From positions 140,101 through 204,100 of IMG/VR virus record IMGVR_UViG_3300013116_000108: a DNA stretch of 64,000 bases. One strand, 5' to 3'. Made by a program: the position numbers and the translations under genes. The notes beneath the pieces were generated by a model, which worked only from the letters and a program-made list of their open reading frames with translations, had not been told where the DNA came from and did no database searches. Shown piece by piece: positions 1 through 64,000 of the stretch (positions within the stretch are counted from its first letter, which is position 1; the number at the start of each line of letters is the position of its first letter).

Positions 1-366
1 ATAAATTCTGTGTCCGTTTGGAGGAGCACTTGTAAATGTAATATCTCTACCTGAAACAGTATAAGCCTGAGTAGGCTCTTGTGGAACGTTACCTACTATA
101 ACAATAACATTTTTTACATCTGCTGGTGCTGTAGTGAAAAAATTAGTAAACGTTGTTGTTGATCCGTCACCTGTTGCTGTATCAAGACCCATTCCTAATG
201 TGCCTTGAGGTGTTACAGATCTAAAAGCAGTACCGTCATAGTATTCCATTCTGTTTGTATCTTCGTTAAAACGAAATGTTCCTTTATCTGGGGAGTCAGG
301 TCTTTCTGCTGTAGTTCCAGATGCTGTAGAAATTCCTGTTGATTTAGCCTTTAAAAAATATCCCAT
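1..366 (-). CDS. Tail-fibre/virion structural protein (partial, runs off the window edge)
   Basis: Not in the ORF track. Hand translation: MGYFLKAKSTGISTASGTTAERPDSPDKGTFRFNEDTNRMEYYDGTAF...ATGDGSTTTFT...NVPQEPTQAYTVSGRDITFTSAPPNG. The GTTAERP/RFN/EYYDG and GDGxTxxF motifs are typical of T4-like fibre proteins. Confidence 0.75.
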   Translation of the reverse strand, partial: MGYFLKAKSTGISTASGTTAERPDSPDKGTFRFNEDTNRMEYYDGTAFRSVTPQGTLGMGLDTATGDGSTTTFTNFFTTAPADVKNVIVIVGNVPQEPTQAYTVSGRDITFTSAPPNGHRIY

Positions 367-368
367 TT

Positions 369-677
369 TTAAATACCTACGTATGAAACAGTAGCATATA
401 CTGATGAAGCGTGAGAACACAATGCTTGTATTGTATCACCATTTGATAATACAATTTTTTCAGCACTCATAATATATGTGTCGCCGGCATTAATTGATAA
501 TGATTTAATAATTCTATTTGTAGCATCTGCTGTACCGCTATTTGCTACAAGATGGACATCAATAGTTCTTGCCGAAGCATTATCATTTGTAAAAAATATA
601 GATGTAGTTGCCGAATCACCACTGCTCGTATAAACTGTACCTATGCTTGTTCCTAAAGTTGCTTTTGCTAACGCCAT
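369..677 (-). CDS. Small virion structural protein, beta-rich (102 aa)
   Basis: Clean ORF tightly coupled to its neighbours in a fibre-gene run; Ser/Thr/Ala-rich beta-sandwich-like composition. Confidence 0.6.
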   Translation of the reverse strand: MALAKATLGTSIGTVYTSSGDSATTSIFFTNDNASARTIDVHLVANSGTADATNRIIKSLSINAGDTYIMSAEKIVLSNGDTIQALCSHASSVYATVSYVGI

Positions 678-686
678 TTTCTTTTC

Positions 687-1415
687 CTAAAATATCAATC
701 CGTATACGATTGCTTTACTCTTACTTACCATTTCTTGTGCCGAACCTGATGGTGCTTGAACGTAAACTCCTGTTCCTCCACCGCCTGGTGCTTTAGCATA
801 AACTAATGATTTTCCCGAAACCGCACTCGGATCTGTTGTTTGTGTTAATCTCAAAAGGGCATCTGTAGTAACATTTCCAGTAACGTCTAAAGTAGTTGAT
901 ACTGTTGCCGCTCCAGTAACTGCCAGTGTTGTACCATCAAAGGTTAAATTTGCTTCGCCTTGTAAAGCATTTGCTCCTGTAACTGTTGTTATAGTATTGT
1001 CTGTAGATCCAGTTAATGCTACACCACCTGCTACTCCATCAACGTATGCTTTTGTAGTTAAGTGTGTTGCTGATGTAGGTGTTCCGCCTGATACTGTTGT
1101 TAATGTACTTCCTTCTTTAAAAGTAAAACTATCAACACTATCATCATATAATATTGTTACATTTGTTGCTGATCCTCTTTCGATTTCAATACCAGCCGTT
1201 GTCGCTGTAATACCAGCACCAGATTCATCTTTATTTAAAACAATAGTGTTATCTGAGATTGTAGAATTAGTTGTTTCTACTTCAGTTGTAGCACCTGTTA
1301 CAATAAGATTACCTGCTACAGTAAGCGAGTGAGTTGTTACGGTAACATTAGAATCTGTACCACTAGTAGTGATCTTATAATGTCCGTCAAATCTTTTCTC
1401 TGAAATTTTTGCCAT
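687..1415 (-). CDS. Tail-fibre-like structural protein (242 aa)
   Basis: Thr/Gly-rich. Motifs DNTIVLN..AGIEIERGS, HLTTKAYVD and LQGEANLTFDGTTL recur in T4-like phage fibres. Confidence 0.65.
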   Translation of the reverse strand: MAKISEKRFDGHYKITTSGTDSNVTVTTHSLTVAGNLIVTGATTEVETTNSTISDNTIVLNKDESGAGITATTAGIEIERGSATNVTILYDDSVDSFTFKEGSTLTTVSGGTPTSATHLTTKAYVDGVAGGVALTGSTDNTITTVTGANALQGEANLTFDGTTLAVTGAATVSTTLDVTGNVTTDALLRLTQTTDPSAVSGKSLVYAKAPGGGGTGVYVQAPSGSAQEMVSKSKAIVYGLIF

Positions 1416-1427
1416 TTTTAATTATCC

Positions 1428-2081
1428 TTATACATTATTTATTTCTTTTTCGAACTGTTCAAACGTGATTTCTCTGTGATTTGAGCATTCTTTCCATTGT
1501 TCTGGCACAAAATTATTCAAAGCACCTATTCTAGCAAAATTTTTATCTGAATATTCTAACATTATTCGTCTAATTTGATCGACCCAGTTCATATAATATG
1601 TTGCGGCCGCTGTAGAAGGCTTGTAAGCATTTGTGCCGGAATATATATTATTAATATCATTGTCTCTATCACCCACACCCATTAGATCAAATCCCATAAA
1701 ATAAATGTATCTGTGACCTTCAAAACAGGCATAAGTTAAAGCAACAGGGCCACTACTATATCCCCAATTATGCTCTATTTTTCTACTATGTATATTTTCG
1801 TAATCAGTATCTTGCCACTTTCTATCCACGTGTGTTTTAATAAGTTTGCCAGGCCGTCTTGTATAAAAAGGAATTTTAGCAGGAATATTTTCTAAAACAT
1901 CAGGATTAATTTCTGATAGCTCTATCTCTTCTCTCATTTTGTCATCAGTAGCAATTAAAACATCAGGGAGAAAATCTCTATATAAAGCGTTACAGCCATA
2001 TATAGTTCCTTTGCCTCTTAATGTATTTAAATCAAAATGAGATCTTGATAATCCGTTGCCAATTACAAATGCTTTATCCAT
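1428..2081 (-). CDS. GT42/MAF_flag10-like (sialyltransferase-fold) protein
   Basis: N-terminal AFVIGNGLSR...IYGCNALYRD resembles the Cst-II pattern IIAGNGPSL...FRCNQFY; also has SSGPVAL and IYFMGFDL. Confidence 0.5.
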   Translation of the reverse strand: MDKAFVIGNGLSRSHFDLNTLRGKGTIYGCNALYRDFLPDVLIATDDKMREEIELSEINPDVLENIPAKIPFYTRRPGKLIKTHVDRKWQDTDYENIHSRKIEHNWGYSSGPVALTYACFEGHRYIYFMGFDLMGVGDRDNDINNIYSGTNAYKPSTAAATYYMNWVDQIRRIMLEYSDKNFARIGALNNFVPEQWKECSNHREITFEQFEKEINNV

Positions 2082-2092
2082 TATATACCTTC

Positions 2093-2134
2093 AAAAAAAA
2101 ATGACTGCTAATAATAGTAATTAGCAGTCATTTT
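2093..2134 (-). terminator. Intrinsic terminator
   Basis: 15 bp inverted repeat AAAATGACTGCTAAT / ATTAGCAGTCATTTT followed by a U-tract on the minus strand. Confidence 0.85.
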
Positions 2135-2155
2135 GAATTATAATGATCTATCTGA

Positions 2156-2533
2156 TTAGATAGCAACTATTGTCATTTTATTAACAGCAGAGTCATCCGA
2201 AATTGACCATGTGTATCTTACACCGTCAAAATCAGTACAAGATCTGTTGTACATTTTTTTGATATTTTTATAAGTTGTAGTACCGTTAATTACAGCAGAA
2301 ATAGACATTTCGTTAGCGCCTAAGTTCTCAGATGCTTTATCAACTAGTGTACATACACCTTCGTTACCTGAATCATCTTTAGCATCATCAACTAAAAATT
2401 TGTTTGATGATCTTTGTGATTTAATCATTCCTTGTACTGAAGCCGAGTTTGAACCTACTTTACAGTTAACATTAATGTTACCTGAATCTGTATCAACTTC
2501 ACCAAAGTGTTTTTTATTTACTGGACGTCCCAT
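2156..2533 (-). CDS. Conserved hypothetical late protein (125 aa)
   Basis: Strong Shine-Dalgarno AGGAG upstream; preceded by a late promoter and a structured leader. Confidence 0.7.
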   Translation of the reverse strand: MGRPVNKKHFGEVDTDSGNINVNCKVGSNSASVQGMIKSQRSSNKFLVDDAKDDSGNEGVCTLVDKASENLGANEMSISAVINGTTTYKNIKKMYNRSCTDFDGVRYTWSISDDSAVNKMTIVAI

Positions 2534-2617
2534 TTTTTTCTCCTAAGTTACGTTTTAAGTAATACGCGGTGGGTCAATTCCGCATAAGTCCACACCATTT
2601 GTGGCACGATTTTTGAC
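2534..2617 (-). ncRNA. Candidate structured 5' leader (cis-regulatory RNA)
   Basis: From the predicted +1 (2617): GUCAA, stem CCACA/UGUGG, stem AUGCGG/CCGCGU with a loop containing UUGAC (complementary to the 5' GUCAA), a weak UUAC/GUAA stem, then the SD. Confidence 0.45.
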
Positions 2618-2622
2618 AGTAG

Positions 2623-2629
2623 TATTTAT
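2623..2629 (-). promoter_or_regulatory. T4-type late promoter (ATAAATA)
   Basis: Matches the TATAAATA-like late consensus; gp55 homolog is present in the window. Confidence 0.6.
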
Positions 2630-3262
2630 CTAAATAATATACTTTTTAACAACCTCATAAACACATTTATGACCGTAAGCATTAAGTTTTCTATCAGGGG
2701 CACAATCTTTATAAAAAGAACCAACATTAGTTAAATCAGGATGTTGCTCCATTACCCAACCCCAAAATTGATTTATATCACCTCTGTTTATATATGGTAT
2801 AACTATTAATTTATCTGTAGATTTTCTATAACTTTCTTGTATAAAAATTAAACACTTTTTATTATGAGCCCAACTATTTAATATATCATATGTAAAATTA
2901 GATTGCCATTCGCAATACTCGTGTGTCATATGAGGTCCTAAATTTTCTGTAATGTTATGTAAAGGTCCTGTTACGTCCCAGTTTAATGATCTGTTTGACG
3001 AGGGCATTACACTAACAAAAAAATCATTATAACCATTATCTATATTACTTTTTAAAATTGTACTAGCATAATACAACGGACTAATGCCTATTGTGTGTTC
3101 TTTTGATGGCTTATGTAATGTTATAACATTTTCAAAATCTTTACCTAACAACTCCCACCAGTGTTCTCCAGATTTTACATTAAAGCCATTATATGGCCCA
3201 GGACTTGCTATAAGTTGATCGCCGTATGTTATTAAATTTTTGCCCATAATATTATTTAACAT
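2630..3262 (-). CDS. Degenerate SGNH/GDSL-like protein (210 aa)
   Basis: N-terminal LITYGD (block I-like) and C-terminal KLNAYGH (block V-like), but the catalytic Ser and His appear to be replaced. Confidence 0.35.
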   Translation of the reverse strand: MLNNIMGKNLITYGDQLIASPGPYNGFNVKSGEHWWELLGKDFENVITLHKPSKEHTIGISPLYYASTILKSNIDNGYNDFFVSVMPSSNRSLNWDVTGPLHNITENLGPHMTHEYCEWQSNFTYDILNSWAHNKKCLIFIQESYRKSTDKLIVIPYINRGDINQFWGWVMEQHPDLTNVGSFYKDCAPDRKLNAYGHKCVYEVVKKYII

Positions 3263-3301
3263 AATATATTCTCAAAAAAATGTCAACCAAAAAATAGTCA
3301 T

Positions 3302-3331
3302 AAAAAAAGGTAAACACGAAGTTTACCTTTT
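3302..3331 (-). terminator. Intrinsic terminator closing the stand-alone ncRNA
   Basis: AAAAGGTAAAC-TTCGT-GTTTACCTTTT followed by TTT on the minus strand. Confidence 0.85.
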
Positions 3332-3596
3332 CTCTTTTACTTTACCGTGAGTAAAAACGTGTGTATTAAGGCACAACCCTAAACAAGCAAAATAGGGAGG
3401 ACTCGGTTATACCTCCAACCCCTTGACCGGATACCATTCCTAATCCAGGGAGCCTAGTTCCGCTCGGTAGAGCGATGTGATTCTTAGTTTCTCAACTTTG
3501 AACCTGGGTACCACCCCTAACTAGCCTAGTTCGACGCTCTGGTAAACGCCTCTTCCTAGCACTATAAACAAAAGTTAATTATTCTTTTGTTGCTAT
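3302..3596 (-). ncRNA. Stand-alone structured ncRNA, ~295 nt, family not identified
   Basis: ORF-free and GC-richer than its flanks. Has its own sigma70 promoter and terminator, a duplicated GAACUAGGCU decamer, two UACC-loop hairpins and two UGGUA-containing hairpins. Confidence 0.7.
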
Positions 3597-3602
3597 GTTA
3601 CT

Positions 3603-3631
3603 AATATAGCAAACATTTACTATATTGTCAA
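3603..3631 (-). promoter_or_regulatory. Sigma70-type (early) promoter
   Basis: TTGACA (3631-3626), 17 nt spacer, TATATT (3608-3603), with an A-tract UP-like element upstream. Confidence 0.8.
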
Positions 3632-3669
3632 CCTTTTTTTTAATTTTTTTGGAAAAAGATATTTTGGCC

Positions 3670-3697
3670 AAAAAGAAAGGCGCCTAAGCGCCTTTCT
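3670..3697 (-). terminator. Intrinsic terminator after the major capsid gene
   Basis: AGAAAGGCGC-TTAG-GCGCCTTTCT followed by TTTT on the minus strand. Confidence 0.9.
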
Positions 3698-3721
3698 AAA
3701 TACTTCTAAAGTTCTTTACTA

Positions 3722-4894
3722 TTAAGCAAACGAGATGTTTGACATAGCAATTTCACCCAAGTAGTCACCAGCATTACCAAGTGATGATGCTGTGTTAGTT
3801 AACTCAACATAACCGTATCTAGTCATGAAGCCAACTACTGGCTCTAAAGTATCAGGATCAAGTACAACACCTGAAGACATTAGAGGAACGTATGGGCAAT
3901 AGAACGCCGCCGCGTCTGCTTCGCTTGAACCTTTGTATCCAACTAGTACTGCTGAGTCATCAGCCGCATAAGTGTCTACGTAGATTTTCATAGCGCCATT
4001 CAATGTACCTACAAACTTGTTGTTTGTTGGTGCTTCAAATGAACCTTCAGTTGTTCTTGCGAACGCTGAAGTAGAAGCAGATTGAAGTACTGTAAGAGCT
4101 TGTGGAGAAACCACAGCCCAGTTACCAGCACCACGTCTAGTTCTTTGAGCAATTTTATTTGCTGTTCTGTTGATTAATACAGCCAGAGCCGCATGTTCGT
4201 CACCAACGTAAGTAGCAGTACCACTTACAGCCGTTTGGTTGTAAGTTTCTTCAGTAGCCGCTAGTGATCTTAAAGAAGTAAGAACTTCTTGGTCGATCTC
4301 AGCAGTAATTTCTTGAGCCAAAGCGGCCATAATTTCTGCTTCAACGTCGATTCCGTGCATTGATTGAGCGTCTTGAGCCGATTCAAATGTCCAACGAGCT
4401 GATAATTTACGAGTTTTCGCTTCAACTGGTTGCTTTAAGATTTGAATGTTCAATTTCTTACCTGGTGCACCTTCTAAAGTAGCCGTAGAAGCACCTGCTC
4501 CTGGGTTACTATCGTTACCTGAGTAAGATTCTGCAATCTTGAACGGAGATAATGCTTCGTCACCAGCAGTGATGTTTGTAGCACCACCTGTAGTAGTATC
4601 AGCATATCTAACTCTTAGTGTATGAATTTGACCTACTGGGCCTTGCATAGGCTGAACACCAACGATTTCGTTAGCGATAACAGTAGGCATAACACGTCTG
4701 ATTACTGGTAGTATCACACGGTTTAATGTAGCAACGTTACCGGCAGATGTCGCGCCAGCAGTTGCCGCCTCTTTTAAGTATGAGCGGGTATTCTCTAAAA
4801 CAACGCTCATAGTTGATTTAGAATTTCCATCTAAACCTTCCATAAGTGCCGATTTAGTATCATCCCAACGGCTTTCAATTAATGTATCTGACAT
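3722..4894 (-). CDS. g23: Major capsid protein (T4 gp23-like)
   Basis: Motifs LPVIRRVMPTVIANEIVGVQPMQGP, AKTRKLSARWTFESAQDA, LAQEITAEIDQE, FYCPYVPL and GFMTRYG. Confidence 0.97.
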   Translation of the reverse strand: MSDTLIESRWDDTKSALMEGLDGNSKSTMSVVLENTRSYLKEAATAGATSAGNVATLNRVILPVIRRVMPTVIANEIVGVQPMQGPVGQIHTLRVRYADTTTGGATNITAGDEALSPFKIAESYSGNDSNPGAGASTATLEGAPGKKLNIQILKQPVEAKTRKLSARWTFESAQDAQSMHGIDVEAEIMAALAQEITAEIDQEVLTSLRSLAATEETYNQTAVSGTATYVGDEHAALAVLINRTANKIAQRTRRGAGNWAVVSPQALTVLQSASTSAFARTTEGSFEAPTNNKFVGTLNGAMKIYVDTYAADDSAVLVGYKGSSEADAAAFYCPYVPLMSSGVVLDPDTLEPVVGFMTRYGYVELTNTASSLGNAGDYLGEIAMSNISFA

Positions 4895-4913
4895 TTTTAT
4901 GTCTCCCTTATAA

Positions 4914-6005
4914 TTACATTCCAGCCAATTTCTGAAGAAGAACTATGTTGCCTTCATCAGCGTCTTGGCTTTGTTTAGTTTTATTTCCAGTAACTTCTCT
5001 ACGAGTTTCCGCTAAAACTTCTTTCTTTGGTGCCTCGTCTTTTAGTACTGCTGGCAAATATTTGTCGTATGCTGATTGTATCTTATCAGTTGCGACACTT
5101 TCGAGTAAACTTTGCATTACTTCAGCCTGCTTGTTTGCTAACGGCTTCATTAATTCATTGAGTTTTTCTTTTCTTTCGATACCCTCGTTAATTTGCTCAA
5201 TTCTTGCCTTTTGAGCTTCAACTTCTTTAGCAGATGCTTCTGATTTCTCAGTTGCTTCTTTTAATTGCTTGTCTTTGTCAACAATTACTGCTTCTAAATC
5301 TTTCATTTCTTGATTTTCATTCAAGTAACTAGTAGAATATTCAGCGGCAAATGTTTCAAACAATTTGCGACCAAAGTTGTTTTCACGAGCCTGTTTGATA
5401 TCTTCTTTAAGTTGAGTTAGTTCGTCTCTTAAAGTACCTGTTACGGCTTCCTTAACAAGTTTGCTTGATTTCTCTACAAATTTCTTCTTGAGTGTATCAA
5501 GTTGATCTTTTGCTTCAGCAACTAATCTTACTTTAGTTTCCACAACGTCTTTCTTATCTTTGTGGAATTCAGTAATTTCAGATGCTAAGTTTTCAATTAC
5601 AAACTTTTCAAGTTTTTCCATTGTAGCAGACTGTGACTTACGATCTGATCTAAGTTCACTAATTTCTTCTGCTAATTTCTTAACTAGGAAATTATTAAAC
5701 TTTTCAGCAGATTCAGTCATTTTCGCATTAAGTTTAACACGATCTTCTGCTAATGCTTTCTTTTCAGCAACTACTTGCTCAATTTCAGCACTTAGGTTTT
5801 CCGTAACCATCTTATCGAGAGCCTCAACCATAGTTTGTTTATCATGCTCATAACGTCCGGCGAATTCCTCGCGGAGATCCTGAGTAACTTCTTCACGGAT
5901 TTCTTTTAACTTGGTATCCCAAGCCTCAGTAATCTGTGCTCTAGTTTCCTCATTCACTAAATCGCTATCAAGCAACGGTTTGATGACTTCTAACATATTG
6001 GTCAA
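4914..6005 (-). CDS. g22: Prohead core/scaffold protein (gp22-like)
   Basis: Coiled-coil, Glu/Lys-rich; FGRKLFETF motif; lies between the protease and capsid genes. Confidence 0.85.
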   Translation of the reverse strand: MTNMLEVIKPLLDSDLVNEETRAQITEAWDTKLKEIREEVTQDLREEFAGRYEHDKQTMVEALDKMVTENLSAEIEQVVAEKKALAEDRVKLNAKMTESAEKFNNFLVKKLAEEISELRSDRKSQSATMEKLEKFVIENLASEITEFHKDKKDVVETKVRLVAEAKDQLDTLKKKFVEKSSKLVKEAVTGTLRDELTQLKEDIKQARENNFGRKLFETFAAEYSTSYLNENQEMKDLEAVIVDKDKQLKEATEKSEASAKEVEAQKARIEQINEGIERKEKLNELMKPLANKQAEVMQSLLESVATDKIQSAYDKYLPAVLKDEAPKKEVLAETRREVTGNKTKQSQDADEGNIVLLQKLAGM

Positions 6006-6634
6006 CTCCTAACTTTTAGTTCTTGGATGAGCTTTAATACTTCATCCTTTAAATACCTCTGTACCTTATTATCATGCTGTGCTTCTTTGGCAATTTCTAA
6101 AACTTTATGACCATGTGTCATGTTCAAAAGTCCTTCGTATATTGCCGTAGGGTAGGCATTAGGTGCAGAAGGTTGTGCTACGACATCTATCGTAACTATC
6201 TCGAATTCGCTCACCTGTCCGGTGGCTTCATTGACATTGCCGCTTCCGCGACTGCTTACTCCCAATTTTACACCATTGTCCACCATAGTTTTCACTAGTT
6301 GTCCCATTGGTGTAGGGAGAATCTTTAATTTACCAAATCCGTTTGGACCATCCATCCACATATTTTCTACCATGTGGCATACCCTGTCTAGGTTAACTTG
6401 TAACCCTTCTGGGTGGTCTACTTCTCCAAGGACGCTATTGCCTGTAGAGATTTGGTCATTTAATGTTTTTACTGCCGAAGCAATTTCGTTCACAGGATAT
6501 ACACGTTGGTTAGCATTTTTTACCCCACCTTGTATACAAATTCCTTTCATGTACAAGTCCTTGCCTTCGTTAGCAGATTCTATTACTAGATTTGCTTGAT
6601 CGAACGTTAAGTTTTCTTGTAGTAAAGGTTTCAT
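6002..6634 (-). CDS. g21: Prohead protease (gp21-like)
   Basis: Motifs KNANQRVYP, LGEVDHP, GVKLGVSSRGSG and DVVAQPSAPNAY. Confidence 0.95.
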   Translation of the reverse strand: MKPLLQENLTFDQANLVIESANEGKDLYMKGICIQGGVKNANQRVYPVNEIASAVKTLNDQISTGNSVLGEVDHPEGLQVNLDRVCHMVENMWMDGPNGFGKLKILPTPMGQLVKTMVDNGVKLGVSSRGSGNVNEATGQVSEFEIVTIDVVAQPSAPNAYPTAIYEGLLNMTHGHKVLEIAKEAQHDNKVQRYLKDEVLKLIQELKVRS

Positions 6635-6645
6635 TTCCTATGTCC

Positions 6646-7530
6646 TTATTTTGTTACCGGCTTTGGTGCTGGCTTTAACGCTTGTTTTCCGCCTGGCTTG
6701 TTTTGGTTTCCAGCGTCAGAAGTTTTTGGAGATGCCGCTTTAGCACCTTTTTCTTCTGCTGAGCCTTTAGCGATATTACCGGCAGAACCGCCCATATCGT
6801 TTTTGCCTGCTACTGGACCTGATTTTCCTTCGCCGCCTTCTGAAGTTACTGGAGCAGGTGCTTTTTGTGTATATTCTACAACTTGCTCTGCTTCTTCTTC
6901 AACTTCGTCTTTTGCTTCTTCAACTGGTGCTTCTTCGCCTTCAAACGCTACTGCTTCTTCAGGTTCCATGTCCATTTCTGGTTCCATGTCATCTGCTGGT
7001 GCTTCGTCGTCTGCTGGAGCATCGCCAGTCATATTTTCAAATTCTGATCTTAAATCATCAATCGCAGTTTGAAGGTCTAAAATTTCATCTTCCATACGCT
7101 CAGCGTCTTCTGGATCCATTTTTTCTTCACCTGCGTCTAAGCCCATGTCGTCAGCCATGTCGCCAGCGTCTGCTTCAGGATCTTCATCCTCAGCATCGTC
7201 TTCGCCCATGCCTACTTCGTCGGCTTTAATGTCAGCAACCAAATCAGCAGTTTCGTCTTGAGACAAGTTTTCTTCAACTTCGTCTGTCGCTTCTTCTACT
7301 TTTTCTTCGGATGCTTCTTCTACTGTTTCGTCGGCTTCTTCCACTTTTTCGTCTGCTTCTTCAACTGCTTCTTCTGAAGCCTCATCGATATCAGCAAGAT
7401 CTTCTTCGTCGATTAAGTTTTCGTAAATTTTACGAGACTCATCAACAGCGATCTCATGAAAAAGGTCTTTAGCCTTATCTTCTTCCTCATTGACTACTAG
7501 TTCAATAAGTGATTTCCATTTGTCATTCAT
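6646..7530 (-). CDS. Very acidic prohead core/internal protein
   Basis: Asp/Glu-rich low-complexity sequence with VEEA repeats; located in the head operon upstream of the protease gene. Confidence 0.6.
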   Translation of the reverse strand: MNDKWKSLIELVVNEEEDKAKDLFHEIAVDESRKIYENLIDEEDLADIDEASEEAVEEADEKVEEADETVEEASEEKVEEATDEVEENLSQDETADLVADIKADEVGMGEDDAEDEDPEADAGDMADDMGLDAGEEKMDPEDAERMEDEILDLQTAIDDLRSEFENMTGDAPADDEAPADDMEPEMDMEPEEAVAFEGEEAPVEEAKDEVEEEAEQVVEYTQKAPAPVTSEGGEGKSGPVAGKNDMGGSAGNIAKGSAEEKGAKAASPKTSDAGNQNKPGGKQALKPAPKPVTK

Positions 7531-7578
7531 GTTCGAACTCCTTGTTAATACACGAGATATGGCGCATTTTCGTAATAG

Positions 7579-7585
7579 TATTTAC
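7579..7585 (-). promoter_or_regulatory. Late promoter (GTAAATA) for the head operon
   Basis: TAAATA core in the intergenic gap upstream of the SD AAGGAG of ORF 6646..7530. Confidence 0.55.
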
Positions 7586-7674
7586 AAATATGCTAATATA
7601 ATTCGTTAAAACATCAGATAATCGCAACTTTTGGCAATATTTCTGATATTTTATTGTTTTTAATTAATTGTTGT

Positions 7675-7908
7675 TTATAAATCGTCGCCTGAGTCTTGTT
7701 GCCCGTACTGTGCCTTAATTTTCTCTATCATTTTTGATTTTTCAAATTTCTTGGCGTCATGCATTCTTCTCAAGCCATTGATTTGACCCAAAGTAAGTTT
7801 ACTCTTTCGAGTGTTACCTTGTACAATGATACTTTGATCCTGTTCAGGATCGTAAAAATCTTTTAAATTATTTTTACTGTCTTTATTATCTAATTCAAAT
7901 AGTTTCAT
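7675..7908 (-). CDS. Hypothetical head-module protein (77 aa), probably leaderless
   Basis: Lies between the portal and core genes; ATAAATA-N5-ATG with no SD. Confidence 0.65.
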   Translation of the reverse strand: MKLFELDNKDSKNNLKDFYDPEQDQSIIVQGNTRKSKLTLGQINGLRRMHDAKKFEKSKMIEKIKAQYGQQDSGDDL

Positions 7909-7924
7909 GTTAATATTTATTCAA

Positions 7925-9598
7925 TTAAATTGAAATATCCTCTTCTGCTCCTGCTTCAGGTTCTGCTTCTGTGTCTCCACCTTCGCCACCCGCATCAGCA
8001 TCGCCTAGGTCATCACCACCTAAACTATCCAAATCGCCACTCAATCCGCCCGGAGTAATTCCGGCACTTCTAAGTGATTTACTTCCTATAGCAGATTCTG
8101 AGTCACCTTGTTCCTCACGCCATAGTCTGTCATTCTCTGCCATTTCTTCTTCAGTAAGACCTAAAAATCTTTCTAAAGCAAATCTTTTAGAGACATATTT
8201 TAAACCTTCCATCTGTGTAAAGTTGCTAATACGACTAGCATCAATATCACTTTGTCTATAACTAGCAAAGTTTTGAGGTTCATTAAACTCAATATCAAAT
8301 ATTGAATTATCAATGTTAACACCTCTCCAACGTAACCACAATTTAAATTCAGCGTCCATTGTACTTGCTACTAAACTTTGTAGTCGCATACAATACTGAT
8401 TAAATCTATGTTCTTGTATTAGTGCTACACCTACTTTGCCATCTGCTACTGTGTTAGTAGCGTCATCGCCTGATGTGGGCAAATATGTTGCTGGTATTCT
8501 TAAACCTCTGTACAGTTTATTAGTAAAGTATTTTAAGTCTGAAATTTCACCTAGGTTTTCACCACCTGGTAATGTTTCAACTTTAGAACCTCTACCTTCT
8601 GCTGTTTGAGGAAAGAAATAATCTTCATTTGTTGATAATGGATTGTAAGTAGCATCCATCATACTTTGTCCACCACCTGTTTGTGTTGGAATACGTCTTT
8701 GGTGTATTTCGTTTTTAACTCTTTCAACATAACCCATTGCCATGTGTGTTGGCATGTTACCTACGTCAATGTAAAATACTCTACGCTCAGGTGCTCTTTG
8801 AACCCTGTATATAATAATAGCGTCTTCTAATAATTCTTTTTGTTTGAATACTTTAAAAATATTTTCTAATACACTTGTGCCGAATGGCCAGTTATTATCT
8901 AACCCTTCAGTTAAACTTAAATGTACAACGTTTTCAGCATCTATAGAATTTTCAGTTACTTCAGTTTGTCTGCCTTGGTACTGTCCAGCCTGGTTATGTC
9001 CTGTTGTACTAGAACTAGGTGACATGTTTGCTGTTTCTGTGTGTGCTGGTGCTGTAATTGTTAAGTTTTCAAAATTAGGAGCAATATCTTTTAATACATA
9101 AACTTCAGGTGCTTTACCTTTTGCTTCGTTAACAACAACCTTCACTACGTTTTGTGGCTCAACCCAAAACCATTCAAATGTTTCTGGGTCTCTAATAAAT
9201 GTTTGATCTCCGTACTTGAGTACGTTACGAAACATTTTAAAAATTCTTTTATTAAAATCGTTTAAACTAGTCCAATTTTTAAGTTGTTCACTTAAAACTT
9301 TTACTTCTGTTTCTGTTGGATTTTCTTTAAATTTAAATGTAAATGGTGTTCCGTTTTCAGGAGACTTCATTGTACAAAATTCTGCTAGAATATCAATTGC
9401 TGTATTAACTTCTGAATCCATATCCATAGATTCATATTGATGATATCTTTCAATTCTATTCGGGTGTCCTACATATACTTCTGGTAATTGGCTTTGGTAA
9501 TTTTTAAAACCTAAATCGGCTTTAGAGTATCCACCAGCATTGCTAAGAGGACTTAGGGCGCCTGTGTCTACTGTTTTAAAATATTTTTTCCAACTCAT
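7925..9598 (-). CDS. g20: Portal vertex protein (gp20-like)
   Basis: Motifs LLEDAIIIYRVQRAPERRVFYIDVGNMP, EDYFFPQTAEGRGSKVETLPGGENLGEI and KLYRGLRIP. Confidence 0.97.
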   Translation of the reverse strand: MSWKKYFKTVDTGALSPLSNAGGYSKADLGFKNYQSQLPEVYVGHPNRIERYHQYESMDMDSEVNTAIDILAEFCTMKSPENGTPFTFKFKENPTETEVKVLSEQLKNWTSLNDFNKRIFKMFRNVLKYGDQTFIRDPETFEWFWVEPQNVVKVVVNEAKGKAPEVYVLKDIAPNFENLTITAPAHTETANMSPSSSTTGHNQAGQYQGRQTEVTENSIDAENVVHLSLTEGLDNNWPFGTSVLENIFKVFKQKELLEDAIIIYRVQRAPERRVFYIDVGNMPTHMAMGYVERVKNEIHQRRIPTQTGGGQSMMDATYNPLSTNEDYFFPQTAEGRGSKVETLPGGENLGEISDLKYFTNKLYRGLRIPATYLPTSGDDATNTVADGKVGVALIQEHRFNQYCMRLQSLVASTMDAEFKLWLRWRGVNIDNSIFDIEFNEPQNFASYRQSDIDASRISNFTQMEGLKYVSKRFALERFLGLTEEEMAENDRLWREEQGDSESAIGSKSLRSAGITPGGLSGDLDSLGGDDLGDADAGGEGGDTEAEPEAGAEEDISI

Positions 9599-9637
9599 AG
9601 TGTTTGTTTCCTATCCCAATTAAACTGGGTGTAATGC

Positions 9638-9644
9638 TATTTAT
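9638..9644 (-). promoter_or_regulatory. Late promoter (ATAAATA) for the portal gene
   Basis: Consensus core in the 53 bp gap upstream of g20. Confidence 0.55.
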
Positions 9645-9651
9645 GTACTTT

Positions 9652-12342
9652 TTAACCTTGCTGAGCAATATCCTGAATATGTCTATTACTTTTTCTATTA
9701 GATCCAAGTATAGCATTTAATTTAGAAACTGTTACATTGCCAATTTCTTTGTTATTTTCTAATTCATTTGTAGCAGTAGCAAGTAATTCACTTAAAAGTT
9801 TATTTGTTTTTTCAATACCTGCTGTAACTGACATAGATCCGCTTGTTGTTGCTAGTTCATCATTAGGTGTAATAGTTCCTCCAGTTGACGGTGTAAATAG
9901 TTCTGGCCCTCTTTCACCAACAATATAAGGATTGTCCATTCCTACAGAGCGAATGTTTCCGCCATACTGTTTAAATTGCTGTGGTTTAAACTGCCCATCA
10001 TAGGCATCAAAACTTGTATTAGCATTTAACCACGATACTATTTCGCCTGCTTTAATGTAACCTGGTGAATTTTCGCCATTCTTTCTATAAAAATCTATAG
10101 CCTCTTGTACATTACTTTGCTCTGCTTGGAATTGTCTCTTCCAATATGGCTTGTCTTTAGAACCTGCTTCTAAGTATTGAGCATATATCTCATCAAACAT
10201 CATTCCAAAGCCAGGGCCAAATCCGCCTAAGTTGTCATCACTGTCATGAGATGCTACTGTGGCACCTTTTGGTCCTTTAATTGACCATTGTTTTGCTTTT
10301 AGTTGGCCAAGATATGATTCAGCAGATTTAAGTAAGTCGCCATCTACTGATACATGTTTAGCCTCATTTACTAGAGCGGCAACTTCAGATGAAACTTGAG
10401 CGGCATCTTGTGTACCTAATTTTACGCCGCTACTTTTGGCTACTGCATCTGCTAGTTTAGATGGGTCAGCAATAAATTCAGCATTTTCTTCTGGAGATGA
10501 TTTGGCTATGATTGCCATAGCAGATTGTTTTTGGTTACCAGAGAATCCTGTACCTTCACCATCATTTTGTGCCGCGAGATCTGCCGCTACAACTAGGTTT
10601 TTCCTTCCTTCTGTCTCGTCGCCGTTTCCTATTTCTTCAAAAGCAATTTGATTCTTTAGTTGATTTGAAGCACCACCTAAAACATAATCTAGAGGATCAG
10701 CCGCAAAGTATTTTAATTCTTTAGATATTAACCCAAAGGATTTTGAGATATCTTCTCCTGCTTGTGTTACAGAATCAATCATGGTGTTGATTTTTTCTTG
10801 TATTGTTGGTTCTCCGTTTGCGCCGTCACCAAAGCCTTTGGCAAAATCCGCAACAGCGTCATTAATTGCTGATTTAAGTGAACCTGAAACTTCTGTTAAT
10901 GTAGCACCCATCATCAAGATCGCACCGCCGGCACCATCGGCTTTTTTGCTGTCGCTGGAACCAACTGCTTTGCCTAAATTATTAAATTGTGTTTGTAATT
11001 TTTGAACATCACTGGCCGCCTGTGTCATTACAGTAGCAACGTCACTAACACCATATAAGCCTTCAAACTCTTCACCACTTGCCGCAATACTTGGCAATAT
11101 GTCTCTTATACCTTCTTTGAATTCATCTTGGCTTATCTTTCCTGTTGCTACAGCGTCACCTAAGTCTCTTAATTTTTGTGCCGCATCGCTGTTACCAGCA
11201 ACAAAGTTTTTGATAGTCTGGTTACCAGCCGCCATCTCTAGTGCTAAATCTTTACCAGCAACACCCGCCATTAATACTTGAGATATTGCTGAATCTTGTC
11301 CTGCTGTACTAAAGACTAATTGTAAAGCCTTTTGAGCTTCAAGTGTAGCACCTTGTAATCTTATGTTAGCATCTGCTCTCAAATCATTTTGGGCCATTTC
11401 TTCTGCTAACTGTTGTCTACTTTTACCTGTTAGTCCTACTAGTGTGTTTAAGTCTGAAATGTATTCTTTATACAACTGAGTTTGTTGTCTGTACCCCATG
11501 TTTTGAAAATTAGTATTTCTTGATTGTGTTTGGGTATACTTTGCTAGTTGTTCTGCTTGTTCTTCATAAGACAGACCTAAAGCATATAATTCACCTCCTA
11601 CTGTATGATGAACTGTGTCTGCTAGTTCTACAAATCGTTTAGCACCTAGAGAAACACTACCACCAAAGGCCGCTAATCCTGAAGCATTTTGTTGGACAAT
11701 TTGTGTATAAGAATTCATTGTCAAACCCAACTGTTGTATTTGAGATGCTGTTCTAACAATGTCGCCGTTGTAGTTTGCTCCACTTTGACTTAATGCTATA
11801 AATCCATCATACATGTTTTGGGCATAGGCGGCAATCGCCATTGCGGCCGCTCCAGAGGCCGCTCCAAGTCCTGACAGAGCCGCTCCAACACCTGGTATCT
11901 TAGTTCCCATAACTTGGAAACTATCTGCTACTGCTCCTAACCCGTCACCTAGTGCTCCAGCACCTTGCTGTATAGCCCTACCTAACGTGTCAAAACTAGC
12001 AGGTCCTCTTATAAGATCATTAAGTACATTACCGGTATTTTTTACAATTTTACCTAAAGCACCAGCAACTGCTTTGCCTCGATCGGTCATTGTTTTATCG
12101 AGATCCTTCATCGTATCGTCGAAGTTACCCGACCAATCTTTCATACTAATGCTTAGATCTTTGTTTACTTTGGCTAGTTTTTTAATTTCGTCTTGTGTTT
12201 TTTTAGTTTCTGGATCAGATTTAGGCTTTGACCTTTGGCCATTCATTGTTTCAACAGCCTTTAATAGGTCTTTAAGAGTTTCTTCAGTTGCTACATCACT
12301 GACTATGATTTCGTTATCTTCTGTGTTAATTCTTATTGCCAT
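9652..12342 (-). CDS. Tail tape-measure-like protein (896 aa)
   Basis: Ala/Gly-rich and helical; C-terminal YIVGERGPELFTP motif typical of tape measures; divergent from the chaperone pair. Confidence 0.75.
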   Translation of the reverse strand: MAIRINTEDNEIIVSDVATEETLKDLLKAVETMNGQRSKPKSDPETKKTQDEIKKLAKVNKDLSISMKDWSGNFDDTMKDLDKTMTDRGKAVAGALGKIVKNTGNVLNDLIRGPASFDTLGRAIQQGAGALGDGLGAVADSFQVMGTKIPGVGAALSGLGAASGAAAMAIAAYAQNMYDGFIALSQSGANYNGDIVRTASQIQQLGLTMNSYTQIVQQNASGLAAFGGSVSLGAKRFVELADTVHHTVGGELYALGLSYEEQAEQLAKYTQTQSRNTNFQNMGYRQQTQLYKEYISDLNTLVGLTGKSRQQLAEEMAQNDLRADANIRLQGATLEAQKALQLVFSTAGQDSAISQVLMAGVAGKDLALEMAAGNQTIKNFVAGNSDAAQKLRDLGDAVATGKISQDEFKEGIRDILPSIAASGEEFEGLYGVSDVATVMTQAASDVQKLQTQFNNLGKAVGSSDSKKADGAGGAILMMGATLTEVSGSLKSAINDAVADFAKGFGDGANGEPTIQEKINTMIDSVTQAGEDISKSFGLISKELKYFAADPLDYVLGGASNQLKNQIAFEEIGNGDETEGRKNLVVAADLAAQNDGEGTGFSGNQKQSAMAIIAKSSPEENAEFIADPSKLADAVAKSSGVKLGTQDAAQVSSEVAALVNEAKHVSVDGDLLKSAESYLGQLKAKQWSIKGPKGATVASHDSDDNLGGFGPGFGMMFDEIYAQYLEAGSKDKPYWKRQFQAEQSNVQEAIDFYRKNGENSPGYIKAGEIVSWLNANTSFDAYDGQFKPQQFKQYGGNIRSVGMDNPYIVGERGPELFTPSTGGTITPNDELATTSGSMSVTAGIEKTNKLLSELLATATNELENNKEIGNVTVSKLNAILGSNRKSNRHIQDIAQQG

Positions 12343-12368
12343 ATTCTCATTTCACCATTATATACTCA

Positions 12369-12407
12369 TATAAATAGTTAGACTAACTACTATTATAATG
12401 TATTTAG
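12369..12407. promoter_or_regulatory. Face-to-face late promoters with a central palindrome
   Basis: TATAAATA (+, 12369-12376), CTAAATA (-, 12407-12401) and TAGTTAG-A-CTAACTA at 12375-12389. Confidence 0.55.
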
Positions 12408-12420
12408 CGGAGGAAAATCC

Positions 12421-13347
12421 ATGAGTGATAAAGAAACAAATCAAGACATGCCAAAAATGGCTACAGAGATTGAAACACCAGAAAAGGCAGTTAATCCTTT
12501 GCAGGCATATTTTCGCAGACCAGCAATTTATGTCCAACTGCCAAGTGGCGGTAAGTTCAACGAGCCGGGCGAACTTGAAATTCCCGTTAACGGAGAAATT
12601 CCAGTTTATCCGATGACAGCAAAAGATGAAATCTTAATGAGAACACCTGATGCTTTAATGAACGGTGCTACTACAGTTGAAGTTATCCAAAGTTGTTGTC
12701 CAAACATTAAAAATGCTTGGAAATTAAGTGCGTTAGATATTGACTTAATTCTTGTTAGTATTAGAATTGCGACATACGGCGAGTCTACTGAAATTAAAGG
12801 TGTTTGTCCAAAATGTAACGAAGAAAACAATTACGAGTTAGATTTAAGAACTATTACAGACAAAGTAACACAACGTGAGTATAAACCGTCAATTACAGTT
12901 AGCGATTTAAAAATACATTTTAAACCATTAACTTACGAAGCAGTTACTAAAGAAGCAATTAAAAACTTTGAACAGCAAAGAATGATTCAAGGCCTTGCTA
13001 CTGATGATACATTAGCAGAACAGGATCGAATTAATAGATTCCAAGATGCTTTTGTAAGATTAACTGTTTATTCGGTTGGGATACTAGCAGAAGCAGTAGG
13101 TCATATTGAAATGGCAGATGGTACTAAAATTTCTGATAGGCAACAAATTAGTGAATTTATAGCAAACTGTGATCGAACAATTTACAATACAATTAAGACA
13201 CACTTAGAAGAAAGTAAAACTAATTCAACTATAGAACCTATCCAATTTGAATGTGCCGGTACTACTGACACAGAAGGAAAACATACACCTTGCGGTGAGA
13301 AATGGCAACAACCATTTACTATTGATAATTCAACTTTTTTCGGATAA
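12421..13347 (+). CDS. Baseplate hub/tail assembly chaperone (gp26-like)
   Basis: Motifs VQLPSGGKF, PMTAKDEILM and DIDLILVSIRIATYG; CPKC and C..CG zinc motifs; ends ...STFFG. Confidence 0.75.
   Translation: MSDKETNQDMPKMATEIETPEKAVNPLQAYFRRPAIYVQLPSGGKFNEPGELEIPVNGEIPVYPMTAKDEILMRTPDALMNGATTVEVIQSCCPNIKNAWKLSALDIDLILVSIRIATYGESTEIKGVCPKCNEENNYELDLRTITDKVTQREYKPSITVSDLKIHFKPLTYEAVTKEAIKNFEQQRMIQGLATDDTLAEQDRINRFQDAFVRLTVYSVGILAEAVGHIEMADGTKISDRQQISEFIANCDRTIYNTIKTHLEESKTNSTIEPIQFECAGTTDTEGKHTPCGEKWQQPFTIDNSTFFG
13335..13341 (+). other. Putative -1 programmed ribosomal frameshift site (T TTT TTC)
   Basis: Canonical X XXY YYZ heptamer in the correct phase. The -1 frame is open from here into ORF 13353..13571 and is closed by TAA at 13326-13328 just upstream. 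Confidence 0.6.
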
Positions 13348-13352
13348 GGCTT

Positions 13353-13571
13353 TTGGCGTTAGATAATGAAAGCATTATCAAACTTCTCCAAGATTTTGAT
13401 AATGAGTCAAAAGCCCTACAAAAAGATTTATTGGAGACAACCTGGTATATGAGAGGAGGTATATCTTATAGCGAAGCCATGATGTTGTCACCAAATGAGC
13501 GTAAACAAATACACGATATAATTAAGCAAAATATTAAAAATACTGAAACTACTAAGTTACCTTTAATATAA
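13353..13571 (+). CDS. gp51-like chaperone segment; probably the C-terminal extension of a frameshift product
   Basis: WYMRGGISYSEAMMLSPNERK resembles tail-chaperone C-terminal segments; only a TTG start is available. Confidence 0.6.
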   Translation: MALDNESIIKLLQDFDNESKALQKDLLETTWYMRGGISYSEAMMLSPNERKQIHDIIKQNIKNTETTKLPLI

Positions 13572-13641
13572 ATTCACAATTTAAACATAGTTAAACCAAA
13601 TAACATATTTTAATATAAAGACTACCTGTTTAAATATTCTT

Positions 13642-13830
13642 ATGTACACTCACTATAATGTCATTAATGAACGTACACGCGACGTATACTGTACTGTCTT
13701 TTCTCCAGAAGAAGCACAGCAAGTAATAGACATGCAAAAAATTAATCACCCGCATGAAAGTTTTATAGTTAAAAAAATAAAAACTAGTTCTATAAAACCA
13801 GGCTTTGGGAGAGATCCAGATTTACATTAG
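13642..13830 (+). CDS. Small hypothetical protein (62 aa), probably leaderless
   Basis: TTAAATA-N5-ATG; plausible composition. Confidence 0.6.
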   Translation: MYTHYNVINERTRDVYCTVFSPEEAQQVIDMQKINHPHESFIVKKIKTSSIKPGFGRDPDLH

Positions 13831-13921
13831 GTCAGACACATACGATTTAACAGAAGACGGGTATTGGGAAATACATTTTGTAGATGATCCATGCGACGAT
13901 GTTTCGCATTGGTTTTTATAA
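13805..13921 (+). CDS. Possible 38 aa acidic micro-protein (TTG start)
   Basis: Hand translation MGEIQIYIRSDTYDLTEDGYWEIHFVDDPCDDVSHWFL*; overlaps the end of the previous ORF; weak SD. Confidence 0.3.
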   Translation: MGEIQIYIRSDTYDLTEDGYWEIHFVDDPCDDVSHWFL

Positions 13922-14370
13922 GTCAGAGTTTTCTGAAACATTAACAACATTAAAGAACAGTAATGTTATCAACTTCGTTGATAAGTTTTTTCGCTTTCGC
14001 TCAAAACATTTTTTAATTAGATATTAACGAAATAGTATTTCGTTATCATTCAGATATTTTATCCATACTTCGCCCGCTAGGGGCAAAGTAAGGTTGTCAT
14101 CATTCGAGTAACTCACCCATCATATCTAAGAAGATTTAGTATTACTACTAACGGAGGCGGCAACCCGCATACCCCCTACTTCAGCCTTCGCATTAGTCAC
14201 GGAACGTTATGTATATCGAGATATCCAACATACAAATCGCTGAGGTTGTGTCTGTTCTACAGAGCCTCATCTTTTAGCCTTGAAGTTAATTGGCCTTTAC
14301 TTGGTACAACCCAGATTCCGAACACGGGTGTCCGTGTCCTCAAGGGCATGTTTTCAGAGTACCTATATAG
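13922..14370 (-). ncRNA. Large structured non-coding element (ncRNA and/or replication origin)
   Basis: No long ORF. At least 7 hairpins; the 14066-14090 stem is perfect only on the minus strand (via G-U). Lies between convergent transcription units. Confidence 0.5.
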
Positions 14371-14371
14371 T

Positions 14372-14416
14372 TGTTAAAAGTGCTGTTAAAAGTGCTATTA
14401 AAAATGCTGTTAATAG
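14372..14416. repeat. 12 bp tandem direct repeat, ~3.7 copies
   Basis: TGTTAAAAGTGC / TGTTAAAAGTGC / TATTAAAAATGC / TGTTAATAG. Confidence 0.85.
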
Positions 14417-14425
14417 TATGTTATA

Positions 14426-14938
14426 CTAGGCACATAATGTTTTAACTAAATCTGAATTTCTTGTAAAAAATTCTTCAAAGTCTGATATGCGCCAGTTAGA
14501 GCCTGTAGTGTTTGACCAATAGTCGATGTAGTTTTTTGCTTTTGATTTGTGTCTAGATTCGATTGCGATAAATTTGCCTACTTGATTGAATTTCATTATT
14601 AATATATTGAAGTCGCCTGTTTCTGCTACATCCATTAGTTGTGATATCCACTCTTCTAACATTGGGATAGGTTCTGGTTGTAATAGTCTGTGAAATGGGA
14701 ATTGTTTATAAAACTTACATTCCGCATTAAGTTTAGGAAAACTTTGTCCGGGAACAATATCACCCTTAAAGGCTCTTACTTGCCCTTCATGAAGTATTTC
14801 CATTCTTGCTTTATTAGACCCGCCCACGTAAGCACCGGATCCTGGAGCTCTTATAAACGATTCACCGTATAGTCCGGACAAGAATTTTGCGACATCTCGT
14901 TCCCAACCTGATCCTTTTGCTTTTTGTGGGCTTGGCAT
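14426..14938 (-). CDS. Hjc-type PD-(D/E)XK Holliday junction resolvase
   Basis: Motifs KAKGSGWERDVAKFL, RAPGSGA, GDIVP and NAECKFY. Confidence 0.8.
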   Translation of the reverse strand: MPSPQKAKGSGWERDVAKFLSGLYGESFIRAPGSGAYVGGSNKARMEILHEGQVRAFKGDIVPGQSFPKLNAECKFYKQFPFHRLLQPEPIPMLEEWISQLMDVAETGDFNILIMKFNQVGKFIAIESRHKSKAKNYIDYWSNTTGSNWRISDFEEFFTRNSDLVKTLCA

Positions 14939-14976
14939 AAATTTAAATTATTCTTTCTTATAAGAAAGAACCCTAA

Positions 14977-15156
14977 TTACATAGCGTTCTTTTTTTCTTG
15001 TATTTCTGCTCTACGTGACTTACCTAGTTTTGCTAATTCACCTAGTGCCTTACGAGCTCTAGTTGCCGCCGCCTTGTTTCCTTTTTCGTCAAACTTTGCC
15101 GCTTCTTCTACATAAGACTCATATGCTTGTGTTATTTGTTCATGTAATGTTGACAT
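14977..15156 (-). CDS. Histone H1-like (Hc1-type) small DNA-binding protein, 59 aa
   Basis: KFDEKGNKAAATRARKALGELAKLGKSRRAEIQEKK. The true start is MSTLHEQ at 15156, after the SD AAGGAG. Confidence 0.75.
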   Translation of the reverse strand: MSTLHEQITQAYESYVEEAAKFDEKGNKAAATRARKALGELAKLGKSRRAEIQEKKNAM

Positions 15157-15216
15157 TACTATCTCCTTTATATAAAGGCTGTACATACAGCCATTGTTAT
15201 TTAATGTTATAGGTAC

Positions 15217-15780
15217 CTACGACAGCGATTTCTGAACTATTTCTTTAATCTCGTCCCACGAGTTGAAACAATCTAACTGAAATTGCCATCTACTATCAGG
15301 AGAATAATTAACGCCGTGGCGATGTCCACCAGCATTAATAAATGTTATTTTTGTATAATTGTGATCGTATAATAATTCGTCGTTTTCGTTATACCATTGA
15401 ATTCTCTGAGGAAATGATAATGGAATTATTAATCCAGCAGGCCTAAAATGGTCTTGATGTATATCAACTTGTGTAGCAGTTTCTTGAAAATTAGTTCTTA
15501 CTAGTTGGAATCCTGCCTGTCCACTACCGGGCATACTTTCATCTTTTTCAAAGTTAAATTTTAATCCAAATTTTTCAAAATACCTAACCCAATAATCTAC
15601 AATAGGTTCTTTTAAAATTGCTGGATTATAAACAACTTCTAACCCTAACGGTATACCGTGTTTACTATGATACATTTCAAATTCATTATCATACTTGTCG
15701 TACAAATACGAAAACTCATCTATGTTGTATCCTATAGGAGTTTCTATTACAAAATTATCTTTGGTTCGTTCAGTGTACAA
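15217..15780 (-). CDS. 2OG-Fe(II) oxygenase-like protein
   Basis: HxD (IHQD), a distal His (HRHGV) and an Arg (SRWQFQL) in a double-stranded beta-helix pattern. Confidence 0.6.
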   Translation of the reverse strand: MYTERTKDNFVIETPIGYNIDEFSYLYDKYDNEFEMYHSKHGIPLGLEVVYNPAILKEPIVDYWVRYFEKFGLKFNFEKDESMPGSGQAGFQLVRTNFQETATQVDIHQDHFRPAGLIIPLSFPQRIQWYNENDELLYDHNYTKITFINAGGHRHGVNYSPDSRWQFQLDCFNSWDEIKEIVQKSLS

Positions 15781-17603
15781 GTTAATGTCTGCCTTATTTT
15801 AAAGTTATCGCTGACTCTATCACTTCCTTCTAGAAGCATATGAGCAGTAGTTGATGTAGCGCCATTTAATGTTGGCGTAAATTCTATTGTTGTTTTTCTT
15901 CTTACATCATGTATAAAGTCATAGTTAAATGTTTTAGTAATTGGATATTCAACATCATAATCAAATAGTCTAGCATCGCAATACTTAATAAGTTCTGTTA
16001 AGATGTCTTTATCAATGCTGTATTGCTCGAGAAATGTTTTTGCTTCAGCATAAAACTCATCTCGTTTTTCTGTTAAGTTTTCTCTGTAGCCTAAACTTTG
16101 ACTTGCTAATCCAAATACATAATCGTCTATTCTTCCTTTTGCTTTATCAAAATGTTTTCTAATTAAACCGTTACTGTTAATAACATAATTGTACCAGTCG
16201 TTATAAAATTCTTTTTTAGATACAATATTTTCTCTATCTAAATAATCTGCGGCATCACGTAAAAAATTAAATTCGTGTCCTGTTCTTGTAGTCCATGTCC
16301 ATTCCCAGATATGTTTTAAGTCATCTTCCGATAGCCATTTTGTAGAAACTACAAGTTCAATATCTTCTTTTGTTTCTTCGTTTAGTACTCCAGGAAAAGG
16401 TTTACGAATAGTTTTAAATCCAAACTCTTCTCTACTTTTTCTGCTACCTAATTCAGCATTTGGTAATAATGCTAAAGGATATAGATATGTTGTTAATTCT
16501 TGATAATTTGTAATTTCTAAATATGTGTCTTTCCAACTATCTACTGTTTCTCCGGGATTACCTACAATAAGTTCACAGTCAAATGGCAAACCTAATTCAG
16601 CACAACGTTTAGCAAAATATTCATAATCGTTACTATCCATATTATCACGTTTTATAAGTTCTAATGCTAATGGTGTTAGTGTTTGTAAACTCATAATAAA
16701 ACTTTTAATAAGTCCGGCATCATACATTTTCTTTGCTATTTGTAAAATGTGTTCGTTGGCATTTTTTGCCCAGTTAACAAAGAATGTTTTAGGATAACCG
16801 TATTTCTTTTTTGTAGCGATAATCATATCAGCAATAGCATTATCTCTATCTTTTAAAATACCAAAGTTAGCATCAACACTATACAAGAATCCTATTTTAT
16901 TTTTACCCGCATATTCTATTTCTGCTTCTAATCTGTTAATGTCGTGATTAACTAGTTTACTATATGTAAGTCCTCCCCAATCACAAAATGAACAAGCATA
17001 AGGACATCCTCTGTTTGTTTCAAACAGCATAGCATGATGTGATTTTATCTTAGGCATTGAGCCTGACAAATAAGGACTTGGTAATTTACTTAAATCACGT
17101 TGTCTAGTTACTCTTTTATTATCTGCTACATTATTAGTCCAATGTGTTCCAAAGTTAACAGCAGTATTAGGTTGTGTGTCAATGTATTCTTTATTTGGAT
17201 TTAGTAATATGTTTTTAAATATTTCTTCTCCTTCTTGGAAAACAACAACGTCAACATACTTGTGACCGTTCCACCATTCATGTTTGCTGTCTTGCGGAAC
17301 TTGTGGACCACCGTAAATAATCATACACTCTGGCCAACGTTTTTTAATTTTTTCTGCTAGTTGGTTAGTAAAATTTTCATTCCAAATGTAAACACTAAAT
17401 CCAAATATAAAAGGATCTACTATTTCGTTTACTATTTCGTCAATGTCTTTCTTTTCATAATAAAGACCTGCTAATTGATAATTGTTTTTAACTTGTTCAT
17501 CTAATTCAGCATAAGTCCATAACCCGGCAACACTATACGGCAAGAATTTATGATTGCCAGGGTTAATAGTCATACTAAAGTTTGCTAGATAAACATTTTT
17601 CAT
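15747..17603 (-). CDS. Cobalamin-binding radical SAM enzyme (class B methyltransferase-like)
   Basis: N-terminal B12-binding pattern FGFSVYIWN...IYGGPQVP; radical SAM motif ETNRGCPYACSFCDWG; ELIVGNPGET. Confidence 0.9.
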   Translation of the reverse strand: MKNVYLANFSMTINPGNHKFLPYSVAGLWTYAELDEQVKNNYQLAGLYYEKKDIDEIVNEIVDPFIFGFSVYIWNENFTNQLAEKIKKRWPECMIIYGGPQVPQDSKHEWWNGHKYVDVVVFQEGEEIFKNILLNPNKEYIDTQPNTAVNFGTHWTNNVADNKRVTRQRDLSKLPSPYLSGSMPKIKSHHAMLFETNRGCPYACSFCDWGGLTYSKLVNHDINRLEAEIEYAGKNKIGFLYSVDANFGILKDRDNAIADMIIATKKKYGYPKTFFVNWAKNANEHILQIAKKMYDAGLIKSFIMSLQTLTPLALELIKRDNMDSNDYEYFAKRCAELGLPFDCELIVGNPGETVDSWKDTYLEITNYQELTTYLYPLALLPNAELGSRKSREEFGFKTIRKPFPGVLNEETKEDIELVVSTKWLSEDDLKHIWEWTWTTRTGHEFNFLRDAADYLDRENIVSKKEFYNDWYNYVINSNGLIRKHFDKAKGRIDDYVFGLASQSLGYRENLTEKRDEFYAEAKTFLEQYSIDKDILTELIKYCDARLFDYDVEYPITKTFNYDFIHDVRRKTTIEFTPTLNGATSTTAHMLLEGSDRVSDNFKIRQTLTCTLNEPKIIL

Positions 17604-18229
17604 TTTGCCTTAAATATCCTCAGGGAATGATAGTGTTGATGTGTTGTAACTAAACTAGGCCAAGGTCCAATACATTCCACCTCAGTTAAAAATTGTTGTT
17701 TGTTCCAACCGGATTCTTCCATGTAATTATAGTCTTCCATATTTGGTGTTGTTATAACTAATATACCATCTTCATTTAAGCATTTAGAAATATTTTCGGC
17801 AGGTGCTGAACTTAAATGTCCTTTTGTAAACAATCCACTTGCTAATATAATATCGTATTTCTTAGGCAATGGTTGTTTTACAATATCAATAATACTGACA
17901 TTTCTATAATGCTCTTCTGCTTTTTTTATAAACTGTTCAGTTAGATCATATCCGTCTACATTAGAATACCCAGCCTGCCATAGTATTTCTCCACCGGGGC
18001 CTGGTCCACAACCTAAATCAGCAATCTCAATTTCCCATTGCTTTGGGTAGTTTTTTATTACATAATCAGTTGTTTTAACTGGTCCCAACCAGCCTGCTTC
18101 TTCGCATATATCTTTGGTGTACGTTTCCCAATGTTCATAAAGTTTTCTTTGTTCTTGTTTGTTGTCAAATCCATTATTGTAACTGTCGCCTAAATTTTTA
18201 TTGAGATTGCTCATTATTTTTTTATCCAA
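17600..18229 (-). CDS. Class I SAM-dependent methyltransferase (METTL27/WBSCR27-like)
   Basis: Motifs IADLGCGPG, VDGYDL and YDIILASGLFTKGHL. Confidence 0.85.
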   Translation of the reverse strand: MDKKIMSNLNKNLGDSYNNGFDNKQEQRKLYEHWETYTKDICEEAGWLGPVKTTDYVIKNYPKQWEIEIADLGCGPGPGGEILWQAGYSNVDGYDLTEQFIKKAEEHYRNVSIIDIVKQPLPKKYDIILASGLFTKGHLSSAPAENISKCLNEDGILVITTPNMEDYNYMEESGWNKQQFLTEVECIGPWPSLVTTHQHYHSLRIFKAK

Positions 18230-19626
18230 TCTGGGTTATCAATTAGTGTGTTATGTATATTTACTCTACTTACTTTAGGAATACACGTTGCTTGGCGTAA
18301 TATTGCGACTGTGCTTACTAAACTTGTGTATTTTACAGGCTGTTTAAATGGTTGCATTTTATCTTTACACCATTCTTGTAATTCTTGAGGAGAAACATCA
18401 CCATTGTATATACAAGCCGGTACAAAGTGTAATTTTTCGTCAGGTTGTGGATAAACATAAACCTCTTTAACACCTGGGTGTTGTGAAATAATATGCTCAA
18501 TTTCAAATGGATATACTTTACCGCCACCTCTTACAATTATAAGTTCATTTGATCTTCCTTTTAATATCCAGTTACCTTCTTCGTTTATTTCAGCAATATC
18601 TCCTGTGTCCCACCAATCACCGTCCGGTGTCATAGGACCTCTAAATTCAATAGTGCTATTTTCTGTTGACAGTCTGTATTCAGCACCGGCATTTACAAGA
18701 CACTCAATTGGCTTGCCTATTGTATCAAAATTGTTACTATAATTAACAAGTGTCATGCCTGTTGCGGCATCACCATATCCACATATCCAATTACTATGGC
18801 CAAAGAACTTTTCAAATTCTTCTTTTTGCCCATCAATAAGTGCGGCACCACTATACTCAAATACTTCGATACTGTGTCCACCGTTGTCACCTTTGTCAAT
18901 TACTTTTTGCCATGCTAGTGGAAAGCCTGCTAACCAAGTAGGTTTAACCCATTTAGCCGCCTCGGCATATTCTTCTTGCTCGTATATAAGATGGCAATGC
19001 CCACCTTTTGCTATTGTTGTAAATGTAACTTCTTGTCCCCAGCCAATGTAAGGACCCATAGAATTAATTGTTCTGTTTGTTTCTGGACTACGATACCATT
19101 TGTTTCCACGTTCACGATAATAATGTGTAACGTCTTGACTTGTGCCATAGTTGTTTTCATCTAGCTCGTAAGGTACAGGATAACTTTTAGTCCAGCCGTA
19201 TGGATGACTAGTTCCACTACTATAATAAAGCATTATTTCTTTGTCAAGAACTGTACTTTTTTCATAATGTAAATGTTCTAAATCAACAGTACCATCTAAG
19301 TTAACATAAACAATAGCATTAGATTTGTTAGCATCTAATCTAAATTTCCAGTCACCCTCTTCACCGTTCTTATATGCTTGTTTTAAATCTTCACCCCATG
19401 GTAAAGTTGTCGCACACATATCTAAAGCCGCGGCAAATAGATACAAATATGTATGAACAGAGTTAATACCTACTACGCTTATTCTGTGACCAGCATGGTA
19501 TCCTTGTTCTTTGTACCAAGCATTAATCTTGTGTATCTCTTTAATAAATTCGTTGTATGTTAATTTTGTATTTTTATCACTCAGAGCTATATTCTCCGAT
19601 GGTACTAATAAGTGATACGGCCTCAT
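18214..19626 (-). CDS. AMP-binding (ANL superfamily) adenylate-forming ligase
   Basis: A3-like YYSSGTS..TKS, A5-like GYG, A7/A8 WWDTGDI...GRSNELII..GGKVYPFEIE, and a C-terminal Lys. Confidence 0.85.
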   Translation of the reverse strand: MRPYHLLVPSENIALSDKNTKLTYNEFIKEIHKINAWYKEQGYHAGHRISVVGINSVHTYLYLFAAALDMCATTLPWGEDLKQAYKNGEEGDWKFRLDANKSNAIVYVNLDGTVDLEHLHYEKSTVLDKEIMLYYSSGTSHPYGWTKSYPVPYELDENNYGTSQDVTHYYRERGNKWYRSPETNRTINSMGPYIGWGQEVTFTTIAKGGHCHLIYEQEEYAEAAKWVKPTWLAGFPLAWQKVIDKGDNGGHSIEVFEYSGAALIDGQKEEFEKFFGHSNWICGYGDAATGMTLVNYSNNFDTIGKPIECLVNAGAEYRLSTENSTIEFRGPMTPDGDWWDTGDIAEINEEGNWILKGRSNELIIVRGGGKVYPFEIEHIISQHPGVKEVYVYPQPDEKLHFVPACIYNGDVSPQELQEWCKDKMQPFKQPVKYTSLVSTVAILRQATCIPKVSRVNIHNTLIDNPDWIKK

Positions 19627-19636
19627 CTATGCTCCT

Positions 19637-21400
19637 TTAATTGATTTTAACGTCGTTGTTGTAACTGGTAAATCCGTTTTCTTTAGTTACTGTTAGAACA
19701 TTATTTACCCTACCCGCTAATTCATCTCTATGAGAAATAAGCCAAATAGATTTGTGGCGTTCTCTAGAAATCTTTTTAAGGACTGCTAGAGAACTTTCCA
19801 CACCTGAGGTGTCCATGCCTGAGTCAACTAACTCGTCGATGAATAACAAGTTTATAGGTTGGTATAAGTTTTCCCAAACATCACGGAATGACCAACTCAA
19901 TGCTAGAATTAATCTATTCCTTTCACCTCTGGACAAGTTATCAAAGTCAAGATCACGTCCTAATTCTGTAATCTCGATTGATAAATCATTTTGAAAAACT
20001 ACTTTATGAGGTAGTCCAATTTTGTCAAGATAATATGTTAAACGTTTATTTAAAAATGCTAAGTTTTGTTCAATAATACGTTTACGAACAAAACTATCTT
20101 TACTTGTTAATAATTTGTATAAAAACTCTTGATGTTCTTTTTTGAAATTTAAATCTTCTAATAGTTCAAATGATACTTCTTGGATTCCTGTTTCTTCCAT
20201 TTCAGTTATTTGTTCATTATAAGTGTTTTCTTCTGCTTGTTTATTTGTTAACTGATTTTCTAAAGTAGTTAACGTACTCTTATGATTGTGTGCTTCAGTT
20301 AAGTCAGAATAAAATGTTTCTGGCTTATCGCCAACGGGTTCTCTTAATGCTATATTATCTGTTACTTTTAATCCAGCATCAACTATTTCCTGTGCTATAT
20401 CCTCAACTTGCTTTTCGAGACTTGTTAATTTTTCTTCATATTCCTTTAAGTGTTTAATATCTTGGCCACAACTATCGCATGTATGATTTTTAACATGTTC
20501 TAAACTAGCAACAAGTTTGTCAGACTCCTTAACTAGTCTTTCTAGTTGTCGTTCGCTACTTGCTATGTCTGTTTCTACATCTTTTTGTTGCCTTTTGCGG
20601 TCTCTAAAGTCGTTTAACAGTTTGTGTTGTTCAAGTTCTTTGTCTATATCAACGTCACCTAAATCAATAATTGCTTTTTCTAATTTTTGTATTTGCTCAT
20701 CTTTATTATCCTCCCACATCTTACTTCGACGTTTGAGGTTTTCTATTTGTTCTTTAATATGTTCGTTTGCTTTTTCGACACCTTGTATTCTAAATTCTTC
20801 TTCTTTAGCCCGGTCTCGATTAACTTTCATTTCTTCTCTAAGTCGTTCTGCTTTTTCACTTAGTAAAGTAATACCCAACAGTTGCTCAATAATAGCACGT
20901 TGGTCATTATTTTTTAAACTTAAAAAAGGTTCTGTGTAAGTGTTAAGCGCCACAACATGTTTGAACATCTCGTGACCCATTTCAAGTAATCGATTTATTT
21001 CGTGTTGTGTTTCTCTGCTATCACCTTGAGCATTATCATCTGCTTCTTGTTCTTGATTATCTACATAAAATTTTAATAAGTTAGGCTTACGTCCACGTTC
21101 AATTTTATACTTTTTTCCCTTCTTTTCAAACTCTAAACAAACAAGCATATTCTTGCCATTTGTTTTATTAATTAAATTATCAGCCCTAATTTTAGTAAGT
21201 GCTTGTCCATACAAGGCATAACTTAAAGCATTAATAATTGTAGTTTTACCAGTACCGTTTCTAGCACCTGTGTCGTCTCCACCTAAGTCGAGGTTTTCGC
21301 CTAATACTAATGTTAAATCCTCTCTGTTAAAATCAATCGCTTGTGTGCTGTTACCCACACTCATAAAATTCTTGACTGTGATACTATTCAAATTAAACAT
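19637..21400 (-). CDS. g46: Recombination nuclease ATPase subunit (gp46/SbcC/Rad50)
   Basis: Walker A NGTGKTT, Zn-hook CDSCG, signature LSRGE and Walker B LLFIDE. Confidence 0.95.
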   Translation of the reverse strand: MFNLNSITVKNFMSVGNSTQAIDFNREDLTLVLGENLDLGGDDTGARNGTGKTTIINALSYALYGQALTKIRADNLINKTNGKNMLVCLEFEKKGKKYKIERGRKPNLLKFYVDNQEQEADDNAQGDSRETQHEINRLLEMGHEMFKHVVALNTYTEPFLSLKNNDQRAIIEQLLGITLLSEKAERLREEMKVNRDRAKEEEFRIQGVEKANEHIKEQIENLKRRSKMWEDNKDEQIQKLEKAIIDLGDVDIDKELEQHKLLNDFRDRKRQQKDVETDIASSERQLERLVKESDKLVASLEHVKNHTCDSCGQDIKHLKEYEEKLTSLEKQVEDIAQEIVDAGLKVTDNIALREPVGDKPETFYSDLTEAHNHKSTLTTLENQLTNKQAEENTYNEQITEMEETGIQEVSFELLEDLNFKKEHQEFLYKLLTSKDSFVRKRIIEQNLAFLNKRLTYYLDKIGLPHKVVFQNDLSIEITELGRDLDFDNLSRGERNRLILALSWSFRDVWENLYQPINLLFIDELVDSGMDTSGVESSLAVLKKISRERHKSIWLISHRDELAGRVNNVLTVTKENGFTSYNNDVKIN

Positions 21401-22416
21401 TAAAGATTCCTGTAAATTTCCGTTAAGAGATTTTTATCATAAAAATCTGTTTCGACTGCTTCGAGTTGACTGTATACAATACTGTCTACAGATTCAAAAT
21501 TAATTTCAACTGTTTCATCTACTTGAGTGTCTTCTAATTTTTGTTGTATTAAACTTAGTTCTCGTATGGGATATTTTTCCATAAAGTTTTCTCGTATGAA
21601 ATTTGCTTCTTCGTAACTAATTTCAATATCAAGCATAACCCTAGCATACGTTTTAGGTAATAGATACTTGTCTGGATCGTCAAGCAGTTGTCCTAGTTTT
21701 AGTGTTTTGTACTTAGGAGCATCAGGCCATGCTATATACTCAGGCTGTCCTCCCCACTCTAGTATCATTACACCTCTATCATCATCCCAAGCATCTGAAT
21801 AATTATGTGGGAAAGCGTTACCAATATATGTAATGTTTCCTCTTGTTTGTCGTTTGTGAAAGTGACCACTAAAAGCATGTTCTACTCCGCCAAAATCGTC
21901 GTCGTGTAGTTCGCCTATGTCGGGCATTTGTACCATAGCATTCATATAGAAATGAGGCAACTCTAAATGCCCAAACATATATTTGGCTTTAATTTTACTA
22001 ATACCCTTGTGTTCATCGCCTACTAACCAAGGTACAATAGCAACGTTACCGTCAACAGTAACATCATTGTAAATTTTAATATTGGGATAATTTTTAATCC
22101 ATGCTATAGAATTAAAGTCACGTTTATCACGATAGTATTCATCATGATTACCCGGAATGAATACAATTTTTTCAAATGCTTTGCTTAAAGCATCAATGGC
22201 TTTAATACTATAGTTAAGTGTAGCAACATTAATTGCCGCTCTATGATGATGCCAGTCGCCAAGAAATAAGCAAGTGTCACATTCTTGTTCTTTACCTTGT
22301 TTGATCACCCATTCAACAAACTCTAAACAATCGTCATTAAACAATGTAGAATTAGACTTGTTACCAAAGTGAATGTCTGTAAAGGCTATCGCCTTTTTAA
22401 ATAAATTATCTGCCAT
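21400..22416 (-). CDS. g47: Recombination nuclease subunit (gp47/SbcD/Mre11)
   Basis: Metallophosphoesterase motifs DIHFG, LGDWHH, GNHD and GHFH. Confidence 0.95.
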   Translation of the reverse strand: MADNLFKKAIAFTDIHFGNKSNSTLFNDDCLEFVEWVIKQGKEQECDTCLFLGDWHHHRAAINVATLNYSIKAIDALSKAFEKIVFIPGNHDEYYRDKRDFNSIAWIKNYPNIKIYNDVTVDGNVAIVPWLVGDEHKGISKIKAKYMFGHLELPHFYMNAMVQMPDIGELHDDDFGGVEHAFSGHFHKRQTRGNITYIGNAFPHNYSDAWDDDRGVMILEWGGQPEYIAWPDAPKYKTLKLGQLLDDPDKYLLPKTYARVMLDIEISYEEANFIRENFMEKYPIRELSLIQQKLEDTQVDETVEINFESVDSIVYSQLEAVETDFYDKNLLTEIYRNL

Positions 22417-22436
22417 TATACCAACCTGTTTACAAC

Positions 22437-22465
22437 ATTATTACACAAAGTAAATGCTTTGTCAA
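22437..22465 (-). promoter_or_regulatory. Sigma70-type promoter for the g47-g46-biosynthetic cluster operon
   Basis: TTGACA-17-(TG-T)AATAAT; the -35 element overlaps the g55 stop codon. Confidence 0.55.
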
Positions 22466-23385
22466 TCTTTTTCTTCTAAATCTTTCCCGTCATCTGTTTC
22501 CTCATAAGGCTTGCCGTGTTCTTGTTCCCATTCTTCAGCCGTCCATCTTCTCATTTCACTATTTGGATTTTTAAGTATCATCTTTCCTGATTTAATATCG
22601 TTCTCTGTTTGTCTTGTAAAACTTGGCATCAGCCCTGCTTCTTCTAAAATGTCATCTCGGATAATTTGATTTTTCTTTTCTAAATTTAATACTCTTGTAA
22701 AACTATTTGTAATTGCCGCTGTATAATAAGCAAACGGATTTTGTGATTTAGACTCGTCAAATTGTAAACCAATTTGTGCCAGTTGTAGCAATGCTGTACT
22801 TCGCATTTCGTCGTTGTAAGTATATCCTCTCCAATTTGATCTTGTAGCATATCTTTCACATAACTTTATAAACATTTTGGCTAAATTAGGATTAATGTTA
22901 CCGTGATCTTTATTAAAATATCCATTTTCTAGGCCGCCCTCCCAGTGACTCTTGCCAACCATTATTAATTCTCCACTAACTTCGTCAAATCTATAATGAA
23001 CAAATGGGGGGAAATTACACCTAACATGACGGTCTGCTAATGTTTTAGGATTCTTTTTTCTACCCGGCTCTTCTGGTATGTGATCAAATGTCATAACACG
23101 AAATACTACTTCATGTTTTTGGATTTTTTTCCAATCAATCGCAAATTCTGCCTGTTTTACTTTTTGTCCAGATTCAATTGCCTCTGTATAGGCAAGTTTT
23201 GCTAGTCGATCTGCCCGGTTTCGTTTTGCTTCGGCTGTGGTTCTTATATTAATTCTATCTACGCTTGGTAGAATAATATCATATTGTGAGTCAGTTTCGT
23301 CGTCTATATATGAACTGTAACTGTTCTTACTGTTGTGTATCTCCTTCAAAAGATCTCTATTATTTAAATATTTTTTTCTGGCCAT
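22462..23385 (-). CDS. g55: Late-transcription sigma factor (gp55-like)
   Basis: Motifs KKYLNNRDLLKEI and WRGYTYNDEM...FDESKSQNPFAYYTAAITNSF. Confidence 0.85.
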   Translation of the reverse strand: MARKKYLNNRDLLKEIHNSKNSYSSYIDDETDSQYDIILPSVDRINIRTTAEAKRNRADRLAKLAYTEAIESGQKVKQAEFAIDWKKIQKHEVVFRVMTFDHIPEEPGRKKNPKTLADRHVRCNFPPFVHYRFDEVSGELIMVGKSHWEGGLENGYFNKDHGNINPNLAKMFIKLCERYATRSNWRGYTYNDEMRSTALLQLAQIGLQFDESKSQNPFAYYTAAITNSFTRVLNLEKKNQIIRDDILEEAGLMPSFTRQTENDIKSGKMILKNPNSEMRRWTAEEWEQEHGKPYEETDDGKDLEEKD

Positions 23386-23424
23386 TTATTGACTCCTTAA
23401 ATTATATACTCATATAATAACACA

Positions 23425-23432
23425 TATAAATA
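23425..23432 (+). promoter_or_regulatory. T4 late promoter TATAAATA for the baseplate operon
   Basis: Perfect consensus. A divergent TTGCTC-17-TATTAT sigma70-like promoter for g55 overlaps it. Confidence 0.75.
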
Positions 23433-23466
23433 CAAAGAGCAAGAACTAAAAAGGATTTAATTAACT

Positions 23467-24186
23467 ATGGCAAATAGTAGCAACGATAAACGAAAAAAAG
23501 ACTTATTTTCGCAAGTAGGCAAGAAATACTCTTGGGAACCATCCGAAGGTGGTCGGGATTTTTCTTATCATCGGTATTCTGTTGAGAAGAAAAGAGTAAA
23601 ACTATCGTTGCCTCCTAAAACTAAAAACCTTTTTTATGATGGTGCTAATGAGTACGATCGTTGGTTATTAGAACCACTTAAAAAAGTAAACGGTGTTATA
23701 TTTCCGTTTGTACCACAAATTATTATTAACAATGCCGCTAATTATAGTGCTCAAAGCCCTGCTCATACTAATTATCCATATCAGGTTTACCAGAACTCTA
23801 GTATTGGAACCGTTAACTTATTTGGACAGTTTTCAGCACAAACACAAGATGAAGCAAAGTATGTTAGAGCAGTTATCTTGTTTATGAGACTAGTAACAAA
23901 AAGTTTTAGAAATAATGATCCTAATGCTGGTAATCCTCCAATTATACTAAGGTTAACCGGACACGGTAGCAATTTACTACCTAATGCTCCAGTAGTTGTT
24001 CAATCATTTGATTTAACATTGCCTAATAGTGTAGATTATATTACAATTCTTGATCATAAAAAAGATAGAATACCTACAATGACTGATATCTCTATAACAA
24101 TGACACCTATTTACAGTAGATCTGATCTTACACAATTCTCAATGGACGACATAGCAAACGGTAAGAATTTGAAAGGATTTATGTAA
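23467..24186 (+). CDS. Tail tube initiator/baseplate protein (gp48/gp54 or P2 gpU-like)
   Basis: GVIFPFVP..., GNPPIILRL and VVQSFDLTLP resemble contractile-tail tube initiators; first gene of the baseplate operon. Confidence 0.55.
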   Translation: MANSSNDKRKKDLFSQVGKKYSWEPSEGGRDFSYHRYSVEKKRVKLSLPPKTKNLFYDGANEYDRWLLEPLKKVNGVIFPFVPQIIINNAANYSAQSPAHTNYPYQVYQNSSIGTVNLFGQFSAQTQDEAKYVRAVILFMRLVTKSFRNNDPNAGNPPIILRLTGHGSNLLPNAPVVVQSFDLTLPNSVDYITILDHKKDRIPTMTDISITMTPIYSRSDLTQFSMDDIANGKNLKGFM

Positions 24187-24485
24187 TGGCTAAGTATCTT
24201 GCAACTAGTCCTTATTTTAATACAACAAAAGGTATAAACCAATTAAATGTATTAGCAAAAAGAAATGTCCCTTCAAGCAATAACGATCGTGTGTATACAA
24301 TAGCAAAAGAGTATGAACATCGACCAGACTTATTAGCATATGACTTGTACGGTGACGTAAATTTATGGTGGGTGTTTACTAACAGAAACCCTGACGTAAT
24401 TAAAGATCCTATATTTGACTTCTTGTCAGGAACTACTATCTACTTGCCACAACAAAATTTGTTAAAAGAATCACTAGGAATTTAA
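24186..24485 (+). CDS. LysM-like baseplate wedge protein (gp53-like)
   Basis: RPDLLAYDLYGDVNLWWVF...TIYLP. Confidence 0.8.
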   Translation: MAKYLATSPYFNTTKGINQLNVLAKRNVPSSNNDRVYTIAKEYEHRPDLLAYDLYGDVNLWWVFTNRNPDVIKDPIFDFLSGTTIYLPQQNLLKESLGI

Positions 24486-24486
24486 A

Positions 24487-27054
24487 ATGTCTGATATCAG
24501 GCCTAACAAATTACATGAACTAGCATCATATAGTGTACAATATGACTTGTATATGATGCATCCTGAAGACTTTAATCACATACAAGATACACTTATGTAT
24601 AATGTAGATGGTGAAGGTAATTTACAATCATTAGCATTTCAGTTTGTTGAAAACAGTACTGATAGGTTATTAATAAGTTCAAGTGGGAATGTAACTGAAG
24701 AATCTAAGTGGCAATTACAAGCGGACGGCGGCGTTAATATTCTTTCATCAAAAACAAATAGACATTTCGTAGGAAAAAATTATCATATAGATAATATCAG
24801 TATTAACAGTTATATTTCACCTAGTAAAAAAACAGGCGGAGCAAAATATACAAATGCTACATTAACTATATCTGAACCATATGGTGCTACACTAATTGAA
24901 AATTTAATAAAAGCAACAGTAGATTTAGGACAAAAAAAATATCATGAGATGCCTTACATGTTAAAATTAACATTTAAGGGGTGGGATCAAGACGGAAACG
25001 TATCAAGTACACAATTTCAAAACTTAACAACTAAATGGCTCATGGTAAAAATTGGTAATATTGATTTTAAAGTAGATCAAGACGGTACAAATTATACTAT
25101 CGAAATGTTTAATTACTCGGATACTGCGTTTGGAATGGTGTACGGGTCTTTACCTGCTGATATACAAGTTAATGCTAAAACTTTAGGAGAATTTTTCCAA
25201 TTCCAAGATATAGGTGATATGAGCGATGGCGGTAGTGGGTATGTTGGAGGTAGTGATGGTAATATCGGTGTCACTGAAACTAAAACAATGACCTCAAGTG
25301 CTAACGGACCTGTAGGTCAAGGTAATTCTACTGAAACTGTTACAGGTACATATGCTACATCTAAAACATACAAAAGTTTCGCGTCAATTCTAAATACACC
25401 TGATAAAGATTTTAAAGGATTACAAGATACATACGCTTTTGCTTTAGACGTTGGATGTGGTCCTGAAGCCTTAACAGCATTTAAATATGCGATGATATTA
25501 AAAGCAGATTCTTTAGATGCTAACAATATGCCAGTATACTCAGATCTTATAACAGCGGCCGGCATTGAAACTGCTGGAATTTCTGCTAATCCTAATGCTC
25601 CAGGATCAACAGCATTACAACTTAGTAAAGGTATGGGTATTGAAACTATCCTTAAAACAGTAATATCAACTAGTACGTTTATGACCAATCAAGTTACTGT
25701 TAAGCCTAACCCTAACGGCATGTGGAACGGCCCACCAGGCAGTCCGGGGGCACCACCGGCAGTAATATATACATTAGATGAAGATACTCCGCTGTGGCTG
25801 TATAAGTTAACTCCTGTGATTAGAATTGGCAGTTGGGACGAAGTAAGAAATCAATATCAAAAGCATATTACATATGTTGTATCATTATTCAAATCAAATG
25901 GTAGAGCTGAAACGTCAACTCCTCTACATGGTATTACCGATGTTGTTAAATCTTATGATTATGTTTACACAGGACAAAATAAAGATGTACTAGAATTTGA
26001 CTTAGCATTTAATACAGCAGGACTTGATCAAAGAATTATAGGTGGATATAGAGAAGGCTTAGAAGCATCAGTGGATACAAATAACCTGCCGCCGAGTGTA
26101 AGGGCACAACAAGAGAGTAATAATCCGATCGCTCAGTACCATGTTGATCCTTTTACTACATCATATCATCATACTAGACACAAACAAGGAATTTGGGGGT
26201 CTGGTAGTGAGTCAGATTATCGAACTGTTATGGCTAGAAACTTTATGTCAAGAATATATCAAGGTGGTGCTGACCAATTAACCGCACAATTAACAATAGT
26301 AGGTGATCCAGATTTTATTACACAGCAAGAAGGTTTTGGTATATCAAAACATAGTTCATTATATGTAAATAATTCTGTTAATACACATAAAGATCCAATT
26401 ATAAAACTAAACTTTTTTACACCACCAGACATTAACACACAAACAGGTTTGTTAGAAACACATTCAGGATTAGGTGATGCTGTTTATGGTAAACATGAAA
26501 ATTTAATCGCAGGAAATACTATAAGTGTGTTTAGTGGATATTACAGAGTTCTAACAATTGAAACATCTATAGAAGATAATATATTTAGGCAAGTGCTAGA
26601 TATAATAAGAGTTGAAGTACAAGAAGAACCTACAGAAGAAGAAAAAGAATCTACATTAGACGCAGATATAGATGACGCTCAGAAAAAATTAGACAGAGAC
26701 AATAAAGAGGCTAAAAAGTATGATTCCTCTATCTACACTAGAATGACTAGTACATCAGAAATATCAGGTGGAAGTAGTAAACGTGTTTATTCTAAATACA
26801 TAGCAGGATATAGGTACAATGTTGGAGAGGATGCTGGTGTAGAAGCAGGATTAACTACAATGTCTAAGACTCAAATACAAGATGGAATTTATACCAAAAC
26901 TACTAAAAGAGTTGTTTACCCGGGCGGAGTAGGCAGGGAAACAACAGTTGATAATTCACTGCCTGAAGGTCAAAGGATTACTGTAAAACCTGTAGTTATG
27001 AAAGGTCCTCAAAGTTGGGCATACGATAAACCAAAGAATGATAGCCGTAAATAA
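24487..27054 (+). CDS. Baseplate hub protein (gp27/Mu gp44-like)
   Basis: Position before the gp5-like gene; LTIVGDP and FSGYYRVLTIE motifs. Confidence 0.6.
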   Translation: MSDIRPNKLHELASYSVQYDLYMMHPEDFNHIQDTLMYNVDGEGNLQSLAFQFVENSTDRLLISSSGNVTEESKWQLQADGGVNILSSKTNRHFVGKNYHIDNISINSYISPSKKTGGAKYTNATLTISEPYGATLIENLIKATVDLGQKKYHEMPYMLKLTFKGWDQDGNVSSTQFQNLTTKWLMVKIGNIDFKVDQDGTNYTIEMFNYSDTAFGMVYGSLPADIQVNAKTLGEFFQFQDIGDMSDGGSGYVGGSDGNIGVTETKTMTSSANGPVGQGNSTETVTGTYATSKTYKSFASILNTPDKDFKGLQDTYAFALDVGCGPEALTAFKYAMILKADSLDANNMPVYSDLITAAGIETAGISANPNAPGSTALQLSKGMGIETILKTVISTSTFMTNQVTVKPNPNGMWNGPPGSPGAPPAVIYTLDEDTPLWLYKLTPVIRIGSWDEVRNQYQKHITYVVSLFKSNGRAETSTPLHGITDVVKSYDYVYTGQNKDVLEFDLAFNTAGLDQRIIGGYREGLEASVDTNNLPPSVRAQQESNNPIAQYHVDPFTTSYHHTRHKQGIWGSGSESDYRTVMARNFMSRIYQGGADQLTAQLTIVGDPDFITQQEGFGISKHSSLYVNNSVNTHKDPIIKLNFFTPPDINTQTGLLETHSGLGDAVYGKHENLIAGNTISVFSGYYRVLTIETSIEDNIFRQVLDIIRVEVQEEPTEEEKESTLDADIDDAQKKLDRDNKEAKKYDSSIYTRMTSTSEISGGSSKRVYSKYIAGYRYNVGEDAGVEAGLTTMSKTQIQDGIYTKTTKRVVYPGGVGRETTVDNSLPEGQRITVKPVVMKGPQSWAYDKPKNDSRK

Positions 27055-27056
27055 AA

Positions 27057-28439
27057 ATGAAAAAAGTAATTAACCAAACAGATCCATTAAGAACAGGACA
27101 AGGATTTACACAAGCAACTCTGCCTGGTGGTCCATATATTGCTGAAGTTAAATCAGTAGGCGACCCTATGAAAAATAACAGAGTATCTGTGGCACTATTA
27201 GACACTAGTGACCACACTAGTAATGACGACCCTACACACTGGATTGATGTTGGAATTGCCTTACCTCATTATGGTATTACACCACATTCAACAAAAGGTA
27301 GTTCTCGTAGTGTTGAAGAATACGACGGTGGAAGTAGTTACGGTATAACAATTCCTGAACCTGATATTGGTACTAGGTGTTTAGTTGTTTTTGCTAATAG
27401 TGATAGAAGCAAAGGATTTATAATCGCATTTTTACCTAATACTTTTCAAAACACAACTACTGTAGGCAGAGGTGTTGCCAAACTCAAAGGAAAAATAGCA
27501 TTTAACGATGCGGACAAATCAGAATTTTACAGTTTAAGTACTATGTTTCCTGTGTTAGAGAAAAATTTAAAAACCTTAAAGTCAGTTTCAATTAGCGGAA
27601 TACAAAAATTGAAATGGAGTTTTGATAAACTTATGACTGATATTCTTATAACGCAAGGTTTATTATTAGACAGAGTAAGAGGAATCACATCATCTAGCAC
27701 AGAAAGGCAATCTCCTAATAGTGTTATTGGTATATCTTCAAAAGGTAGACAACTACCCGACCCAGCAGATAACATAGACATATTAAACAAATATATAACT
27801 GACCCAACTACTTTAACTCTTAGCGAAGTAGATACGTTATCAAGAAAGCCTGGACATAATTTAGTACTCGACGATGGCGGCATAGATGGTGAAAATAATT
27901 TAATTAGATTGCGTTCTAGTAAAGGTGCTCAAATACTATTACATGATACAAAAGATTTAATTTACATAGCAAATTCAAAAGGAACTTCATGGGTTGAAAT
28001 AACTTCAGCAGGTAAAATAGATATATTTGCTAGTGACTCAGTTAGCCTACATACAAAAGGTGACTATAATATTACAGCAGATAGAAATTTAAATTTAAAA
28101 GCCGCAAACATTAACTTAGAATCAACTGGTGCTACTGATATTGTAACAACAGGCATTACATCAATTGACTCTGGAGGAGTAATAGGATTAACATCAGGCG
28201 GAAACATATTACAAAAAGGTACACAAATACATCTCAATTCAGAAGATAATCAACCACCAGCACATACTGGACAATCTCCAGCAAGAGTACCAAATAAAGA
28301 ACCATGGGGACAACACGAAGATTATGATCCAGAATCGTTTACACTTGAAAAAACAGCAGTAGGTACAGAATCACAAGTAAGTGTTAAACTAAACACCGAT
28401 GGAACTATAACAACTGGTACTAGTACTACAGGAGAATAA
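27057..28439 (+). CDS. Central spike protein (gp5/VgrG-like OB fold plus beta-helix)
   Basis: YIAEVKSVGDP..RVSV, PDIGTRCLVVF and GHNLVLDDG...IRLRSSKGAQILLHD; no lysozyme domain. Confidence 0.8.
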   Translation: MKKVINQTDPLRTGQGFTQATLPGGPYIAEVKSVGDPMKNNRVSVALLDTSDHTSNDDPTHWIDVGIALPHYGITPHSTKGSSRSVEEYDGGSSYGITIPEPDIGTRCLVVFANSDRSKGFIIAFLPNTFQNTTTVGRGVAKLKGKIAFNDADKSEFYSLSTMFPVLEKNLKTLKSVSISGIQKLKWSFDKLMTDILITQGLLLDRVRGITSSSTERQSPNSVIGISSKGRQLPDPADNIDILNKYITDPTTLTLSEVDTLSRKPGHNLVLDDGGIDGENNLIRLRSSKGAQILLHDTKDLIYIANSKGTSWVEITSAGKIDIFASDSVSLHTKGDYNITADRNLNLKAANINLESTGATDIVTTGITSIDSGGVIGLTSGGNILQKGTQIHLNSEDNQPPAHTGQSPARVPNKEPWGQHEDYDPESFTLEKTAVGTESQVSVKLNTDGTITTGTSTTGE

Positions 28440-28441
28440 TT

Positions 28442-29563
28442 ATGGCGAAGGTAACTAGGGTAGGAGTTGACTCGCATCTTGGACACGCTTCACCTACTCC
28501 AAATCCATATCATGTAACACCGTATGCTACGGGTTCTAGTGACGTTATAACAAATGATCAAAATACTGTAAGAGTAGGAGACGTAACGGCTTGTGGCGAT
28601 CCTGCTGTTGGAAGTAGTTCATCAGTTTTTATAAACGGTCGCGGAGTACATAGGCAAGGAGACATTACAGGAGGACACGGCAGTTGGATACCTAATGCTT
28701 CTGCTAGTGGAAGTGATACTGTATTTGCCGGTGACTATGCTACTGAAGATTTAGGAGACGATACTATTGTATATCGTTTACCGCCTTTAGAAACACCCGA
28801 GCCTGTTGAGGGCGAACCAGATTCTATATACATGAAAAGTCATACACCTGGCGGCGGTGCTTTACCTCCTAGAGTAGATGGTGGTCCTGTTGTTGCGGCA
28901 GGTAATTCCGATCAAGCAACAGAAAATTTTGAACCAGGACCTCCAGGAGATTGTACAAGAAAAGACATTGGATCAGTTTCGTCTAAGTATGAATCAAATG
29001 GTAATGCTAGTGCTATAGGGCACGACTCAACAGGTGGATGGAGTTGGGGAGCATATCAAATTGCTACTAAAGTAGGAACATTTAAAAACTATATGAACTT
29101 TTTAAACAAACGATACAATGCCATTTATAATGAGTTAGAGAGTGTAGGCGGAAACTCAGCATTTACACAGGGTACAGATTCAGCAAAAGCAAAGTGGAAA
29201 GAACTTAAATCAAATCCAGACTTCTTACAAAGTCAACATGACTTTATCCAAGTAACACACTACGATAAACTTGTAGCAAAAATTAAATCACAAACAGGCT
29301 TAGATATCTGTGATGGCACACATTGTAATGGTTTACAAGATGCTATATGGAGTATATCTGTACAACACGGCCCAGGTTCTAGTATACCTAAAAAAGGAAT
29401 TACAGCCGCCGGCGAAGGTGCTACTGATGTACAATTAATTAATGCTATCTATGATGAACGTGATAACGTAAACAAATATTTTGCTTCTTCAACCGCGGCT
29501 GTTAAGTCGTCTGTTGCTAATAGATTTGCTCAAGAAAGAGCAGACTGCTTGTCTATTTGCTAG
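28442..29563 (+). CDS. PAAR (gp5.4-like) spike tip fused to a lysozyme-like domain
   Basis: N-terminal VTRVG.DSHLGH...VRVGD.TACGD...VFINGRGVHRQGD; Pro-rich linker; C-terminal SSKYES...DSTGGWSWGAYQI...WSISVQHG. Confidence 0.8.
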   Translation: MAKVTRVGVDSHLGHASPTPNPYHVTPYATGSSDVITNDQNTVRVGDVTACGDPAVGSSSSVFINGRGVHRQGDITGGHGSWIPNASASGSDTVFAGDYATEDLGDDTIVYRLPPLETPEPVEGEPDSIYMKSHTPGGGALPPRVDGGPVVAAGNSDQATENFEPGPPGDCTRKDIGSVSSKYESNGNASAIGHDSTGGWSWGAYQIATKVGTFKNYMNFLNKRYNAIYNELESVGGNSAFTQGTDSAKAKWKELKSNPDFLQSQHDFIQVTHYDKLVAKIKSQTGLDICDGTHCNGLQDAIWSISVQHGPGSSIPKKGITAAGEGATDVQLINAIYDERDNVNKYFASSTAAVKSSVANRFAQERADCLSIC

Positions 29564-29693
29564 TTTTATCAGAATTTTTCTTTGCTAATGGCCTAGCAAC
29601 ACTATCTTTTGAACGTTTTCTAAGTTGTGCTAAAGCACTTGCTTTACGTTTTAGTTCTGCTAAGGGTTTCTTTAAATCCCATTTAAAGTTCAT
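29553..29693 (-). CDS. Unannotated 46 aa highly basic peptide under riboswitch control
   Basis: MNFKWDLKKPLAELKRKASALAQLRKRSKDSVARPLAKKNSDKTSK* (15 Lys/Arg, 4 Asp/Glu); strong SD AAGGAGGGTG. Confidence 0.8.
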   Translation of the reverse strand: MNFKWDLKKPLAELKRKASALAQLRKRSKDSVARPLAKKNSDKTSK

Positions 29694-29717
29694 ATCACCC
29701 TCCTTATGTTAAGTTAG

Positions 29718-29765
29718 GTGCGTTCCTTCGGCGTATGCCTACTTCCGGCCTAATGGCTGAACGGT
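29718..29765 (-). ncRNA. Glutamine-I (glnA motif) riboswitch
   Basis: ACCGUUC-A-GCC AUUA GGC-C-GGAAGUA-GGC AUAC GCC-GAAG-GAACG-CAC: P1 CGUUC/GAACG, P2, P3 and the GGAAGUA/GAAG E-loop of glnA RNAs. Confidence 0.85.
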
Positions 29766-29770
29766 AAGGA

Positions 29771-29777
29771 TATTTAG
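29771..29777 (-). promoter_or_regulatory. Late promoter (CTAAATA) driving the riboswitch transcript
   Basis: With the core at -13..-6, +1 falls at 29765, two nt before P1. Confidence 0.6.
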
Positions 29778-29784
29778 TTATTTG

Positions 29785-29804
29785 TTGTGGCAAAAATGCC
29801 ACAA
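29785..29804. repeat. Perfect 8 bp inverted repeat (terminator or operator)
   Basis: TTGTGGCA-AAAA-TGCCACAA directly after the pncA stop codon and upstream of the riboswitch promoter. Confidence 0.6.
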
Positions 29805-30344
29805 TTATTCTCCTTTTACGGTAATCCCTAATTGAGTCATTTTGCTTGTTGCTTGTTCTACTGAACCAATAGAAGCACATGCTTCTTTAATTACTGTAAC
29901 ATTGTAACCTAGTTTAACAGCATCTGTGGCGCTCCATGCCACACAATAATCATATGCTACACCAACAAAGTCTAAATCTGTAATACCGAGTTGTTGTAGA
30001 TATCCGTGTAAGCCTGTTGTTGTAGTATGATCGTTTTCGTAGAAAGCACTATAACTATCTATGTGTTGTCTAAACCCTTTACGAACAATTAATTGTGCTT
30101 TGTGTGTATCTAATTCGTCTACACATTCAGCACCTTTTGTATTTGCTACACAATGAACTGGCCATGTTGTTTCAAAACTACTGTGGTTTTTTGGATGCCA
30201 ATCTTGTGTAATAATAATGTGCGAATATTGATCTTGTAATTCATTTATCTTTGGTATAACGTTCTCAGCGCCTTCAACAGGTAAACTTCCCCAACTCATA
30301 AAGTCGTTTTGAACATCAACTATTATTAATGCTTTATTTTCCAT
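29805..30344 (-). CDS. pncA: Nicotinamidase/pyrazinamidase (isochorismatase family)
   Basis: ALIIVDVQNDF..GSL, TQDWHP.NH, WPVHCV, RKG....DSYSAF and GVAYDYCV. Probable start MENK at 30344. Confidence 0.92.
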   Translation of the reverse strand: MENKALIIVDVQNDFMSWGSLPVEGAENVIPKINELQDQYSHIIITQDWHPKNHSSFETTWPVHCVANTKGAECVDELDTHKAQLIVRKGFRQHIDSYSAFYENDHTTTTGLHGYLQQLGITDLDFVGVAYDYCVAWSATDAVKLGYNVTVIKEACASIGSVEQATSKMTQLGITVKGE

Positions 30345-31077
30345 ACATGTCATAATACCACCTAGCATGAATATTTTGTAGAGAAAAATATTCATCGTCC
30401 ATCCATTCAGGGTTACTTTTTAATATGTTTACTTCAATACAACTTGATGTTTCTGCTAATACCCATTCCGCACTTTGTTTTATAATTTCGTCTGGGTGTA
30501 ATACATATGTTTTATCAATATATGGTCGTTCACCTTCTAGTTGTTCACCATCTGTTGTGCTAACATTAACAAACAAACTACTTACTATATTGTTGTGTTC
30601 ATTATCACCATAAAACTTTCTATACAATCCTCGCAATATATCTTTTGCTTTTGTAAAACTGTTCCAATAAGGAATATCATATAAATCAGCAGTTGAACCT
30701 ATTGCTACAATTCGTAGATGCTCTGAATTATTTCCTAGTTTATATAATGCAGGAGTTATGTTAACAAATGTAGTTACATTGCTATGAAATATGCTGTCAT
30801 CTAAGCCGTCACCGTCATTATCTATAACAGGATGATTCTCATCTTCAAATCTAAACTCTCCAGGTAAGTGTATATACACAACTAATCTATCTGATATTTC
30901 ACTAAAGAAATCTTCAGGCACAGGCGACATTAAGTCACATGTCATGTGTGTATATTCTAATCCATCAACAGGAGTTTCACTACGACTAATGCCGTAAATT
31001 TTTCCGTAATTTTTTAGGTGGTGGGCATATGCTAACCCAATATCTGATCTTATGCCAGCAATAACAAATGATATCAT
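30334..31077 (-). CDS. Atypical short-chain dehydrogenase/reductase
   Basis: Rossmann N-terminus FVIAGIRSDIG, IVAIGS, and a divergent Y..SxTKAK motif. Confidence 0.55.
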   Translation of the reverse strand: MISFVIAGIRSDIGLAYAHHLKNYGKIYGISRSETPVDGLEYTHMTCDLMSPVPEDFFSEISDRLVVYIHLPGEFRFEDENHPVIDNDGDGLDDSIFHSNVTTFVNITPALYKLGNNSEHLRIVAIGSTADLYDIPYWNSFTKAKDILRGLYRKFYGDNEHNNIVSSLFVNVSTTDGEQLEGERPYIDKTYVLHPDEIIKQSAEWVLAETSSCIEVNILKSNPEWMDDEYFSLQNIHARWYYDMYGK

Positions 31078-31097
31078 GTTTTTCTTTCTCTTAAAAT

Positions 31098-32309
31098 TTA
31101 TAGTTCTTCTCTATTTGTAGCGGCATCCCAGGCTTTACTATGTAACCCACCCCCACACATTTGTTGGCATTCGTAAGTACATAATTTGTGACTTGGATCT
31201 TTCCACGTTAAAGGTAAGATACTTTGAAAGTATTCATGATAAAATATTTCTTCTGCTGTATGTTGTTCTAAGTTGTTCCAACCTACACCATATTCTTTCT
31301 CTAACTTGTTATAATGTGTCATATCTTCTTGCTTTGTAGCCGCAATGTGGTTACAAGGCCATAAGTTCATTTCGCTATCAATATACATCATTTTATTTTC
31401 TTTAAAGTCGCAGGTAACTTGCGACATGTCTGATGATTCAATGATATCTTTATAAATTTTAGCGCCAGCATCTGTAATGTTTAATTCTTTTGCTGTTTCG
31501 GTTATCTCAATGTCTTGTTGATAAGATGTTCCATCAACATATTGAATCTTGCTTATTTCATCACCTTTAACTTCTTTACGATTTTTTGCTACTTTCTTAA
31601 TATCTGTTTCAACTGTAATTGCTTTTGGTGTATTTTGACTTTTTTCTAAGTGTTTAGCATTTTTATTTTCAACTTCGGCATAGTTATATTCCCAATTCCT
31701 AGTAGAAACATGCTTGTCAAATTGCCAAAAACCCATGTCCTTTGCTAGTTGTTGTGCTTCATCGACTTGATGTTTGTTATGCTCGAACACAATCATTTTC
31801 CATCTTGCTTTTCCGCCAGCATTAATATATGCTTGAGCATTAGCCATTACACGTTCGTGTTTAATTCCTATACGATATAACTTGTTAGTATCTGCTAATC
31901 CGTCAATACTAAATGTCATAATCTTTTCTATGCCTTGTGCCCTTTCGGCATAACCCATTGCTTTACCTACTCTAGCCCAACTTTCTGGTGATCTCATACT
32001 ACCGTTAGTTTCCACATCTATAATATAAGGACGTTTTGCTGTCTCAATAATAATTTCTTCCCAGTCAGGTGTCATAACAGGGTCGCCGTGACAACCACAA
32101 AATACCATATTAACTGGATTATCAATAGTAACAATATGTTTCATTCCGTCTAAAAACTTGTTCCATTGTGGGGCAAGTATGTGCCTTTGCCTCAAAGTAG
32201 GACGAACAATGCTAGTTCCCATGAAATGTCGAGGACATAATGGACAAGCAACGTTACAAAATGTTGATGTTTCTACTTGAAATGAATCTATTTCTTTAAA
32301 ATTAAACAT
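31098..32309 (-). CDS. Radical SAM enzyme with a SPASM/Twitch-like C-terminal domain
   Basis: CNVACPLC, FCGCHGDP, ETNGSMR and FSIDGL; C-terminal cysteines CDF...WPCNH...CTYECQQMC. Confidence 0.9.
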   Translation of the reverse strand: MFNFKEIDSFQVETSTFCNVACPLCPRHFMGTSIVRPTLRQRHILAPQWNKFLDGMKHIVTIDNPVNMVFCGCHGDPVMTPDWEEIIIETAKRPYIIDVETNGSMRSPESWARVGKAMGYAERAQGIEKIMTFSIDGLADTNKLYRIGIKHERVMANAQAYINAGGKARWKMIVFEHNKHQVDEAQQLAKDMGFWQFDKHVSTRNWEYNYAEVENKNAKHLEKSQNTPKAITVETDIKKVAKNRKEVKGDEISKIQYVDGTSYQQDIEITETAKELNITDAGAKIYKDIIESSDMSQVTCDFKENKMMYIDSEMNLWPCNHIAATKQEDMTHYNKLEKEYGVGWNNLEQHTAEEIFYHEYFQSILPLTWKDPSHKLCTYECQQMCGGGLHSKAWDAATNREEL

Positions 32310-32338
32310 AATTATTATATACTCACTTAATGATTACG

Positions 32339-32350
32339 ATAAATATTTAT
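32339..32350. promoter_or_regulatory. Palindromic bidirectional late promoter
   Basis: ATAAATATTTAT reads ATAAATA on both strands, between the divergent radical SAM and g25 genes. Confidence 0.55.
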
Positions 32351-32782
32351 ATGAGTACTTACAGAGGATTTTCAACTCTTGGTAGCGAGTTTGCTACTCC
32401 TACAGTAACCGACTTTTTGGCGGCAAAAACTGATCTACAAAACAGTTTAAATGTTCGCTTGGGAGAACGAATAATGCGTCCAGAATTTGGTTGTGTTATT
32501 TGGGATATGTTATATGAACCGTTTACTGATGAGTTAGTTGATGACTTAATTGAAAATATTACTGATATAGGAAAAAGCGACCCGAGACTTGAACTGCTAG
32601 ACATTAGACCCACACAATATGAACACGGTATACAAGTGTCAATGATACTAAGATATATTCCTACTGATCAAACAGAAGCCATGATATATTCATTTAATCA
32701 AGAGGCGGCAGAAGTAGTACAAGACACAGTAAATATAGACAACACAGACAATTTAAACACAGGAACAGCAAATGGCTACTAG
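32351..32782 (+). CDS. g25: Baseplate wedge protein (gp25-like)
   Basis: DLQNSLNVRLGERIMRPEFGCVIWDMLYEP...DPRLEL. Probable start MSTYRGFST at 32351. Confidence 0.9.
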   Translation: MSTYRGFSTLGSEFATPTVTDFLAAKTDLQNSLNVRLGERIMRPEFGCVIWDMLYEPFTDELVDDLIENITDIGKSDPRLELLDIRPTQYEHGIQVSMILRYIPTDQTEAMIYSFNQEAAEVVQDTVNIDNTDNLNTGTANGY

Positions 32783-35700
32783 CACAAGACAAACAAATTT
32801 ATTCGTAAGCGAAGATTGGAAAAAAGTTTATCAAACTTTTAAAAGTGCTGATTTTGAAAGTTATGACTTTGAAACATTAAGATCAACAATGATATCATAC
32901 CTAAGGAAACAGTTTCCTGAGGATTTTAACGACTTTGTTGAAAGTTCAGAGTATATTGCTCTTATTGATTTAATTGCTTTCTTTGGGCAATCATTAGCAT
33001 ATAGGCAAGATTTAAATGCTAGAGAAAACTTTTTAGAGACAGCAGAACGAAGAGATTCTATTTTACGTCTTGCTAGTTTGCTATCATACAAGCCTAAACG
33101 AAATACTACTTCTATAGGATTATTAAAAATTGTTAGCATTAGTACAACTGAAGATGTTTTCGATTCAAACAACAATAACCTAAGTGGGAAAACTATATTT
33201 TGGGATGATTCTGTAAATAGTGATTACGAAGAACAATACAATACAATTATTAATGCGGCTTTAAGTTCTGCTCAAAGAATTGGTAAGCCTGCAAACGAAG
33301 TAACTACTGGATCAATCAAAACTCAAGAATATGAACTAAACTTGTTAGCAAATACACAACCGTTATTACCGTTTACAGCAGTTACTAATGGTGCTGATAC
33401 TAAATTTGAATTAGTTAACGGAACAATATCAGGAGAAAGTTACATTTACGAAAAATCTCCAATTCCAGGATCTACATATAACTTTTTATATAGATCAGAT
33501 GGGAAAGGAAATGCTTCTGCTAATACTGGTTTCTTTACAATGTTCAAGCAAGGCACACTAGGACAAATTGATTTTAATCTTACTAGCGGCTTGCCTAATA
33601 TCACATACAGCATTGATAAGGCTAACATTAATAATACTGACGTTTGGTTATATGAACTAGAAGATGACGGCACAGTAGGCGATGAATGGACGCAAGTACC
33701 TGCTATTAGCGGATCAAATGTTATCTATAATAGTTTAAGTTTATCAAATAGAAAGTTGTTTGCTGTTGAGTCGATGGTTGATGATAAAATTAAACTAGTA
33801 TTTGCTGATGGTGTGTTTGCTGACATTCCTAAAGGAACTTTTAGATGCTATTTTAGGCAAAGTGCTGGAACTACTTACTCTATAAAAAGTACAGACATCA
33901 ACAATGTTGAATTAAATTTTAACTATATTAGTAGAACTAATCAAGAAGAAAATTTATCTATAGGATTAACACTACAACAAAATATTAATACAGCAAACAG
34001 AAACGAAACATTAACTAATGTTAAAAAACTAGCACCGCAGGCGTACTATACACAAAACAGAATGGTTAACGGTGAAGACTATAATATCTATCCGTTAACA
34101 CAATTTACAAGTATCATTAAATCAAAAGCAGTTAATAGGGCGGCAAGTGGTATTAGCAGATTCTTAGATGTTAAAGATACTACAGGTAAATTTAGTAGTA
34201 CAAATATATTCAGTGATGATGGTGTATTTTACAAAGAATACACAACTAAAAAAGACACATTTAGTTTTCTAAACGATAATGAAATTATTGATGTAATTAA
34301 AAATACGTTAGAACCAAATTTAGCCAGCAAACCAATGTATCATTTTTACTTAGATAAATTTGTATCTCAAGCATTCGCAAACAAAGTTACTTGGGTTAAG
34401 GTATCGAGTACATCTAACACTACAACAGGATACTTTAAAGATGCTACCGGAGAAGCAATACAAATTGGAACAGGTGTGTCAAATGTAAACAAGTATCTTA
34501 CACTAAACAGCATGATTAAATTTATACCTGAAACTGGAAAACACTTTATGTCTAACGGTTCTCACATGGACGGTACTGATACAGATCACATAGGTGCTAC
34601 AATGCAGACGTGGTCATCTATAAAATTAATAGATACTAACGGATTGGGAGGACTAGGTAACGGATTAAAATCAGCAGGCGTTGGTGCTGTTACACTTAAT
34701 GAATTAGTACCAACAGGTGCTACTGTTGAAAGAGTATTTCCTAAATGGGTAAGTGATATTCCTACATCATTAGAAAACACAATTAAAACAAATATTAAAG
34801 AATATAAAGACTTTGGTTTAAGGTTTGATCATATTACTAGCACATGGTCTATTATTACTAGTGACAATTTAGCAGTTGATAAAGGCTACAGTGATGACAA
34901 TGCTGGAAATACTAGTGGAACAAAAATTGATGCTAGTTGGCTAGTACAATTTACAACCGACGGTGTACAATACACGATTAAAACTAGACAATTAGATTAC
35001 TACTTTGCTAGTAAAGACGAAACTAGATTTTACTTTGATAAGGCTATAAAAATTTACGATAGTGTCACAGGAACTACAATCAAAGATAGATGTACAGTAT
35101 TAAAAGTTAACAATAGACCAACAAGTAACAAACCATTAGAAGAAGATTATGCTTTGGATATTATCGATATGGTTACTGAAGTTGACGGATACAAAGATAA
35201 CACAAAAGTTAAAGTAACACTTGGTGATGCTGATAATGATAGTGTAACAGATAACCCAGAAATGTTTGAAAAAATTGTTGGCGTAGACGATCCTACAGGC
35301 TTAGCAAAAAATAGAAAATTTGTGTTCTTTAAGCAATTTTATGATTACGATAACATCGAAAGGTATCAACCTATAGGACAAAAAGTAATTTGTTACGATT
35401 ATAAGACAATGAGGGAAATACACAGCAATAAAGGTCTGTTTCCAGAAGGTAAAGTATTTTATGCTACAACTGAAAATAAATTTACTACATCATTTAAAGA
35501 CGCTACAGGAACATTAAAATTAACACCGGCGGCTAACCCAGGCGAACAGTTTGGAGGAAATCTTGGATCAGAAGTACAAGCATATAAAGTTTATATAGGG
35601 CGTGATAATTTAAAATTTCAATACAAACACAATGCTCCTAATAACAGACGTATTGATCCTAGTCCGAGCAATTTAATTGACATGTACATCTTAACTCAAT

Positions 35701-36299
35701 CGTATTCAGACTTGTATAGAGAATGGATTTTAGATGTTACAGATAAAATTATAAAGCCAACAGAACCTACAGCAGAAAACTTGAGAGCGTCATTTAGCAC
35801 TATTGAAAATTCTAAAAGTATTTCAGATACAATAATATATCACTCAGCAAAATTTAAACCATTGTTTGGCGATAAAGCAGACACTAGTTTACAAGCAATC
35901 TTTAAAGTTGTAAAACTACCAGGCGCTGGCATTAGTGACTCTGAAGTTAAAGCATCTATTATTGATGCTATTAATGACTACTTTAATGTTTCAAATTGGG
36001 ACTTTGGTGATACTTTTTACTTCTCAGAATTAAGTGCTTTCTTACATAATACGTTAGCAAATAAAATAAGTTCTGTTGTTATTGTACCAAAAAGCACAAC
36101 ACAAGTATTTGGTAGTTTATTTCAAATCCGCAGTAATTACGATGAAATTTTAATCAGTGGAGCAACAGTTGACGATGTAGAAATAATTGATAGTATAACA
36201 GCAACTAAGATACAAGCAGGTGGTTCTATATCGAGTTTAGATACTACTACAAACACAACAGCAAGTGCTGTTACAACTAGCGGGAGCACCTCGTACTAA
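32772..36299 (+). CDS. g6: Baseplate wedge protein (gp6-like, extended, 1175 aa)
   Basis: DFETLRSTMISYLRKQFPEDFNDF.ESSE, ENFLETAERRDS and QNRMVNGEDY. Confidence 0.85.
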   Translation: MATSTRQTNLFVSEDWKKVYQTFKSADFESYDFETLRSTMISYLRKQFPEDFNDFVESSEYIALIDLIAFFGQSLAYRQDLNARENFLETAERRDSILRLASLLSYKPKRNTTSIGLLKIVSISTTEDVFDSNNNNLSGKTIFWDDSVNSDYEEQYNTIINAALSSAQRIGKPANEVTTGSIKTQEYELNLLANTQPLLPFTAVTNGADTKFELVNGTISGESYIYEKSPIPGSTYNFLYRSDGKGNASANTGFFTMFKQGTLGQIDFNLTSGLPNITYSIDKANINNTDVWLYELEDDGTVGDEWTQVPAISGSNVIYNSLSLSNRKLFAVESMVDDKIKLVFADGVFADIPKGTFRCYFRQSAGTTYSIKSTDINNVELNFNYISRTNQEENLSIGLTLQQNINTANRNETLTNVKKLAPQAYYTQNRMVNGEDYNIYPLTQFTSIIKSKAVNRAASGISRFLDVKDTTGKFSSTNIFSDDGVFYKEYTTKKDTFSFLNDNEIIDVIKNTLEPNLASKPMYHFYLDKFVSQAFANKVTWVKVSSTSNTTTGYFKDATGEAIQIGTGVSNVNKYLTLNSMIKFIPETGKHFMSNGSHMDGTDTDHIGATMQTWSSIKLIDTNGLGGLGNGLKSAGVGAVTLNELVPTGATVERVFPKWVSDIPTSLENTIKTNIKEYKDFGLRFDHITSTWSIITSDNLAVDKGYSDDNAGNTSGTKIDASWLVQFTTDGVQYTIKTRQLDYYFASKDETRFYFDKAIKIYDSVTGTTIKDRCTVLKVNNRPTSNKPLEEDYALDIIDMVTEVDGYKDNTKVKVTLGDADNDSVTDNPEMFEKIVGVDDPTGLAKNRKFVFFKQFYDYDNIERYQPIGQKVICYDYKTMREIHSNKGLFPEGKVFYATTENKFTTSFKDATGTLKLTPAANPGEQFGGNLGSEVQAYKVYIGRDNLKFQYKHNAPNNRRIDPSPSNLIDMYILTQSYSDLYREWILDVTDKIIKPTEPTAENLRASFSTIENSKSISDTIIYHSAKFKPLFGDKADTSLQAIFKVVKLPGAGISDSEVKASIIDAINDYFNVSNWDFGDTFYFSELSAFLHNTLANKISSVVIVPKSTTQVFGSLFQIRSNYDEILISGATVDDVEIIDSITATKIQAGGSISSLDTTTNTTASAVTTSGSTSY

Positions 36300-39200
36300 T
36301 GGCTAAAAGAAAGACAAGTTCGTTTTTACCTAAGGCGTACCAAACAGAAAAAAATAAAAAGTTTTTAAGTGGAACATTAGACCAGTTAATGAACAGTTCC
36401 AACCTTACAAGGATGGACGGATATATTGGTCGTAGGTATTCGCCAAGTTATAAAACTACAGATAATTATTTGGCATCTTCTGGATTAAGAAGTAATTATC
36501 AATTAGAACCTGCTATTGTACTTAAAAAAGATTCAAACATCGCAAGTGATAACGATGTTGGTTCAATTGTAACATACGACGACCTGCTCCACAAACTAAA
36601 AAATAATAGTGTTAATACAACTGATCACAATAAACTTTTTAATCAAGAATTTTATAACTGGTCAGGGTTTATTAATTTTGACACTCTTGTAAACTACGGA
36701 AGTTATTACTGGCTTAAAGATGGGCCTAATGCTGTTACTGTAACAGGTAAAGATATTAAAACATCAGGAGCATGGTCAACAAAATACGATTCTGTAAACA
36801 ACGAATATACAGTCTCAGAAATAAAAGGCAAGAACCCTACAATTTACTTACGTCGGGGCGGCAATTATACGTTTACAGCAGATCAAACAGCAGAATTTTA
36901 TATACAAACAGAGCCAGGGTCAATCACTGGAATTGAGAAGGCATCTCCTACAAAAAGCACTAGAGAAATTTATGGTGTTGAAAACAACGGCAGTAAGAAT
37001 ATAACATTTACAGTTCCGCCAATTGATGCTCAGTCATGGTTTGATACAGATTTATCTCTTTTACAAGATGTTAATTTAGTAAGTAATTTACCATGGAACA
37101 AAGTACAGGGACGAGATGTCGACAACCTTATTTCATTAGATAGTGGTATTGACAATCAACGTGTATTAGATGGCAAGACTATTATATTCATACAAGATTC
37201 TGATTCTGCAACAGATAACACTAACTGGACAACTACTGGTATAGATTATACTCAAGCACCTTATAAAGACACAGGATTTTCTGTAAACAACGGACAAGTT
37301 GCTACAGTAGATAGACAAGGTGTCTATCAAATTAGTATTGTTAGTAATAAAATTGTATTATCAAAAGTTGCTAATATAACTTTTACTGATAAAGTTTATG
37401 TTACAGAAGGATCAACATACGCCGGAAGGCACTTCTACAAAGCAGTAGAAACTAATCACATTACAGTTATTCCTATACTAACAGCAAAACTAGATACACT
37501 TTACTATCAGCATGCCACAGATAAAACAGCATATGGAACAATTAAAATAGTTAGTGACGTTGCTCAATCAATCGAGCCGGCTGACTTTTTAGGGAAAAAA
37601 ACTTATACCGCACCTAACGGTGTTGTGTTTACTAACGGACTAAAAATAACATTTGATACAACTATAACAGAAACAAAATATAAAAATAAGTCGTTTTATA
37701 TAGAAGGTGTAGGCGACAGCATACACCTAGTAGATACTACATTAACTATTTCTGAAACAGGCTCTGAAACTAAAGATTATATTGTAATGGCGAGAGGTGC
37801 CAAAGATATGAATGCCTGGAGTAGAGCAAACAAATGGTTTCATAAGGATGTTATTACAGCGGCCGCAACGTATAACAATGAAATAATAAGTGTTGACGAT
37901 AGTTTAAGAGCAGTAAGACCTATCATTGAATACAATGCTGGGTTACATTTATACAACCACGGTACTACTGGTATTAGTGGTGTTTCGCTAATTGATACAA
38001 CAACTACAGACGCACTATCTAATATAAATGGCACAAGTGGTTCCTATGTTGATAGCACAGAATTAAAAGCCTTTGACAGAATTATTTTTACAAAAGATAA
38101 TGACTTACAAACTAGGAAAACTATTTGGACTGTTGGTTGGAGAGATATTAACGGTGATTCAACTGTTGATTTCTTAACACTTGGAAATGATGACGCATCA
38201 GAAGTTACTACAGGCAGTAGTGTTGTTCTTAACAAAGGTCTAACAGGTAAAGGAAAAACATACCACTGGGACGGTACTAATTGGATCGCTTCACAAACTA
38301 AAACAAAAATAAATCAATACCCTATTTTTGAATTATATGATAGCAACGGTGTTAGTATTAATGATACATCAACATATCCGTCGAGTGACTTTTTAGGAAA
38401 TAGTTTATTTAAGTATAGTACAGGAACTGGAACAAACGATACAGAATTAGGGTTTCCGTTAAAATACAGAACATTTAATAATATAGGTGATATTTTATTT
38501 GATAACACCTACGTCAACGAAACATTTAATTATAAGAAAACAACAGGTGTAACAGAAATAAGCACAGCAACCACGTTAGCAAAAATAACACATCCTTATA
38601 GCGGAGCAGTGACTTATTCAAATGGTTGGACTAAAGGTATCCAAAAAAGTAGACAGTATCAGCAAGTAGAATATACAGTCGAAGATGTAACTGTTAAGTC
38701 ATACAACTTAGGAGCAAATCCAGATGTATCGACAACAGCATTGCCAACAACATTTGTTTATATTAATAACAAACGTACAAAGAATTTTACAATAGCATTA
38801 GAAGAAGGATTTTATAACTGTAAAATAGAAGATACTCTTTCATTAGGCGATTCTATTACTATTCAGTTTTACAGTCAAACAACTTCTAAAATAGGATACT
38901 ATGTGGTTCCTAAGAATTTAGAAAGCAACGGACAAAATGAAAAGTTTGCTAATATTACTTTAGGACAATTACAAAATCACATTACCGCATTAATTGATAC
39001 TAATAAATTTTTTACAGGTTCGTTACAAGGAAGTAATAATTTAAGAGACTTATCCGGAGCAAAAGAGACAGAAGGACTAATAACACAGCACAGTTCACCA
39101 ATGATCCTTCCTATGATTTTTAGTGAGCACAGCAACGTAAACTATGTTAATTCGTTAAAGTTTGCTAATGCTGAATATGAAAAATTTAAATCTAAATTCT

Positions 39201-42200
39201 TAAATTCTTTAGAAACTTTAGACGGATTAGACTTAACAAATGTAAGTGAAACTGTTGATACTATCATGGAACATGTTAATGCTAATAAAAGTTCAACGTT
39301 TCCTTTTTATACGTCAGACATGGTTCCTTACGGAGCGGATGTAGAAATAACAACATACACTATTACTGACGATAGAGACAAAACATACGAGATTGACAGT
39401 ATATTTGACAATACACTTCCAAGTAATAGAGCTATATTGGTTTACTTAAATGATGTACAACTATACAATGACATCGACTATACATTTGAATCAACTAGTT
39501 CAAACATTAGGCTTATTAAAACAATAGCAATTGGCGACGTGTTAAAAATTGCCGACTACAATAACACACTAGGAAACTACGTTGCTCCTACACCGACTAA
39601 ACTGGGACTGTATCCAAAGTTTAAACCTGAAATAGTCAGCGACAACACTTACGCTGACACACAAACTATTATTATTGGGCACGACGGTAGTAGAACTATA
39701 GCATATGGCGATACTAGAGATAATGTTATATTAGAACTTGAAAAAAGAATTTACAATAATATTAAAACACATTATCAAGAAAACGTATTTGATATTAAAA
39801 AGTATACTCCAGGGCGTTGGAGAGAAACTGATACAACAGTAGCAGAAGTTAATGATATTTTAGAAGATGAGTTTTTACGTTGGACTACTAAACATAGAAT
39901 TAGTTATACTGATAACACATTCTTTGATGCTAACGATTCTAAAACTTGGAACTATAAAAACTTTACAGATAAACTAGACAAAAGTTTATTCAAGCAAAGC
40001 CACTGGAAGGGATTGTTTGTATATTATTACGATACTTATAAACCTCACACTAATGCTTGGGAAATGTTTGGTTGGACTGAAAAACCAACTTGGTGGGAAA
40101 CCAGGTATGGTGTAGCACCTTATACATCAGGCAACGAAGTATTATGGAATGATGTAAGAGACGGTCACCGATATACTAGTGCTACAGAATTTACAGCAAG
40201 TACTTTGTATAAAAGAGAAAACATATATTCAATGATGCCTGTAACAGAAAATGGAGAAATATGTTCTCCTATTGATTGCTTAACTACTAACGCAGGCGAT
40301 TTGTCACCAAGCCATTCATGGAAATACGGAGACGGTGCTCCGCCGGAAATTGCTTGGAAAAACTCTAGTAGTTACCCATTTAGTGTACAACATTTATTAT
40401 CACTAATTAGGCCAGCAGAATACTTTAGTCAACTGTTTAATAAAAGTCAAATAGTTAGAGGAGCATTAACTGATCAGTTAGTGCTAACATCAACTAACCA
40501 GCGTCAAACACCTTCGGATTTAAAAGTTGATACTTCTACTACAAGATACGAGGGCTGTGGAAACTATATTGCCGATTATTTACGTTGGTTAAATGTAGAT
40601 GTACAAACAAATTTAACAGACATACTTAAAAACTTAGATATTAAATTGGTACACAAATTAGAAGGCTATACAGATAAAAAACTTATTAAAGTATTAGCAG
40701 AACAAGTGTCGCCAACTAGTACAAGTAACTCTGTTTATGTACCAGATGAAGACTACGCTATCCATTTACATAAAACAGGCCCAATTAAAACTATACCATA
40801 CAGTGGTGTAATTATTCAAGGCAATGCTAGTGGATATACTGTATTTGGTTATAATTTAAATAATCCAAGATTTACTATTCACAAGCCTATAGAAAACGGC
40901 AACTTTAAAATACATGATGTTAACGACGATCGTGTTGTAGAATACGAAGATTATTCTACAGAAGAGGAATCTATTCCTTACGGAACTTCGTTTGATACAA
41001 AACAAGAAGTAGCAAATTTCTTGTTCTCTTACCAAAAATATTTGACAAACAGTGGTTACGATTTTGATAATAGAATGGAAGACTTTGGTACACAAAAAAT
41101 TGTAGCAAACTGGACGATGAGTGTTAAGGAATTTGTTCATTGGTCTGGGCAAGGCTGGACACCAGGGTCAGTTATTACAATAAGCCCTAGTTCACTAAGA
41201 GTTAGATGCTTAACGTCAATGGGTGTTGCTGATACTTTGTCTAACAGTCAAGCCGAGACAAATGTATTAAACGCTAACTATGAACCACTAAGACCGGGTT
41301 CGTATAAAATGAACAGGCAAGACAACGAATTTGAATTAACACCAAATGAAATTGCCGGAGGCATTTATTTTGTTAATGCTAAACTTGTTGAGTATGAACA
41401 TGTTTTAGTGTTTAACAATGTGACAAGATTTAATGACGTAATATACCAGCCTGGATTAGGCAACAGACAATATAGACTAAGAATAGTAGGAAATAAAACA
41501 GGTGGCTGGGATGGTAGTTTATCAGCAGAAGGATTTATTTACAATGATGGCAACGTTCCTGGTTGGGTAGAAAATACAAACTATTCGCGAGGTGACATTG
41601 TTAAATTTAGAGACAGGTTATATACAAGTTCAGTATCACATACAAGCTCAAATAAATTTGTATATGAAAACTGGACACAAACTGATTCATTTAAAATAGG
41701 ATTACTTCCTAACTTTGATACATTAGGTAAAAACTTTGAAAGTTTTTACGACATTAATGCTGTTAACTTAGAAAGCGAAACAGACAAGTATGGCAAGGGT
41801 TCTATTGGCTATCAAAATAGAGAATACTTCAATCAAATTGGCATGGATGATGTTAGCCAAGTTAAGTTTTATCAAGGAATGTTACAAGAAAAAGGTACAA
41901 CAAATGCTGTTAACAAATTAATTAGAAGCAAGTTTGATAAAATTAGTAGTGACATTAATTTTTATGAAGAGTGGGCTATTAGAAATGCTGAATACGGAGC
42001 AACTGACTTAAACTCTAGAGTTGAAATACAACTAAACGAAGAAGGATTTATAGATAATCCACAACCTATTACAACACTTAACACAACACAAGAAAAGTCT
42101 AGTGTTGACAGCAAGACTGAATATCTAACAAGTGAGTTATTTAAAGCACCAGCAGATATAAGTTATGACTGGGTTCCAGTAAGGAAAAATTATGTTGATG

Positions 42201-45200
42201 GACATAAGGACAATGTGTTTTATGACGACTTGTATCCAAATGCTGGATACCCTAAATTAACAGATGCTGATGCTACATTATTTTACAACAAAGACACAGA
42301 TACATTAAAAGATTTAACACCTGACATGAATGTAGGTTATACCCTTTGGGTCGCAGAAGATGAAACTGGCGATTGGGATATGAAATATTTAGATACTACT
42401 TCTATAGAAGTTACTAACTGTGACGGTGGAACAACAGGTGCTACTTATACTTGGACAACCGCAGATGATCATTCATTACAAATAGGTGATATTGTTGTTG
42501 TTAAAGGGTTCCACACAGATGATACTAAATTACTACGAAATGGTGTATATACTATTCAAACAGTACCAACTACATCAACATTTACAACAATGGGCGGTGG
42601 TGAATCAGGTAAAGATTCAGAAGCAGGTTCTAGTGTATTATTAAAATTTAAAAGTATTAGATTTAAAGACGGTGAGCAAATTACAGCACCTAAACTAGGA
42701 TGGCAAACAAACGACAAGTTTTATGTAGACAAAGATGAAGCAGGTTATTGGTTTGTAGCAAAGAAAAATACAAAGTTTACTCAGCAACAATCACTTACAC
42801 CATTACTTGGAGTTGCTAATGAAGAGTTTGGCGATGCTATTTGTTCTGACATGGATAATCAATGGCTAGTTGTTGGACAAAAATCACAAAATAGAATACA
42901 AATATATACTCCAAATCCTGCAGAATTATCACAAAATGCCGTAATCAATAATAGTGTTAATGGAGTTTTAGAATTAGGTGCCAGCGTTAGTACAGGCGCT
43001 CCGGTTTGGACAAAGCCACCTTCAACAACAGACTATAAGCAAGTACAAGGAATGTTTAGAGAAGATTTCCTAGGAAAATATGAAGAATGGGACAACGGCA
43101 AGCGTTGGATAGTAGTTGGAGCACCAGGCACTGATAGCAATAAAGGTGCTGTATTATTTTATTATTACGATTCAAAAAGTGGCACATTTTTGCCAGGAAC
43201 TATCGACCAGCCAACAGGATTAACAACAAGTGCTAAGTTTGGTAGTGTTGTAAAAATGAGTGCTAATGAATTATGGTGTGCTGTTTCGGCACCAGGTGAT
43301 AAAAAAGTATTTTTATACAATAGAATGGCCGTGTCAGGAGAAAGCACTTACAACACCACAGGCGACGGTAGTACAACAGAGTTTGTATTAGACATTTGGT
43401 GGAGCAAAATAACATCAGCCTCAGAATTATATATTCGCTTAGATTCAACTGAGCAAATGGCTACTAGAGATTTTACATACAACGCAAACACTAGAACAAT
43501 TACATTTACTAGTGCTCCTGCGAATGGCACAGCAATCAGTATATCATACTTAGGCGGTTGGAGACTCGCAAAAACATTTACAGGAACAACTGCTGACTAC
43601 GGTGCGAGTATTAGTTTAGATAGTAACGGTCGACATTTAGTTATTGGTGCTCCTAATACAACAACTGTAGGATCTGTTACTACAACAAACATGGGCGCCG
43701 CTGAAATTAAAACAAGGCACTGGCAATGTTTCACTGGCGATGGAACAACAAAGGCATTTACAGTTGACGTGTCAGATCTAACTGGTGTTATTGTTTACCA
43801 AAACGGAACACCAATTGATAGTATCGGTTCAGATAGTGCTGTGTTATGGACAGTATCCGGCAATACGCTTACGTTTACATCAGCACCGCAATCAAATGAT
43901 GAAATAGCAATATGGACAAATGAATGGCTATCATTACAAACAATTATACCAAGTGGCAATGGCAGACAAGAAAATGGACAATTTGGATCATCAGCAATAG
44001 AAATAGATGAAGCAGGTCAAACAATTTATGTTGGTGTTCCCGAAGCAGACGGTGTTATAGAAAATTCAGGATTAATACAAGTATTTGAAAGAAATCAAAA
44101 GATAAACCAAGGCAAACTAATTTTATCTTCAGAGAAAGAAGGATTTTCATCATACAACGCAGGTGAAAGTTTTTATATAAACGGGTATAAAGTTACAGCA
44201 TCAGGAACTACTATTGAGTCAATATCAACAGATATTAATAATGCTAATATACCGGGCATTACATCAACAGTTACAGGTGATAGCCCTAATCAAATTTTAA
44301 GTGTTAGCCATAGTTCTGGAGTATTAAATACTATCGATATCACCCCAGGAGTAACAGGCACTATATACAAAGACATTGGGTTGAAACCTTTTACTACACC
44401 AACAGACATTACACTGAATCAAGAAATTACTAGTGGACATAAGTTTGGCGAAGTTATTAGAGTTAGCAGAAATAATGACTTATTAGTTGTTGGTTGCCCA
44501 AGCGGGTCAACTCGTGTTTACACAACAATAGACAACAAAAAAACATTGTTTGATGGCAGTGGCACTAGATTTACTGTTCAAACATATTATACAGGTTCGG
44601 CTCACGTATTCCAAAAATTAGGAAAGAATTGGGTTGAAGCAGATAGTTTGTACACAAACAATACATCTATTAATGATAAATTTGGTTCTAGTATAGCAAT
44701 TAGTAATGATACAGTTTATGTTGGAGCACCATGGGAAGATGATGGCAATACACAGAACACAGGTAAAATTATAAGATACGGCAAGTCAGGTGAGTTGTTT
44801 AGCATCGACGAAAGAGAAACAGCATTAGTTGATATTGACAGGATTAATAAAGCATTCTTATATAATAAAAGTACAAACAATATTTTAGCATACTTAGATT
44901 ATATTGATCCTATTAAAGGTAAAATATTAGGTGAAGCAGAACAAAACATTGATTATAAAACATCATGGGATCCTGCTGTATATAATTATAGCACCGGAGT
45001 ACATCAAGTCAACAATGGAGATGATCCGTGGATTGCTGAATCATTTATTGGAAAGATTTGGTGGGATTTAAGTGAACTTAAATTTATTAATTACGAACAA
45101 GGTGATGCAGATTACAAATCATTATTTTGGGGAGGATTATTTCCTGGAAGTAAAATAGGAATTTATCAATGGGTCGCATCAGATGTGCCTCCTGTTAACT

Positions 45201-48200
45201 ATACCCCAGGTGTTGCGAAATATGGCAATGATGCTTATGTACAAGTTGACAAAATTAATAATGCTACTAATAACTTAGAAACAACGTACTACTTCTGGGC
45301 ATCAGGTATAACTGAGATTAACATTGATAAAACGTTAAGTACTGAAGGTATTGTAAAACTTATCCAAGACCCTACAACAAACGGTGGACCATTTATACAG
45401 TTTATTGGAAATAACCAATTAGCACTAGTTAATGTATCTAGATATTTAGAAGCAACAAATACAGTACTAGCAGTAGAGTATGATAAAAAACCAAATGATA
45501 AGATACTACATACAGAATGGGAATTAATACCTGAGGGTAGTCCGACTCTCGAAATCCCGGAAGATTTATTTAATAAAATTAAAGACAGTTTAGCAGGAGC
45601 AGATAAGACAGGTAACATCGTTCCTGACATTAATCTTAGTGCAGGCGACAAGTACGGTATTAAAATAAGACCAAGACAAGGTGTGTTTATGAATAGATAC
45701 CTTGCTTTAAAAGAATACCTAACGTATGTAAATGCTGTTATTAAAAAGTATAATATAGTAGATAACTTAGACTTTAGTCTATTAAATGAAGAAGAGGCAT
45801 TGCCCCTATCGACGTCAGGCACATATGATGAAAAAGTTAAAACGTTAACTGAATTATCTTATATTAGAGTAGCAACTAAAGACATAGGTTATAATGCCTT
45901 AGTTGAAACAGATTCAGAAGTAAACGGCAGGTGGGGTATACACACTTTACAAAGTGACGGCACATGGTTGAGAACTAGAACACAAAGTTATGATACTAAA
46001 AAGTTTTGGAGTTACATAGACTGGTATGAACCAGGTTATACAGTAGATACTAACATTGATTATCGTTATACCGACTTTAATAAAGTATACGAAAACGAGA
46101 GTGTAATAGCAGATAAAAGTATTATTAAAATTACAACTGGTGATAGTTGGGATTTATATGTTAAGGAAGATGGAAAACATAATCTTATAGGTCAAAAAAA
46201 CGGTACTTTGAAGTTTGGTGATAATTTATACGATTATGTCAAAACTAATTACGGATTTGATACAGATGGGTATGACTTTAACTTAATGGATACTGAGCCT
46301 CAAATAGAAACTAGAAATATTATTGACTCTATTAAAAATCAAATACTAATTAACGATTTACAAAATGAACATAACAAATTAATGTTTGTGTTGTTAAAGT
46401 TTGTACTTCAAGAACAAAACTATGTTGATTGGATTTTTAAAACAAGTTTTGTTCAAGTTAAACATAACTTAAGAGCATTAGATCAATTTCCTACATATCA
46501 AAGAGATAACCAAGAATTTGTTAAAAATTATATTAACGAAGTAAAACCTTATCACACAAAGATTAGAGAATATGTGTTAGGTTATAACAAACAAGAAACA
46601 TATGACAGTGACGTTTCGGACTTTGACCTACCTTCGACTTATGACCAAATTACTAAAACATTTAGATCACCTAATAAAGAAAAAAGCCACGATAGTAACA
46701 CAATAGAAAATAGCAATGCTTATAAAATGTGGAGAGAAAACTATACATACTCAGTTGATAGTGTACGATTATCACGTTGGGGGATAGGATATCAAACAGC
46801 ACCTGTATTAACATTCTCAGCACCACAAATAGCAGGAGGCGTTACTGCTACGGCAACATGTACAATAAAAGACAATCATATAGATGTAGTAACAATGACT
46901 AACAAAGGTAGTGGTTATACTGAACCTCCAACAGTAACAGTATCCGGCGGTAGCCCTACAACTGATGCTATTATACATCCTGTACTAGGAAATGCTAAAA
47001 CTAGAAAAATAAAAGAGACATTAAAATTTGACAGAATCAAATTTAGTTCAGATGTTAAAACATGGGCAAAAAATACTGCTTACACAACTAGTGATATTAT
47101 TCAATATAATAACGAAGCATACACAGTTAATGAAAACTTTACATCTGGAGCGTCGTTTGATAGCGACAAGTTAACAGTTAAAGCAGATAACACATTTAAT
47201 AATGCTATGGACAGAACAATGGCATACTATAATCCAGAAACAGGAAGTGATGCTGTAGATTTAGGAACAATATTTAAAGGCATTACATACCCAGGAACAA
47301 AAGTACAAGGCCCGCTATTTTCGGCTGAACCTGGATTTGACAAATCTAAATTTGACAATAAAGCATTTGATAATTATGATGTCGACAGCGATGGTAGATT
47401 TGTTTTAAGTTCTAGAAATTTAGATTTAGATTTAGAAAGCAAATTTAATGATACACAACTAGGATTAAGACCTGAAGATATTATTATTGACGGTAGTAGC
47501 AAGTTTGTTGACGCCTATAGTTCACATGCTCCAGAAGAGTTTGTACCGGGTAGAGTATTTGATAGTTTAAGTATTAATGTACGAACGTCTCCAAGTACAG
47601 ATACAGACAGCGACGGGGCATTAGGATTTCCGATCTATGCTATTAACTATAAAGGTGATGGAGCAAACAAGGTATTTAAATTTGGCGATGACAAAACAGG
47701 AACAGACCAAGAAGTTATTGTTTGGTCAAAATTAGGAGGCAGAAAAGCCAGTACCGATTATACAATTGATTGGACATTAAAGACAGTAACGTTCAACACA
47801 GCACCTGCGGTAGGCGAAATAATTGAATTAACAAGTTTTGGAAACACAGGAAACTCTGTATTACTTGATTATGAATTTACAGCATATTCTAGTACTTCTA
47901 GTGTTATTTTACCAATAAAATATTCACTAATAACAAGTAAGCAATACTTTATTACAATTAATGGTGTTTCTAATACAACAGGTGCCCTAACAGAAAGTGG
48001 CGATAGTACGTTATGGACGCCAGCATCAGCATTAGGTGCCGGCGACAATGTTAGGTTTATGTTCTTCGATGTGGCTTCAAGTGCTACAAGAACATACAGT
48101 AAAGTAACAGTAGACGAGTTTACATGGACATCAGGTGCTAAGACATTTACATTAACAGACGGTTCAGATACTGACTTAGCAAGAACAGATAAAATTATTG

Positions 48201-49327
48201 TTGAGCTTAATGGAACTAGATTACGCCCACCGGTATTTACATACTTAACAAATGATAGTAGTTCAGCAACATACGACTTAACTACGTCAGCAGATATTAA
48301 TCATGCTACATTAACAAAGAGTGGCACAAAGGTTTATATTAATGGTGTACAAACTACAGCATATACTATTGTTACAGGATCAGATAGCACAATAAAAGCA
48401 GTTCAGTTAGATGAGGCTCCGGCACCTAATTCAAAAATTGATGTTGAAGTTACTGCTGGTGCTGATTATAATTTAAGTAATGCTACAACATTAAATATTA
48501 CAGGCGGTACATTTAGTGGCGGCGATAAGATTGTTGTAACAACATTTAACAATCATAATAATTTAAAAATGACAACTGAAACGTTTAAAGGCGGATCATC
48601 TAATGCTATTACAACTGAAATTGGTTTTGATGTTAGAGGATTTGAATCTGTGGCATTTGATGCCGTTACAGCAAGTGTTGTTAACATAGCAGAGTTTAAT
48701 ATATTTAAGACACCAACTAATATGTCTTACTTATGGGTTACTAAGAACGGTGTTAAAATGATTCCAAACCAAGATTATAAACTCGTAGGAAACAAAATAG
48801 CATTTTCTGATACATTACAAGCATCAGATATTACAATAGTAACACAATTTACAGAAGAAACTATTAAGCCAGCAATTGGCTTTAAAATCTTTAAAGACTT
48901 ATTTGATAAAAATCATTATTACAGATTGTCTGACAGACATTCAGCAATAACAACAGCAGACATTTTATCAGCAGACACAGAAATATCATTGAACAAAGTA
49001 TCTCAATTAACCGTACCTGACATTAGTTCTAATATTCCAGGCGTTATTTGGATTGGCAGTGAACGAATTGAATACTTAGAAATAGATAATATAAACAATA
49101 AAATTAAAAGGCTTAGACGTGGCACTAGTGGAACACATGTACCTAGTAGTCACCCAAATAATAGCCTTGTTATAGATATTAGCAATAGGCAAGAAATACC
49201 ATCAGCTCATGAAAAAACATGGTATAATACAACAGGAAGTAATGCTAGTGACGGATTAGGGTTACAAAATTCAACTACAGTACAAGCAAGTTTCTTACTT
49301 GAGGAACCAACTTACACAAAGAGCTAA
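36299..49327 (+). CDS. Giant baseplate wedge/virion protein (gp7-like position), 4342 aa, with FG-GAP propeller repeats
   Basis: Follows g6. Has a YINEVKPYHTKIRE-type motif, several FG....VGAP repeats and GDGxTxxF repeats. Confidence 0.75.
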   Translation: MAKRKTSSFLPKAYQTEKNKKFLSGTLDQLMNSSNLTRMDGYIGRRYSPSYKTTDNYLASSGLRSNYQLEPAIVLKKDSNIASDNDVGSIVTYDDLLHKLKNNSVNTTDHNKLFNQEFYNWSGFINFDTLVNYGSYYWLKDGPNAVTVTGKDIKTSGAWSTKYDSVNNEYTVSEIKGKNPTIYLRRGGNYTFTADQTAEFYIQTEPGSITGIEKASPTKSTREIYGVENNGSKNITFTVPPIDAQSWFDTDLSLLQDVNLVSNLPWNKVQGRDVDNLISLDSGIDNQRVLDGKTIIFIQDSDSATDNTNWTTTGIDYTQAPYKDTGFSVNNGQVATVDRQGVYQISIVSNKIVLSKVANITFTDKVYVTEGSTYAGRHFYKAVETNHITVIPILTAKLDTLYYQHATDKTAYGTIKIVSDVAQSIEPADFLGKKTYTAPNGVVFTNGLKITFDTTITETKYKNKSFYIEGVGDSIHLVDTTLTISETGSETKDYIVMARGAKDMNAWSRANKWFHKDVITAAATYNNEIISVDDSLRAVRPIIEYNAGLHLYNHGTTGISGVSLIDTTTTDALSNINGTSGSYVDSTELKAFDRIIFTKDNDLQTRKTIWTVGWRDINGDSTVDFLTLGNDDASEVTTGSSVVLNKGLTGKGKTYHWDGTNWIASQTKTKINQYPIFELYDSNGVSINDTSTYPSSDFLGNSLFKYSTGTGTNDTELGFPLKYRTFNNIGDILFDNTYVNETFNYKKTTGVTEISTATTLAKITHPYSGAVTYSNGWTKGIQKSRQYQQVEYTVEDVTVKSYNLGANPDVSTTALPTTFVYINNKRTKNFTIALEEGFYNCKIEDTLSLGDSITIQFYSQTTSKIGYYVVPKNLESNGQNEKFANITLGQLQNHITALIDTNKFFTGSLQGSNNLRDLSGAKETEGLITQHSSPMILPMIFSEHSNVNYVNSLKFANAEYEKFKSKFLNSLETLDGLDLTNVSETVDTIMEHVNANKSSTFPFYTSDMVPYGADVEITTYTITDDRDKTYEIDSIFDNTLPSNRAILVYLNDVQLYNDIDYTFESTSSNIRLIKTIAIGDVLKIADYNNTLGNYVAPTPTKLGLYPKFKPEIVSDNTYADTQTIIIGHDGSRTIAYGDTRDNVILELEKRIYNNIKTHYQENVFDIKKYTPGRWRETDTTVAEVNDILEDEFLRWTTKHRISYTDNTFFDANDSKTWNYKNFTDKLDKSLFKQSHWKGLFVYYYDTYKPHTNAWEMFGWTEKPTWWETRYGVAPYTSGNEVLWNDVRDGHRYTSATEFTASTLYKRENIYSMMPVTENGEICSPIDCLTTNAGDLSPSHSWKYGDGAPPEIAWKNSSSYPFSVQHLLSLIRPAEYFSQLFNKSQIVRGALTDQLVLTSTNQRQTPSDLKVDTSTTRYEGCGNYIADYLRWLNVDVQTNLTDILKNLDIKLVHKLEGYTDKKLIKVLAEQVSPTSTSNSVYVPDEDYAIHLHKTGPIKTIPYSGVIIQGNASGYTVFGYNLNNPRFTIHKPIENGNFKIHDVNDDRVVEYEDYSTEEESIPYGTSFDTKQEVANFLFSYQKYLTNSGYDFDNRMEDFGTQKIVANWTMSVKEFVHWSGQGWTPGSVITISPSSLRVRCLTSMGVADTLSNSQAETNVLNANYEPLRPGSYKMNRQDNEFELTPNEIAGGIYFVNAKLVEYEHVLVFNNVTRFNDVIYQPGLGNRQYRLRIVGNKTGGWDGSLSAEGFIYNDGNVPGWVENTNYSRGDIVKFRDRLYTSSVSHTSSNKFVYENWTQTDSFKIGLLPNFDTLGKNFESFYDINAVNLESETDKYGKGSIGYQNREYFNQIGMDDVSQVKFYQGMLQEKGTTNAVNKLIRSKFDKISSDINFYEEWAIRNAEYGATDLNSRVEIQLNEEGFIDNPQPITTLNTTQEKSSVDSKTEYLTSELFKAPADISYDWVPVRKNYVDGHKDNVFYDDLYPNAGYPKLTDADATLFYNKDTDTLKDLTPDMNVGYTLWVAEDETGDWDMKYLDTTSIEVTNCDGGTTGATYTWTTADDHSLQIGDIVVVKGFHTDDTKLLRNGVYTIQTVPTTSTFTTMGGGESGKDSEAGSSVLLKFKSIRFKDGEQITAPKLGWQTNDKFYVDKDEAGYWFVAKKNTKFTQQQSLTPLLGVANEEFGDAICSDMDNQWLVVGQKSQNRIQIYTPNPAELSQNAVINNSVNGVLELGASVSTGAPVWTKPPSTTDYKQVQGMFREDFLGKYEEWDNGKRWIVVGAPGTDSNKGAVLFYYYDSKSGTFLPGTIDQPTGLTTSAKFGSVVKMSANELWCAVSAPGDKKVFLYNRMAVSGESTYNTTGDGSTTEFVLDIWWSKITSASELYIRLDSTEQMATRDFTYNANTRTITFTSAPANGTAISISYLGGWRLAKTFTGTTADYGASISLDSNGRHLVIGAPNTTTVGSVTTTNMGAAEIKTRHWQCFTGDGTTKAFTVDVSDLTGVIVYQNGTPIDSIGSDSAVLWTVSGNTLTFTSAPQSNDEIAIWTNEWLSLQTIIPSGNGRQENGQFGSSAIEIDEAGQTIYVGVPEADGVIENSGLIQVFERNQKINQGKLILSSEKEGFSSYNAGESFYINGYKVTASGTTIESISTDINNANIPGITSTVTGDSPNQILSVSHSSGVLNTIDITPGVTGTIYKDIGLKPFTTPTDITLNQEITSGHKFGEVIRVSRNNDLLVVGCPSGSTRVYTTIDNKKTLFDGSGTRFTVQTYYTGSAHVFQKLGKNWVEADSLYTNNTSINDKFGSSIAISNDTVYVGAPWEDDGNTQNTGKIIRYGKSGELFSIDERETALVDIDRINKAFLYNKSTNNILAYLDYIDPIKGKILGEAEQNIDYKTSWDPAVYNYSTGVHQVNNGDDPWIAESFIGKIWWDLSELKFINYEQGDADYKSLFWGGLFPGSKIGIYQWVASDVPPVNYTPGVAKYGNDAYVQVDKINNATNNLETTYYFWASGITEINIDKTLSTEGIVKLIQDPTTNGGPFIQFIGNNQLALVNVSRYLEATNTVLAVEYDKKPNDKILHTEWELIPEGSPTLEIPEDLFNKIKDSLAGADKTGNIVPDINLSAGDKYGIKIRPRQGVFMNRYLALKEYLTYVNAVIKKYNIVDNLDFSLLNEEEALPLSTSGTYDEKVKTLTELSYIRVATKDIGYNALVETDSEVNGRWGIHTLQSDGTWLRTRTQSYDTKKFWSYIDWYEPGYTVDTNIDYRYTDFNKVYENESVIADKSIIKITTGDSWDLYVKEDGKHNLIGQKNGTLKFGDNLYDYVKTNYGFDTDGYDFNLMDTEPQIETRNIIDSIKNQILINDLQNEHNKLMFVLLKFVLQEQNYVDWIFKTSFVQVKHNLRALDQFPTYQRDNQEFVKNYINEVKPYHTKIREYVLGYNKQETYDSDVSDFDLPSTYDQITKTFRSPNKEKSHDSNTIENSNAYKMWRENYTYSVDSVRLSRWGIGYQTAPVLTFSAPQIAGGVTATATCTIKDNHIDVVTMTNKGSGYTEPPTVTVSGGSPTTDAIIHPVLGNAKTRKIKETLKFDRIKFSSDVKTWAKNTAYTTSDIIQYNNEAYTVNENFTSGASFDSDKLTVKADNTFNNAMDRTMAYYNPETGSDAVDLGTIFKGITYPGTKVQGPLFSAEPGFDKSKFDNKAFDNYDVDSDGRFVLSSRNLDLDLESKFNDTQLGLRPEDIIIDGSSKFVDAYSSHAPEEFVPGRVFDSLSINVRTSPSTDTDSDGALGFPIYAINYKGDGANKVFKFGDDKTGTDQEVIVWSKLGGRKASTDYTIDWTLKTVTFNTAPAVGEIIELTSFGNTGNSVLLDYEFTAYSSTSSVILPIKYSLITSKQYFITINGVSNTTGALTESGDSTLWTPASALGAGDNVRFMFFDVASSATRTYSKVTVDEFTWTSGAKTFTLTDGSDTDLARTDKIIVELNGTRLRPPVFTYLTNDSSSATYDLTTSADINHATLTKSGTKVYINGVQTTAYTIVTGSDSTIKAVQLDEAPAPNSKIDVEVTAGADYNLSNATTLNITGGTFSGGDKIVVTTFNNHNNLKMTTETFKGGSSNAITTEIGFDVRGFESVAFDAVTASVVNIAEFNIFKTPTNMSYLWVTKNGVKMIPNQDYKLVGNKIAFSDTLQASDITIVTQFTEETIKPAIGFKIFKDLFDKNHYYRLSDRHSAITTADILSADTEISLNKVSQLTVPDISSNIPGVIWIGSERIEYLEIDNINNKIKRLRRGTSGTHVPSSHPNNSLVIDISNRQEIPSAHEKTWYNTTGSNASDGLGLQNSTTVQASFLLEEPTYTKS

Positions 49328-49331
49328 ATAT

Positions 49332-50003
49332 ATGAATAAAGCAGAAAAAGATAAAGATATGAAAAACAATACTAAAGAAAACACAAACAATAAGCCAGAC
49401 GATACAGGAAATGTAAGCGTAGAAGGTCATATTAGAATATTTGACCCTAAAACTGGTGAAGAATTTGTCAATAAACGTAATGCTATTCACTATGAAAATA
49501 TGAGTGAAGCATTAGCGTTATCTATTGCTAATAAAACAACCGGTTTTATTCATGAATTATGTTTAGGAAACGGTGGTACTAGTGTTGATCCTACTGGAGT
49601 AATTACATATAAACCTGCTAATAGCAGTGGTACTAATAGTAGTTTATATAATCAGACTTATTATAAAGTAGTTGACGATTTATCAGCATTAAATACTGAT
49701 TCAGCTCGTAATAAAATAACAACATCTCACGTTGAAGGTACTGTTTATACAGATATCGTAGTAAGTTGTTTGTTAGATTACGGTGAACCAAGTGGGCAAT
49801 CTGCTTTTGATAATACAAATAATTTTGACGGAACTTATGTATTTGATGAATTAGGATTAAAGAGCTGGGCAGGCACAGTTAATACAGGTAAATTATTAAC
49901 TCATGTAGTGTTTCACCCTGTACAAAAGTCCTTAAATCGTTTAATTGAGATTGAATATACTGTAAGAATTCAAACTTTAACTAATCTGTCAAGTGTGAAT
50001 TAA
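49332..50003 (+). CDS. Baseplate/virion structural protein
   Basis: EGHIRIFDP...NAIHYENMS...FDELGLKS...LTHVVFHPVQKSLNRLIEIEYTVRIQ; start at 49332 or 49359. Confidence 0.65.
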   Translation: MNKAEKDKDMKNNTKENTNNKPDDTGNVSVEGHIRIFDPKTGEEFVNKRNAIHYENMSEALALSIANKTTGFIHELCLGNGGTSVDPTGVITYKPANSSGTNSSLYNQTYYKVVDDLSALNTDSARNKITTSHVEGTVYTDIVVSCLLDYGEPSGQSAFDNTNNFDGTYVFDELGLKSWAGTVNTGKLLTHVVFHPVQKSLNRLIEIEYTVRIQTLTNLSSVN

Positions 50004-50013
50004 ACGATAAATA

Positions 50014-50021
50014 TATAAATA
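50014..50021 (+). promoter_or_regulatory. T4 late promoter TATAAATA
   Basis: Perfect consensus upstream of the fibre gene; a second ATAAATA at 50007-50013. Confidence 0.7.
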
Positions 50022-50040
50022 ATGTTAGTGGAGAACATGA

Positions 50041-51513
50041 ATGGCATATACAGTTAACAAAACAAACGGAGGCGTTTTAGCAACCGTAAGCGACGGAACA
50101 ATAGATAGTTCTACCGATATTAAATTTATAGGTAAAAACTACTCTGGTTACGGCGAATTGCTAAACGAAAACTTTGTAAAATTATTAGAGAATTTCTCAA
50201 ACACATCGGCACCATCGGCGCCACTTGCTGGCCAACTATGGTGGGACAGTTCCAACAGTTTACTTAAAGTATACACTGGATCTGCTTTTAAAACAGTTTC
50301 AAGTTCTACATCAGCCTCTTCTGATCCAGCAGGGGGCGTTGTAGGTGACTTATTTTGGCATACAACTAATAACCAATTAAAAGTTTATAATGGTAGTGGC
50401 TGGACAACAATTGGTCCACTTACTACATCAGGTGCTGGACAATCAGGACCTGAAGTTGTATCAATTACAGATACATCAGCGGCGGCACACATTGTTGTTA
50501 AGATATGGGTAAATGATACAACAGTTGCTATAGTATCTAAAGATGCTACGTTTACACCAAACAGTTCTATATCAGGATTTGCTACAATTAAGCAAGGTTA
50601 CACAGTTAACTCCACACTTGCTTCAGCAAAATGGAACGGAACAGCGGAAAACGCAGACTCATTAGGAGGTGTTGCGGCGGCAAATTACTTAACTAGTAAT
50701 TCAAACGAAACAACATCAGGTACACTTAAAGTACAAAATGACACAGGGTTTTATGTAGGTGCTGACGACGATTACAGAATAAGTGTTGCAGGTAGCAACG
50801 TTACATTATCAAATAATACATCAGATGGTGATATTATTGTATCAGTTAACGACGGTGGTACTCCAACTACAGCATTAACAGTTGACGGTGCTACATCAAG
50901 AGTGATACTAGCAGGAGATCCAGCAGTGGCACTTGGTGCCGCAACAAAACAATATGTTGATAACCAACTTTCAGCAAGTGGTACAACATTATTAAGAGAC
51001 GGTAGTGCTACTATACAAGGTGATTTATTACCTGATAATAACAACACAAGAGATTTAGGTAGCAGTACTAAGAAATTTAATCAAATATTTGCTACAACGT
51101 TTGAAGGACAAAGTACTTCGGCACAATATGCTGACTTGGCAGAGCGATTTGCTATTGACAGTCCAGTAGCACCTGGTACTATAGTAGCATTGGGCGGATC
51201 TAAAGAGATTACAAAAGTAAACGAAGAATTAAGTGATACAGTATTTGGCGTTGTTTCAACAGCACCAGCATACTTAATGAATTCTAAAGCAGGTGACAAC
51301 GCCAGCCACCCTGCTGTAGCAGTAAGCGGAAGGGTGCCTGTAAAAGTAATAGGTACAGTTAAAAAAGGTGATAGACTTGTGAGTGCCGGTGATGGTATGG
51401 CAAGGGCCGCGTCAAAAGGCGAAGCAACATATTTCAATTGTATAGGTAGAGCACTTCAAGACAAAAATACTCATGAAGTTGGTGAAATCGAAGCATTTGT
51501 GATAATTAATTAA
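50041..51513 (+). CDS. Tail fibre/spike with a C-terminal intramolecular-chaperone (Peptidase G2-like) domain
   Basis: N-terminal GKNYSGYGE..NENFVKLLENF; C-terminal AQYADLAERF...FGVVST.PAYLMN...SGRVPVKV.G.VKKGDRLV. Confidence 0.75.
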   Translation: MAYTVNKTNGGVLATVSDGTIDSSTDIKFIGKNYSGYGELLNENFVKLLENFSNTSAPSAPLAGQLWWDSSNSLLKVYTGSAFKTVSSSTSASSDPAGGVVGDLFWHTTNNQLKVYNGSGWTTIGPLTTSGAGQSGPEVVSITDTSAAAHIVVKIWVNDTTVAIVSKDATFTPNSSISGFATIKQGYTVNSTLASAKWNGTAENADSLGGVAAANYLTSNSNETTSGTLKVQNDTGFYVGADDDYRISVAGSNVTLSNNTSDGDIIVSVNDGGTPTTALTVDGATSRVILAGDPAVALGAATKQYVDNQLSASGTTLLRDGSATIQGDLLPDNNNTRDLGSSTKKFNQIFATTFEGQSTSAQYADLAERFAIDSPVAPGTIVALGGSKEITKVNEELSDTVFGVVSTAPAYLMNSKAGDNASHPAVAVSGRVPVKVIGTVKKGDRLVSAGDGMARAASKGEATYFNCIGRALQDKNTHEVGEIEAFVIIN

Positions 51514-51543
51514 TATAACATAAAGGACTAAAAGGAAAATACT

Positions 51544-52479
51544 ATGGCATACTCGACAGGTAACACAATTACAGCCACTGACTATAATTCTTTTGTTACT
51601 ACTGTAAATGGCGTCATTGGTGTCGGTTCAGGCACTAAGGGTTACAACCAATCTACGCTATCATCAGTATCAGCAACAGACCAAATTACAGCGGCACACT
51701 GGACAGCACTATTAACGGCTGTTAACAACGCGGCAACACACCAAGGTACATCAGTAACTATACCAGGTGGTTCAGACACAGGATATCCAGCAACAGGTGG
51801 TGATATCCACGCTTTTGACGGATCTCAAACAATTGGCGGTGCTTCTTACTCATATGATTTAAGTACAGCAGTTACTGACATTGACACAAACTACCAAAAC
51901 GTAGACACAGGACAACAAACTACTGTAGCGTCTCAACACACTTCAACAAGAAGTGCTGACTGGGGTGGAGAAGCAGGTACGGCGGCTATTAACACAGACG
52001 TAACTTGTACTTTCGCAGATAATAATGCGGCTAGAGGATTTTTTAACACTGGTGGCGAATTACATATTACAATGGACCAACCAACAGCAACAACTGATCA
52101 GTCAACTAACTGGAATACAATTTTTGATACTTCAATAGGCACAATTAAGATGGGTTACACAGGAACTACACGAACTGGTAACGCTGGAACACCTAGCACT
52201 ACAATAGGTTTTCACGATCTAACTACATCATACCAAACAATTTTTGAAGGAACTAACATTGGTTCAGGCGCTTATGCGGCTAACGATGTATTAGTACAAG
52301 CAAAATACGACGGTGCTGGAGTTATTACTTTTCAAATTACATTAGACGATCAACATACGGCTGTATCTCCAAGTACAGTTGATACTGTTGAGTCAGGAAC
52401 TAACGCGGTTTTTGCCATAAGAAAATCAAGTGTTTATACTCCTGCTAATCCAGGTTGGGCTACAACAGATTCATTCTAA
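51544..52479 (+). CDS. Virion structural (fibre-associated) protein
   Basis: Thr/Gly-rich; MAYSTGNTITATDYN and ARGFFNTGG motifs. Confidence 0.65.
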   Translation: MAYSTGNTITATDYNSFVTTVNGVIGVGSGTKGYNQSTLSSVSATDQITAAHWTALLTAVNNAATHQGTSVTIPGGSDTGYPATGGDIHAFDGSQTIGGASYSYDLSTAVTDIDTNYQNVDTGQQTTVASQHTSTRSADWGGEAGTAAINTDVTCTFADNNAARGFFNTGGELHITMDQPTATTDQSTNWNTIFDTSIGTIKMGYTGTTRTGNAGTPSTTIGFHDLTTSYQTIFEGTNIGSGAYAANDVLVQAKYDGAGVITFQITLDDQHTAVSPSTVDTVESGTNAVFAIRKSSVYTPANPGWATTDSF

Positions 52480-52486
52480 AAAATAC

Positions 52487-52515
52487 TTGACACTATAGTC
52501 CTAACGTGTTATAAT
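52487..52515 (+). promoter_or_regulatory. Perfect-consensus sigma70 promoter for the glycan island
   Basis: TTGACA (52487-52492), 17 nt spacer, TATAAT (52510-52515). Confidence 0.9.
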
Positions 52516-52549
52516 AGCGAGTATGTAAAAACTACTCGCTATTTTTTTT
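52514..52549 (+). terminator. Intrinsic terminator of the late structural operon, overlapping the promoter
   Basis: ATAGCGAGTA-TGTAAAAAC-TACTCGCTAT followed by TTTTTTT. Confidence 0.85.
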
Positions 52550-52564
52550 ATCTAGGAAATCTCA

Positions 52565-52915
52565 ATGAACAAAGAAACTACAGAACTATTCAAAAAAGCA
52601 AATTACCGACAAGTACAAAATAATCAATTACAACTATTAAAAGAACTCAAAGATGAGAGACTTACTATTGGTTATAACGGTGGTATGTTTAATATCAATC
52701 CTACATTACTAAACTTACTAGATTTACTAGAACGTAAAGGTTATGAAAATGCTGTCATTGATGACAGAAACAATAATCCAATCGAAGTAGAAGTTAAAAC
52801 TTTTATGACATCGATATTAGATACTTACGTTCAAGAACAAAATAGAGCTCTAGCAGAGCAACGAAAAATAGTAACAGCAAGAAGTGTAGAAGAGATATTA
52901 ACATATGACGACTAA
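52565..52915 (+). CDS. Hypothetical protein (116 aa)
   Basis: First ORF of the island; clean ORF with SD AGGA. Confidence 0.65.
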   Translation: MNKETTELFKKANYRQVQNNQLQLLKELKDERLTIGYNGGMFNINPTLLNLLDLLERKGYENAVIDDRNNNPIEVEVKTFMTSILDTYVQEQNRALAEQRKIVTARSVEEILTYDD

Positions 52916-53750
52916 AGGCGTAATAATATTTGCTAAAAACAACGAGCAATTTAATTATATAAAACAAGCAGAAGTGGCCGCTACTATGGCCAAGCATTTC
53001 CTTGGAGTTCCTGCTTCTCTAATTACATTAGAAGAAGACTATACAAACTATAGAACAAAAGAATTTGTAGATAGCGACATATGGGACAAAGTAATATACT
53101 TAGATGACATTAATATTGATGCTAATAAACGAGCAGTATATGTTAATAATAAAGCAGAAAAAATTACTTGGTATAATTTAGACAGATTACTTGCTTACGA
53201 TTTATCACCATACGATGAAACTATACTAATAGACAGTGATTACTTAATACAAAATTCAGTATTAAACAATGTATGGGGTAGTGTCGAACCTATGTTAATG
53301 AATACTGATAGTAGATTACCTAGTAAACACCAAGAACATATTTACGAAAAAGTTATTACAGACGGCTTTCCTAATATACACTGGTTTACTGTATGTTATT
53401 TTAGAAAATGTAAAGAAACAAAAGACTGGTTTACTATAGCAAAAGAAATAAAAGAAAACAACGATTTCTACAGTACAACATTTGCTAGTCCTTATACATT
53501 TTACAGAAATGATATAACAGCCGCGATTGCTTCGCATATTATGAACGGCTATACTGACGGATGGATCAAATCATTACCTACAAGACAGATTAACAGTTAT
53601 TCCCCAGAAAATATCATAGATATAAGCAAAGGAAGTATAACACTTAATACAAGCGAAGGTCCTGTTAGATTAAAAGATACAAATGTACACTTGCTAAACA
53701 AAATTGAAATAGAAAATAATTACGATAGGTTTATAGAACTTTATGGCTAG
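52905..53750 (+). CDS. GT-A fold glycosyltransferase-like (GT8-like)
   Basis: AYDLSPYDETILIDSDYL (DxD motif). Confidence 0.6.
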   Translation: MTTKGVIIFAKNNEQFNYIKQAEVAATMAKHFLGVPASLITLEEDYTNYRTKEFVDSDIWDKVIYLDDINIDANKRAVYVNNKAEKITWYNLDRLLAYDLSPYDETILIDSDYLIQNSVLNNVWGSVEPMLMNTDSRLPSKHQEHIYEKVITDGFPNIHWFTVCYFRKCKETKDWFTIAKEIKENNDFYSTTFASPYTFYRNDITAAIASHIMNGYTDGWIKSLPTRQINSYSPENIIDISKGSITLNTSEGPVRLKDTNVHLLNKIEIENNYDRFIELYG

Positions 53751-54618
53751 AGAATATAAAAGACAGAGAGGCTTCTTTACTATAGCACAATACAGCGAGA
53801 AGTTTGGCGATTATCCTAGAATGGCTTATGCTTTAGCATTAAGTTTAAAAGCAAGTCAAATAGAAGCACCATTCTTAGCAGTTGGCATGACAGAAGAAGA
53901 TCAAAAACGTTTACCAGAAAACTATAAAGAAGTGTTTGACGAGATTGTTACAATTCCTTGGACAGACGAAGCATTACCTCATAACTGGAAACTACACAAT
54001 TGGTGGAAAGCATACCATATGACACCTTACAAAGAAACTATTTGTTTAGATGCTGATATGTTGTTTACACATGATCACAGTGACTGGTGGACTATATTAG
54101 GAAGACGTTTTCCTGTACAAATGTGTAATAACCCTGTTACATTTAAAGGACATAAAGCAAACGTAAGTTATTACAGCCAAGCATTTACTAGAAATAATTT
54201 ATACAGAGGATACGCGGCTTTAACTTATTTTAGGCAAAGCAAAGAAGCAAGAAAATTTTTTAATATGTGCGAAGATATATTTAAAAACTGGGACGACTAC
54301 AGTTGGGAATATATTAGACATAGCAAAAAACGTTGGGCGGCGACAGATGAAGTATACGGACTTGCTATTAGGTTATTAGAATGGGAAGATAAAGTTAAAC
54401 CTATTCCTAGTTTTACTTTTGTACATTTAAAATCAAAATGTCAAGGCTTATTAGATTATAAAGTACAAGATGTTAACTGGACTGACTACTTAACAGATAC
54501 ATGGGACGAAAATGGTAGATGTTTTATTAATAACTATTTACAAACAAAGCCACTACATTATCATGTAAAAGGTTGGCTAACAGATGATCATATTAAACGA
54601 CTTGAGGGACTGCTATGA
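53743..54618 (+). CDS. GT-A fold glycosyltransferase-like (GT8-like), paralog of the previous gene
   Basis: AYALALSLK, AYHMTPYKETICLDADMLF, ATDEVYGL and LHYH. Confidence 0.65.
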   Translation: MAREYKRQRGFFTIAQYSEKFGDYPRMAYALALSLKASQIEAPFLAVGMTEEDQKRLPENYKEVFDEIVTIPWTDEALPHNWKLHNWWKAYHMTPYKETICLDADMLFTHDHSDWWTILGRRFPVQMCNNPVTFKGHKANVSYYSQAFTRNNLYRGYAALTYFRQSKEARKFFNMCEDIFKNWDDYSWEYIRHSKKRWAATDEVYGLAIRLLEWEDKVKPIPSFTFVHLKSKCQGLLDYKVQDVNWTDYLTDTWDENGRCFINNYLQTKPLHYHVKGWLTDDHIKRLEGLL

Positions 54619-55184
54619 AGCAAGAAGACGTACAAGCACTCGTAGATCAATTGTTTAATGTAAATGTTAAGCAAACTACTAAAGCAAGTCAACATAGAAT
54701 TTATTACAACGACTTCGGCCAAATTATAGCATTATCTCCAAACGAGAATGATGAGTACAAAGACAATCATTATATTCGTATTAGCAGAGATAAGTTTATA
54801 GAATTATCTAATACTAGTATAAAAAGTTGGATGGTAGATACAGGGCAGTCTCCTCCTCAGATAATAAATATTAGTGCTGATGCTATGGCATCAACTAACC
54901 GTGTTCATGTAATAAATGAATACAACCCAAAGCGTCTCTTTAAGTTCGAATACAATCCAGATACTAGAAAACTAACACTAGAATCTAATGGTAATTTGCC
55001 TGACAGAAAAATGCTTTGGGTAACCCCAAAAGGTCAATATTCAGTAATGCTAACCCGCATACCTATACAAGCATCCGGAAAGTACGAGTACGATATTGAC
55101 AGTTACTTAGGTAGCAAAGACATTTCATTAATATCCAGATACAATTTAGATATGTTAGTAAGTTATAGGACAACTCATGATTAA
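54615..55184 (+). CDS. Hypothetical protein (189 aa)
   Basis: Translationally coupled ORF in the island. Confidence 0.6.
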   Translation: MKQEDVQALVDQLFNVNVKQTTKASQHRIYYNDFGQIIALSPNENDEYKDNHYIRISRDKFIELSNTSIKSWMVDTGQSPPQIINISADAMASTNRVHVINEYNPKRLFKFEYNPDTRKLTLESNGNLPDRKMLWVTPKGQYSVMLTRIPIQASGKYEYDIDSYLGSKDISLISRYNLDMLVSYRTTHD

Positions 55185-56097
55185 ACAATATAAAGTAAGT
55201 GATTTTGATGTCGTGTACATCTCATACGACGAACCCAATGCTGAAAAGAACTGGGCTGATTTAAAAAGTAAATGCCCATGGGCTAAACGTGTACATGGTG
55301 TTAAAGGCTTTGATGCCGCACATAATAAAGCAGGACAAATTAGTGAAACAGATAGAGTGTTTACTATTGACGGCGATAATAGGGTAAGAAAAGAATTTTT
55401 TGATGAAGTATTAGAAATAGATGACGAAGTACAAAAGGACTATGTATTCAGTTGGTGTGGACATAATGTTATCAACGGTCTAGCATATGGAAACGGGGGT
55501 GTTAAACTTTGGCCTAAACACATCATTACTAATATGAAAAGTCATGAAAAAGCAGAGGAAGTAGAAGATGCTGTAGACTTTTGCTGGATGGTAACATATT
55601 TCCAAATGGCAGATACAATGAGTGATGTATGTGTTAATGGTAGTCCTGAACAAGCATTTAGGGGTGGCTATAGAGAAGGTATTAAGTTAAGTTTAGATCA
55701 AGGCAAACTTCCTGATAAATGGGAATACTTAGAAAAAAATCATTGGAAAAACTTACACAGATTATCTATTTGGTGTAGTGTTGGACTTGATGTTGAATAT
55801 GGGGACTGGGCATTGCTTGGCGCTAGAATGGGAACATACGAAACTAATGTGGAGCGAAAAGATCATACACTAATCGCCGACTATGATTATATGCAGACTT
55901 TTGTAAAACAAGTATTACATGAATTTGAAGATCCATCTAAACGTAAAAAAGCAATACATGATTACGGTGTTAAAATAAGACAGCACTTACAATTTAGAAT
56001 TGCTGACTTAGATGCTGATGCTAGTAAGTGGTTTAAGATGGTTTATGAAAATCCAACTAGATACGGAGTTATGTTAACTGAAAGAGATGTCAAGTGA
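55177..56097 (+). CDS. Glycosyltransferase-like protein (GT-A)
   Basis: YISYDEPNAE, RVHGVKGFDAAH, VFTIDGDN (DxD) and YGNGGVKLW. Confidence 0.55.
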   Translation: MIKQYKVSDFDVVYISYDEPNAEKNWADLKSKCPWAKRVHGVKGFDAAHNKAGQISETDRVFTIDGDNRVRKEFFDEVLEIDDEVQKDYVFSWCGHNVINGLAYGNGGVKLWPKHIITNMKSHEKAEEVEDAVDFCWMVTYFQMADTMSDVCVNGSPEQAFRGGYREGIKLSLDQGKLPDKWEYLEKNHWKNLHRLSIWCSVGLDVEYGDWALLGARMGTYETNVERKDHTLIADYDYMQTFVKQVLHEFEDPSKRKKAIHDYGVKIRQHLQFRIADLDADASKWFKMVYENPTRYGVMLTERDVK

Positions 56098-56582
56098 AAA
56101 TCCTATGTATAGGAAATGGTGTTAGTTTAAAAAATAACCTACACGTTATTGCCTGGCCGTACCATTACAAGATAGGAACTAAACGGCAGTACAAAAGATT
56201 TGATGATTTAGATTTTATTGCTGTAGCAGATAAACAGCCAGCAGAATTATTAAGTGAAGAATACAAAGGAAAAATTATTACAAAATGGAATGATAAAGAA
56301 AACTTTATTGTTCCAGAAGAAGCAGACGATGACGACATAACAGGCACACTACAAATGAAATATGCTGTTGAACTAGGCGGCACAATAATTCATACAGTAG
56401 GATTTGACTGTTTAAAAAATCGTATAGAAAAAGATGAAACATGGGAATGGACAAAGCCAGGTCCATGGAATATGAATGACGAGCAACAAGCACAATGGGA
56501 TAGGGCATTAATGGATACATGGAAACAAAAAATGAGAGCCATTGAACATAAGCATTTGAATATACAATGGAGACATTTTTAA
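56094..56582 (+). CDS. GT42/MAF_flag10-like protein, distant paralog of 1428..2081
   Basis: ILCIGNGVSL, DFIAVAD and IHTVGFD. Confidence 0.45.
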   Translation: MKILCIGNGVSLKNNLHVIAWPYHYKIGTKRQYKRFDDLDFIAVADKQPAELLSEEYKGKIITKWNDKENFIVPEEADDDDITGTLQMKYAVELGGTIIHTVGFDCLKNRIEKDETWEWTKPGPWNMNDEQQAQWDRALMDTWKQKMRAIEHKHLNIQWRHF

Positions 56583-57331
56583 TGAACTTAAAAGTAACTA
56601 GAGTAGAACACTACACAGACAAGTTATTTAAAATTAGAACAGAGCGTCCTAGAACATTTAGATTTAGAGCAGGCGAGTTTGTAATGATTGGAATAGACAA
56701 TTGGTCAGAAAAACTACAAAAGAATAAACCAATAATGAGAGCATATAGTCTTACTAGTGGACCGTATGATGAGTTTTTAGAGTTCTATAGTATTAAAGTA
56801 CCAGACGGTCCATTAACAAGTAAACTACAACATATTAAAGTTGGTGATGAATTAATTGTAGGCGAAAAGCCTACAGGAACATTAACAATCTCTAATGTAG
56901 CACTAGGAGGAAACTTATGGCTTATGGGGACCGGAACAGGCATTGCTCCGTTTATGAGTATCTTGAGAGATCCTGAAACGTACGAGCATTATGACAACAT
57001 ATATGTTACTTGGACAACCGGAACACACGAAGATCAAGAATCATTTAGCCATATTATAGAAACATTTAATTGTAACTTTATACCAACGTATACAAGAGAA
57101 GAGCCTGTAAATTATGAAGGTGTGACACACAAATACAAAGGAAGAATAACAAACTTAATTAAAGATGGTGTAGTGTTTAACAAAGCAACACCTGAAAATG
57201 ATAAAGTTATGCTGTGTGGTAGCATGGCATTTAATTTAGAGATGAAAGAATATTTAGAAGCACGTGGCTGGAAAGAAGGTAGTGTTAAAGAAGAAGGAAC
57301 ATTTGTCTTAGAAAAGGCTTTTGTAGGATAA
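56582..57331 (+). CDS. fpr: Ferredoxin(flavodoxin)-NADP+ reductase
   Basis: RFRAGEFVMIG, RAYS, GPLTSKL, GTGTGIAPF, MLCGS and EKAFVG; start coupled via TAATG at 56582. Confidence 0.92.
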   Translation: MNLKVTRVEHYTDKLFKIRTERPRTFRFRAGEFVMIGIDNWSEKLQKNKPIMRAYSLTSGPYDEFLEFYSIKVPDGPLTSKLQHIKVGDELIVGEKPTGTLTISNVALGGNLWLMGTGTGIAPFMSILRDPETYEHYDNIYVTWTTGTHEDQESFSHIIETFNCNFIPTYTREEPVNYEGVTHKYKGRITNLIKDGVVFNKATPENDKVMLCGSMAFNLEMKEYLEARGWKEGSVKEEGTFVLEKAFVG

Positions 57332-57576
57332 TGAAAATAAGATACTACAGAGAAATAGATGGCTGGAGATGGATAGGATTTATACTAGCCATGGTGGGGG
57401 CATTTATTTTAAGTGGTGGTGATCCTGCTGTACAATGGATAGGATGGACTATTGCTGTGTTCTCTTGTAGTATATGGATATACATGGGCATAAAAGATAA
57501 AGACACGCCCAGAGCATTAATGGAAGTAATGTATTTGTTACTTGCTTTAAGAGGAATTTGGAATTGGGTATTATGA
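57331..57576 (+). CDS. Small 3-TM membrane protein (half-PnuC/PQ-loop-like)
   Basis: Three hydrophobic segments; C-terminal LRGIWNW. Confidence 0.45.
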   Translation: MKIRYYREIDGWRWIGFILAMVGAFILSGGDPAVQWIGWTIAVFSCSIWIYMGIKDKDTPRALMEVMYLLLALRGIWNWVL

Positions 57577-58016
57577 GAAAAATTAGTCATAGAGGAAATT
57601 TAATAGGACCTAATCCTGAAAGAGAAAATAGTCCGCATTATATTTTTGAAGCATTAGCAGAAGGATTTGATGTTGAGATAGACGTATGGGTTCATAATGG
57701 GCATGTTCAACTTGGACACGACCGCCCGACGTATTCAGTAAATAGAAATATGCTTAAGATTAATGGCTTATGGTGCCATGCTAAAAACATTGAAGCACTA
57801 GAGTTTATGATGAACGAAGGCGACATACATTGTTTTTGGCACCAGGGCGATGATATTACATTAACAAGCAACGGTTATTTTTGGACACACTCTGACTGTA
57901 ATACTTACACACCAAAGTCAGTAGCATGTCATATGGAACAACCAACTGAAGAAGAATTAAAAATATATAAAAATTGCTACGGTGTTTGTAGTGATTACAT
58001 TGGAGTTATAGAATGA
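57558..58016 (+). CDS. Glycerophosphodiester phosphodiesterase-like (short PLC/GDPD)
   Basis: ISHRGN...EN...GFDVEIDVW...LGHD and WCHAKN. Confidence 0.75.
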   Translation: MELGIMRKISHRGNLIGPNPERENSPHYIFEALAEGFDVEIDVWVHNGHVQLGHDRPTYSVNRNMLKINGLWCHAKNIEALEFMMNEGDIHCFWHQGDDITLTSNGYFWTHSDCNTYTPKSVACHMEQPTEEELKIYKNCYGVCSDYIGVIE

Positions 58017-58450
58017 AAGGGTTTTGGAATAAGTTTACAACAAGATTTGCTGTACCCTTATTAATTATTACCCAAATAATTACACTATATGATGGTTGGG
58101 AATCACGTATAGAAGAAAGAGCGTATCAAGAAGAATTAGTAAGATGTGTGAAGCAACACTTTCACTATACACAAGAAGATTTAATGGTAACATTACCTGA
58201 CGGTAGTAAAGTATCAGAAGCAGAATTCTGGGATGATGAGTTTGATGAAACAGGTGTTGTGTATTGGGAAAAGGAATCTAACTGTAAGATGTTTAGTTTA
58301 CAGTCCCCGATATCAGATTACACACCTCAAAGGATCGCAGACAGATGGTTGGGTGAAGTGTTTTGGACATACAAGAACAACAAAGATAGATTCCTAGCAT
58401 GGATTGATTACTTGTTCATGAGAAAAGCAACAGAGGATATAAGAGGATGA
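58013..58450 (+). CDS. Hypothetical protein with an N-terminal hydrophobic anchor
   Basis: FAVPLLIITQIITLY segment; coupled ORF. Confidence 0.55.
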   Translation: MKGFWNKFTTRFAVPLLIITQIITLYDGWESRIEERAYQEELVRCVKQHFHYTQEDLMVTLPDGSKVSEAEFWDDEFDETGVVYWEKESNCKMFSLQSPISDYTPQRIADRWLGEVFWTYKNNKDRFLAWIDYLFMRKATEDIRG

Positions 58451-59199
58451 AGATAGCAATTTGTGTTAGTGGACAATTAAGAGGAAGATACGAAGAGTGT
58501 ATACCTACTTGGGAGAAAATGTTTGACCCACGTGTTGACCAAATAGATTATTTTGTACATACTTGGACTAATTCTACAGCACCAAATAAAGTAGCATATG
58601 CTAATAAAGATGACGAAGAAAAAATTCATAACAATCACGAAATTAATACAGTTAAGAATTTATTAAAACCTAAAAAAATATTAGTTGAAGATCCTATTGA
58701 CTTTGCTAACAGAGGTAGAGACCAACATGAGTGGGCAGTATTTGATCCTAACTATCATAGCCAGTTTTATGGTGTAATGATGGCTTGTCATTTAAAGCAA
58801 CAATACGAACGCGAGTTTGCTATGGAATATGATTTGTGTGTTAGAATGAGATTTGACAACTATGTCCAGGAAGGTGATGCTAGATTAACATCGTGTTCTA
58901 TGGGGCATGTTAATATTATACACCAAATGTTTGACACGCATCATCATCTATATAGATGTAGTGATGTATATTGGTCAGCATCAAGTTTTGATTATGATCG
59001 TATTTGTGATTTTTATAGTTGTATTCCTAAGTATAAACGTTCTTGGTTTGATGGAGGGGCGGACAAAGAATACGGTCCAGAGCATGTTTTATCATTTCAT
59101 ATAAAAGCAAATCATATAAAACCAATACAAACATATATGCCAATAAAATTAAAACGAGAAGAAAAACATTATAGCGGAGGCGCCCATGAGATCACCTAG
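58447..59199 (+). CDS. Putative glycosyltransferase-like protein (AICxSGQLR family)
   Basis: KIAICVSGQLR, DYFVHTW and YDLCVRMRFD. Confidence 0.5.
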   Translation: MKIAICVSGQLRGRYEECIPTWEKMFDPRVDQIDYFVHTWTNSTAPNKVAYANKDDEEKIHNNHEINTVKNLLKPKKILVEDPIDFANRGRDQHEWAVFDPNYHSQFYGVMMACHLKQQYEREFAMEYDLCVRMRFDNYVQEGDARLTSCSMGHVNIIHQMFDTHHHLYRCSDVYWSASSFDYDRICDFYSCIPKYKRSWFDGGADKEYGPEHVLSFHIKANHIKPIQTYMPIKLKREEKHYSGGAHEIT

Positions 59200-59908
59200 A
59201 ATAGCAATATGTTGGAGTGGACAATTACGAACAGGCCTTCGAGCAGTTCCTTACTTGTTAAAGTTTTTTGAAAATATAAAAGCGGATCATTTTTATCACA
59301 GTTGGAATAATGATCAGCCACAAGAAGATTGGGATAAACTTAACGAGTTATTAAATCCAGTAGATTGTTTTGTTGAGAAACCCTGGAAACATCCTGGGTT
59401 CGCAGGTAATATGCTATACAGTATACAGCAATCTAATTGGCTTAAAAGACAATATGAAATTAAACATAATTTTAGATACGACATTGTAATAAAATGTAGA
59501 TTTGACTTATTAATTCCTATACATAAACGCTGGACATATGATACTGTTGTCGACAGAAGTATATATTATAGTATAGGAAACAACGGTTTGGTTTTAACAG
59601 ATTTTGCCACACACGGATTAAGTGATTTAATTTACTGGGGCAATAGTCATGCTATGGATATTATTAGTGACACTTACAGATACTATCATAATGTAATGTG
59701 GCAAAAACAACAATATTGTTTAACAGGTGGTAATACAGACCCTGAAGATACAATGTATTCGCCCGGAACAATAATGTATCAATTAGGCCAAAAATATAAT
59801 TTGAGAATGATACAGATAAATCCGCAACTAGGAGAAACACTTTGGCGCTCTAGTGTATCACATTTAGATCCATATTTAGATTGGGACGAAATAAGGGCGG
59901 CCTATTAA
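59186..59908 (+). CDS. Putative glycosyltransferase-like protein (AICxSGQLR family), tandem paralog
   Basis: RIAICWSGQLR, DHFYHSW and YDIVIKCRFD. Confidence 0.5.
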   Translation: MRSPRIAICWSGQLRTGLRAVPYLLKFFENIKADHFYHSWNNDQPQEDWDKLNELLNPVDCFVEKPWKHPGFAGNMLYSIQQSNWLKRQYEIKHNFRYDIVIKCRFDLLIPIHKRWTYDTVVDRSIYYSIGNNGLVLTDFATHGLSDLIYWGNSHAMDIISDTYRYYHNVMWQKQQYCLTGGNTDPEDTMYSPGTIMYQLGQKYNLRMIQINPQLGETLWRSSVSHLDPYLDWDEIRAAY

Positions 59909-60345
59909 TGATTATTAGTACTATAGATTTGTTTTGTTACTATGATATAAAAGGTGCTGACGAAGAGGTATTATTTGGCTTGAGCAATATGGATCACCCT
60001 ACAACGGAGTCTAAATTTAATACAGCACTACATAGTTTCACAGTATACAAAGATTGTTTTAGAGTGTTCTGGGAACAATGGCAAGATAGTGGCGTAGTAC
60101 AAAAGAAGTTTTTGGATAAAGTTATTGTACCAGACTTAGAAGAAATGCCTAGCAATACTAGGAAATTTAATTATGAAAATCTAAATGAAGTAAGTTGCTA
60201 TATACAACAACTAACTGGAATAAAATTTAACCCAAGTTATAAATCTTCTTCTTATAAACAAGGTGATGTGTTGAAAGATATAAGGCCAGCACTACTTGAA
60301 AAATTTAAAACATACAACGAAGAATTAGGATATGAATATGAGTAA
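59908..60345 (+). CDS. Hypothetical protein
   Basis: Probable start MIISTID, coupled via TAATG to the previous stop codon. Confidence 0.5.
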   Translation: MIISTIDLFCYYDIKGADEEVLFGLSNMDHPTTESKFNTALHSFTVYKDCFRVFWEQWQDSGVVQKKFLDKVIVPDLEEMPSNTRKFNYENLNEVSCYIQQLTGIKFNPSYKSSSYKQGDVLKDIRPALLEKFKTYNEELGYEYE

Positions 60346-61201
60346 AACTATTTTAGTAGCAGGCGATAGTTGGACCTTTGGTAGCGAAATTAAAGACCCT
60401 ACATTATCTAAGGATATTAAAGACTGGGACGTAAAAAATAACAGTTACCGTATTCCTAGAATATGGCCTACGTTACTTGCTACAGAGTTAGGCACAAGTT
60501 TAACTAACTTATCTTATCCGGCGGCAAGTAACGACCGCATATTAAGATTAACTGAAAGTTGGTTGTATGAAAACTATATTAGTATAAACAAAGACACTAG
60601 GGACCTTACAGTTATAATCGGCTGGACTAGTCCAGAACGTAAAGATTTTGTATACGATGATCCTAGTAAAAAACATAGTAACCCTAACTGGACAACTATA
60701 TGGCCACAGCAAGGTGGCTTTAATTATATACAACCAGGCATGAATAGTTTCTTTAAAACTTATGTAACTTACTTGTGGCACGAAAGAGAAGCACTTAGCA
60801 GATATGTACATCAAGTAACAGCAATACAAAACTTATGTAAAGTACATAATATTAAACTGTTAATGTTCCAAGCATTCTATGATAAAGGTTTAGGTATACA
60901 TGGAGCAGATGAAAACATAGATACTTTTAGAGATTACAAAAACCCAGGTTATATAAATGATGAATTTGAGAAAGCAGAAATAGGAGAAAATTATCCAGGC
61001 TGGCATCATCATTACAGCAATGAATTAAACAAAACCATGTGGGAATGTTTAGACCAAAAAATATTCTTACAACAAAGTTTCTTTGGCTATATGAAAAAGC
61101 ACGACATAGATAAAACTATAACAGGACAACATCCTAATGAACTAGGGCATAAACTTTGGGCAGACTATATTAAAGATTATATAACAGGAGAGTTACAATG
61201 A
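60332..61201 (+). CDS. SGNH/GDSL hydrolase-family protein
   Basis: VAGDSWTFG, AASNDRI and QHPNELGH. Confidence 0.8.
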   Translation: MNMSKTILVAGDSWTFGSEIKDPTLSKDIKDWDVKNNSYRIPRIWPTLLATELGTSLTNLSYPAASNDRILRLTESWLYENYISINKDTRDLTVIIGWTSPERKDFVYDDPSKKHSNPNWTTIWPQQGGFNYIQPGMNSFFKTYVTYLWHEREALSRYVHQVTAIQNLCKVHNIKLLMFQAFYDKGLGIHGADENIDTFRDYKNPGYINDEFEKAEIGENYPGWHHHYSNELNKTMWECLDQKIFLQQSFFGYMKKHDIDKTITGQHPNELGHKLWADYIKDYITGELQ

Positions 61202-61524
61202 TAGAATTATTTTTAAATGCTATACCAAATGTTCTTTCTGCTATGTTTGTAGGTTCTACAGCAGGAGGTTTAGTACAAGTATGCGAAGAAGACTTTCCAA
61301 AGTTAAGTAAGTTTAAAGATAAAATGATTACTGTTATGAAAGAAAATAATGTCGACGAAAATATACAAACAGCATTTTGGAAATCATATGACGATACTTA
61401 CAACGGTGTTAAACTTCCAGCAGTATGTGAAGAAGCATTAGCGGCAGTAGGATCTTCAAAACAAGAATTAGAAAACGCATTAAACGGTGCGGGTAATCCA
61501 AATACAGAAGGAGTGTTAGAATGA
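61198..61524 (+). CDS. Hypothetical protein with a hydrophobic N-terminus
   Basis: Coupled ORF; two cysteines. Confidence 0.5.
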   Translation: MIELFLNAIPNVLSAMFVGSTAGGLVQVCEEDFPKLSKFKDKMITVMKENNVDENIQTAFWKSYDDTYNGVKLPAVCEEALAAVGSSKQELENALNGAGNPNTEGVLE

Positions 61525-62282
61525 AAAAAGTAGTTAGTGGAGGAGATAGTTTTCCATGTGGCATGGGTTTAGGCCCAGATAGATTTGAAACATCTTATCC
61601 GGCCAGAATAGCAACAGAGCTCGGTGCCAAATTAACAAGTGTAGCACGGCCCGGGTGTTGTAACTTTGCTATTAGTTTAATGGTACAATGGATGGTTGAT
61701 AACTATGACGAGGATACATTTTATATCATAAGTACTACTAACGAAGATAGATTACATTGGTTGCGTCCTGGTATTGTATATAACAATAAACACGTTGTAA
61801 ATTTAGAAGAACTTAATTACGAAGACTACTTAGAATTTCTATTAACCGACTTACCGTTTTCCCCTAACAACACAATTAATTCAGAAACTTGTAGTAATAT
61901 ACTTTTACACGCTGAAGGCAATATGATGGTAGGTACATCCTTAAGTTGCTGGAATGGAGAAAGTTTTAGGTCTAGAGAACCAGAAAGTAGAATAAAAGCA
62001 CTTGAACAGTATATTAAACTACTACACGATAGTAAAATAAAACGTCATGAGGATATTAGTTTATTATCGTTACAACTAAGAAGATTAAACGAGAAAACTA
62101 AAAACTGGATATTATTAACTCCGTGGCACGAATTAGAAAACGAGTTTAAAGACAACACAATTGAAACTCAATTTGGTACATTAAGTAAAGACTATCCTGA
62201 CGATAGAGGTAGCGGTCATTTTAATGCTACTGGACATAGAATAGTGTTTAACAACTTTATGAAATGGTACAATGCGAGATAA
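61521..62282 (+). CDS. SGNH/GDSL hydrolase-family protein
   Basis: SGGDSFPCG, GCCNFAI and GHFNATGH. Confidence 0.75.
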   Translation: MKKVVSGGDSFPCGMGLGPDRFETSYPARIATELGAKLTSVARPGCCNFAISLMVQWMVDNYDEDTFYIISTTNEDRLHWLRPGIVYNNKHVVNLEELNYEDYLEFLLTDLPFSPNNTINSETCSNILLHAEGNMMVGTSLSCWNGESFRSREPESRIKALEQYIKLLHDSKIKRHEDISLLSLQLRRLNEKTKNWILLTPWHELENEFKDNTIETQFGTLSKDYPDDRGSGHFNATGHRIVFNNFMKWYNAR

Positions 62283-63012
62283 AAAACTTTTATACACAAA
62301 CGGCGATAGTTGGACATATGGTGAATGTTTAAAAGAGGAAGAACATCCATCCAACGAACAAAGTTATAAATTTTATAACACATGGCCATGGCACGTTAAA
62401 GAACATTATAACATACCTCAGTTAATTAATGACGGCCGTGGCGGCGGAAGTAATGCTAGAATATATAGAAGAACAATAGAATTTATACAAAATTATAATG
62501 GCGATTTATCAGATGTTGCTATAGTAGTTGCTTGGAGTAGTAGTGAAAGATCTGAGATTCCTATACCAGCAGAAATAGATGACGAAAACGGTGTAGAAAG
62601 ATTTACATGGACTGATAGACAATATTGGACATGGACTATAAATTCTAGAACAGAAGATGCACCTTCTAATGTTTACAAACCAGAAAGTTTTTCAAAAACA
62701 ATGACATTACTAAAACATCCTTGTGTAGATATGCCAATAACCAAAAACTTAATGTGGGGTTTACAAGAAATATGTAAAGCAAACAATATCGAACTACATC
62801 AGTTTATGGCGTTACATTGTGCTGAGTTTGAACCAACTGATCCGGACTTTGATCCAGCACTAACAAGAAAAATTAAATACCATACACCGTCGTTTATTTC
62901 GCAAATAAACAGAACAAAACCAGATTTAATTTGTGACTGTAGGCATCCAAATGAAGCAGGTCACAAATACATAGCAAACTTTGTAACAAAAAAGATAGGA
63001 GAAAAAGTATGA
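62272..63012 (+). CDS. SGNH/GDSL hydrolase-family protein
   Basis: TNGDSWTYG, GGSNARI and RHPNEAGH. Confidence 0.8.
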   Translation: MRDKKLLYTNGDSWTYGECLKEEEHPSNEQSYKFYNTWPWHVKEHYNIPQLINDGRGGGSNARIYRRTIEFIQNYNGDLSDVAIVVAWSSSERSEIPIPAEIDDENGVERFTWTDRQYWTWTINSRTEDAPSNVYKPESFSKTMTLLKHPCVDMPITKNLMWGLQEICKANNIELHQFMALHCAEFEPTDPDFDPALTRKIKYHTPSFISQINRTKPDLICDCRHPNEAGHKYIANFVTKKIGEKV

Positions 63013-63125
63013 TTAGGCGTATAAAGAGATTCTTTACTGATATAATTAATAGAATCAAAATGGAACGAGCATACAGAAAAAAACTTAAAGACATCAAAAA
63101 ACGAGATCCGTTTATTTACAAGTAA
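63009..63125 (+). CDS. 38 aa basic micro-protein
   Basis: MIRRIKRFFTDIINRIKMERAYRKKLKDIKKRDPFIYK*; SD AGGAG; ATGA overlap with the upstream stop. Confidence 0.65.
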   Translation: MIRRIKRFFTDIINRIKMERAYRKKLKDIKKRDPFIYK

Positions 63126-63241
63126 TGGGAACTTTTACTTTAGCATCGGGACTAGGATTGTTATTTACAGGCATAGTTGTAATGGCTGTCATAGGTCTCA
63201 CAGGAGTTTGGATACTTAATAAAATTAAGGACGAAGACTAA
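63125..63241 (+). CDS. 38 aa single-TM micro-protein
   Basis: MGTFTLASGLGLLFTGIVVMAVIGLTGVWILNKIKDED*; TAATG coupling at both ends. Confidence 0.65.
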   Translation: MGTFTLASGLGLLFTGIVVMAVIGLTGVWILNKIKDED

Positions 63242-63972
63242 TGAATATAGTAGTAGCAATGGCCGGAGAAGGTTCTAGATTTGTTGAGTCAGGGCATGTT
63301 TACCCTAAGCCTTTAATTAGAACAGGAAATACAACTATGATACAAAATGTGTATTATAGTTTAGAGTGGCCTAATGCTGATTGGCATTTTGTTGTAAAAA
63401 TGCAACATCTTAAAGATTATCCTTTTATGAAATCGCTGTTAGAAAGTATGGGCAGTATAACAACAATAGAAGAAACTACACGTGGTGCGGCTGAAACGTT
63501 ACAAAAGTGTAAAGAAGTAATGACTAGTAGTAAGCCTTTTATTAGTGTTAATTGCGATCAAGTTTTTGAATGGGATACTACAAGTTTACAAAATAAAATG
63601 AAGGGCAATCCAGATACAAGTTACATAACAGTTTACCCTCATACTGATACTCAACGACATAGTTTTGCTCATACAAAAAACGACTCGGATAAAGTTTGGA
63701 TGTGTACTGAAAAAACAACAGCAGGACATCCTACTAATAATGCTACAACAGGTTTTTATCATTTTCATAATGGTGAAATTTTTAATGATAGTGTTAGCAG
63801 ATTATTATCTAAGCCACCCGAGTTTGGAGAATATTATGTTGCGGCTGTTTACAATGAATTAATAAGAGACAATCATGATGTAAGAATAGAGAAAGTTCAT
63901 TCTAAAACATTTTGGCCAGTGGGTACACAACATGATTGGCAACACTATACACACAGGCACTACAGGAGATAA
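63241..63972 (+). CDS. Sugar-phosphate nucleotidyltransferase (NTP_transferase/LicC-like)
   Basis: IVVAMAGEGSRF...YPKPLI, VNCDQ, EYYVAAVYN and VGT. Confidence 0.8.
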   Translation: MNIVVAMAGEGSRFVESGHVYPKPLIRTGNTTMIQNVYYSLEWPNADWHFVVKMQHLKDYPFMKSLLESMGSITTIEETTRGAAETLQKCKEVMTSSKPFISVNCDQVFEWDTTSLQNKMKGNPDTSYITVYPHTDTQRHSFAHTKNDSDKVWMCTEKTTAGHPTNNATTGFYHFHNGEIFNDSVSRLLSKPPEFGEYYVAAVYNELIRDNHDVRIEKVHSKTFWPVGTQHDWQHYTHRHYRR

Positions 63973-63973
63973 C

Positions 63974-64000
63974 ATGAAGATATTTGATTTTAAGAACATG
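63974..64000 (+). CDS. Start of the next ORF (MKIFDFKNM..., truncated)
   Basis: ATG after the SD AGGAG; only 9 codons visible. Confidence 0.4.

What the first reader, a model, noticed from the sequence alone, without database searches (positions are those of the whole stretch)
3302..3631. Free-standing ~295 nt ncRNA with two tandem kissing-loop modules next to the capsid gene
This is a complete transcription unit with no ORF: TTGACA-17-TATATT promoter and intrinsic terminator, insulated from g23 by another terminator. The minus-strand RNA has two repeated modules. Module 1: hairpin GGCGUU-UACCAG-AGCGUC (3550-3533), GAACUAGGCU (3532-3523), hairpin GGG-GUGGUA-CCC (3517-3506). Module 2: CGCUC-UACC-GAGCG (3474-3461), the identical GAACUAGGCU (3460-3451), CUGGAU-UAGGAAUGGU-AUCCGG (3448-3427). 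In each module the UACC loop is complementary to UGGUA. UAGGAAGAGG (3558-3549) can close the whole fold with CCUCCCUA (3400-3393). A duplicated, sequence-conserved pseudoknot suggests tandem aptamers, a ribozyme or a protein-sponge/decoy RNA made early in infection. Function is inference.
Basis: partly seen in the sequence, partly recalled or inferred. Interest (0 to 1): 0.8.

Follow-up and report, generated by a model that had tools for sequence, protein, structure and literature searches.

The report
manA-class phage RNA, own transcription unit
The RNA next to the capsid gene is real, but it belongs to the known manA RNA family of marine phages, a family recently shown to self-assemble into RNA cages, so it is not a new class.

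Summary
The element is not new. It matches Rfam manA (RF01745) over the full model at 3589-3386(-): 54.4 bits, E 3.5e-13, 0.8 bit under the curated cut-off. Direct homologues pass that cut-off: L104 59.3, pelagiphage Mosig 64.0, L190 79.9 bits.

I collected more than 170 homologous copies from marine viral contigs.
- The nested manA fold covaries strongly in them.
- The loop pairs that do covary are B:C (GGUA 3512-3509 with UACC 3469-3466) and D:E (UGGU 3436-3433 with ACCG 3407-3404).

These correspond, on my own helix numbering, to the L5-L7' and L8-L9' kissing loops. A 2026 cryo-EM preprint shows those loops joining manA protomers into pentamers, decamers and a 60-mer cage.

The "free-standing unit" reading holds up. 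99 of 104 copies have a sigma70-like promoter and 64 of 98 have a terminator-like hairpin. The next gene usually has its own promoter-like site. Two metatranscriptomes hold contigs over the RNA but none over its flanks.

The RNA and the ORF downstream form a 1.03-kb cassette that is missing from a close relative. The biological role is unknown.

The parts
3670..3696 (-). Terminator-like hairpin GAAAGGCGC-UUAG-GCGCCUUUC plus U run, ending the capsid (g23-like) gene unit. With the promoter below, it forms a terminator/early-promoter composite of the PeSL type.
   Evidence: Sequence read. The capsid ORF 3722-4894(-) matches the major head protein family phrog_138, E 6e-100.
3603..3631 (-). Sigma70-type promoter: TTGACA, 17 nt, TATATT, with TG upstream of the -10. 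The predicted start is near A3596, 2 nt before the RNA's terminal helix.
   Evidence: 11/12 match. The same promoter geometry (-35 at least 4/6) is found in 99 of 104 homologous copies. The -10 box is aligned in A1.
3386..3594 (-). The manA-class RNA fold (209 nt), with my own helix labels. Terminal helix AGC 3594-3592 / GCU 3388-3386. 5' hairpin 3589-3584 / 3574-3569. P1 AUAG 3565-3562 / CUAU 3395-3392. P2 CUAG 3559-3556 / CUAG 3529-3526. P3 (hairpin A) 3550-3533. P4 CUAGUU 3524-3519 / AACUAG 3459-3454. P5 (hairpin B) 3517-3506. P6 3504-3479, with GNRA loop GAGA at 3493-3490. P7 (hairpin C) 3475-3460. P8 (hairpin D) 3450-3419. P9 (hairpin E) 3416-3396.
   Evidence: cmscan manA 3589-3386, 54.4 bits, E 3.5e-13, model positions 1-192. 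nhmmer with the subfamily profile hits 3594-3386, E 8e-59. In the alignment, 87.3% of cells are paired and the covariation score is 0.315 against 0.122 shuffled, 0/500. RNAalifold finds 36 of 48 pairs with compensatory changes.
3539..3544 (-). Loop of hairpin A (my L3), UACCAG. The ACCA core is invariant in the 79 aligned copies. Its partner is unresolved.
   Evidence: It does not change (ACCA, or CCCA in 3 copies) when loop B changes.
3509..3514 (-). Loop of hairpin B (my L5), GUGGUA. GGUA 3512-3509 pairs with UACC of hairpin C.
   Evidence: No viral contig has core positions 1, 3 or 4 changed. 52 contigs have position 2 changed, and loop C carries the matching change in them. Permutation z = -9.9.
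3466..3469 (-). Loop of hairpin C (my L7), UACC. It is the partner of loop B.
   Evidence: The observed states are G-C (GUGGUA/UACC), G.U (GUGGUA/..ACUA), A-U (GUAGUA/..ACUA) and U-A (GUUGUA/GACA).
3433..3442 (-). Loop of hairpin D (my L8), UAGGAAUGGU. UGGU 3436-3433 pairs with ACCG of hairpin E.
   Evidence: Cognate D:E complementarity gives z = -8.0, 0/2000.
3401..3411 (-). Loop of hairpin E (my L9), UAUAACCGAGU. ACCG 3407-3404 is the partner of loop D.
   Evidence: The variants AUGGUAU/AUACCAU, AUGGAAU/AUUCCAU, AGGAU/AUCCU and UGGU/ACCA all keep complementarity.
3298..3385 (-). 3' tail with the intrinsic-terminator-like hairpin at 3331-3305 and the U run at 3304-3302. This spacer (55 nt to the hairpin) is longer than the 6-15 nt seen in most relatives.
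   Evidence: Only L104 shares this tail.
3258..3286 (-). Second sigma70-like promoter-like site (TTGACA-17-TATGTT), serving the next ORF.
2630..3262 (-). ORF of 210 aa with unknown function. It travels with the RNA in the cassette.
   Evidence: No Pfam or PHROG match. Only unnamed metagenomic homologues.
2634..3660 (-). 1.03-kb cassette (RNA unit plus ORF unit). It is present here and in L104 but absent from the close relative L122.
   Evidence: blastn. In L122, window 3661 is joined directly to window 2633.

Best explanation
The element is a manA-class RNA (Rfam RF01745), from a subfamily that is very common in marine T4-like phage contigs.

Expression (inferred). It is transcribed on its own from a sigma70-type, presumably early, promoter. 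The start is about 2 nt before the RNA's terminal helix, and an intrinsic terminator ends the unit. That gives a non-coding RNA of roughly 250-300 nt with a 209-nt folded core.

Structure (shown by covariation). The core is one multi-helix fold, not two modules. It has two selected loop-loop pairings: hairpin B with C (GGUA/UACC) and hairpin D with E (UGGU/ACCG).

Mechanism (inferred by homology). In the manA RNAs solved by cryo-EM, the loops I equate with these (L5-L7' and L8-L9') pair between molecules. They join protomers into pentamers that close into decamers or a 60-mer cage. The most likely working of this RNA is therefore self-assembly into a homo-oligomeric RNA particle in the infected cell, rather than ligand sensing in a 5' UTR. 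What the particle does is unknown.

Genomic setting. The RNA unit and the following ORF sit between terminator/promoter composites and behave as a gain/loss cassette.
For: Family membership:
- The Rfam match covers the full model at E 3.5e-13.
- Homologues score 57.5-79.9 bits, above the 55.2 cut-off. One is L104, about 90% identical to the window.
- The nested fold covaries.
- The P6 loop is GNRA (GAAA or GAGA) in 67 of 79 copies.
- One cluster of relatives sits next to a mannose-6-phosphate isomerase/cytidylyltransferase gene, as in the original description (PMC2864571).

Loop-loop pairs:
- Loop B position 2 is G, A or U. Loop C carries C or U, U, and A respectively, while loop A does not change to match.
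- Cognate against permuted duplex energies: B:C z = -9.9 and D:E z = -8.0, both 0/2000.
- Cryo-EM shows manA oligomers held by intermolecular L5-L7', L8-L9' or L3-L8' kissing loops and an L6 GNRA-receptor contact (bioRxiv 10.64898/2026.07.01.735769).

Own transcription unit:
- 99 of 104 copies have a promoter.
- 64 of 98 have a hairpin plus T run, whose sequence varies between copies.
- That hairpin stays intact beside the manA fold in the minimum-free-energy structure of 45 of 47 unique copies.
- 42 of 76 unique copies are followed by a late-promoter-like ATAAATA, against 1 in shuffles.
- In two metatranscriptomes a contig over the RNA has word depth 495 and 78. Capsid-gene contigs have about 214-320 and 19-36. 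Depth is zero at 3618-3704 and 2400-3269.

Cassette.
Against: - The window copy itself is 0.8 bit under Rfam's gathering score. Some subfamily members score as low as 45 bits.
- Oligomerisation has not been shown for this subfamily or in any cell. The cryo-EM assemblies were made in vitro at about 3 mg/mL RNA, with 10 mM Mg2+ and a 50 C incubation.
- My mapping of L3-L9 onto hairpins A-E is inferred from the order of the helices and the GNRA loop. The preprint's figures are not held, so I could not check it.
- Covariation cannot tell intra- from intermolecular pairing.
- In part of the subfamily loop C has weak complementarity to loop B. Examples are UCCC in 5 of 112 sequences and AACCC in 10 of 112.
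- Mosig-like copies have no terminator and end 17-26 nt before an ORF start (rubrerythrin, peroxiredoxin), as a cis-regulator would.
- The metatranscriptome data are unstranded contigs that may come from relatives. Their adapter-joined ends (3345, 3359) lie upstream of the predicted terminator.
- The permutation tests ignore relatedness among the sequences.
Confidence: 0.6

Rival explanations
1. It is a riboswitch or other cis-regulator, as manA was first classed. The manA fold would be an aptamer and the hairpin at 3331-3305 its expression platform. A ligand would decide whether transcription continues into the 210-aa ORF.
For: - Rfam and Weinberg et al. 2010 class manA as a cis-regulatory riboswitch candidate.
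- A terminator directly after a structured domain is what a transcriptional riboswitch looks like.
- Mosig-like copies abut an ORF with a Shine-Dalgarno-like AGGA.
- The RNA and the ORF are gained and lost together.
Against: - The terminator sequences differ freely between copies while the RNA's 3' end is conserved, so no conserved anti-terminator is visible.
- The terminator and the manA fold form together in 45 of 47 minimum-free-energy structures.
- Downstream genes are unrelated to one another: isomerase, gp32, rubrerythrin, peroxiredoxin, TonB receptor and unknowns.
- In 50 of 76 unique copies a promoter-like site of some kind follows the RNA. In the window it is TTGACA-17-TATGTT at 3286-3258.
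- None of the papers found here names a ligand.
- The laid metatranscriptome contigs show no depth on the ORF.
Confidence: 0.2
2. It is a trans-acting RNA that works as a monomer. It would act as a protein sponge or decoy, or as a base-pairing small RNA, with the invariant ACCA loop of hairpin A and the other loops as binding sites. This is.
For: - It has its own promoter and terminator.
- It appears abundant in metatranscriptome contigs.
- Loop A is invariant, yet its conservation is not explained by the two covarying loop pairs.
Against: - No partner is known.
- The loops that vary do so in step with another loop of the same RNA. This points to RNA-RNA self-contacts rather than to an external target.
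- Cryo-EM already shows self-assembly for this family.
Confidence: 0.15
3. It is a chance structure in an intergenic spacer, or an unrecognised small protein gene.
For: The region is AT-rich and intergenic. A single-sequence fold alone is only z = -2.5.
Against: - More than 170 homologous copies show compensatory changes in every helix.
- There is no ORF of 30 aa or more inside the RNA on its strand.
- The Rfam match is full-length.
Confidence: 0.01

Closest known systems
manA RNA motif (Rfam RF01745; Weinberg et al. 2010, PMC2864571)
   Same: - The covariance-model match covers the full length.
- The helices come in the same order.
- The loops GUGGU(R) and ACC and the GNRA loop are conserved.
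- The habitat is the same: marine T4-like phages and marine metagenomes.
- Some copies lie next to mannose-6-phosphate isomerase genes.
- Copies cluster with other phage RNA motifs such as the glutamine riboswitch.
   Different: - The window copy is 0.8 bit under the curated cut-off.
- The outer helix is AU-rich (AUAG/CUAU) where the consensus has GGGAG/CUCCC.
- Hairpin A carries an invariant ACCA loop that is not in the Rfam consensus.
- Loop C is variable in this subfamily.
- Most copies are flanked by their own promoter and terminator rather than lying in an obvious 5' UTR.
manA RNAs solved by cryo-EM (manA_A0F1 60-mer cage; manA_pho34_A767, manA_67AA and manA_pho_A28C decamers; bioRxiv 10.64898/2026.07.01.735769)
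   Same: Same Rfam family. The two loop pairs that covary here (B:C and D:E) correspond, on my numbering, to the L5-L7' and L8-L9' kissing loops that build the A0F1 pentamer. A GNRA loop sits at the place of L6.
   Different: Assembly of this subfamily is untested. The role of the invariant loop A (perhaps L3-L8', as in pho34) is open.
PeSL composite terminator / early-promoter motifs of T4-like phages (PMC2839356, PMC4122927)
   Same: A stem-loop terminator immediately followed by a sigma70-type early promoter occurs twice here: 3696-3670 with 3631-3603, and 3331-3305 with 3286-3258. An indel relative to a close relative lies at such a site.
   Different: PeSLs were described around protein-coding ORFs in hyperplastic regions. 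Here one of the units carried is an RNA gene. I did not test sequence similarity between the two composites, nor recombination at them.
Large phage-associated RNAs that form RNA-only multimers
   Same: Structured non-coding RNAs, often in phages or prophages, that self-assemble through loop-loop contacts into closed particles. Their biological role is unknown.
   Different: They are several-fold longer and unrelated in sequence and fold.

Membership tests
manA RNA (RF01745) | Significant covariance-model match over the whole model | tested here: met
   3589-3386(-), model positions 1-192 of 192, 54.4 bits, E 3.5e-13.
manA RNA (RF01745) | Score at or above Rfam's curated gathering cut-off of 55.2 bits. 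This is an operational threshold, not a structural feature. | tested here: inconclusive
   The window copy scores 54.4 bits and is absent from the gathering-mode scan. Direct homologues pass: L104 (about 90% identical region) 59.3, Mosig 64.0, L190 79.9. Among 14 subfamily copies, 8 pass, with a range of 45.3-79.9 bits.
manA RNA (RF01745) | The nested helices of the consensus are kept by compensatory changes | tested here: met
   87.3% of cells are paired. 40 pairs have changes on both sides. The covariation score is 0.315 against 0.122 shuffled (0/500), and slid partners give at most 0.138. RNAalifold finds compensation in 36 of 48 pairs.
manA RNA (RF01745) | Conserved loops: GUGGU(R) on the short hairpin and ACC(A) on the hairpin after the GNRA stem | tested here: met
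   GUGGUA at 3514-3509 and UACC at 3469-3466, aligned to consensus GUGGUG and uaACCA. GAGA lies at 3493-3490. The loop is GNRA (GAAA or GAGA) in 67 of 79 relatives.
manA RNA (RF01745) | Loop-loop pairing: the 'pseudoknot?' of the 2010 figure (my guess that it is this pair), and L5-L7' and L8-L9' in cryo-EM | tested here: met
   B:C and D:E cognate complementarity give z = -9.9 and -8.0. The pair types seen are G-C, G.U, A-U and U-A. Whether the pairing is within or between molecules cannot be told from sequence.
manA RNA (RF01745) | Occurrence in marine phages and metagenomes, next to auxiliary metabolic genes | tested here: met
   The window is held at full length by marine/seawater metagenome runs. 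Relatives lie next to mannose-6-phosphate isomerase, rubrerythrin, peroxiredoxin, gp32 and TonB-receptor genes.
manA RNA (RF01745) | Homo-oligomerisation into pentamer-based particles | not testable with these tools
   Complex prediction refuses RNA-only jobs. This needs native gel, SEC or cryo-EM.
Riboswitch (aptamer plus expression platform) | An expression platform whose alternative pairing overlaps the aptamer | tested here: not met
   Terminator sequences are unrelated between copies, and the hairpin starts 6-15 nt (55 nt here) after the closed terminal helix. The terminator is intact alongside the fold in 45 of 47 minimum-free-energy structures, and only 4 show any cross-pairing. Minimum-free-energy folding is a weak test.
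Riboswitch (aptamer plus expression platform) | A consistent class of regulated genes, and a known ligand | tested here: not met
   The downstream genes fall into many unrelated clusters. None of the papers found names a ligand. Ligand binding itself cannot be tested here.
PeSL-type mobile regulatory cassette | A terminator stem-loop directly followed by an early promoter, flanking units that differ between close relatives | tested here: met
   L122 (85-88% nt identity in the flanks) lacks window 3660-2634, while L104 has it. Recombination at the composites is inferred, not shown.

The most novel reading that the evidence does not exclude
This very common marine-phage subfamily of manA RNAs may not be a 5'-UTR regulator at all. 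It may be an independent, early-expressed RNA gene whose product assembles in infected cells into pentamer-based RNA particles or cages through the covarying B:C and D:E kissing loops. The invariant ACCA loop of hairpin A would then give a subfamily-specific third contact or a cargo or protein binding site. That would make it a natural phage-encoded RNA nanocompartment, expressed at about capsid-mRNA level in the sea.
Probability: 0.3. Interest if true: 0.75.

Novelty: new member of a known kind. Interest (0 to 1): 0.33.

Why it matters
As a discovery the finding is ordinary. It is one more copy of an RNA family described in 2010, and a scan at Rfam's default threshold just misses it. The family itself has become interesting because short manA RNAs were reported in 2026 to build a 60-subunit icosahedral cage in vitro, with no known biology behind it.

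The comparative data gathered here bear on that open question in three ways:
1. Natural sequences covary at what I take to be the loops that form the cryo-EM interfaces. Those contacts are therefore under selection and are not only an in-vitro effect.
2. In this subfamily the RNA mostly has its own promoter and terminator, which argues against the long-standing 'cis-regulatory' label.
3. Contigs over the RNA are present in marine metatranscriptomes at word depths like those of the capsid gene.

There is also a cultured system with a homologue, Pelagibacter phage Mosig, in which the function could be tested.

Tried and rejected
- Rfam at gathering threshold found nothing in the region. Only the E-value mode showed manA.
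- ARAGORN found no tRNA or tmRNA.
- megablast of the surroundings against isolated phages gave only a short capsid match to Atu_ph07.
- blastn of the L190 manA copy against phages gave no match, so I could not examine classical cyanophage copies.
- 80 capsid-gene relatives were searched for the RNA. Only L190 has a copy, so the position next to the capsid gene is not a conserved linkage.
- My first column-based count also seemed to reject B:C. That was an alignment-register artefact, corrected by register-free duplex scoring and by the loop-B variants.
- A:D and B:E pairings were considered. Loop A is invariant, so A:D is uninformative (424/2000). B:E is worse than permuted.
- The 210-aa ORF has no Pfam or PHROG match and no named homologue.
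- A strict sigma70 promoter after the terminator was found in only 8 of 46 copies. The usual follower is a late-type ATAAATA motif instead.
- I did not build a covariance model of my own. nhmmer was enough to locate the copies.

Full report
**What is there.**
- A TTGACA-17-TATATT promoter lies at 3631-3603, with TG upstream.
- A hairpin with a U run lies at 3331-3305.
- A second hairpin with a U run lies at 3696-3670, right after the capsid stop.
- Four hairpins, a twice-occurring 10-mer and the complementary stretches are at the stated coordinates.
- No ORF of 30 aa or more lies inside the RNA on its strand.

The upstream genes are a T4-type head module: portal at 7925-9598 (PF07230), prohead protease at 6002-6634, and major head protein at 3722-4894. 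The capsid protein is closest (about 69% aa) to those of jumbo myoviruses such as PA5oct. The window is held at full length by marine metagenome runs.

**What it is.** At Rfam's gathering threshold nothing is reported in the region. In E-value mode the stretch 3589-3386(-) matches manA RNA (RF01745) over model positions 1-192. The score is 54.4 bits against a cut-off of 55.2, with E 3.5e-13.

A blastn search found one isolate with a homologue, Pelagibacter phage Mosig EXVC030M (72% identity over 96% of the query, unannotated). That copy scores 64.0 bits.

Fourteen of these copies score 45.3-79.9 bits to manA, and eight are above the cut-off. One is L104, which is about 90% identical to the window across 5.8 kb.

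One cluster of relatives lies beside a mannose-6-phosphate isomerase/cytidylyltransferase gene, the association that named the motif (PMC2864571). The element is therefore a slightly sub-threshold member of a family described in 2010.

**The fold.** I aligned 78 distinct full-length copies with the window (A1).
- RNAalifold found 48 pairs, 36 of them with compensatory changes.
- I projected the manA architecture onto the alignment. That comprises the terminal helix, the 5' hairpin, P1, P2, hairpin A, P4, hairpins B and C around a GNRA hairpin, and hairpins D and E.
- On that structure 87.3% of cells are paired. The covariation score is 0.315 against 0.122 in shuffles (0/500) and at most 0.138 with slid partners.
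Its 3' strand is used instead by hairpin E (GGAGG/CCUCC) and by P1 (AUAG/CUAU), both of which covary.
- The duplicated GAACUAGGCU consists of the 3' strands of P2 and P4 plus conserved purines. The exact repeat is peculiar to this lineage.

**The kissing loops.** Five loops carry ACC-type or GGU-type sequences, so several pairings are possible on paper.

Loop B was fixed by my first search pattern. I therefore scanned for copies with each core position of loop B changed.
- Three of the four scans found nothing.
- One scan found 52 contigs with the second position changed.
- Where loop B is GUUGUA (29 distinct sequences), loop C is GACA.
- Where loop B is GUAGUA, loop C ends in ACUA.
- Where loop B is GUGGUA, loop C is mostly UACC or ..ACUA.
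- The pair thus runs through G-C, G.U, A-U and U-A, while loop A stays ACCA or CCCA throughout.

Loops D and E likewise change together: AUGGUAU/AUACCAU, AUGGAAU/AUUCCAU, AGGAU/AUCCU and UGGU/ACCA.

| Loop pair | Cognate against permuted duplex energy, 112 sequences |
|---|---|
| B:C | z = -9.9, 0/2000 |
| D:E | z = -8.0, 0/2000 |

These tests ignore relatedness among the sequences, but several distinct pair types are involved.

**Link to structure.** A 2026 preprint (bioRxiv 10.64898/2026.07.01.735769) reports cryo-EM structures of manA RNAs.
- The RNAs form pentamer-based decamers and a 60-subunit T=1 cage.
- The contacts are intermolecular kissing loops L5-L7' and L8-L9'. In another variant they are an L6 GNRA-receptor contact with L5-L7' and L3-L8'.

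I counted helices from the outer stem and placed the only GNRA loop at L6. On that numbering hairpins A-E are L3, L5, L7, L8 and L9. The two covarying pairs here are then exactly the A0F1 interfaces. This mapping is my inference, because the figures are not held. Sequence data cannot say whether the pairs form within or between molecules, and the tool for complexes refuses RNA-only jobs.

**Free-standing or cis-regulatory?**
- Among full-length copies, 99 of 104 have a -35 (at least 4/6, mostly TTGACW) 16-18 nt from a TATATT-like -10. The -10 lies about 8 nt before the terminal helix.
- 64 of 98 have a GC hairpin plus T run, starting 6-15 nt after the RNA. In the window and L104 it starts at 54-55 nt.
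- The hairpin sequences are unrelated between copies.
- In 45 of 47 unique copies the hairpin forms intact alongside the manA fold in the minimum-free-energy structure.
- The next gene usually has its own promoter-like site. 42 of 76 unique copies show ATAAATA within 150 nt, against 1 in shuffles. This resembles the T4 late-promoter consensus TATAAATA, which I cite from my own knowledge. It is often followed by the freshwater-2 motif.
- In the window the follower is a second TTGACA-17-TATGTT site.
- The downstream genes are unrelated to each other.
- Mosig-like copies are the exception: they have no terminator, and an ORF starts 17-26 nt downstream.

**Expression.** I laid Logan contigs of four metatranscriptomes on 2400-5000.
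- In X6 and X7, contigs cover about 3345/3359-3581.
- One contig over the RNA has word depth 495 in X6 and 78 in X7. Capsid-gene contigs have about 214-320 and 19-36.
- Depth is zero at 3618-3704 and over 2400-3269.
- Adapter sequence is joined at 3345 (X6) and 3359 (X7).

The RNA contig carries the compensated hairpin-A variant GGCUCU/AGGGUC, so it comes from a relative. Contigs have no strand, and DNA carry-over cannot be excluded. The data point to a discrete, abundant RNA but do not prove it.

**Genomic behaviour.** L122 (85-88% nt identity in the flanks, 97% capsid protein identity) joins window 3661 directly to 2633. The window therefore has an extra 1027 bp holding the RNA unit and the 210-aa ORF unit. 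L104 has both. L190, a more distant capsid relative, has a glutamine riboswitch, manA (79.9 bits) and freshwater-2 in a row after its capsid gene.

The terminator-plus-early-promoter composites that bound these units resemble the PeSL motifs. PeSLs mediate modular shuffling in T4-like phages (PMC2839356, PMC4122927).

**Verdict.**
It is wrong on novelty, on loop partners, on the closing helix and on the tandem-module idea.
- Membership of the manA family is very likely (about 0.95).
- Being a separate transcript is likely (about 0.75).
- Self-assembly in vivo is plausible but untested (about 0.4).
- The function remains unknown.

Noticed in passing
window 2531-2605 (-), with GATAAATAC at 2631-2623: A freshwater-2 RNA (RF02980, 51.3 bits) lies just after a late-promoter-like ATAAATA. 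It runs into the start of a 125-aa ORF (2156-2533, MGRPVNKK...). The same late motif, freshwater-2 and MGRPxNK gene follow manA in many marine contigs. The gene cluster has 31 members, and its representative matches the E1_FCCH domain. So freshwater-2 looks like the leader of a late phage gene.
   Followed up: partly
window 29717-29765 (-); also L003, L009, L027, L038, L077, L190: A glutamine riboswitch aptamer (58.2 bits) is in the window. In many related contigs the glutamine riboswitch, manA and freshwater-2 lie within about 1 kb of each other, forming a recurring island of structured RNAs.
   Followed up: partly
window 2634-3660, compared with L122:5234: A 1027-bp indel (RNA unit plus 210-aa ORF unit) relative to a close relative. 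It is bounded by terminator/promoter composites of the PeSL type.
   Followed up: yes
window 3722-4894 (-); loci L141, L157, L162, L170: The capsid protein is only 390 aa. It is closest to jumbo-phage capsids (PA5oct, Atu_ph07, Rak2-like; about 65-70% aa). Several IMG/VR relatives sit on contigs of 160-374 kb, so this marine lineage may include jumbo phages.
   Followed up: no
window 3353-3376 (-): A weak 4-bp hairpin (UGUG/CACA) followed by U5 lies between the manA fold and the main terminator. It is close to the adapter-joined contig ends at 3345 and 3359, so it may be an earlier 3' end or a processing site.
   Followed up: no
A1 columns 71-77 (window 3544-3539): The ACCA core of hairpin A's loop is invariant in the 79 aligned copies although it was not part of the search pattern. 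It is absent from the Rfam manA consensus. Its partner (loop D of another protomer, a protein or a ligand) is unknown.
   Followed up: partly
L001 (Mosig MT647606 108165-108381); L035, L095, L098, L114: The pelagiphage-type copies lack the terminator and sit 17-26 nt before rubrerythrin or peroxiredoxin genes (oxidative-stress proteins). This is a different, UTR-like arrangement of the same RNA.
   Followed up: partly

What the first reader, a model, noticed from the sequence alone, without database searches (positions are those of the whole stretch)
12421..13571. Lambda G/GT-style -1 frameshift in a T4-like gp26/gp51 chaperone pair
The 308 aa ORF ends ACT TTT TTC GGA TAA, with a T TTT TTC slippery heptamer at 13335-13341. 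The -1 frame reads ...F-F-R-I-R-L-L-A-L-D-N... into the 72-codon downstream ORF, which has only a TTG start, predicting a 383 aa fusion. A 7 bp hairpin GATAATG-AAAG-CATTATC lies at 13362-13379. G/GT frameshifts next to tape-measure genes are established for lambda, Mu and P2, whereas T4 genes 26 and 51 are usually treated as separate genes.
Basis: partly seen in the sequence, partly recalled or inferred. Interest (0 to 1): 0.6.

Follow-up and report, generated by a model that had tools for sequence, protein, structure and literature searches.

The report
Programmed frameshift in phage tail-chaperone gene
A marine T4-related phage very probably makes a short and a C-terminally extended form of its gp26-like tail/baseplate-hub assembly chaperone from one gene by a programmed -1 ribosomal slip; the signal is real and deeply conserved, but the principle was already published for T4-like phages in 2022.

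Summary
ORF 12421-13347 (308 aa, Pfam PF12322, the T4 gp26/gp51 family) ends just after an in-phase T TTT TTC heptamer (13335-13341), and the -1 frame stays open for 76 codons, giving a 383 aa fusion.

Comparative evidence for a programmed -1 shift:
- All 67 related IMG/VR loci with a complete 3' end (32-80% identity) and all 80 cyanophage-type loci keep the heptamer in phase.
- Codon-position constraint switches from the 0 frame to the -1 frame at the heptamer.
- 9 of 47 distinct loci have no start codon in the first 30 codons of the -1 ORF.
- A covarying stem starts 6 nt after the heptamer (13348-13357 with 13406-13415).

In cyanophage S-PM2 and vibriophage KVP40 the -1 ORF is the short gene annotated "gp51". 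It aligns with the C-terminus of T4 gp51 (hhalign 96.6%). T4 and some uncultured phages instead carry separate short and long paralogs and no slippery site in the long gene.

[quoted passage not shown] I therefore file this as a new member of a known kind. No protein-level proof exists here.

The parts
12369..12376 (+). TATAAATA, a T4-type late-promoter-like motif 52 nt upstream of the ATG
   Evidence: the motif occurs only 4 times in the window (12.1 expected). All four copies lie 27-52 nt upstream of gene starts. A gp55-like late sigma factor is encoded at 22462-23385. That it acts as a promoter is inferred.
12410..12414 (+). GGAGG Shine-Dalgarno sequence, 6 nt before the ATG at 12421
   Evidence: Read directly from the sequence.
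12421..13347 (+). 0-frame ORF, 308 aa: gp26-like hub/tail assembly chaperone, short form
   Evidence: PF12322 E 6.6e-16 and phrog_150 E 7.1e-18. AlphaFold2 model with pLDDT 87. Best viral fold matches are T4-like 'baseplate hub assembly protein' entries, TM 0.8. More than 5000 homologs, nearly all 275-320 aa; the four read end in ..NFF/TFF plus one residue.
13335..13341 (+). Slippery heptamer T TTT TTC (X XXY YYZ in the 0 frame)
   Evidence: Invariant and in phase in 67/67 + 80/80 loci. The third base of the preceding codon is always T although that residue varies (N, S, T, R, H, A, D). The Phe codons are always TTT then TTC, although TTC is 23-32% of Phe codons elsewhere in these ORFs.
13342..13347 (+). 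6-nt spacer GGATAA, which includes the 0-frame stop TAA at 13345-13347
   Evidence: Among relatives the 0-frame stop lies 1, 3 or 4 codons after the heptamer, while the heptamer itself is fixed.
13348..13357 (+). 5' arm (GGCTTTTGGC) of the candidate stimulatory stem
   Evidence: The MFE fold pairs +7..+16 with +74..+65, 10 bp. On alignment A3, 78.1% of cells are paired against 69.9 +/- 0.9 in shuffles (0/500) and 26-54% with slid partners. There are 29 double-change cells against 9.9 +/- 2.6 (0/500).
13406..13415 (+). 3' arm (GTCAAAAGCC) of the candidate stimulatory stem
   Evidence: Same evidence as the 5' arm.
13341..13571 (+). -1 frame extension: 76 codons plus stop (the C of the heptamer is read twice). 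With residues 1-307 of ORF0 it gives the 383 aa long form
   Evidence: The extension is conserved across 47 distinct loci (mean column identity 62%; invariant F1 F2 R3 L6 W37 M39 R40 G41). A profile search found 526 hits, about 20 of the top 150 being 319-351 aa proteins that carry it in frame at their C-terminus.
13362..13379 (+).
   Evidence: It begins 20 nt from the heptamer. In the MFE fold its 3' arm pairs instead with 13393-13403 inside the larger stem-loop.
9652..12342 (-). Divergent neighbour, 896 aa: candidate tape measure protein
   Evidence: Syntenic between portal and the gp26-like gene, as RaK2 ORF088 ('similar to tail tape measure') and PA5oct gp335 (a virion protein by mass spectrometry) are. 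Weak collinear BLAST match to PA5oct gp335. ESM-Atlas feature hits to tape-measure clusters score 0.94-0.95, a lead only. No Pfam, PHROG or PDB hit.

Best explanation
The gene at 12421 encodes the tail/baseplate-hub assembly chaperone of a T4-related marine myovirus, in the gp26/gp51 family. Most ribosomes terminate at TAA 13345-13347 and release the 308 aa short form. A fraction pause over the stem-loop that begins 6 nt downstream. Their two tRNA-Phe re-pair one base back on T TTT TTC, and translation continues in the -1 frame to 13571. This yields a 383 aa long form that carries a conserved, probably helical, 76-residue C-terminal domain. The two proteins share their first 307 residues and are made in a ratio fixed by slip efficiency, as with lambda gpG and gpGT. 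By analogy, both forms would bind the tape measure/hub complex, and the extra domain of the rarer long form would recruit another tail component. Neither form would stay in the virion. T4 achieves the same outcome with two paralogous genes: 26 (short) and 51 (long, needed only in small amounts). Shown here: the sequence signals, their conservation and covariation, family membership, the in-frame fusions, and the two-gene equivalents. Inferred: that the slip is ribosomal, its efficiency, and all binding partners.
For: (1) The heptamer is in phase in 67/67 relatives at 32-80% identity and in 80/80 cyanophage-type loci, with synonymous-site invariance at three positions. (2) Information per codon position is 0.70/1.20/0.39 in the 0 frame upstream of the heptamer and 0.74/1.13/0.35 in the -1 frame downstream. 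The first -1 codon CGN (Arg) is invariant in the window's clade, whereas the overlapping 0-frame codon GNN varies. (3) The -1 frame is closed within 3 codons upstream of the heptamer in 40 of 47 loci. In 9 of 47 loci there is no ATG/GTG/TTG in the first 30 codons, and the TTG at codon 6 is present in only 30 of 47. (4) A covarying stem lies 6 nt downstream. About two thirds of loci use the same register as the window, and most others have a different helix that also starts 4-7 nt after the heptamer. Cyanophage loci likewise have hairpins 4-10 nt downstream, with different sequences in different subclades. (5) Fusion evidence: 319-351 aa proteins carry the extension in frame (E 1e-22 to 1e-24). 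In the two contigs examined, such a long gene directly follows a short PF12322 paralog, and the long gene has no slippery site. (6) Copy number: T4 has two PF12322 genes and no slip site; Atu_ph07, RaK2, PA5oct, S-PM2, HTVC008M and KVP40 have one each, and that one carries the slip site. (7) The cyanophage extension aligns with the T4 gp51 C-terminus from the FF onward (hhalign 96.6%, E 5.7e-10). (8) In S-PM2 the next gene downstream has tape-measure-like domains. (9) Literature: cite Vladimirov et al. 2022 for this chaperone assignment.
Against: No protein or ribosome data exist for this phage. The RNA-library contigs that span the site (13282-13436 and 13237-13404) show T6 without an indel, but contigs cannot reveal minor species or prove transcription. 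Direct homology of this clade's 76-aa extension to the gp51 tail is weak (hhalign P 0.02 to 0.002); the link rests mainly on position and on the cyanophage bridge. The fold has no solved relative, so there is no homology to known chaperone structures. The tape measure identity of the neighbour is only a lead, and that gene is divergent rather than downstream. [quoted passage not shown] I could not read it. RM378 has a T7 run with the extension in the +1 frame, and Vi01 lacks a canonical heptamer.
Confidence: 0.82

Rival explanations
1. Transcriptional slippage: RNA polymerase adds one U in the T6 run, so a subset of mRNAs encodes the long form in one frame and the ribosome never shifts.
For: The site is a homopolymer run. 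HTVC008M has T8. RM378 has T7 with the extension in the +1 frame, which a one-base deletion in the RNA would reach but a -1 ribosomal slip would not. The title of Vladimirov et al. [quoted passage not shown]
Against: The run is exactly six T followed by C in 147 of 147 loci and always in X XXY YYZ phase. Slippage by the polymerase would need neither phase nor the C, and from general knowledge it favours longer runs. A conserved, covarying stem 4-10 nt downstream is the hallmark of ribosomal -1 shifting. RNA-library contigs show T6 only, which is weak evidence. The RM378 record may contain a homopolymer error.
Confidence: 0.1
2. Two separate proteins: the downstream ORF is translated on its own from the TTG at 13353 (or by termination-reinitiation), as current annotations of 'gp51' in cyanophages and KVP40 assume.
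For: A TTG lies at 13353 with AAGG 3 nt upstream. S-PM2 and KVP40 records annotate 57- and 55-aa 'gp51' genes. Gene callers report many 58-98 aa ORFs.
Against: The TTG is absent in 17 of 47 loci, and 9 loci have no start codon for 30 codons. Residues FFRxRLL upstream of any start are conserved in the -1 frame. Many cyanophage loci have no Met before residue 22. Natural in-frame fusions and T4 gp51 show the domain as a C-terminal part of a gp26-like protein. The AAGG-to-TTG spacing of 3 nt is too short for a normal ribosome-binding site (general knowledge).
Confidence: 0.05
3. Artefact or decay: an assembly indel in a T run, or a pseudogene, with the downstream frame open by chance.
For: Homopolymer runs are error-prone. 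One database protein (P0025) is an obvious assembly duplication.
Against: The same arrangement occurs in 147 independent metagenomic loci and in finished isolate genomes. The window's sequence is held by DNA runs from several studies and by an RNA-library contig with zero differences. The -1 ORF is under protein-level constraint.
Confidence: 0.01

Closest known systems
T4 gp26 and gp51, identified as the tail assembly chaperones of T4-like phages (Vladimirov, Gautam and Davidson, Virology 2022, 566:9; PMID 34826709; known to me only through citing papers)
   Same: Same protein family: PF12322 and phrog_150 hit T4 gp26, T4 gp51 and the window ORF. There is a short form and a long form that differ by a C-terminal tail. 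gp26 ends ..EFFELL at the position of the slip site, and gp51 continues for about 50 residues.
   Different: T4 uses two divergently transcribed genes and has no slippery heptamer. The window has one gene with a -1 overlap. The window's extension is longer (76 aa against about 50) and only weakly similar in sequence.
Cyanomyovirus and KVP40 'gp26' plus short 'gp51' (S-PM2p207/p208; KVP40.0328/0327)
   Same: Identical architecture: a single PF12322 gene ending ..SFF/DFF plus one residue, an in-phase T TTT TTC, and a -1 ORF of 55-68 aa. A hairpin follows the heptamer.
   Different: In those phages the pair is directly followed on the same strand by a large gene (tape-measure-like in S-PM2), whereas here the candidate is divergent. 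The records annotate the ORFs as two genes. Sullivan et al. 2010 (PMC3037559) noted the puzzlingly short gp51 without mentioning a frameshift.
Lambda gpG/gpGT (also P2 E/E+E' and the Mu equivalents): the conserved tail assembly chaperone frameshift (Levin 1993 and Xu 2004, as summarised in PMC5009743)
   Same: A -1 slip near the 3' end of a chaperone ORF yields a minor C-terminally extended product. Gene position is next to a tape measure gene. In lambda neither product is in the virion; T4 gp51 likewise is absent from the particle.
   Different: There is no detectable sequence or fold relationship: no PDB match by sequence, Foldseek or VIA-align. The protein is much larger (308 aa against about 140 for gpG, from memory) and has Cys-pair (zinc-ribbon-like) motifs. 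The lambda site is G GGA AAG (from memory) and this one is T TTT TTC with a 68-nt stem-loop.
Jumbo myoviruses RaK2, PA5oct, Atu_ph07 and CBB: 'baseplate hub subunit'
   Same: These are the closest cultured relatives (26-33% identity). They share the portal / large structural protein / divergent gp26-like gene synteny, the same heptamer and 73-78 codon -1 ORFs.
   Different: Their GenBank records leave the -1 region unannotated or call a small hypothetical ORF. No frameshift is annotated.

Membership tests
PF12322 / phrog_150 (T4 gp26-gp51 baseplate hub assembly proteins) | Significant match to the family profile over most of its length | tested here: met
   PF12322 59.1 bits against a cut-off of 24.5, covering profile positions 9-200 of 219. 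phrog_150 E 7.1e-18.
PF12322 / phrog_150 (T4 gp26-gp51 baseplate hub assembly proteins) | Shared fold with annotated T4-like hub assembly proteins | tested here: met
   The model (pLDDT 87) matches BFVD 'Baseplate hub assembly protein, bacteriophage T4-like' at E 2e-24, TM 0.81-0.87. There are 64 viral matches at E <= 1e-3.
Canonical -1 programmed ribosomal frameshift cassette | X XXY YYZ heptamer in the 0-frame phase, conserved among relatives | tested here: met
   T TTT TTC at 13335-13341. It is in phase in 147 of 147 loci, with synonymous-site invariance.
Canonical -1 programmed ribosomal frameshift cassette | Stimulatory RNA structure 5-9 nt downstream, supported by covariation | tested here: met
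   A 10-bp stem follows a 6-nt spacer. 78% of cells are paired against 70% in shuffles (0/500), and there are 29 against 9.9 double-change cells (0/500). Slid controls give 26-54%. The caveat is that both arms are coding, so some conservation is at the protein level.
Canonical -1 programmed ribosomal frameshift cassette | A trans-frame protein is actually produced | not testable with these tools
   Only RNA-library contigs are available. No proteomics data are available.
Tail assembly chaperone (functional class, lambda G/GT type) | Two products sharing an N-terminal part, the longer made by recoding or by a second fused gene | tested here: met
   Comparative evidence plus two-gene equivalents in T4 and in loci L173 and L174. 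This rests on sequence only.
Tail assembly chaperone (functional class, lambda G/GT type) | Gene lies immediately upstream of the tape measure gene | tested here: inconclusive
   In the window the candidate (896 aa) is adjacent but divergent, and its identity rests on synteny and ESM-Atlas leads. In S-PM2 the downstream gene has tape-measure-like PHROG hits.
Tail assembly chaperone (functional class, lambda G/GT type) | Binds the tape measure protein and tail tube protein; absent from the virion | not tested
   No tube gene (PF06841) was found in the 56%-complete record, and no complex prediction was run. As weak indirect evidence, the PA5oct record marks both large neighbours as found by ESI-MS/MS but not the gp26-like protein.
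Lambda gpG-like chaperone fold (homology) | Sequence or structural similarity to solved tail assembly chaperones | tested here: not met
   No PDB hit by phmmer or Foldseek (best E 0.19). VIA-align found only generic helical-hairpin matches, Z <= 8.5 over residues 166-238. The protein works like G/GT but is not shown to be a homolog.

The most novel reading that the evidence does not exclude
Two readings remain open. First, the T4-superfamily chaperone gene carries a full canonical ribosomal -1 frameshift cassette: heptamer, a 4-10 nt spacer, and a stem-loop that is remade with different sequences in different clades. [quoted passage not shown] Second, the one-gene-plus-frameshift state has been converted into a short-gene-plus-long-gene pair more than once: divergent genes 26/51 in T4 and tandem pairs in uncultured phages. 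That would make it a natural experiment on why a fixed ratio of two isoforms is needed. It would also explain the 'truncated gp51' of cyanophages and vibriophages, and an unannotated gap in every RaK2-, PA5oct- and Atu_ph07-like jumbo phage genome.
Probability: 0.45. Interest if true: 0.5.

Novelty: new member of a known kind. Interest (0 to 1): 0.35.

Why it matters
Genome annotation: the gp26-like gene of this large marine phage clade (more than 5000 database homologs) and of the cultured jumbo phages checked (RaK2, PA5oct, Atu_ph07) is annotated without its long form. Cyanophage and KVP40 'gp51' is annotated as a free 55-57 aa protein. These should be joined trans-frame products.

Biology: the finding ties the poorly understood T4 hub assembly factors gp26 and gp51 to the general short/long chaperone logic of long-tailed phages. 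It also offers many natural variants (one gene against two genes, different stem-loops) for testing how the isoform ratio controls tail or hub assembly.

Because the chaperone assignment was published in 2022, the value here is confirmation, extension to a new clade, and the RNA-structure evidence on mechanism.

Tried and rejected
1. DNA-level search of GenBank phages with 12300-13700 found no match. Only protein-level relatives exist.
2. The extension alone has no Pfam or PHROG family at E <= 0.1. tblastn of the extension found only Atu_ph07, Phosso and Xoo-sp13.
3. The direct profile comparison of this clade's extension with T4-type gp51 stayed weak (P 0.023; P 0.0017 with a deeper profile). 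I therefore do not claim proven homology for this clade, only for the cyanophage extension.
4. hhalign of whole fusion models against gp51 aligned only 73 columns of the N-domain (52%), so it was not informative about the junction.
5. P0025 (383 aa) looked like an in-frame fusion but is an assembly duplication.
6. Fold searches against solved structures found nothing specific.
7. RNA evidence consisted of Logan contigs only. They span the site with T6 but cannot show minor U7 species, transcript ends or even transcription.
8. No tail tube gene was found in the held record. I had planned to test the extension against the tube protein and did not run it; complex prediction was not used.
The natural long form (T4-type gp51, P0121) was folded instead.
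11. The paper by Vladimirov et al. is not held, so its exact claims are unverified.

Full report
**Observation.**
The window is AT-rich phage DNA. ORF 12421-13347 (+, 308 aa) ends ACT TTT TTC GGA TAA, with T TTT TTC at 13335-13341 in X XXY YYZ phase. After a -1 slip the frame reads R-I-R-L-L-A-L-D-N-E and stays open to the stop at 13569-13571. That gives a 383 aa product (307 + 76). The 7-bp hairpin at 13362-13379 is present. The heptamer alone means little, since TTTTTTC occurs 36 times against about 30 expected.

**What the gene is.**
The 308 aa protein belongs to PF12322 (T4_baseplate, E 6.6e-16) and phrog_150. Its neighbours show a T4-core myovirus:
- gp20-type portal at 7925-9598;
- gp23-type major head protein;
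- gp46/47-type nuclease;
- gp55-type late sigma factor;
- gp5-like hub protein and a PAAR protein.

The window lies in a 204 kb viral record judged 56% complete, and the sequence is found in marine metagenomes from several studies. A TATAAATA motif at 12369-12376 and a GGAGG at 12410-12414 precede the ATG. The motif is depleted in the window (4 against 12 expected), and all four copies sit 27-52 nt upstream of gene starts. This suggests late expression.

**Conservation of the frameshift signal.**
Sixty-nine IMG/VR loci encode relatives. In all 67 with a complete 3' end (32-80% identity):
- the ORF ends with an in-phase T TTT TTC;
- the -1 frame is open for 71-75 codons past the 0-frame stop;
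- the +1 frame closes within 1-15 codons.

The 0-frame stop sits 1, 3 or 4 codons after the heptamer, while the heptamer never moves. The third base of the preceding codon is always T although the residue varies. The two Phe codons are always TTT then TTC, although TTC makes up 23% of Phe codons elsewhere in these ORFs.

Anchored on the heptamer, information per codon position is 0.70/1.20/0.39 in the 0 frame upstream and 0.74/1.13/0.35 in the -1 frame downstream. Coding constraint therefore changes frame at the heptamer. The extension is a conserved domain (FFRxRLL...WYMRGG...ER...).

**Independent initiation is not conserved.**
- The TTG at codon 6 is present in only 30 of 47 distinct loci.
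- Nine loci have no ATG/GTG/TTG in the first 30 codons.
- The -1 frame is closed within three codons upstream of the heptamer in 40 of 47 loci.

**RNA structure.**
Folding 100 nt after the heptamer gives, for the window, a 10-bp stem between 13348-13357 and 13406-13415 after a 6-nt spacer.
- About two thirds of the 47 loci fold in the same register.
- Most of the rest have a different helix that also begins 4-7 nt after the heptamer.
- On alignment A3, 78.1% of cells pair against 69.9 +/- 0.9 in shuffles (0/500) and 26-54% with slid partners.
- There are 29 compensatory cells against 9.9 +/- 2.6 (0/500).
- Cyanophage relatives also carry hairpins 4-10 nt downstream, with unrelated sequences in different subclades.

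This pattern fits ribosomal -1 frameshifting better than polymerase slippage.

**Relation to T4 genes 26 and 51.**
In T4 these genes are divergent neighbours: 26 then 25 on one strand, and 51-27-28-29 on the other.
- Both gp26 and gp51 match PF12322 (8.8e-64 and 3.9e-52) and phrog_150. gp51 extends about 45 profile positions further.
- gp26 ends ..EFFELL with no slippery site.
- The gp51 model (pLDDT 92) continues from that helix into three more helices.
- The window ORF0 model (pLDDT 87) stops inside the corresponding helix.

Complete genomes with a single PF12322 gene are Atu_ph07, RaK2, PA5oct, S-PM2, HTVC008M, KVP40, Vi01 and RM378. T4 has two. The single gene carries the heptamer and a -1 ORF in six of these eight.

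In S-PM2 and KVP40 the -1 ORF is the annotated 57- or 55-aa 'gp51', and a large gene follows it. In S-PM2 that gene has tape-measure-like domains. Sullivan et al. 2010 noted that cyanophage and vibriophage gp51 lacks the first ~200 residues, without giving an explanation.

All 80 cyanophage-type loci keep the in-phase heptamer. Their extension aligns with T4-type gp51 residues 199-259, starting at the FF (hhalign 96.6%, E 5.7e-10). For the window's clade the same comparison is only suggestive (P 0.02 to 0.002).

**Natural fusions.**
A profile of the extension, searched against 1.84 billion representative proteins, found 526 hits. About 20 of the top 150 are 319-351 aa proteins with the domain in frame at the C-terminus. 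In the two contigs examined, the long gene directly follows a short PF12322 paralog (294 and 300 aa), and the long gene has no slippery heptamer. One gene with a frameshift and two genes without one are therefore interchangeable solutions. This argues that both a short and a long form are needed.

**Function.**
Leiman et al. 2010 list gp26 and gp51 as hub assembly chaperones and state that gp51 is absent from the particle. PRFect and a 2025 phage paper cite Vladimirov, Gautam and Davidson 2022 on two points. [quoted passage not shown] The other is poly-T slippery sequences in the N-terminal chaperone gene. I could not read that paper.

The fold has no solved relative, so the resemblance to lambda G/GT is one of logic and not of shown homology. 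The 896-aa divergent neighbour is a candidate tape measure protein by synteny and weak leads only.

**Rivals.**
- Transcriptional slippage is favoured by the homopolymer, by RM378's T7/+1 layout and by the 2022 title. It is disfavoured by the strict T6C run, the strict phase and the downstream stems.
- Independent initiation is disfavoured by the missing start codons and by the natural fusions.
- Artefact is excluded by the conservation.

RNA-library contigs span the site with T6, but they cannot settle the mechanism.

**Verdict.**
The concept is already in the literature. This locus is a new member in an uncultured marine clade. My added evidence is a canonical ribosomal cassette and recurrent one-gene/two-gene interconversion.

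Noticed in passing
window 36299-49327 (+): A single 4342-aa ORF, with only an FG-GAP repeat (residues 2778-2823) and a CBM_5_12 carbohydrate-binding hit detected. It may be a giant fibre or host-adhesion protein. It is preceded by an 1175-aa ORF with no family hit.
   Followed up: partly
window 12369-12376, 23425-23432, 50014-50021 (+) and 32344-32351 (-): TATAAATA is depleted (4 copies against 12 expected), yet every copy lies 27-52 nt upstream of a gene start. Together with the gp55-like sigma factor at 22462-23385, this looks like a T4-type late promoter set.
   Followed up: partly
window 15747-17603 (-): A 618-aa protein with B12-binding and radical SAM domains, followed by a PDDEXK/RusA-like nuclease at 14426-14938. 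This is an unusual auxiliary gene for a phage structural region.
   Followed up: no
L090 (Rhodothermus phage RM378, NC_004735, near 26459): The single gp26-like gene has a T7 run, and the gp51-like extension lies in the +1 frame rather than the -1 frame. Possible explanations are a homopolymer error in an old record (T6 would give an in-frame long form), a +1 shift, or RNA slippage.
   Followed up: no
L088 (Salmonella phage Vi01, NC_015296, near 47522): The gp26-like ORF ends GAA ATT TTC ATT TAA with no canonical heptamer, yet the -1 frame encodes a gp51-like tail (..SESMPW..). The -1 frame opens only 10 nt before the stop, and GTG ATG codons occur 15 codons in. The mechanism is unclear.
   Followed up: no
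L173 411-1295: In a two-gene phage the short paralog still ends AAT TTT TTC ACT.. with the in-phase heptamer, but the -1 frame hits a stop two codons later. This may be a relic of the one-gene state.
   Followed up: no
L070, L071, L072 (Atu_ph07, RaK2, PA5oct GenBank records): A 200-365 nt stretch after the 'baseplate hub' gene is unannotated, or carries only a 40-aa hypothetical ORF. It holds the 73-78 codon -1 extension, so these records lack the long form.
   Followed up: yes
window 27057-29563 (+): A gp5-like hub/lysozyme homolog (460 aa) is followed by a 373-aa protein with an N-terminal PAAR motif. These are the likely tail-tip spike components of this phage.
   Followed up: no

What the first reader, a model, noticed from the sequence alone, without database searches (positions are those of the whole stretch)
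15217..19626. Four-enzyme biosynthetic-type cluster appended to the g47-g46 operon
Overlapping, coupled genes encode an ANL adenylating ligase, a SAM methyltransferase, a B12-dependent radical SAM enzyme and a 2OG-Fe(II) oxygenase. That is activate, methylate, C-methylate and hydroxylate chemistry, like a small natural-product or hypermodification pathway. No carrier protein or condensation domain is in the window. Possible products include a modified lipid or acyl group, a signal or anti-defence metabolite, or a nucleotide/glycan decoration. ANL ligases paired with B12 radical SAM enzymes are, to my knowledge, unusual in lytic phages. The product is unknown.
Basis: partly seen in the sequence, partly recalled or inferred. 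Interest (0 to 1): 0.7.

Follow-up and report, generated by a model that had tools for sequence, protein, structure and literature searches.

The report
Phage cassette with B12 radical methylase
A marine jumbo phage carries four coupled enzyme genes (acid-activating ligase, methyltransferase, vitamin-B12 radical methylase, iron/2-oxoglutarate oxygenase) that travel together as a phage-only unit and probably decorate a small acid, though the product is unknown.

Summary
Window 15217-19626 (minus strand) carries four translationally coupled genes:
- an ANL adenylating enzyme;
- a class I SAM methyltransferase, whose true start is the ATG at 18214;
- a cobalamin-dependent radical SAM methylase, closest to the sequential C-methylases TokK and CysS;
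- a 187-aa protein with no Pfam hit. A confident model and an invariant HxD...H...R signature show it is a 2OG/Fe(II) oxygenase.

The genes are not independent morons.
- Every radical SAM relative at 41% identity or more, on a contig long enough to tell, has the same ANL and oxygenase beside it. Most also have the methyltransferase.
- Gene order varies. One lineage fuses the methylase and methyltransferase. Others duplicate the ANL or the methylase.
- The cassette sits in at least three genomic neighbourhoods, so its link to g46-g47 is lineage-specific.
- No cellular genome searched carries it.

The composition mirrors cystobactamid PABA tailoring: oxygenase, then O-methyltransferase, then CysS acting on a pantetheinyl thioester. 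My best reading is acid activation, hydroxylation, methylation and radical methyl extension of a small molecule. Substrate and product remain unknown.

The genome has an ACP-like gene outside the window, but its pantetheine-attachment serine is replaced by aspartate. B12 radical SAM relatives are common in phages; the pairing with this ANL is not.

The parts
22437..22465 (-). sigma-70-like promoter consensus (TTGACA-17-AATAAT, TG-extended) upstream of gp47; a possible start of the transcription unit
   Evidence: This is a consensus match only: the region as a whole has 55 such sites against 44 expected from shuffles.
21400..22416 (-). gp47 / SbcD-Mre11-like nuclease subunit (upstream neighbour, not part of the cassette)
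   Evidence: Pfam Metallophos and PHROG 100, E 3.6e-68.
19637..21400 (-). gp46 / SbcC-Rad50-like subunit (upstream neighbour). Its stop lies 10 nt before the ANL start.
   Evidence: PHROG 77, E 8e-95. 49% identical to Pseudomonas jumbo phage PA5oct. Junction sequence.
18214..19626 (-). ANL-superfamily adenylating enzyme, 470 aa, of a divergent phage-only clade
   Evidence: Pfam AMP-binding and AMP-binding_C above cut-off. D343, R358 and K451 (motifs A7, A8, A10) are invariant in 12 homologues, but the P-loop is atypical. 13 relatives at 59% identity or more, then a gap to 27-36% local matches to generic ligases.
17600..18214 (-). Class I SAM-dependent methyltransferase, 204 aa from the ATG at 18214, which overlaps the ANL stop as TAATG
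   Evidence: Pfam Methyltransf_31/23/11/25. GCGPG motif I. Model pLDDT 83, with TehB-like, O-MT and N-MT fold matches. Found fused to the radical SAM enzyme in P0014.
15747..17603 (-). Cobalamin-dependent (class B) radical SAM methylase, 618 aa, TokK/ThnK/CysS-like
   Evidence: CX3CX2C at C200/C204/C207. Profile against PDB: TokK 5.8e-94, CysS 1.6e-65. W74 and W209 match TokK Trp76 and Trp215. KedN5-family HMM scores 270 bits, cut-off 700.
15217..15780 (-). Small 2OG/Fe(II) oxygenase, 187 aa, TTG start, overlapping the radical SAM gene by 34 nt
   Evidence: Invariant H108-x-D110...H155-x8-R164. AlphaFold pLDDT 88. Foldseek matches PHD2, P4H and AlkB with probability 1.0 and TM about 0.55. The family has only 14 clusters among 1.84 billion representatives.
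15177..15192 (-). Short GC hairpin followed by a T-rich tail, 25 nt after the oxygenase stop; a possible end of the unit
   Evidence: This is a pattern match only.

Best explanation
The four genes form one co-functional, mobile, phage-specific tailoring cassette that acts on a carboxylic acid of low molecular weight.

Proposed chain of steps:
1. The ANL enzyme adenylates the acid and passes it to a thiol. This is most likely the pantetheine arm of CoA or of a host carrier protein. The phage's own ACP-like protein lacks the attachment serine.
2. The small 2OG/Fe(II) oxygenase installs a hydroxyl group.
3. The SAM methyltransferase methylates a heteroatom.
4. The cobalamin radical SAM enzyme adds one or more methyl groups to an unactivated sp3 carbon, as its closest characterised relatives TokK, ThnK and CysS do. 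The result would be an ethyl, isopropyl or alkoxy-type branched group.

What is shown:
- the identity of the four enzymes;
- their coupling;
- their co-inheritance;
- the fusion of two of them;
- the restriction of the cassette to viral contigs.

What is inferred:
- thioester formation;
- the order of steps;
- the number of methylations;
- the substrate, and what the product does for the phage.

The pathway needs cobalamin, SAM, 2-oxoglutarate, O2 and Fe-S assembly from the infected cell.
For: Enzyme identities.

Translational coupling.

Co-occurrence:
- In 17 loci holding a radical SAM relative at 41-100% identity, the ANL and the oxygenase are present wherever the contig reaches far enough.
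- One variant, L010, carries a different ANL (25% identical) and only a distant oxygenase-like ORF (18% identical).
- The methyltransferase is present in most.
- Relatives at 38% identity or less lack all three partners.

Gene order and copy number change while the set is kept:
- ANL-MT-rSAM-oxygenase;
- MT-ANL-rSAM-oxygenase (L017, L019);
- ANL-rSAM-rSAM-oxygenase (L012);
- two ANLs in tandem (L023);
- no adjacent MT (L007).

Fusion: P0014 is the radical SAM enzyme (54% identical) joined to the methyltransferase (33% identical, E 1e-29).

Mobility: the cassette lies in different neighbourhoods.

Phylogeny: the cassette enzymes form one clade with 100% local support inside a viral clade, separate from all cellular relatives.

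Precedent: cystobactamid PABA tailoring uses an oxygenase (CysC), a SAM O-methyltransferase (CysF) and CysS on a pantetheinylated substrate (PMC12846815). TokK and ThnK also act on a pantetheinylated substrate, and their two signature tryptophans are kept in the phage enzyme.

ANL competence: catalytic D343, R358 and K451 are invariant.
Against: - No substrate is identified, and none of the chemistry has been tested.
- The ANL P-loop is atypical and its lysine is not conserved across the family. CoA-ligase, carrier-loading and amide-forming activities cannot be told apart.
- The methyltransferase is missing next to the cassette in L007 and L012, so methylation by it is not obligatory.
- The methyltransferase fold does not say whether it methylates O, N or C.
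- The radical SAM C-terminal third, which binds pantetheine in TokK, does not align with TokK or CysS.
- W209 is Leu in 6 of 25 family members.
- The nearest non-cassette relatives sit in sugar-type or unknown tailoring islands.
- The oxygenase's nearest folds are protein prolyl hydroxylases and AlkB.
- No PPTase, condensation or ketosynthase gene lies in the 204 kb held. That is only about 56% of the genome.
Confidence: 0.5

Rival explanations
1. The cassette decorates a sugar or glycan, for example a sugar acid of a surface polysaccharide or a glycan on the virion, rather than a free small acid. The ANL would activate a sugar carboxylate, and the radical SAM enzyme would C-methylate the sugar.
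For: The wider viral family of this radical SAM enzyme (at least 595 IMG/VR contigs) sits beside NAD-dependent sugar epimerase/dehydratases, DegT-type aminotransferases, carbamoyltransferases, UDP-glucose dehydrogenase, sulfotransferase-like genes and SPASM radical SAM genes. The cassette clade is nested among these.
Against: None of the cassette loci has a sugar-nucleotide gene next to the cassette. The closest characterised enzymes (TokK, CysS, the KedN5 family) act on non-sugar substrates.
Confidence: 0.15
2. The cassette modifies a protein or peptide, either a virion or host protein or a RiPP-like peptide, by hydroxylation and C-methylation of side chains.
For: The oxygenase's best structural matches are the prolyl hydroxylases PHD2 and P4H. 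Cobalamin radical SAM enzymes that methylate peptides and proteins exist (PoyC, Mmp10; cited). In this phage the cassette lies between structural and late genes.
Against: The radical SAM enzyme scores far better against the TokK, CysS and KedN5 models than against the RiPP C-methyltransferase model (2.5e-80 against 3e-11). No conserved short precursor ORF travels with the cassette. An ANL has no obvious role in such a pathway. The location next to structural genes is not conserved.
Confidence: 0.12
3. The cassette makes a hypermodified DNA or RNA base or nucleotide, as an anti-restriction decoration.
For: Neighbours are DNA-metabolism genes: gp46/gp47 here, and nrdAB, thyA and DHFR in other lineages. 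The oxygenase also resembles AlkB.
Against: The neighbourhood changes between lineages. No kinase, glycosylase, base transferase or nucleotide-binding partner travels with the cassette. ANL enzymes need a carboxylate. No known phage base-modification pathway that I know of uses this enzyme set (from memory, not tested).
Confidence: 0.1
4. The four genes are independent auxiliary genes (morons) that happen to be adjacent and share no substrate.
For: Each belongs to a large, promiscuous superfamily. The methyltransferase is absent from some versions.
Against: The set co-occurs across 41-100% identity with changed order and changed neighbourhoods. Two of the genes occur fused. The gene overlaps are conserved. 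The oxygenase family is found almost only with the cassette.
Confidence: 0.03

Closest known systems
Cystobactamid PABA tailoring set CysC (oxygenase), CysF (SAM O-methyltransferase) and CysS (cobalamin radical SAM), acting on a pantetheinyl thioester
   Same: Same enzyme classes in one pathway: oxygenase, SAM methyltransferase, and a cobalamin radical SAM of the same sequence node (CysS E 1.6e-65 with the family profile), with both signature tryptophans kept. A thioester-forming step is plausibly supplied here by the ANL.
   Different: Here the oxygenase is a minimal 2OG/Fe(II) enzyme. I did not check what type CysC is. There is no NRPS assembly line, no functional carrier protein and no condensation domain in the DNA held. 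The host is a phage. The substrate is unknown. Local identity to CysS is low, and the match covers only residues 22-476.
TokK / ThnK carbapenam C6 sequential methylases
   Same: These are the best solved-structure matches (TokK 5.8e-94 over residues 18-477). They share the CX3CX2C motif, the N-terminal cobalamin domain and the equivalents of Trp76 and Trp215.
   Different: No carbapenem genes are present. The C-terminal domain, which holds the pantetheine tail in TokK, does not align. The phage enzymes form their own viral clade.
NCBIfam NF033712, KedN5-family methylcobalamin-dependent radical SAM C-methyltransferase (kedarcidin naphthoate tailoring)
   Same: It is the best family-model match (E 2.5e-80). 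From memory, the kedarcidin naphthoate set also combines a CoA ligase, an O-methyltransferase, hydroxylases and this methylase. I could not confirm this in the papers held.
   Different: The score of 270 bits is far below the family cut-off of 700, so the phage enzyme is not a member.
Viral B12 radical SAM genes in sugar-type tailoring islands of marine and other phages
   Same: Same viral clade of the enzyme, at 26-38% identity, and very common (at least 595 IMG/VR contigs).
   Different: Those lack the ANL, this methyltransferase and this oxygenase. They sit instead with epimerases, aminotransferases, carbamoyltransferases and SPASM enzymes.

Membership tests
ANL superfamily (class I adenylate-forming enzymes) | N-terminal AMP-binding domain plus the small C-terminal domain | tested here: met
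   PF00501 scores 36.1 bits (cut-off 29.9) and PF13193 scores 36.4 bits (cut-off 24.5).
ANL superfamily (class I adenylate-forming enzymes) | Catalytic motifs A7 (Asp), A8 (Arg at the hinge) and A10 (Lys) | tested here: met
   D343, R358 and K451 are invariant in 12 family members. Assigning these residues to the motifs is my own reading of the sequence.
ANL superfamily (class I adenylate-forming enzymes) | Canonical A3 P-loop (Ser/Thr/Gly-rich loop ending in Pro-Lys-Gly) | tested here: inconclusive
   The loop starts canonically (SSGT) but is longer than usual, and its Lys is replaced in L012 and L017.
ANL superfamily (class I adenylate-forming enzymes) | Second half-reaction (thioester with CoA or a carrier, versus an amide) | not testable with these tools
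   It needs an enzyme assay.
Cobalamin-dependent (class B) radical SAM methylases, TokK/ThnK/CysS node | CX3CX2C cluster motif in a radical SAM core | tested here: met
   C200, C204 and C207 are invariant in 25 sequences. PF04055 scores 37.5 bits.
Cobalamin-dependent (class B) radical SAM methylases, TokK/ThnK/CysS node | N-terminal cobalamin-binding Rossmann domain | tested here: met
   PF02310 scores 31.5 bits as a protein, just under the 32.1 cut-off, and 35.1 bits in the genome scan. The region aligns with the TokK N-terminal domain.
Cobalamin-dependent (class B) radical SAM methylases, TokK/ThnK/CysS node | The two tryptophans (TokK Trp76 and Trp215) reported as shared only by TokK, ThnK and CysS | tested here: met
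   W74 is kept in 24 of 25 sequences and W209 in 19 of 25. Both are present in the window's protein.
Cobalamin-dependent (class B) radical SAM methylases, TokK/ThnK/CysS node | Sequential methyl transfer to an sp3 carbon of a pantetheinylated substrate | not testable with these tools
   It needs anaerobic reconstitution.
NCBIfam KedN5 family (NF033712) | Score above the curated cut-off of 700 bits | tested here: not met
   270.4 bits.
2OG/Fe(II)-dependent oxygenases | HxD/E...H iron-binding triad, plus a basic residue for the 2OG C5 carboxylate | tested here: met
   H108, D110, H155 and R164 are invariant in 17 sequences. The roles are assigned by analogy.
2OG/Fe(II)-dependent oxygenases | Double-stranded beta-helix fold | tested here: met
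   The model has pLDDT 88. Foldseek matches PHD2, P4H and AlkB with probability 1.0 and TM 0.5-0.58.
2OG/Fe(II)-dependent oxygenases | Match to a curated sequence family model | tested here: not met
   No Pfam, NCBIfam or PHROG hit. It is a new small sequence family.
Class I SAM-dependent methyltransferases | Rossmann-like fold with glycine-rich motif I | tested here: met
   Four Pfam methyltransferase models score above their cut-offs. D66 plus G70/G72 are invariant. Fold match to 3cgg at E 9e-10.
Class I SAM-dependent methyltransferases | Acceptor atom (O, N, C or S) | tested here: inconclusive
   O-methyltransferases (DnrK, MfnG, StiE) and N-methyltransferases (NTMT1, ToxA, GSMT) match about equally well.
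Carrier-protein-dependent (NRPS/PKS-type) biosynthetic cluster | Functional acyl or peptidyl carrier protein with the pantetheine-attachment serine | tested here: not met
   The only PP-binding match in the 204 kb (genome 127264-127479) reads Asp-Asp-Phe where Asp-Ser-Leu is expected. The ACP-like protein on the L003 contig shows the same change.
Carrier-protein-dependent (NRPS/PKS-type) biosynthetic cluster | Condensation or ketosynthase domain, and a PPTase | tested here: not met
   No PF00668, PF00109 or PF01648 match in the 204 kb held, which is about 56% of the genome.

The most novel reading that the evidence does not exclude
Marine jumbo phages carry their own self-contained, virus-exclusive natural-product-style pathway. 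Its core is a TokK/CysS-type sequential cobalamin methylase that builds a branched alkyl or alkoxy group on a thioester-activated acid during infection. The product would be a virus-made specialised metabolite or a remodelled host metabolite, such as a signal, an inhibitor or a counter-defence molecule. This would also make the phage's fitness depend on host vitamin B12.
Probability: 0.3. Interest if true: 0.8.

Novelty: new variant of a known kind. Interest (0 to 1): 0.62.

Why it matters
- Sequential cobalamin radical SAM methylases are known from a few antibiotic pathways of actinomycetes and myxobacteria.
- Here a distinct clade of them is fixed in a three- to four-gene cassette. In the collections searched, that cassette occurs only on viral or unassigned metagenomic contigs and moves between sites in marine jumbo phage genomes.
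- If the cassette makes a small molecule, it would be a rare case of a phage-encoded tailoring pathway for a specialised metabolite.
- It would also tie phage infection to the marine B12 economy.
- It offers enzymologists a compact, naturally varied set (fusion, duplications, versions without the methyltransferase) for studying what controls the number of methylations.
- The much larger viral family of related methylases, on at least 595 contigs, appears to be largely uncharted.

Tried and rejected
- **Nucleotide search.** The cassette against 50,697 phage records gave no match. A protein search with the radical SAM enzyme gave one weak hit, 24% identity. No deposited phage is therefore available for annotation transfer.
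- **Family scans of the 187-aa ORF.** Pfam, NCBIfam and PHROGs found nothing. The structure prediction resolved it.
- **Phage ACP-like protein as the carrier.** I rejected this as a canonical carrier because the attachment serine is Asp. A complex prediction of the ANL with this protein returned no verdict, which counts neither for nor against binding.
- **ACP co-occurrence in relatives.** Four of the five relatives' contigs are only 11-17% complete, so this could not be judged. ACP-like genes occur sporadically in unrelated phages.
- **Cellular source.** A scan of 185,579 species genomes found only relatives at 26-38% identity, none with the partner genes.
- **Neighbouring backbone genes.** A 170-180-aa protein, a 227-248-aa 'short AMP-binding' protein and a 211-254-aa protein flank the cassette in four lineages. 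In this genome they lie 140 kb away, so I did not count them as cassette members. A functional link is not excluded.
- **Literature.** Four searches found no description of this cassette.
- **Expression.** No RNA run holds the window's sequence. Four seawater metatranscriptomes hold short contigs of relatives (about 85-97% identical) on the radical SAM, ANL and oxygenase genes. DNA carry-over cannot be excluded.
- **Protein atlas look-up of the ANL.** It gave only generic ANL clusters.
- **Promoter and terminator scans.** These are consensus matches close to shuffle expectation.

Full report
**What the window is**

The window is the last 64 kb of a 204.1 kb IMG/VR virus record, which CheckV judges to be about 56% complete. 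It encodes T4-type core genes:
- major head protein, portal, baseplate hub and wedge;
- a late sigma factor;
- gp46 and gp47.

Its gp46 is closest (49%) to the Pseudomonas jumbo phage PA5oct, followed by Atu_ph07 and Phosso. The phage is therefore a roughly 350 kb jumbo myovirus. Near-identical DNA occurs in marine and seawater metagenomes from at least ten studies.

**The observation**

Four minus-strand ORFs fill 15217-19626.

*ANL (18214-19626)*
- It passes both Pfam ANL models.
- The A7 Asp, A8 Arg and A10 Lys are invariant across 12 homologues.
- The P-loop is unusually long, and its lysine is not conserved.

*Methyltransferase*
- It is a class I SAM enzyme.
- The junction sequence and the homologue alignments place its start at the ATG at 18214, overlapping the ANL stop as TAATG.

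*Radical SAM protein (15747-17603)*
- It has the CX3CX2C motif and an N-terminal B12-binding domain.
- Its best curated model is the KedN5 family, but at 270 bits against a cut-off of 700.
- Its only strong solved relatives are TokK and CysS: 1.3e-65 and 5e-50 with the single sequence, 5.8e-94 and 1.6e-65 with a family profile.
- The TokK paper reports that Trp76 and Trp215 are shared by TokK, ThnK and CysS but not by other cobalamin methylases.
- The phage enzyme has tryptophan at both positions, W74 and W209. They are kept in 24 and 19 of 25 family members.

*The 187-aa ORF*
- It has no hit in any family library.
- Its family is tiny: 14 clusters in 1.84 billion representatives.
- The alignment shows an invariant H-x-D...H-x8-R signature.
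- The model is confident, at pLDDT 88.
- Its fold neighbours are PHD2, bacterial P4H, AlkB and PKHD-type hydroxylases.

*Coupling*
- The genes are coupled by TAATG and ATGA overlaps.
- A 34-nt overlap between the radical SAM and oxygenase genes is conserved in relatives.
- An AGGAG lies 5 nt before the ANL start, just after the gp46 stop.
- A sigma-70-like site precedes gp47 and a hairpin follows the oxygenase. These are pattern matches only.

**Do the genes belong together?**

Yes.

*Relatives with the cassette*
- A protein search with the radical SAM enzyme found a graded series of relatives.
- Scans of viral contigs gave loci at 100, 92, 79, 53, 43 and 41% identity.
- Every relative at 41% identity or more, on a contig that extends far enough, has the same ANL clade and the same small oxygenase beside it. 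Most also have the methyltransferase.
- One variant, L010, has a different ANL (25% identical) and only a distant oxygenase-like ORF.

*Relatives without it*
- Relatives at 38% identity or less, viral or cellular, have none of the three partners.

*Order and copy number change while the set persists*
- The methyltransferase lies before the ANL in L017 and L019.
- The radical SAM gene is duplicated in tandem in L012.
- The ANL is duplicated in tandem in L023.
- No methyltransferase is adjacent in L007.

*Fusion*
- In P0014 and P0015 the radical SAM enzyme (54% identical) is fused at its C-terminus to the methyltransferase (33% identical, E 1e-29).

*Neighbourhood*
- The flanks differ between lineages.
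- gp46/gp47 and the Hc1-like gene flank the cassette only here and in L002 and L003.
- In L004, L017, L019 and L022 it lies a few kb from nrdAB.
- In L007 it lies beside thyA and DHFR.

*ANL clade*
- The ANL has 13 relatives at 59% identity or more, then a gap to local matches of 27-36% with generic ligases.

*Tree*
- On a FastTree of 241 sequences, the cassette enzymes form one clade with 100% local support.
- That clade lies inside a viral group and is separate from all cellular relatives.
- The tree is quick and has several long branches, so I rely only on this coarse result.

*Cellular genomes*
- A scan of 185,579 species genomes found nothing closer than 26-38% identity, and none with the partner genes.

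**What it most likely does**

The characterised relatives give a concrete template.
- In cystobactamid biosynthesis, PABA is hydroxylated by the oxygenase CysC.
- It is then O-methylated by the SAM enzyme CysF.
- CysS extends the methoxy carbon to ethoxy, isopropoxy or butoxy, acting on a pantetheinylated thioester (PMC12846815).
- TokK and ThnK likewise methylate a pantetheinylated carbapenam two or three times.

The phage cassette has one enzyme of each needed class, plus an ANL that could make the thioester. I therefore favour this sequence:
1. acid activation;
2. hydroxylation;
3. heteroatom methylation;
4. radical methyl extension on a small molecule.

Only the enzyme classes and their linkage are shown. 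The order of steps, the acceptor thiol, the number of methylations and the substrate are inferred.

Some versions lack the methyltransferase and some have two methylases. This suggests that the radical methylation is the core of the pathway and that the SAM methyltransferase can be dispensed with.

**The carrier question**

- There is one PP-binding match in the 204 kb, at genome 127264-127479, directly upstream of the gp15 tail-sheath stabiliser gene.
- Its attachment site reads Asp-Asp-Phe where Asp-Ser-Leu is expected, so it cannot carry pantetheine in the usual way.
- An ACP-like gene on the L003 contig shows the same substitution. It lies next to an IscU-like gene and a gene with a radical SAM-type cysteine motif.
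- No PPTase, condensation or ketosynthase domain was found.
- CoA or a host carrier is thus the likeliest acceptor, if a thioester is made at all.

**Rivals**

*Glycan reading*
- It rests on the wider viral family of this methylase, which is common (at least 595 IMG/VR contigs).
- That family sits with sugar epimerases, aminotransferases, carbamoyltransferases and SPASM enzymes.
- The cassette loci themselves lack such genes.

*Protein-modification reading*
- It rests on the oxygenase's prolyl-hydroxylase-like fold.

*Nucleic-acid reading*
- It rests on the DNA-metabolism neighbours and the AlkB likeness.
- Both are weak arguments, because the neighbourhood is not conserved.

*Independent morons*
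- This reading is close to excluded.

**Expression**

No RNA run holds this sequence. Short contigs of relatives, about 85-97% identical, map on the radical SAM, ANL and oxygenase genes in four seawater metatranscriptomes. This is weak evidence, because DNA carry-over is possible.

**Verdict**

This is a real, conserved, mobile cassette found only in phages. Its enzyme families are known, but the combination is new and the product is unknown. It is a new variant of a known kind of system (a tailoring gene cluster around a sequential cobalamin methylase) and is worth an experimental follow-up.

Noticed in passing
outside the window: genome G000 127264-127479 (+), = L001:1495-1710: A 71-aa ACP-like gene lies directly upstream of the gp15 tail-sheath stabiliser gene. 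Its phosphopantetheine-attachment serine is replaced by Asp (it reads DDF, not DSL). An ACP-like gene on the related contig (L174:1465-1704, minus strand) has the same change. That gene sits next to an IscU-like gene and a 470-aa ORF with a radical SAM-type cysteine motif (not family-checked).
   Followed up: partly
window 14977-15186 (-), likely start at 15154: A small Hc1-type histone H1-like protein (PF07432, E 1.6e-14) lies just downstream of the cassette. This family is known from Chlamydia, so it is unusual in a phage. A PDDEXK_15 endonuclease gene follows at 14426-14938.
   Followed up: no
window 36299-49327 (+): A single 4342-aa ORF sits within the baseplate and tail module, after a 1175-aa baseplate wedge gene. 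It is presumably a giant fibre or structural protein.
   Followed up: no
window 28442-29563 (+): A 373-aa protein with an N-terminal PAAR motif follows the baseplate hub/lysozyme-like gene.
   Followed up: no
outside the window: genome G000 12061-18485 (= L092): A CobS-like AAA protein (369 aa) and a DUF2201/VWA-type protein homologue (432 aa; by homology to the L007 gene) lie near a 236-aa 'short AMP-binding' protein and two unknown genes. In four other lineages those last three genes directly flank the cassette. This region may be the cassette's ancestral site or a functional partner.
   Followed up: partly
loci L014-L016 and L020-L091 (IMG/VR and metagenome contigs): At least 595 viral contigs encode a B12 radical SAM enzyme of the same viral clade (26-38% identity). 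They sit in islands with sugar epimerases, DegT aminotransferases, carbamoyltransferases, sulfotransferase-like genes and SPASM radical SAM genes. This appears to be a large, uncharacterised phage tailoring system.
   Followed up: partly
L010:1038-7425 (7.5 kb metagenome contig): This variant has the methylase-methyltransferase fusion, two copies of a distant oxygenase-like ORF, a different ANL (25% identical), a nitroreductase and an OpuAC-type betaine-binding protein. A nitroreductase also lies near the cassette in L007. Whether this contig is viral or cellular is unknown.
   Followed up: no
window 31098-32309 (-); genome G000 67459-68547 and 74914-75942: The same phage carries three further radical SAM genes, one with a SPASM domain. 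It also has an Asp/Asn-hydroxylase-family gene at genome 83767-84216. The phage is unusually rich in Fe-S and oxygenase enzymes.
   Followed up: no
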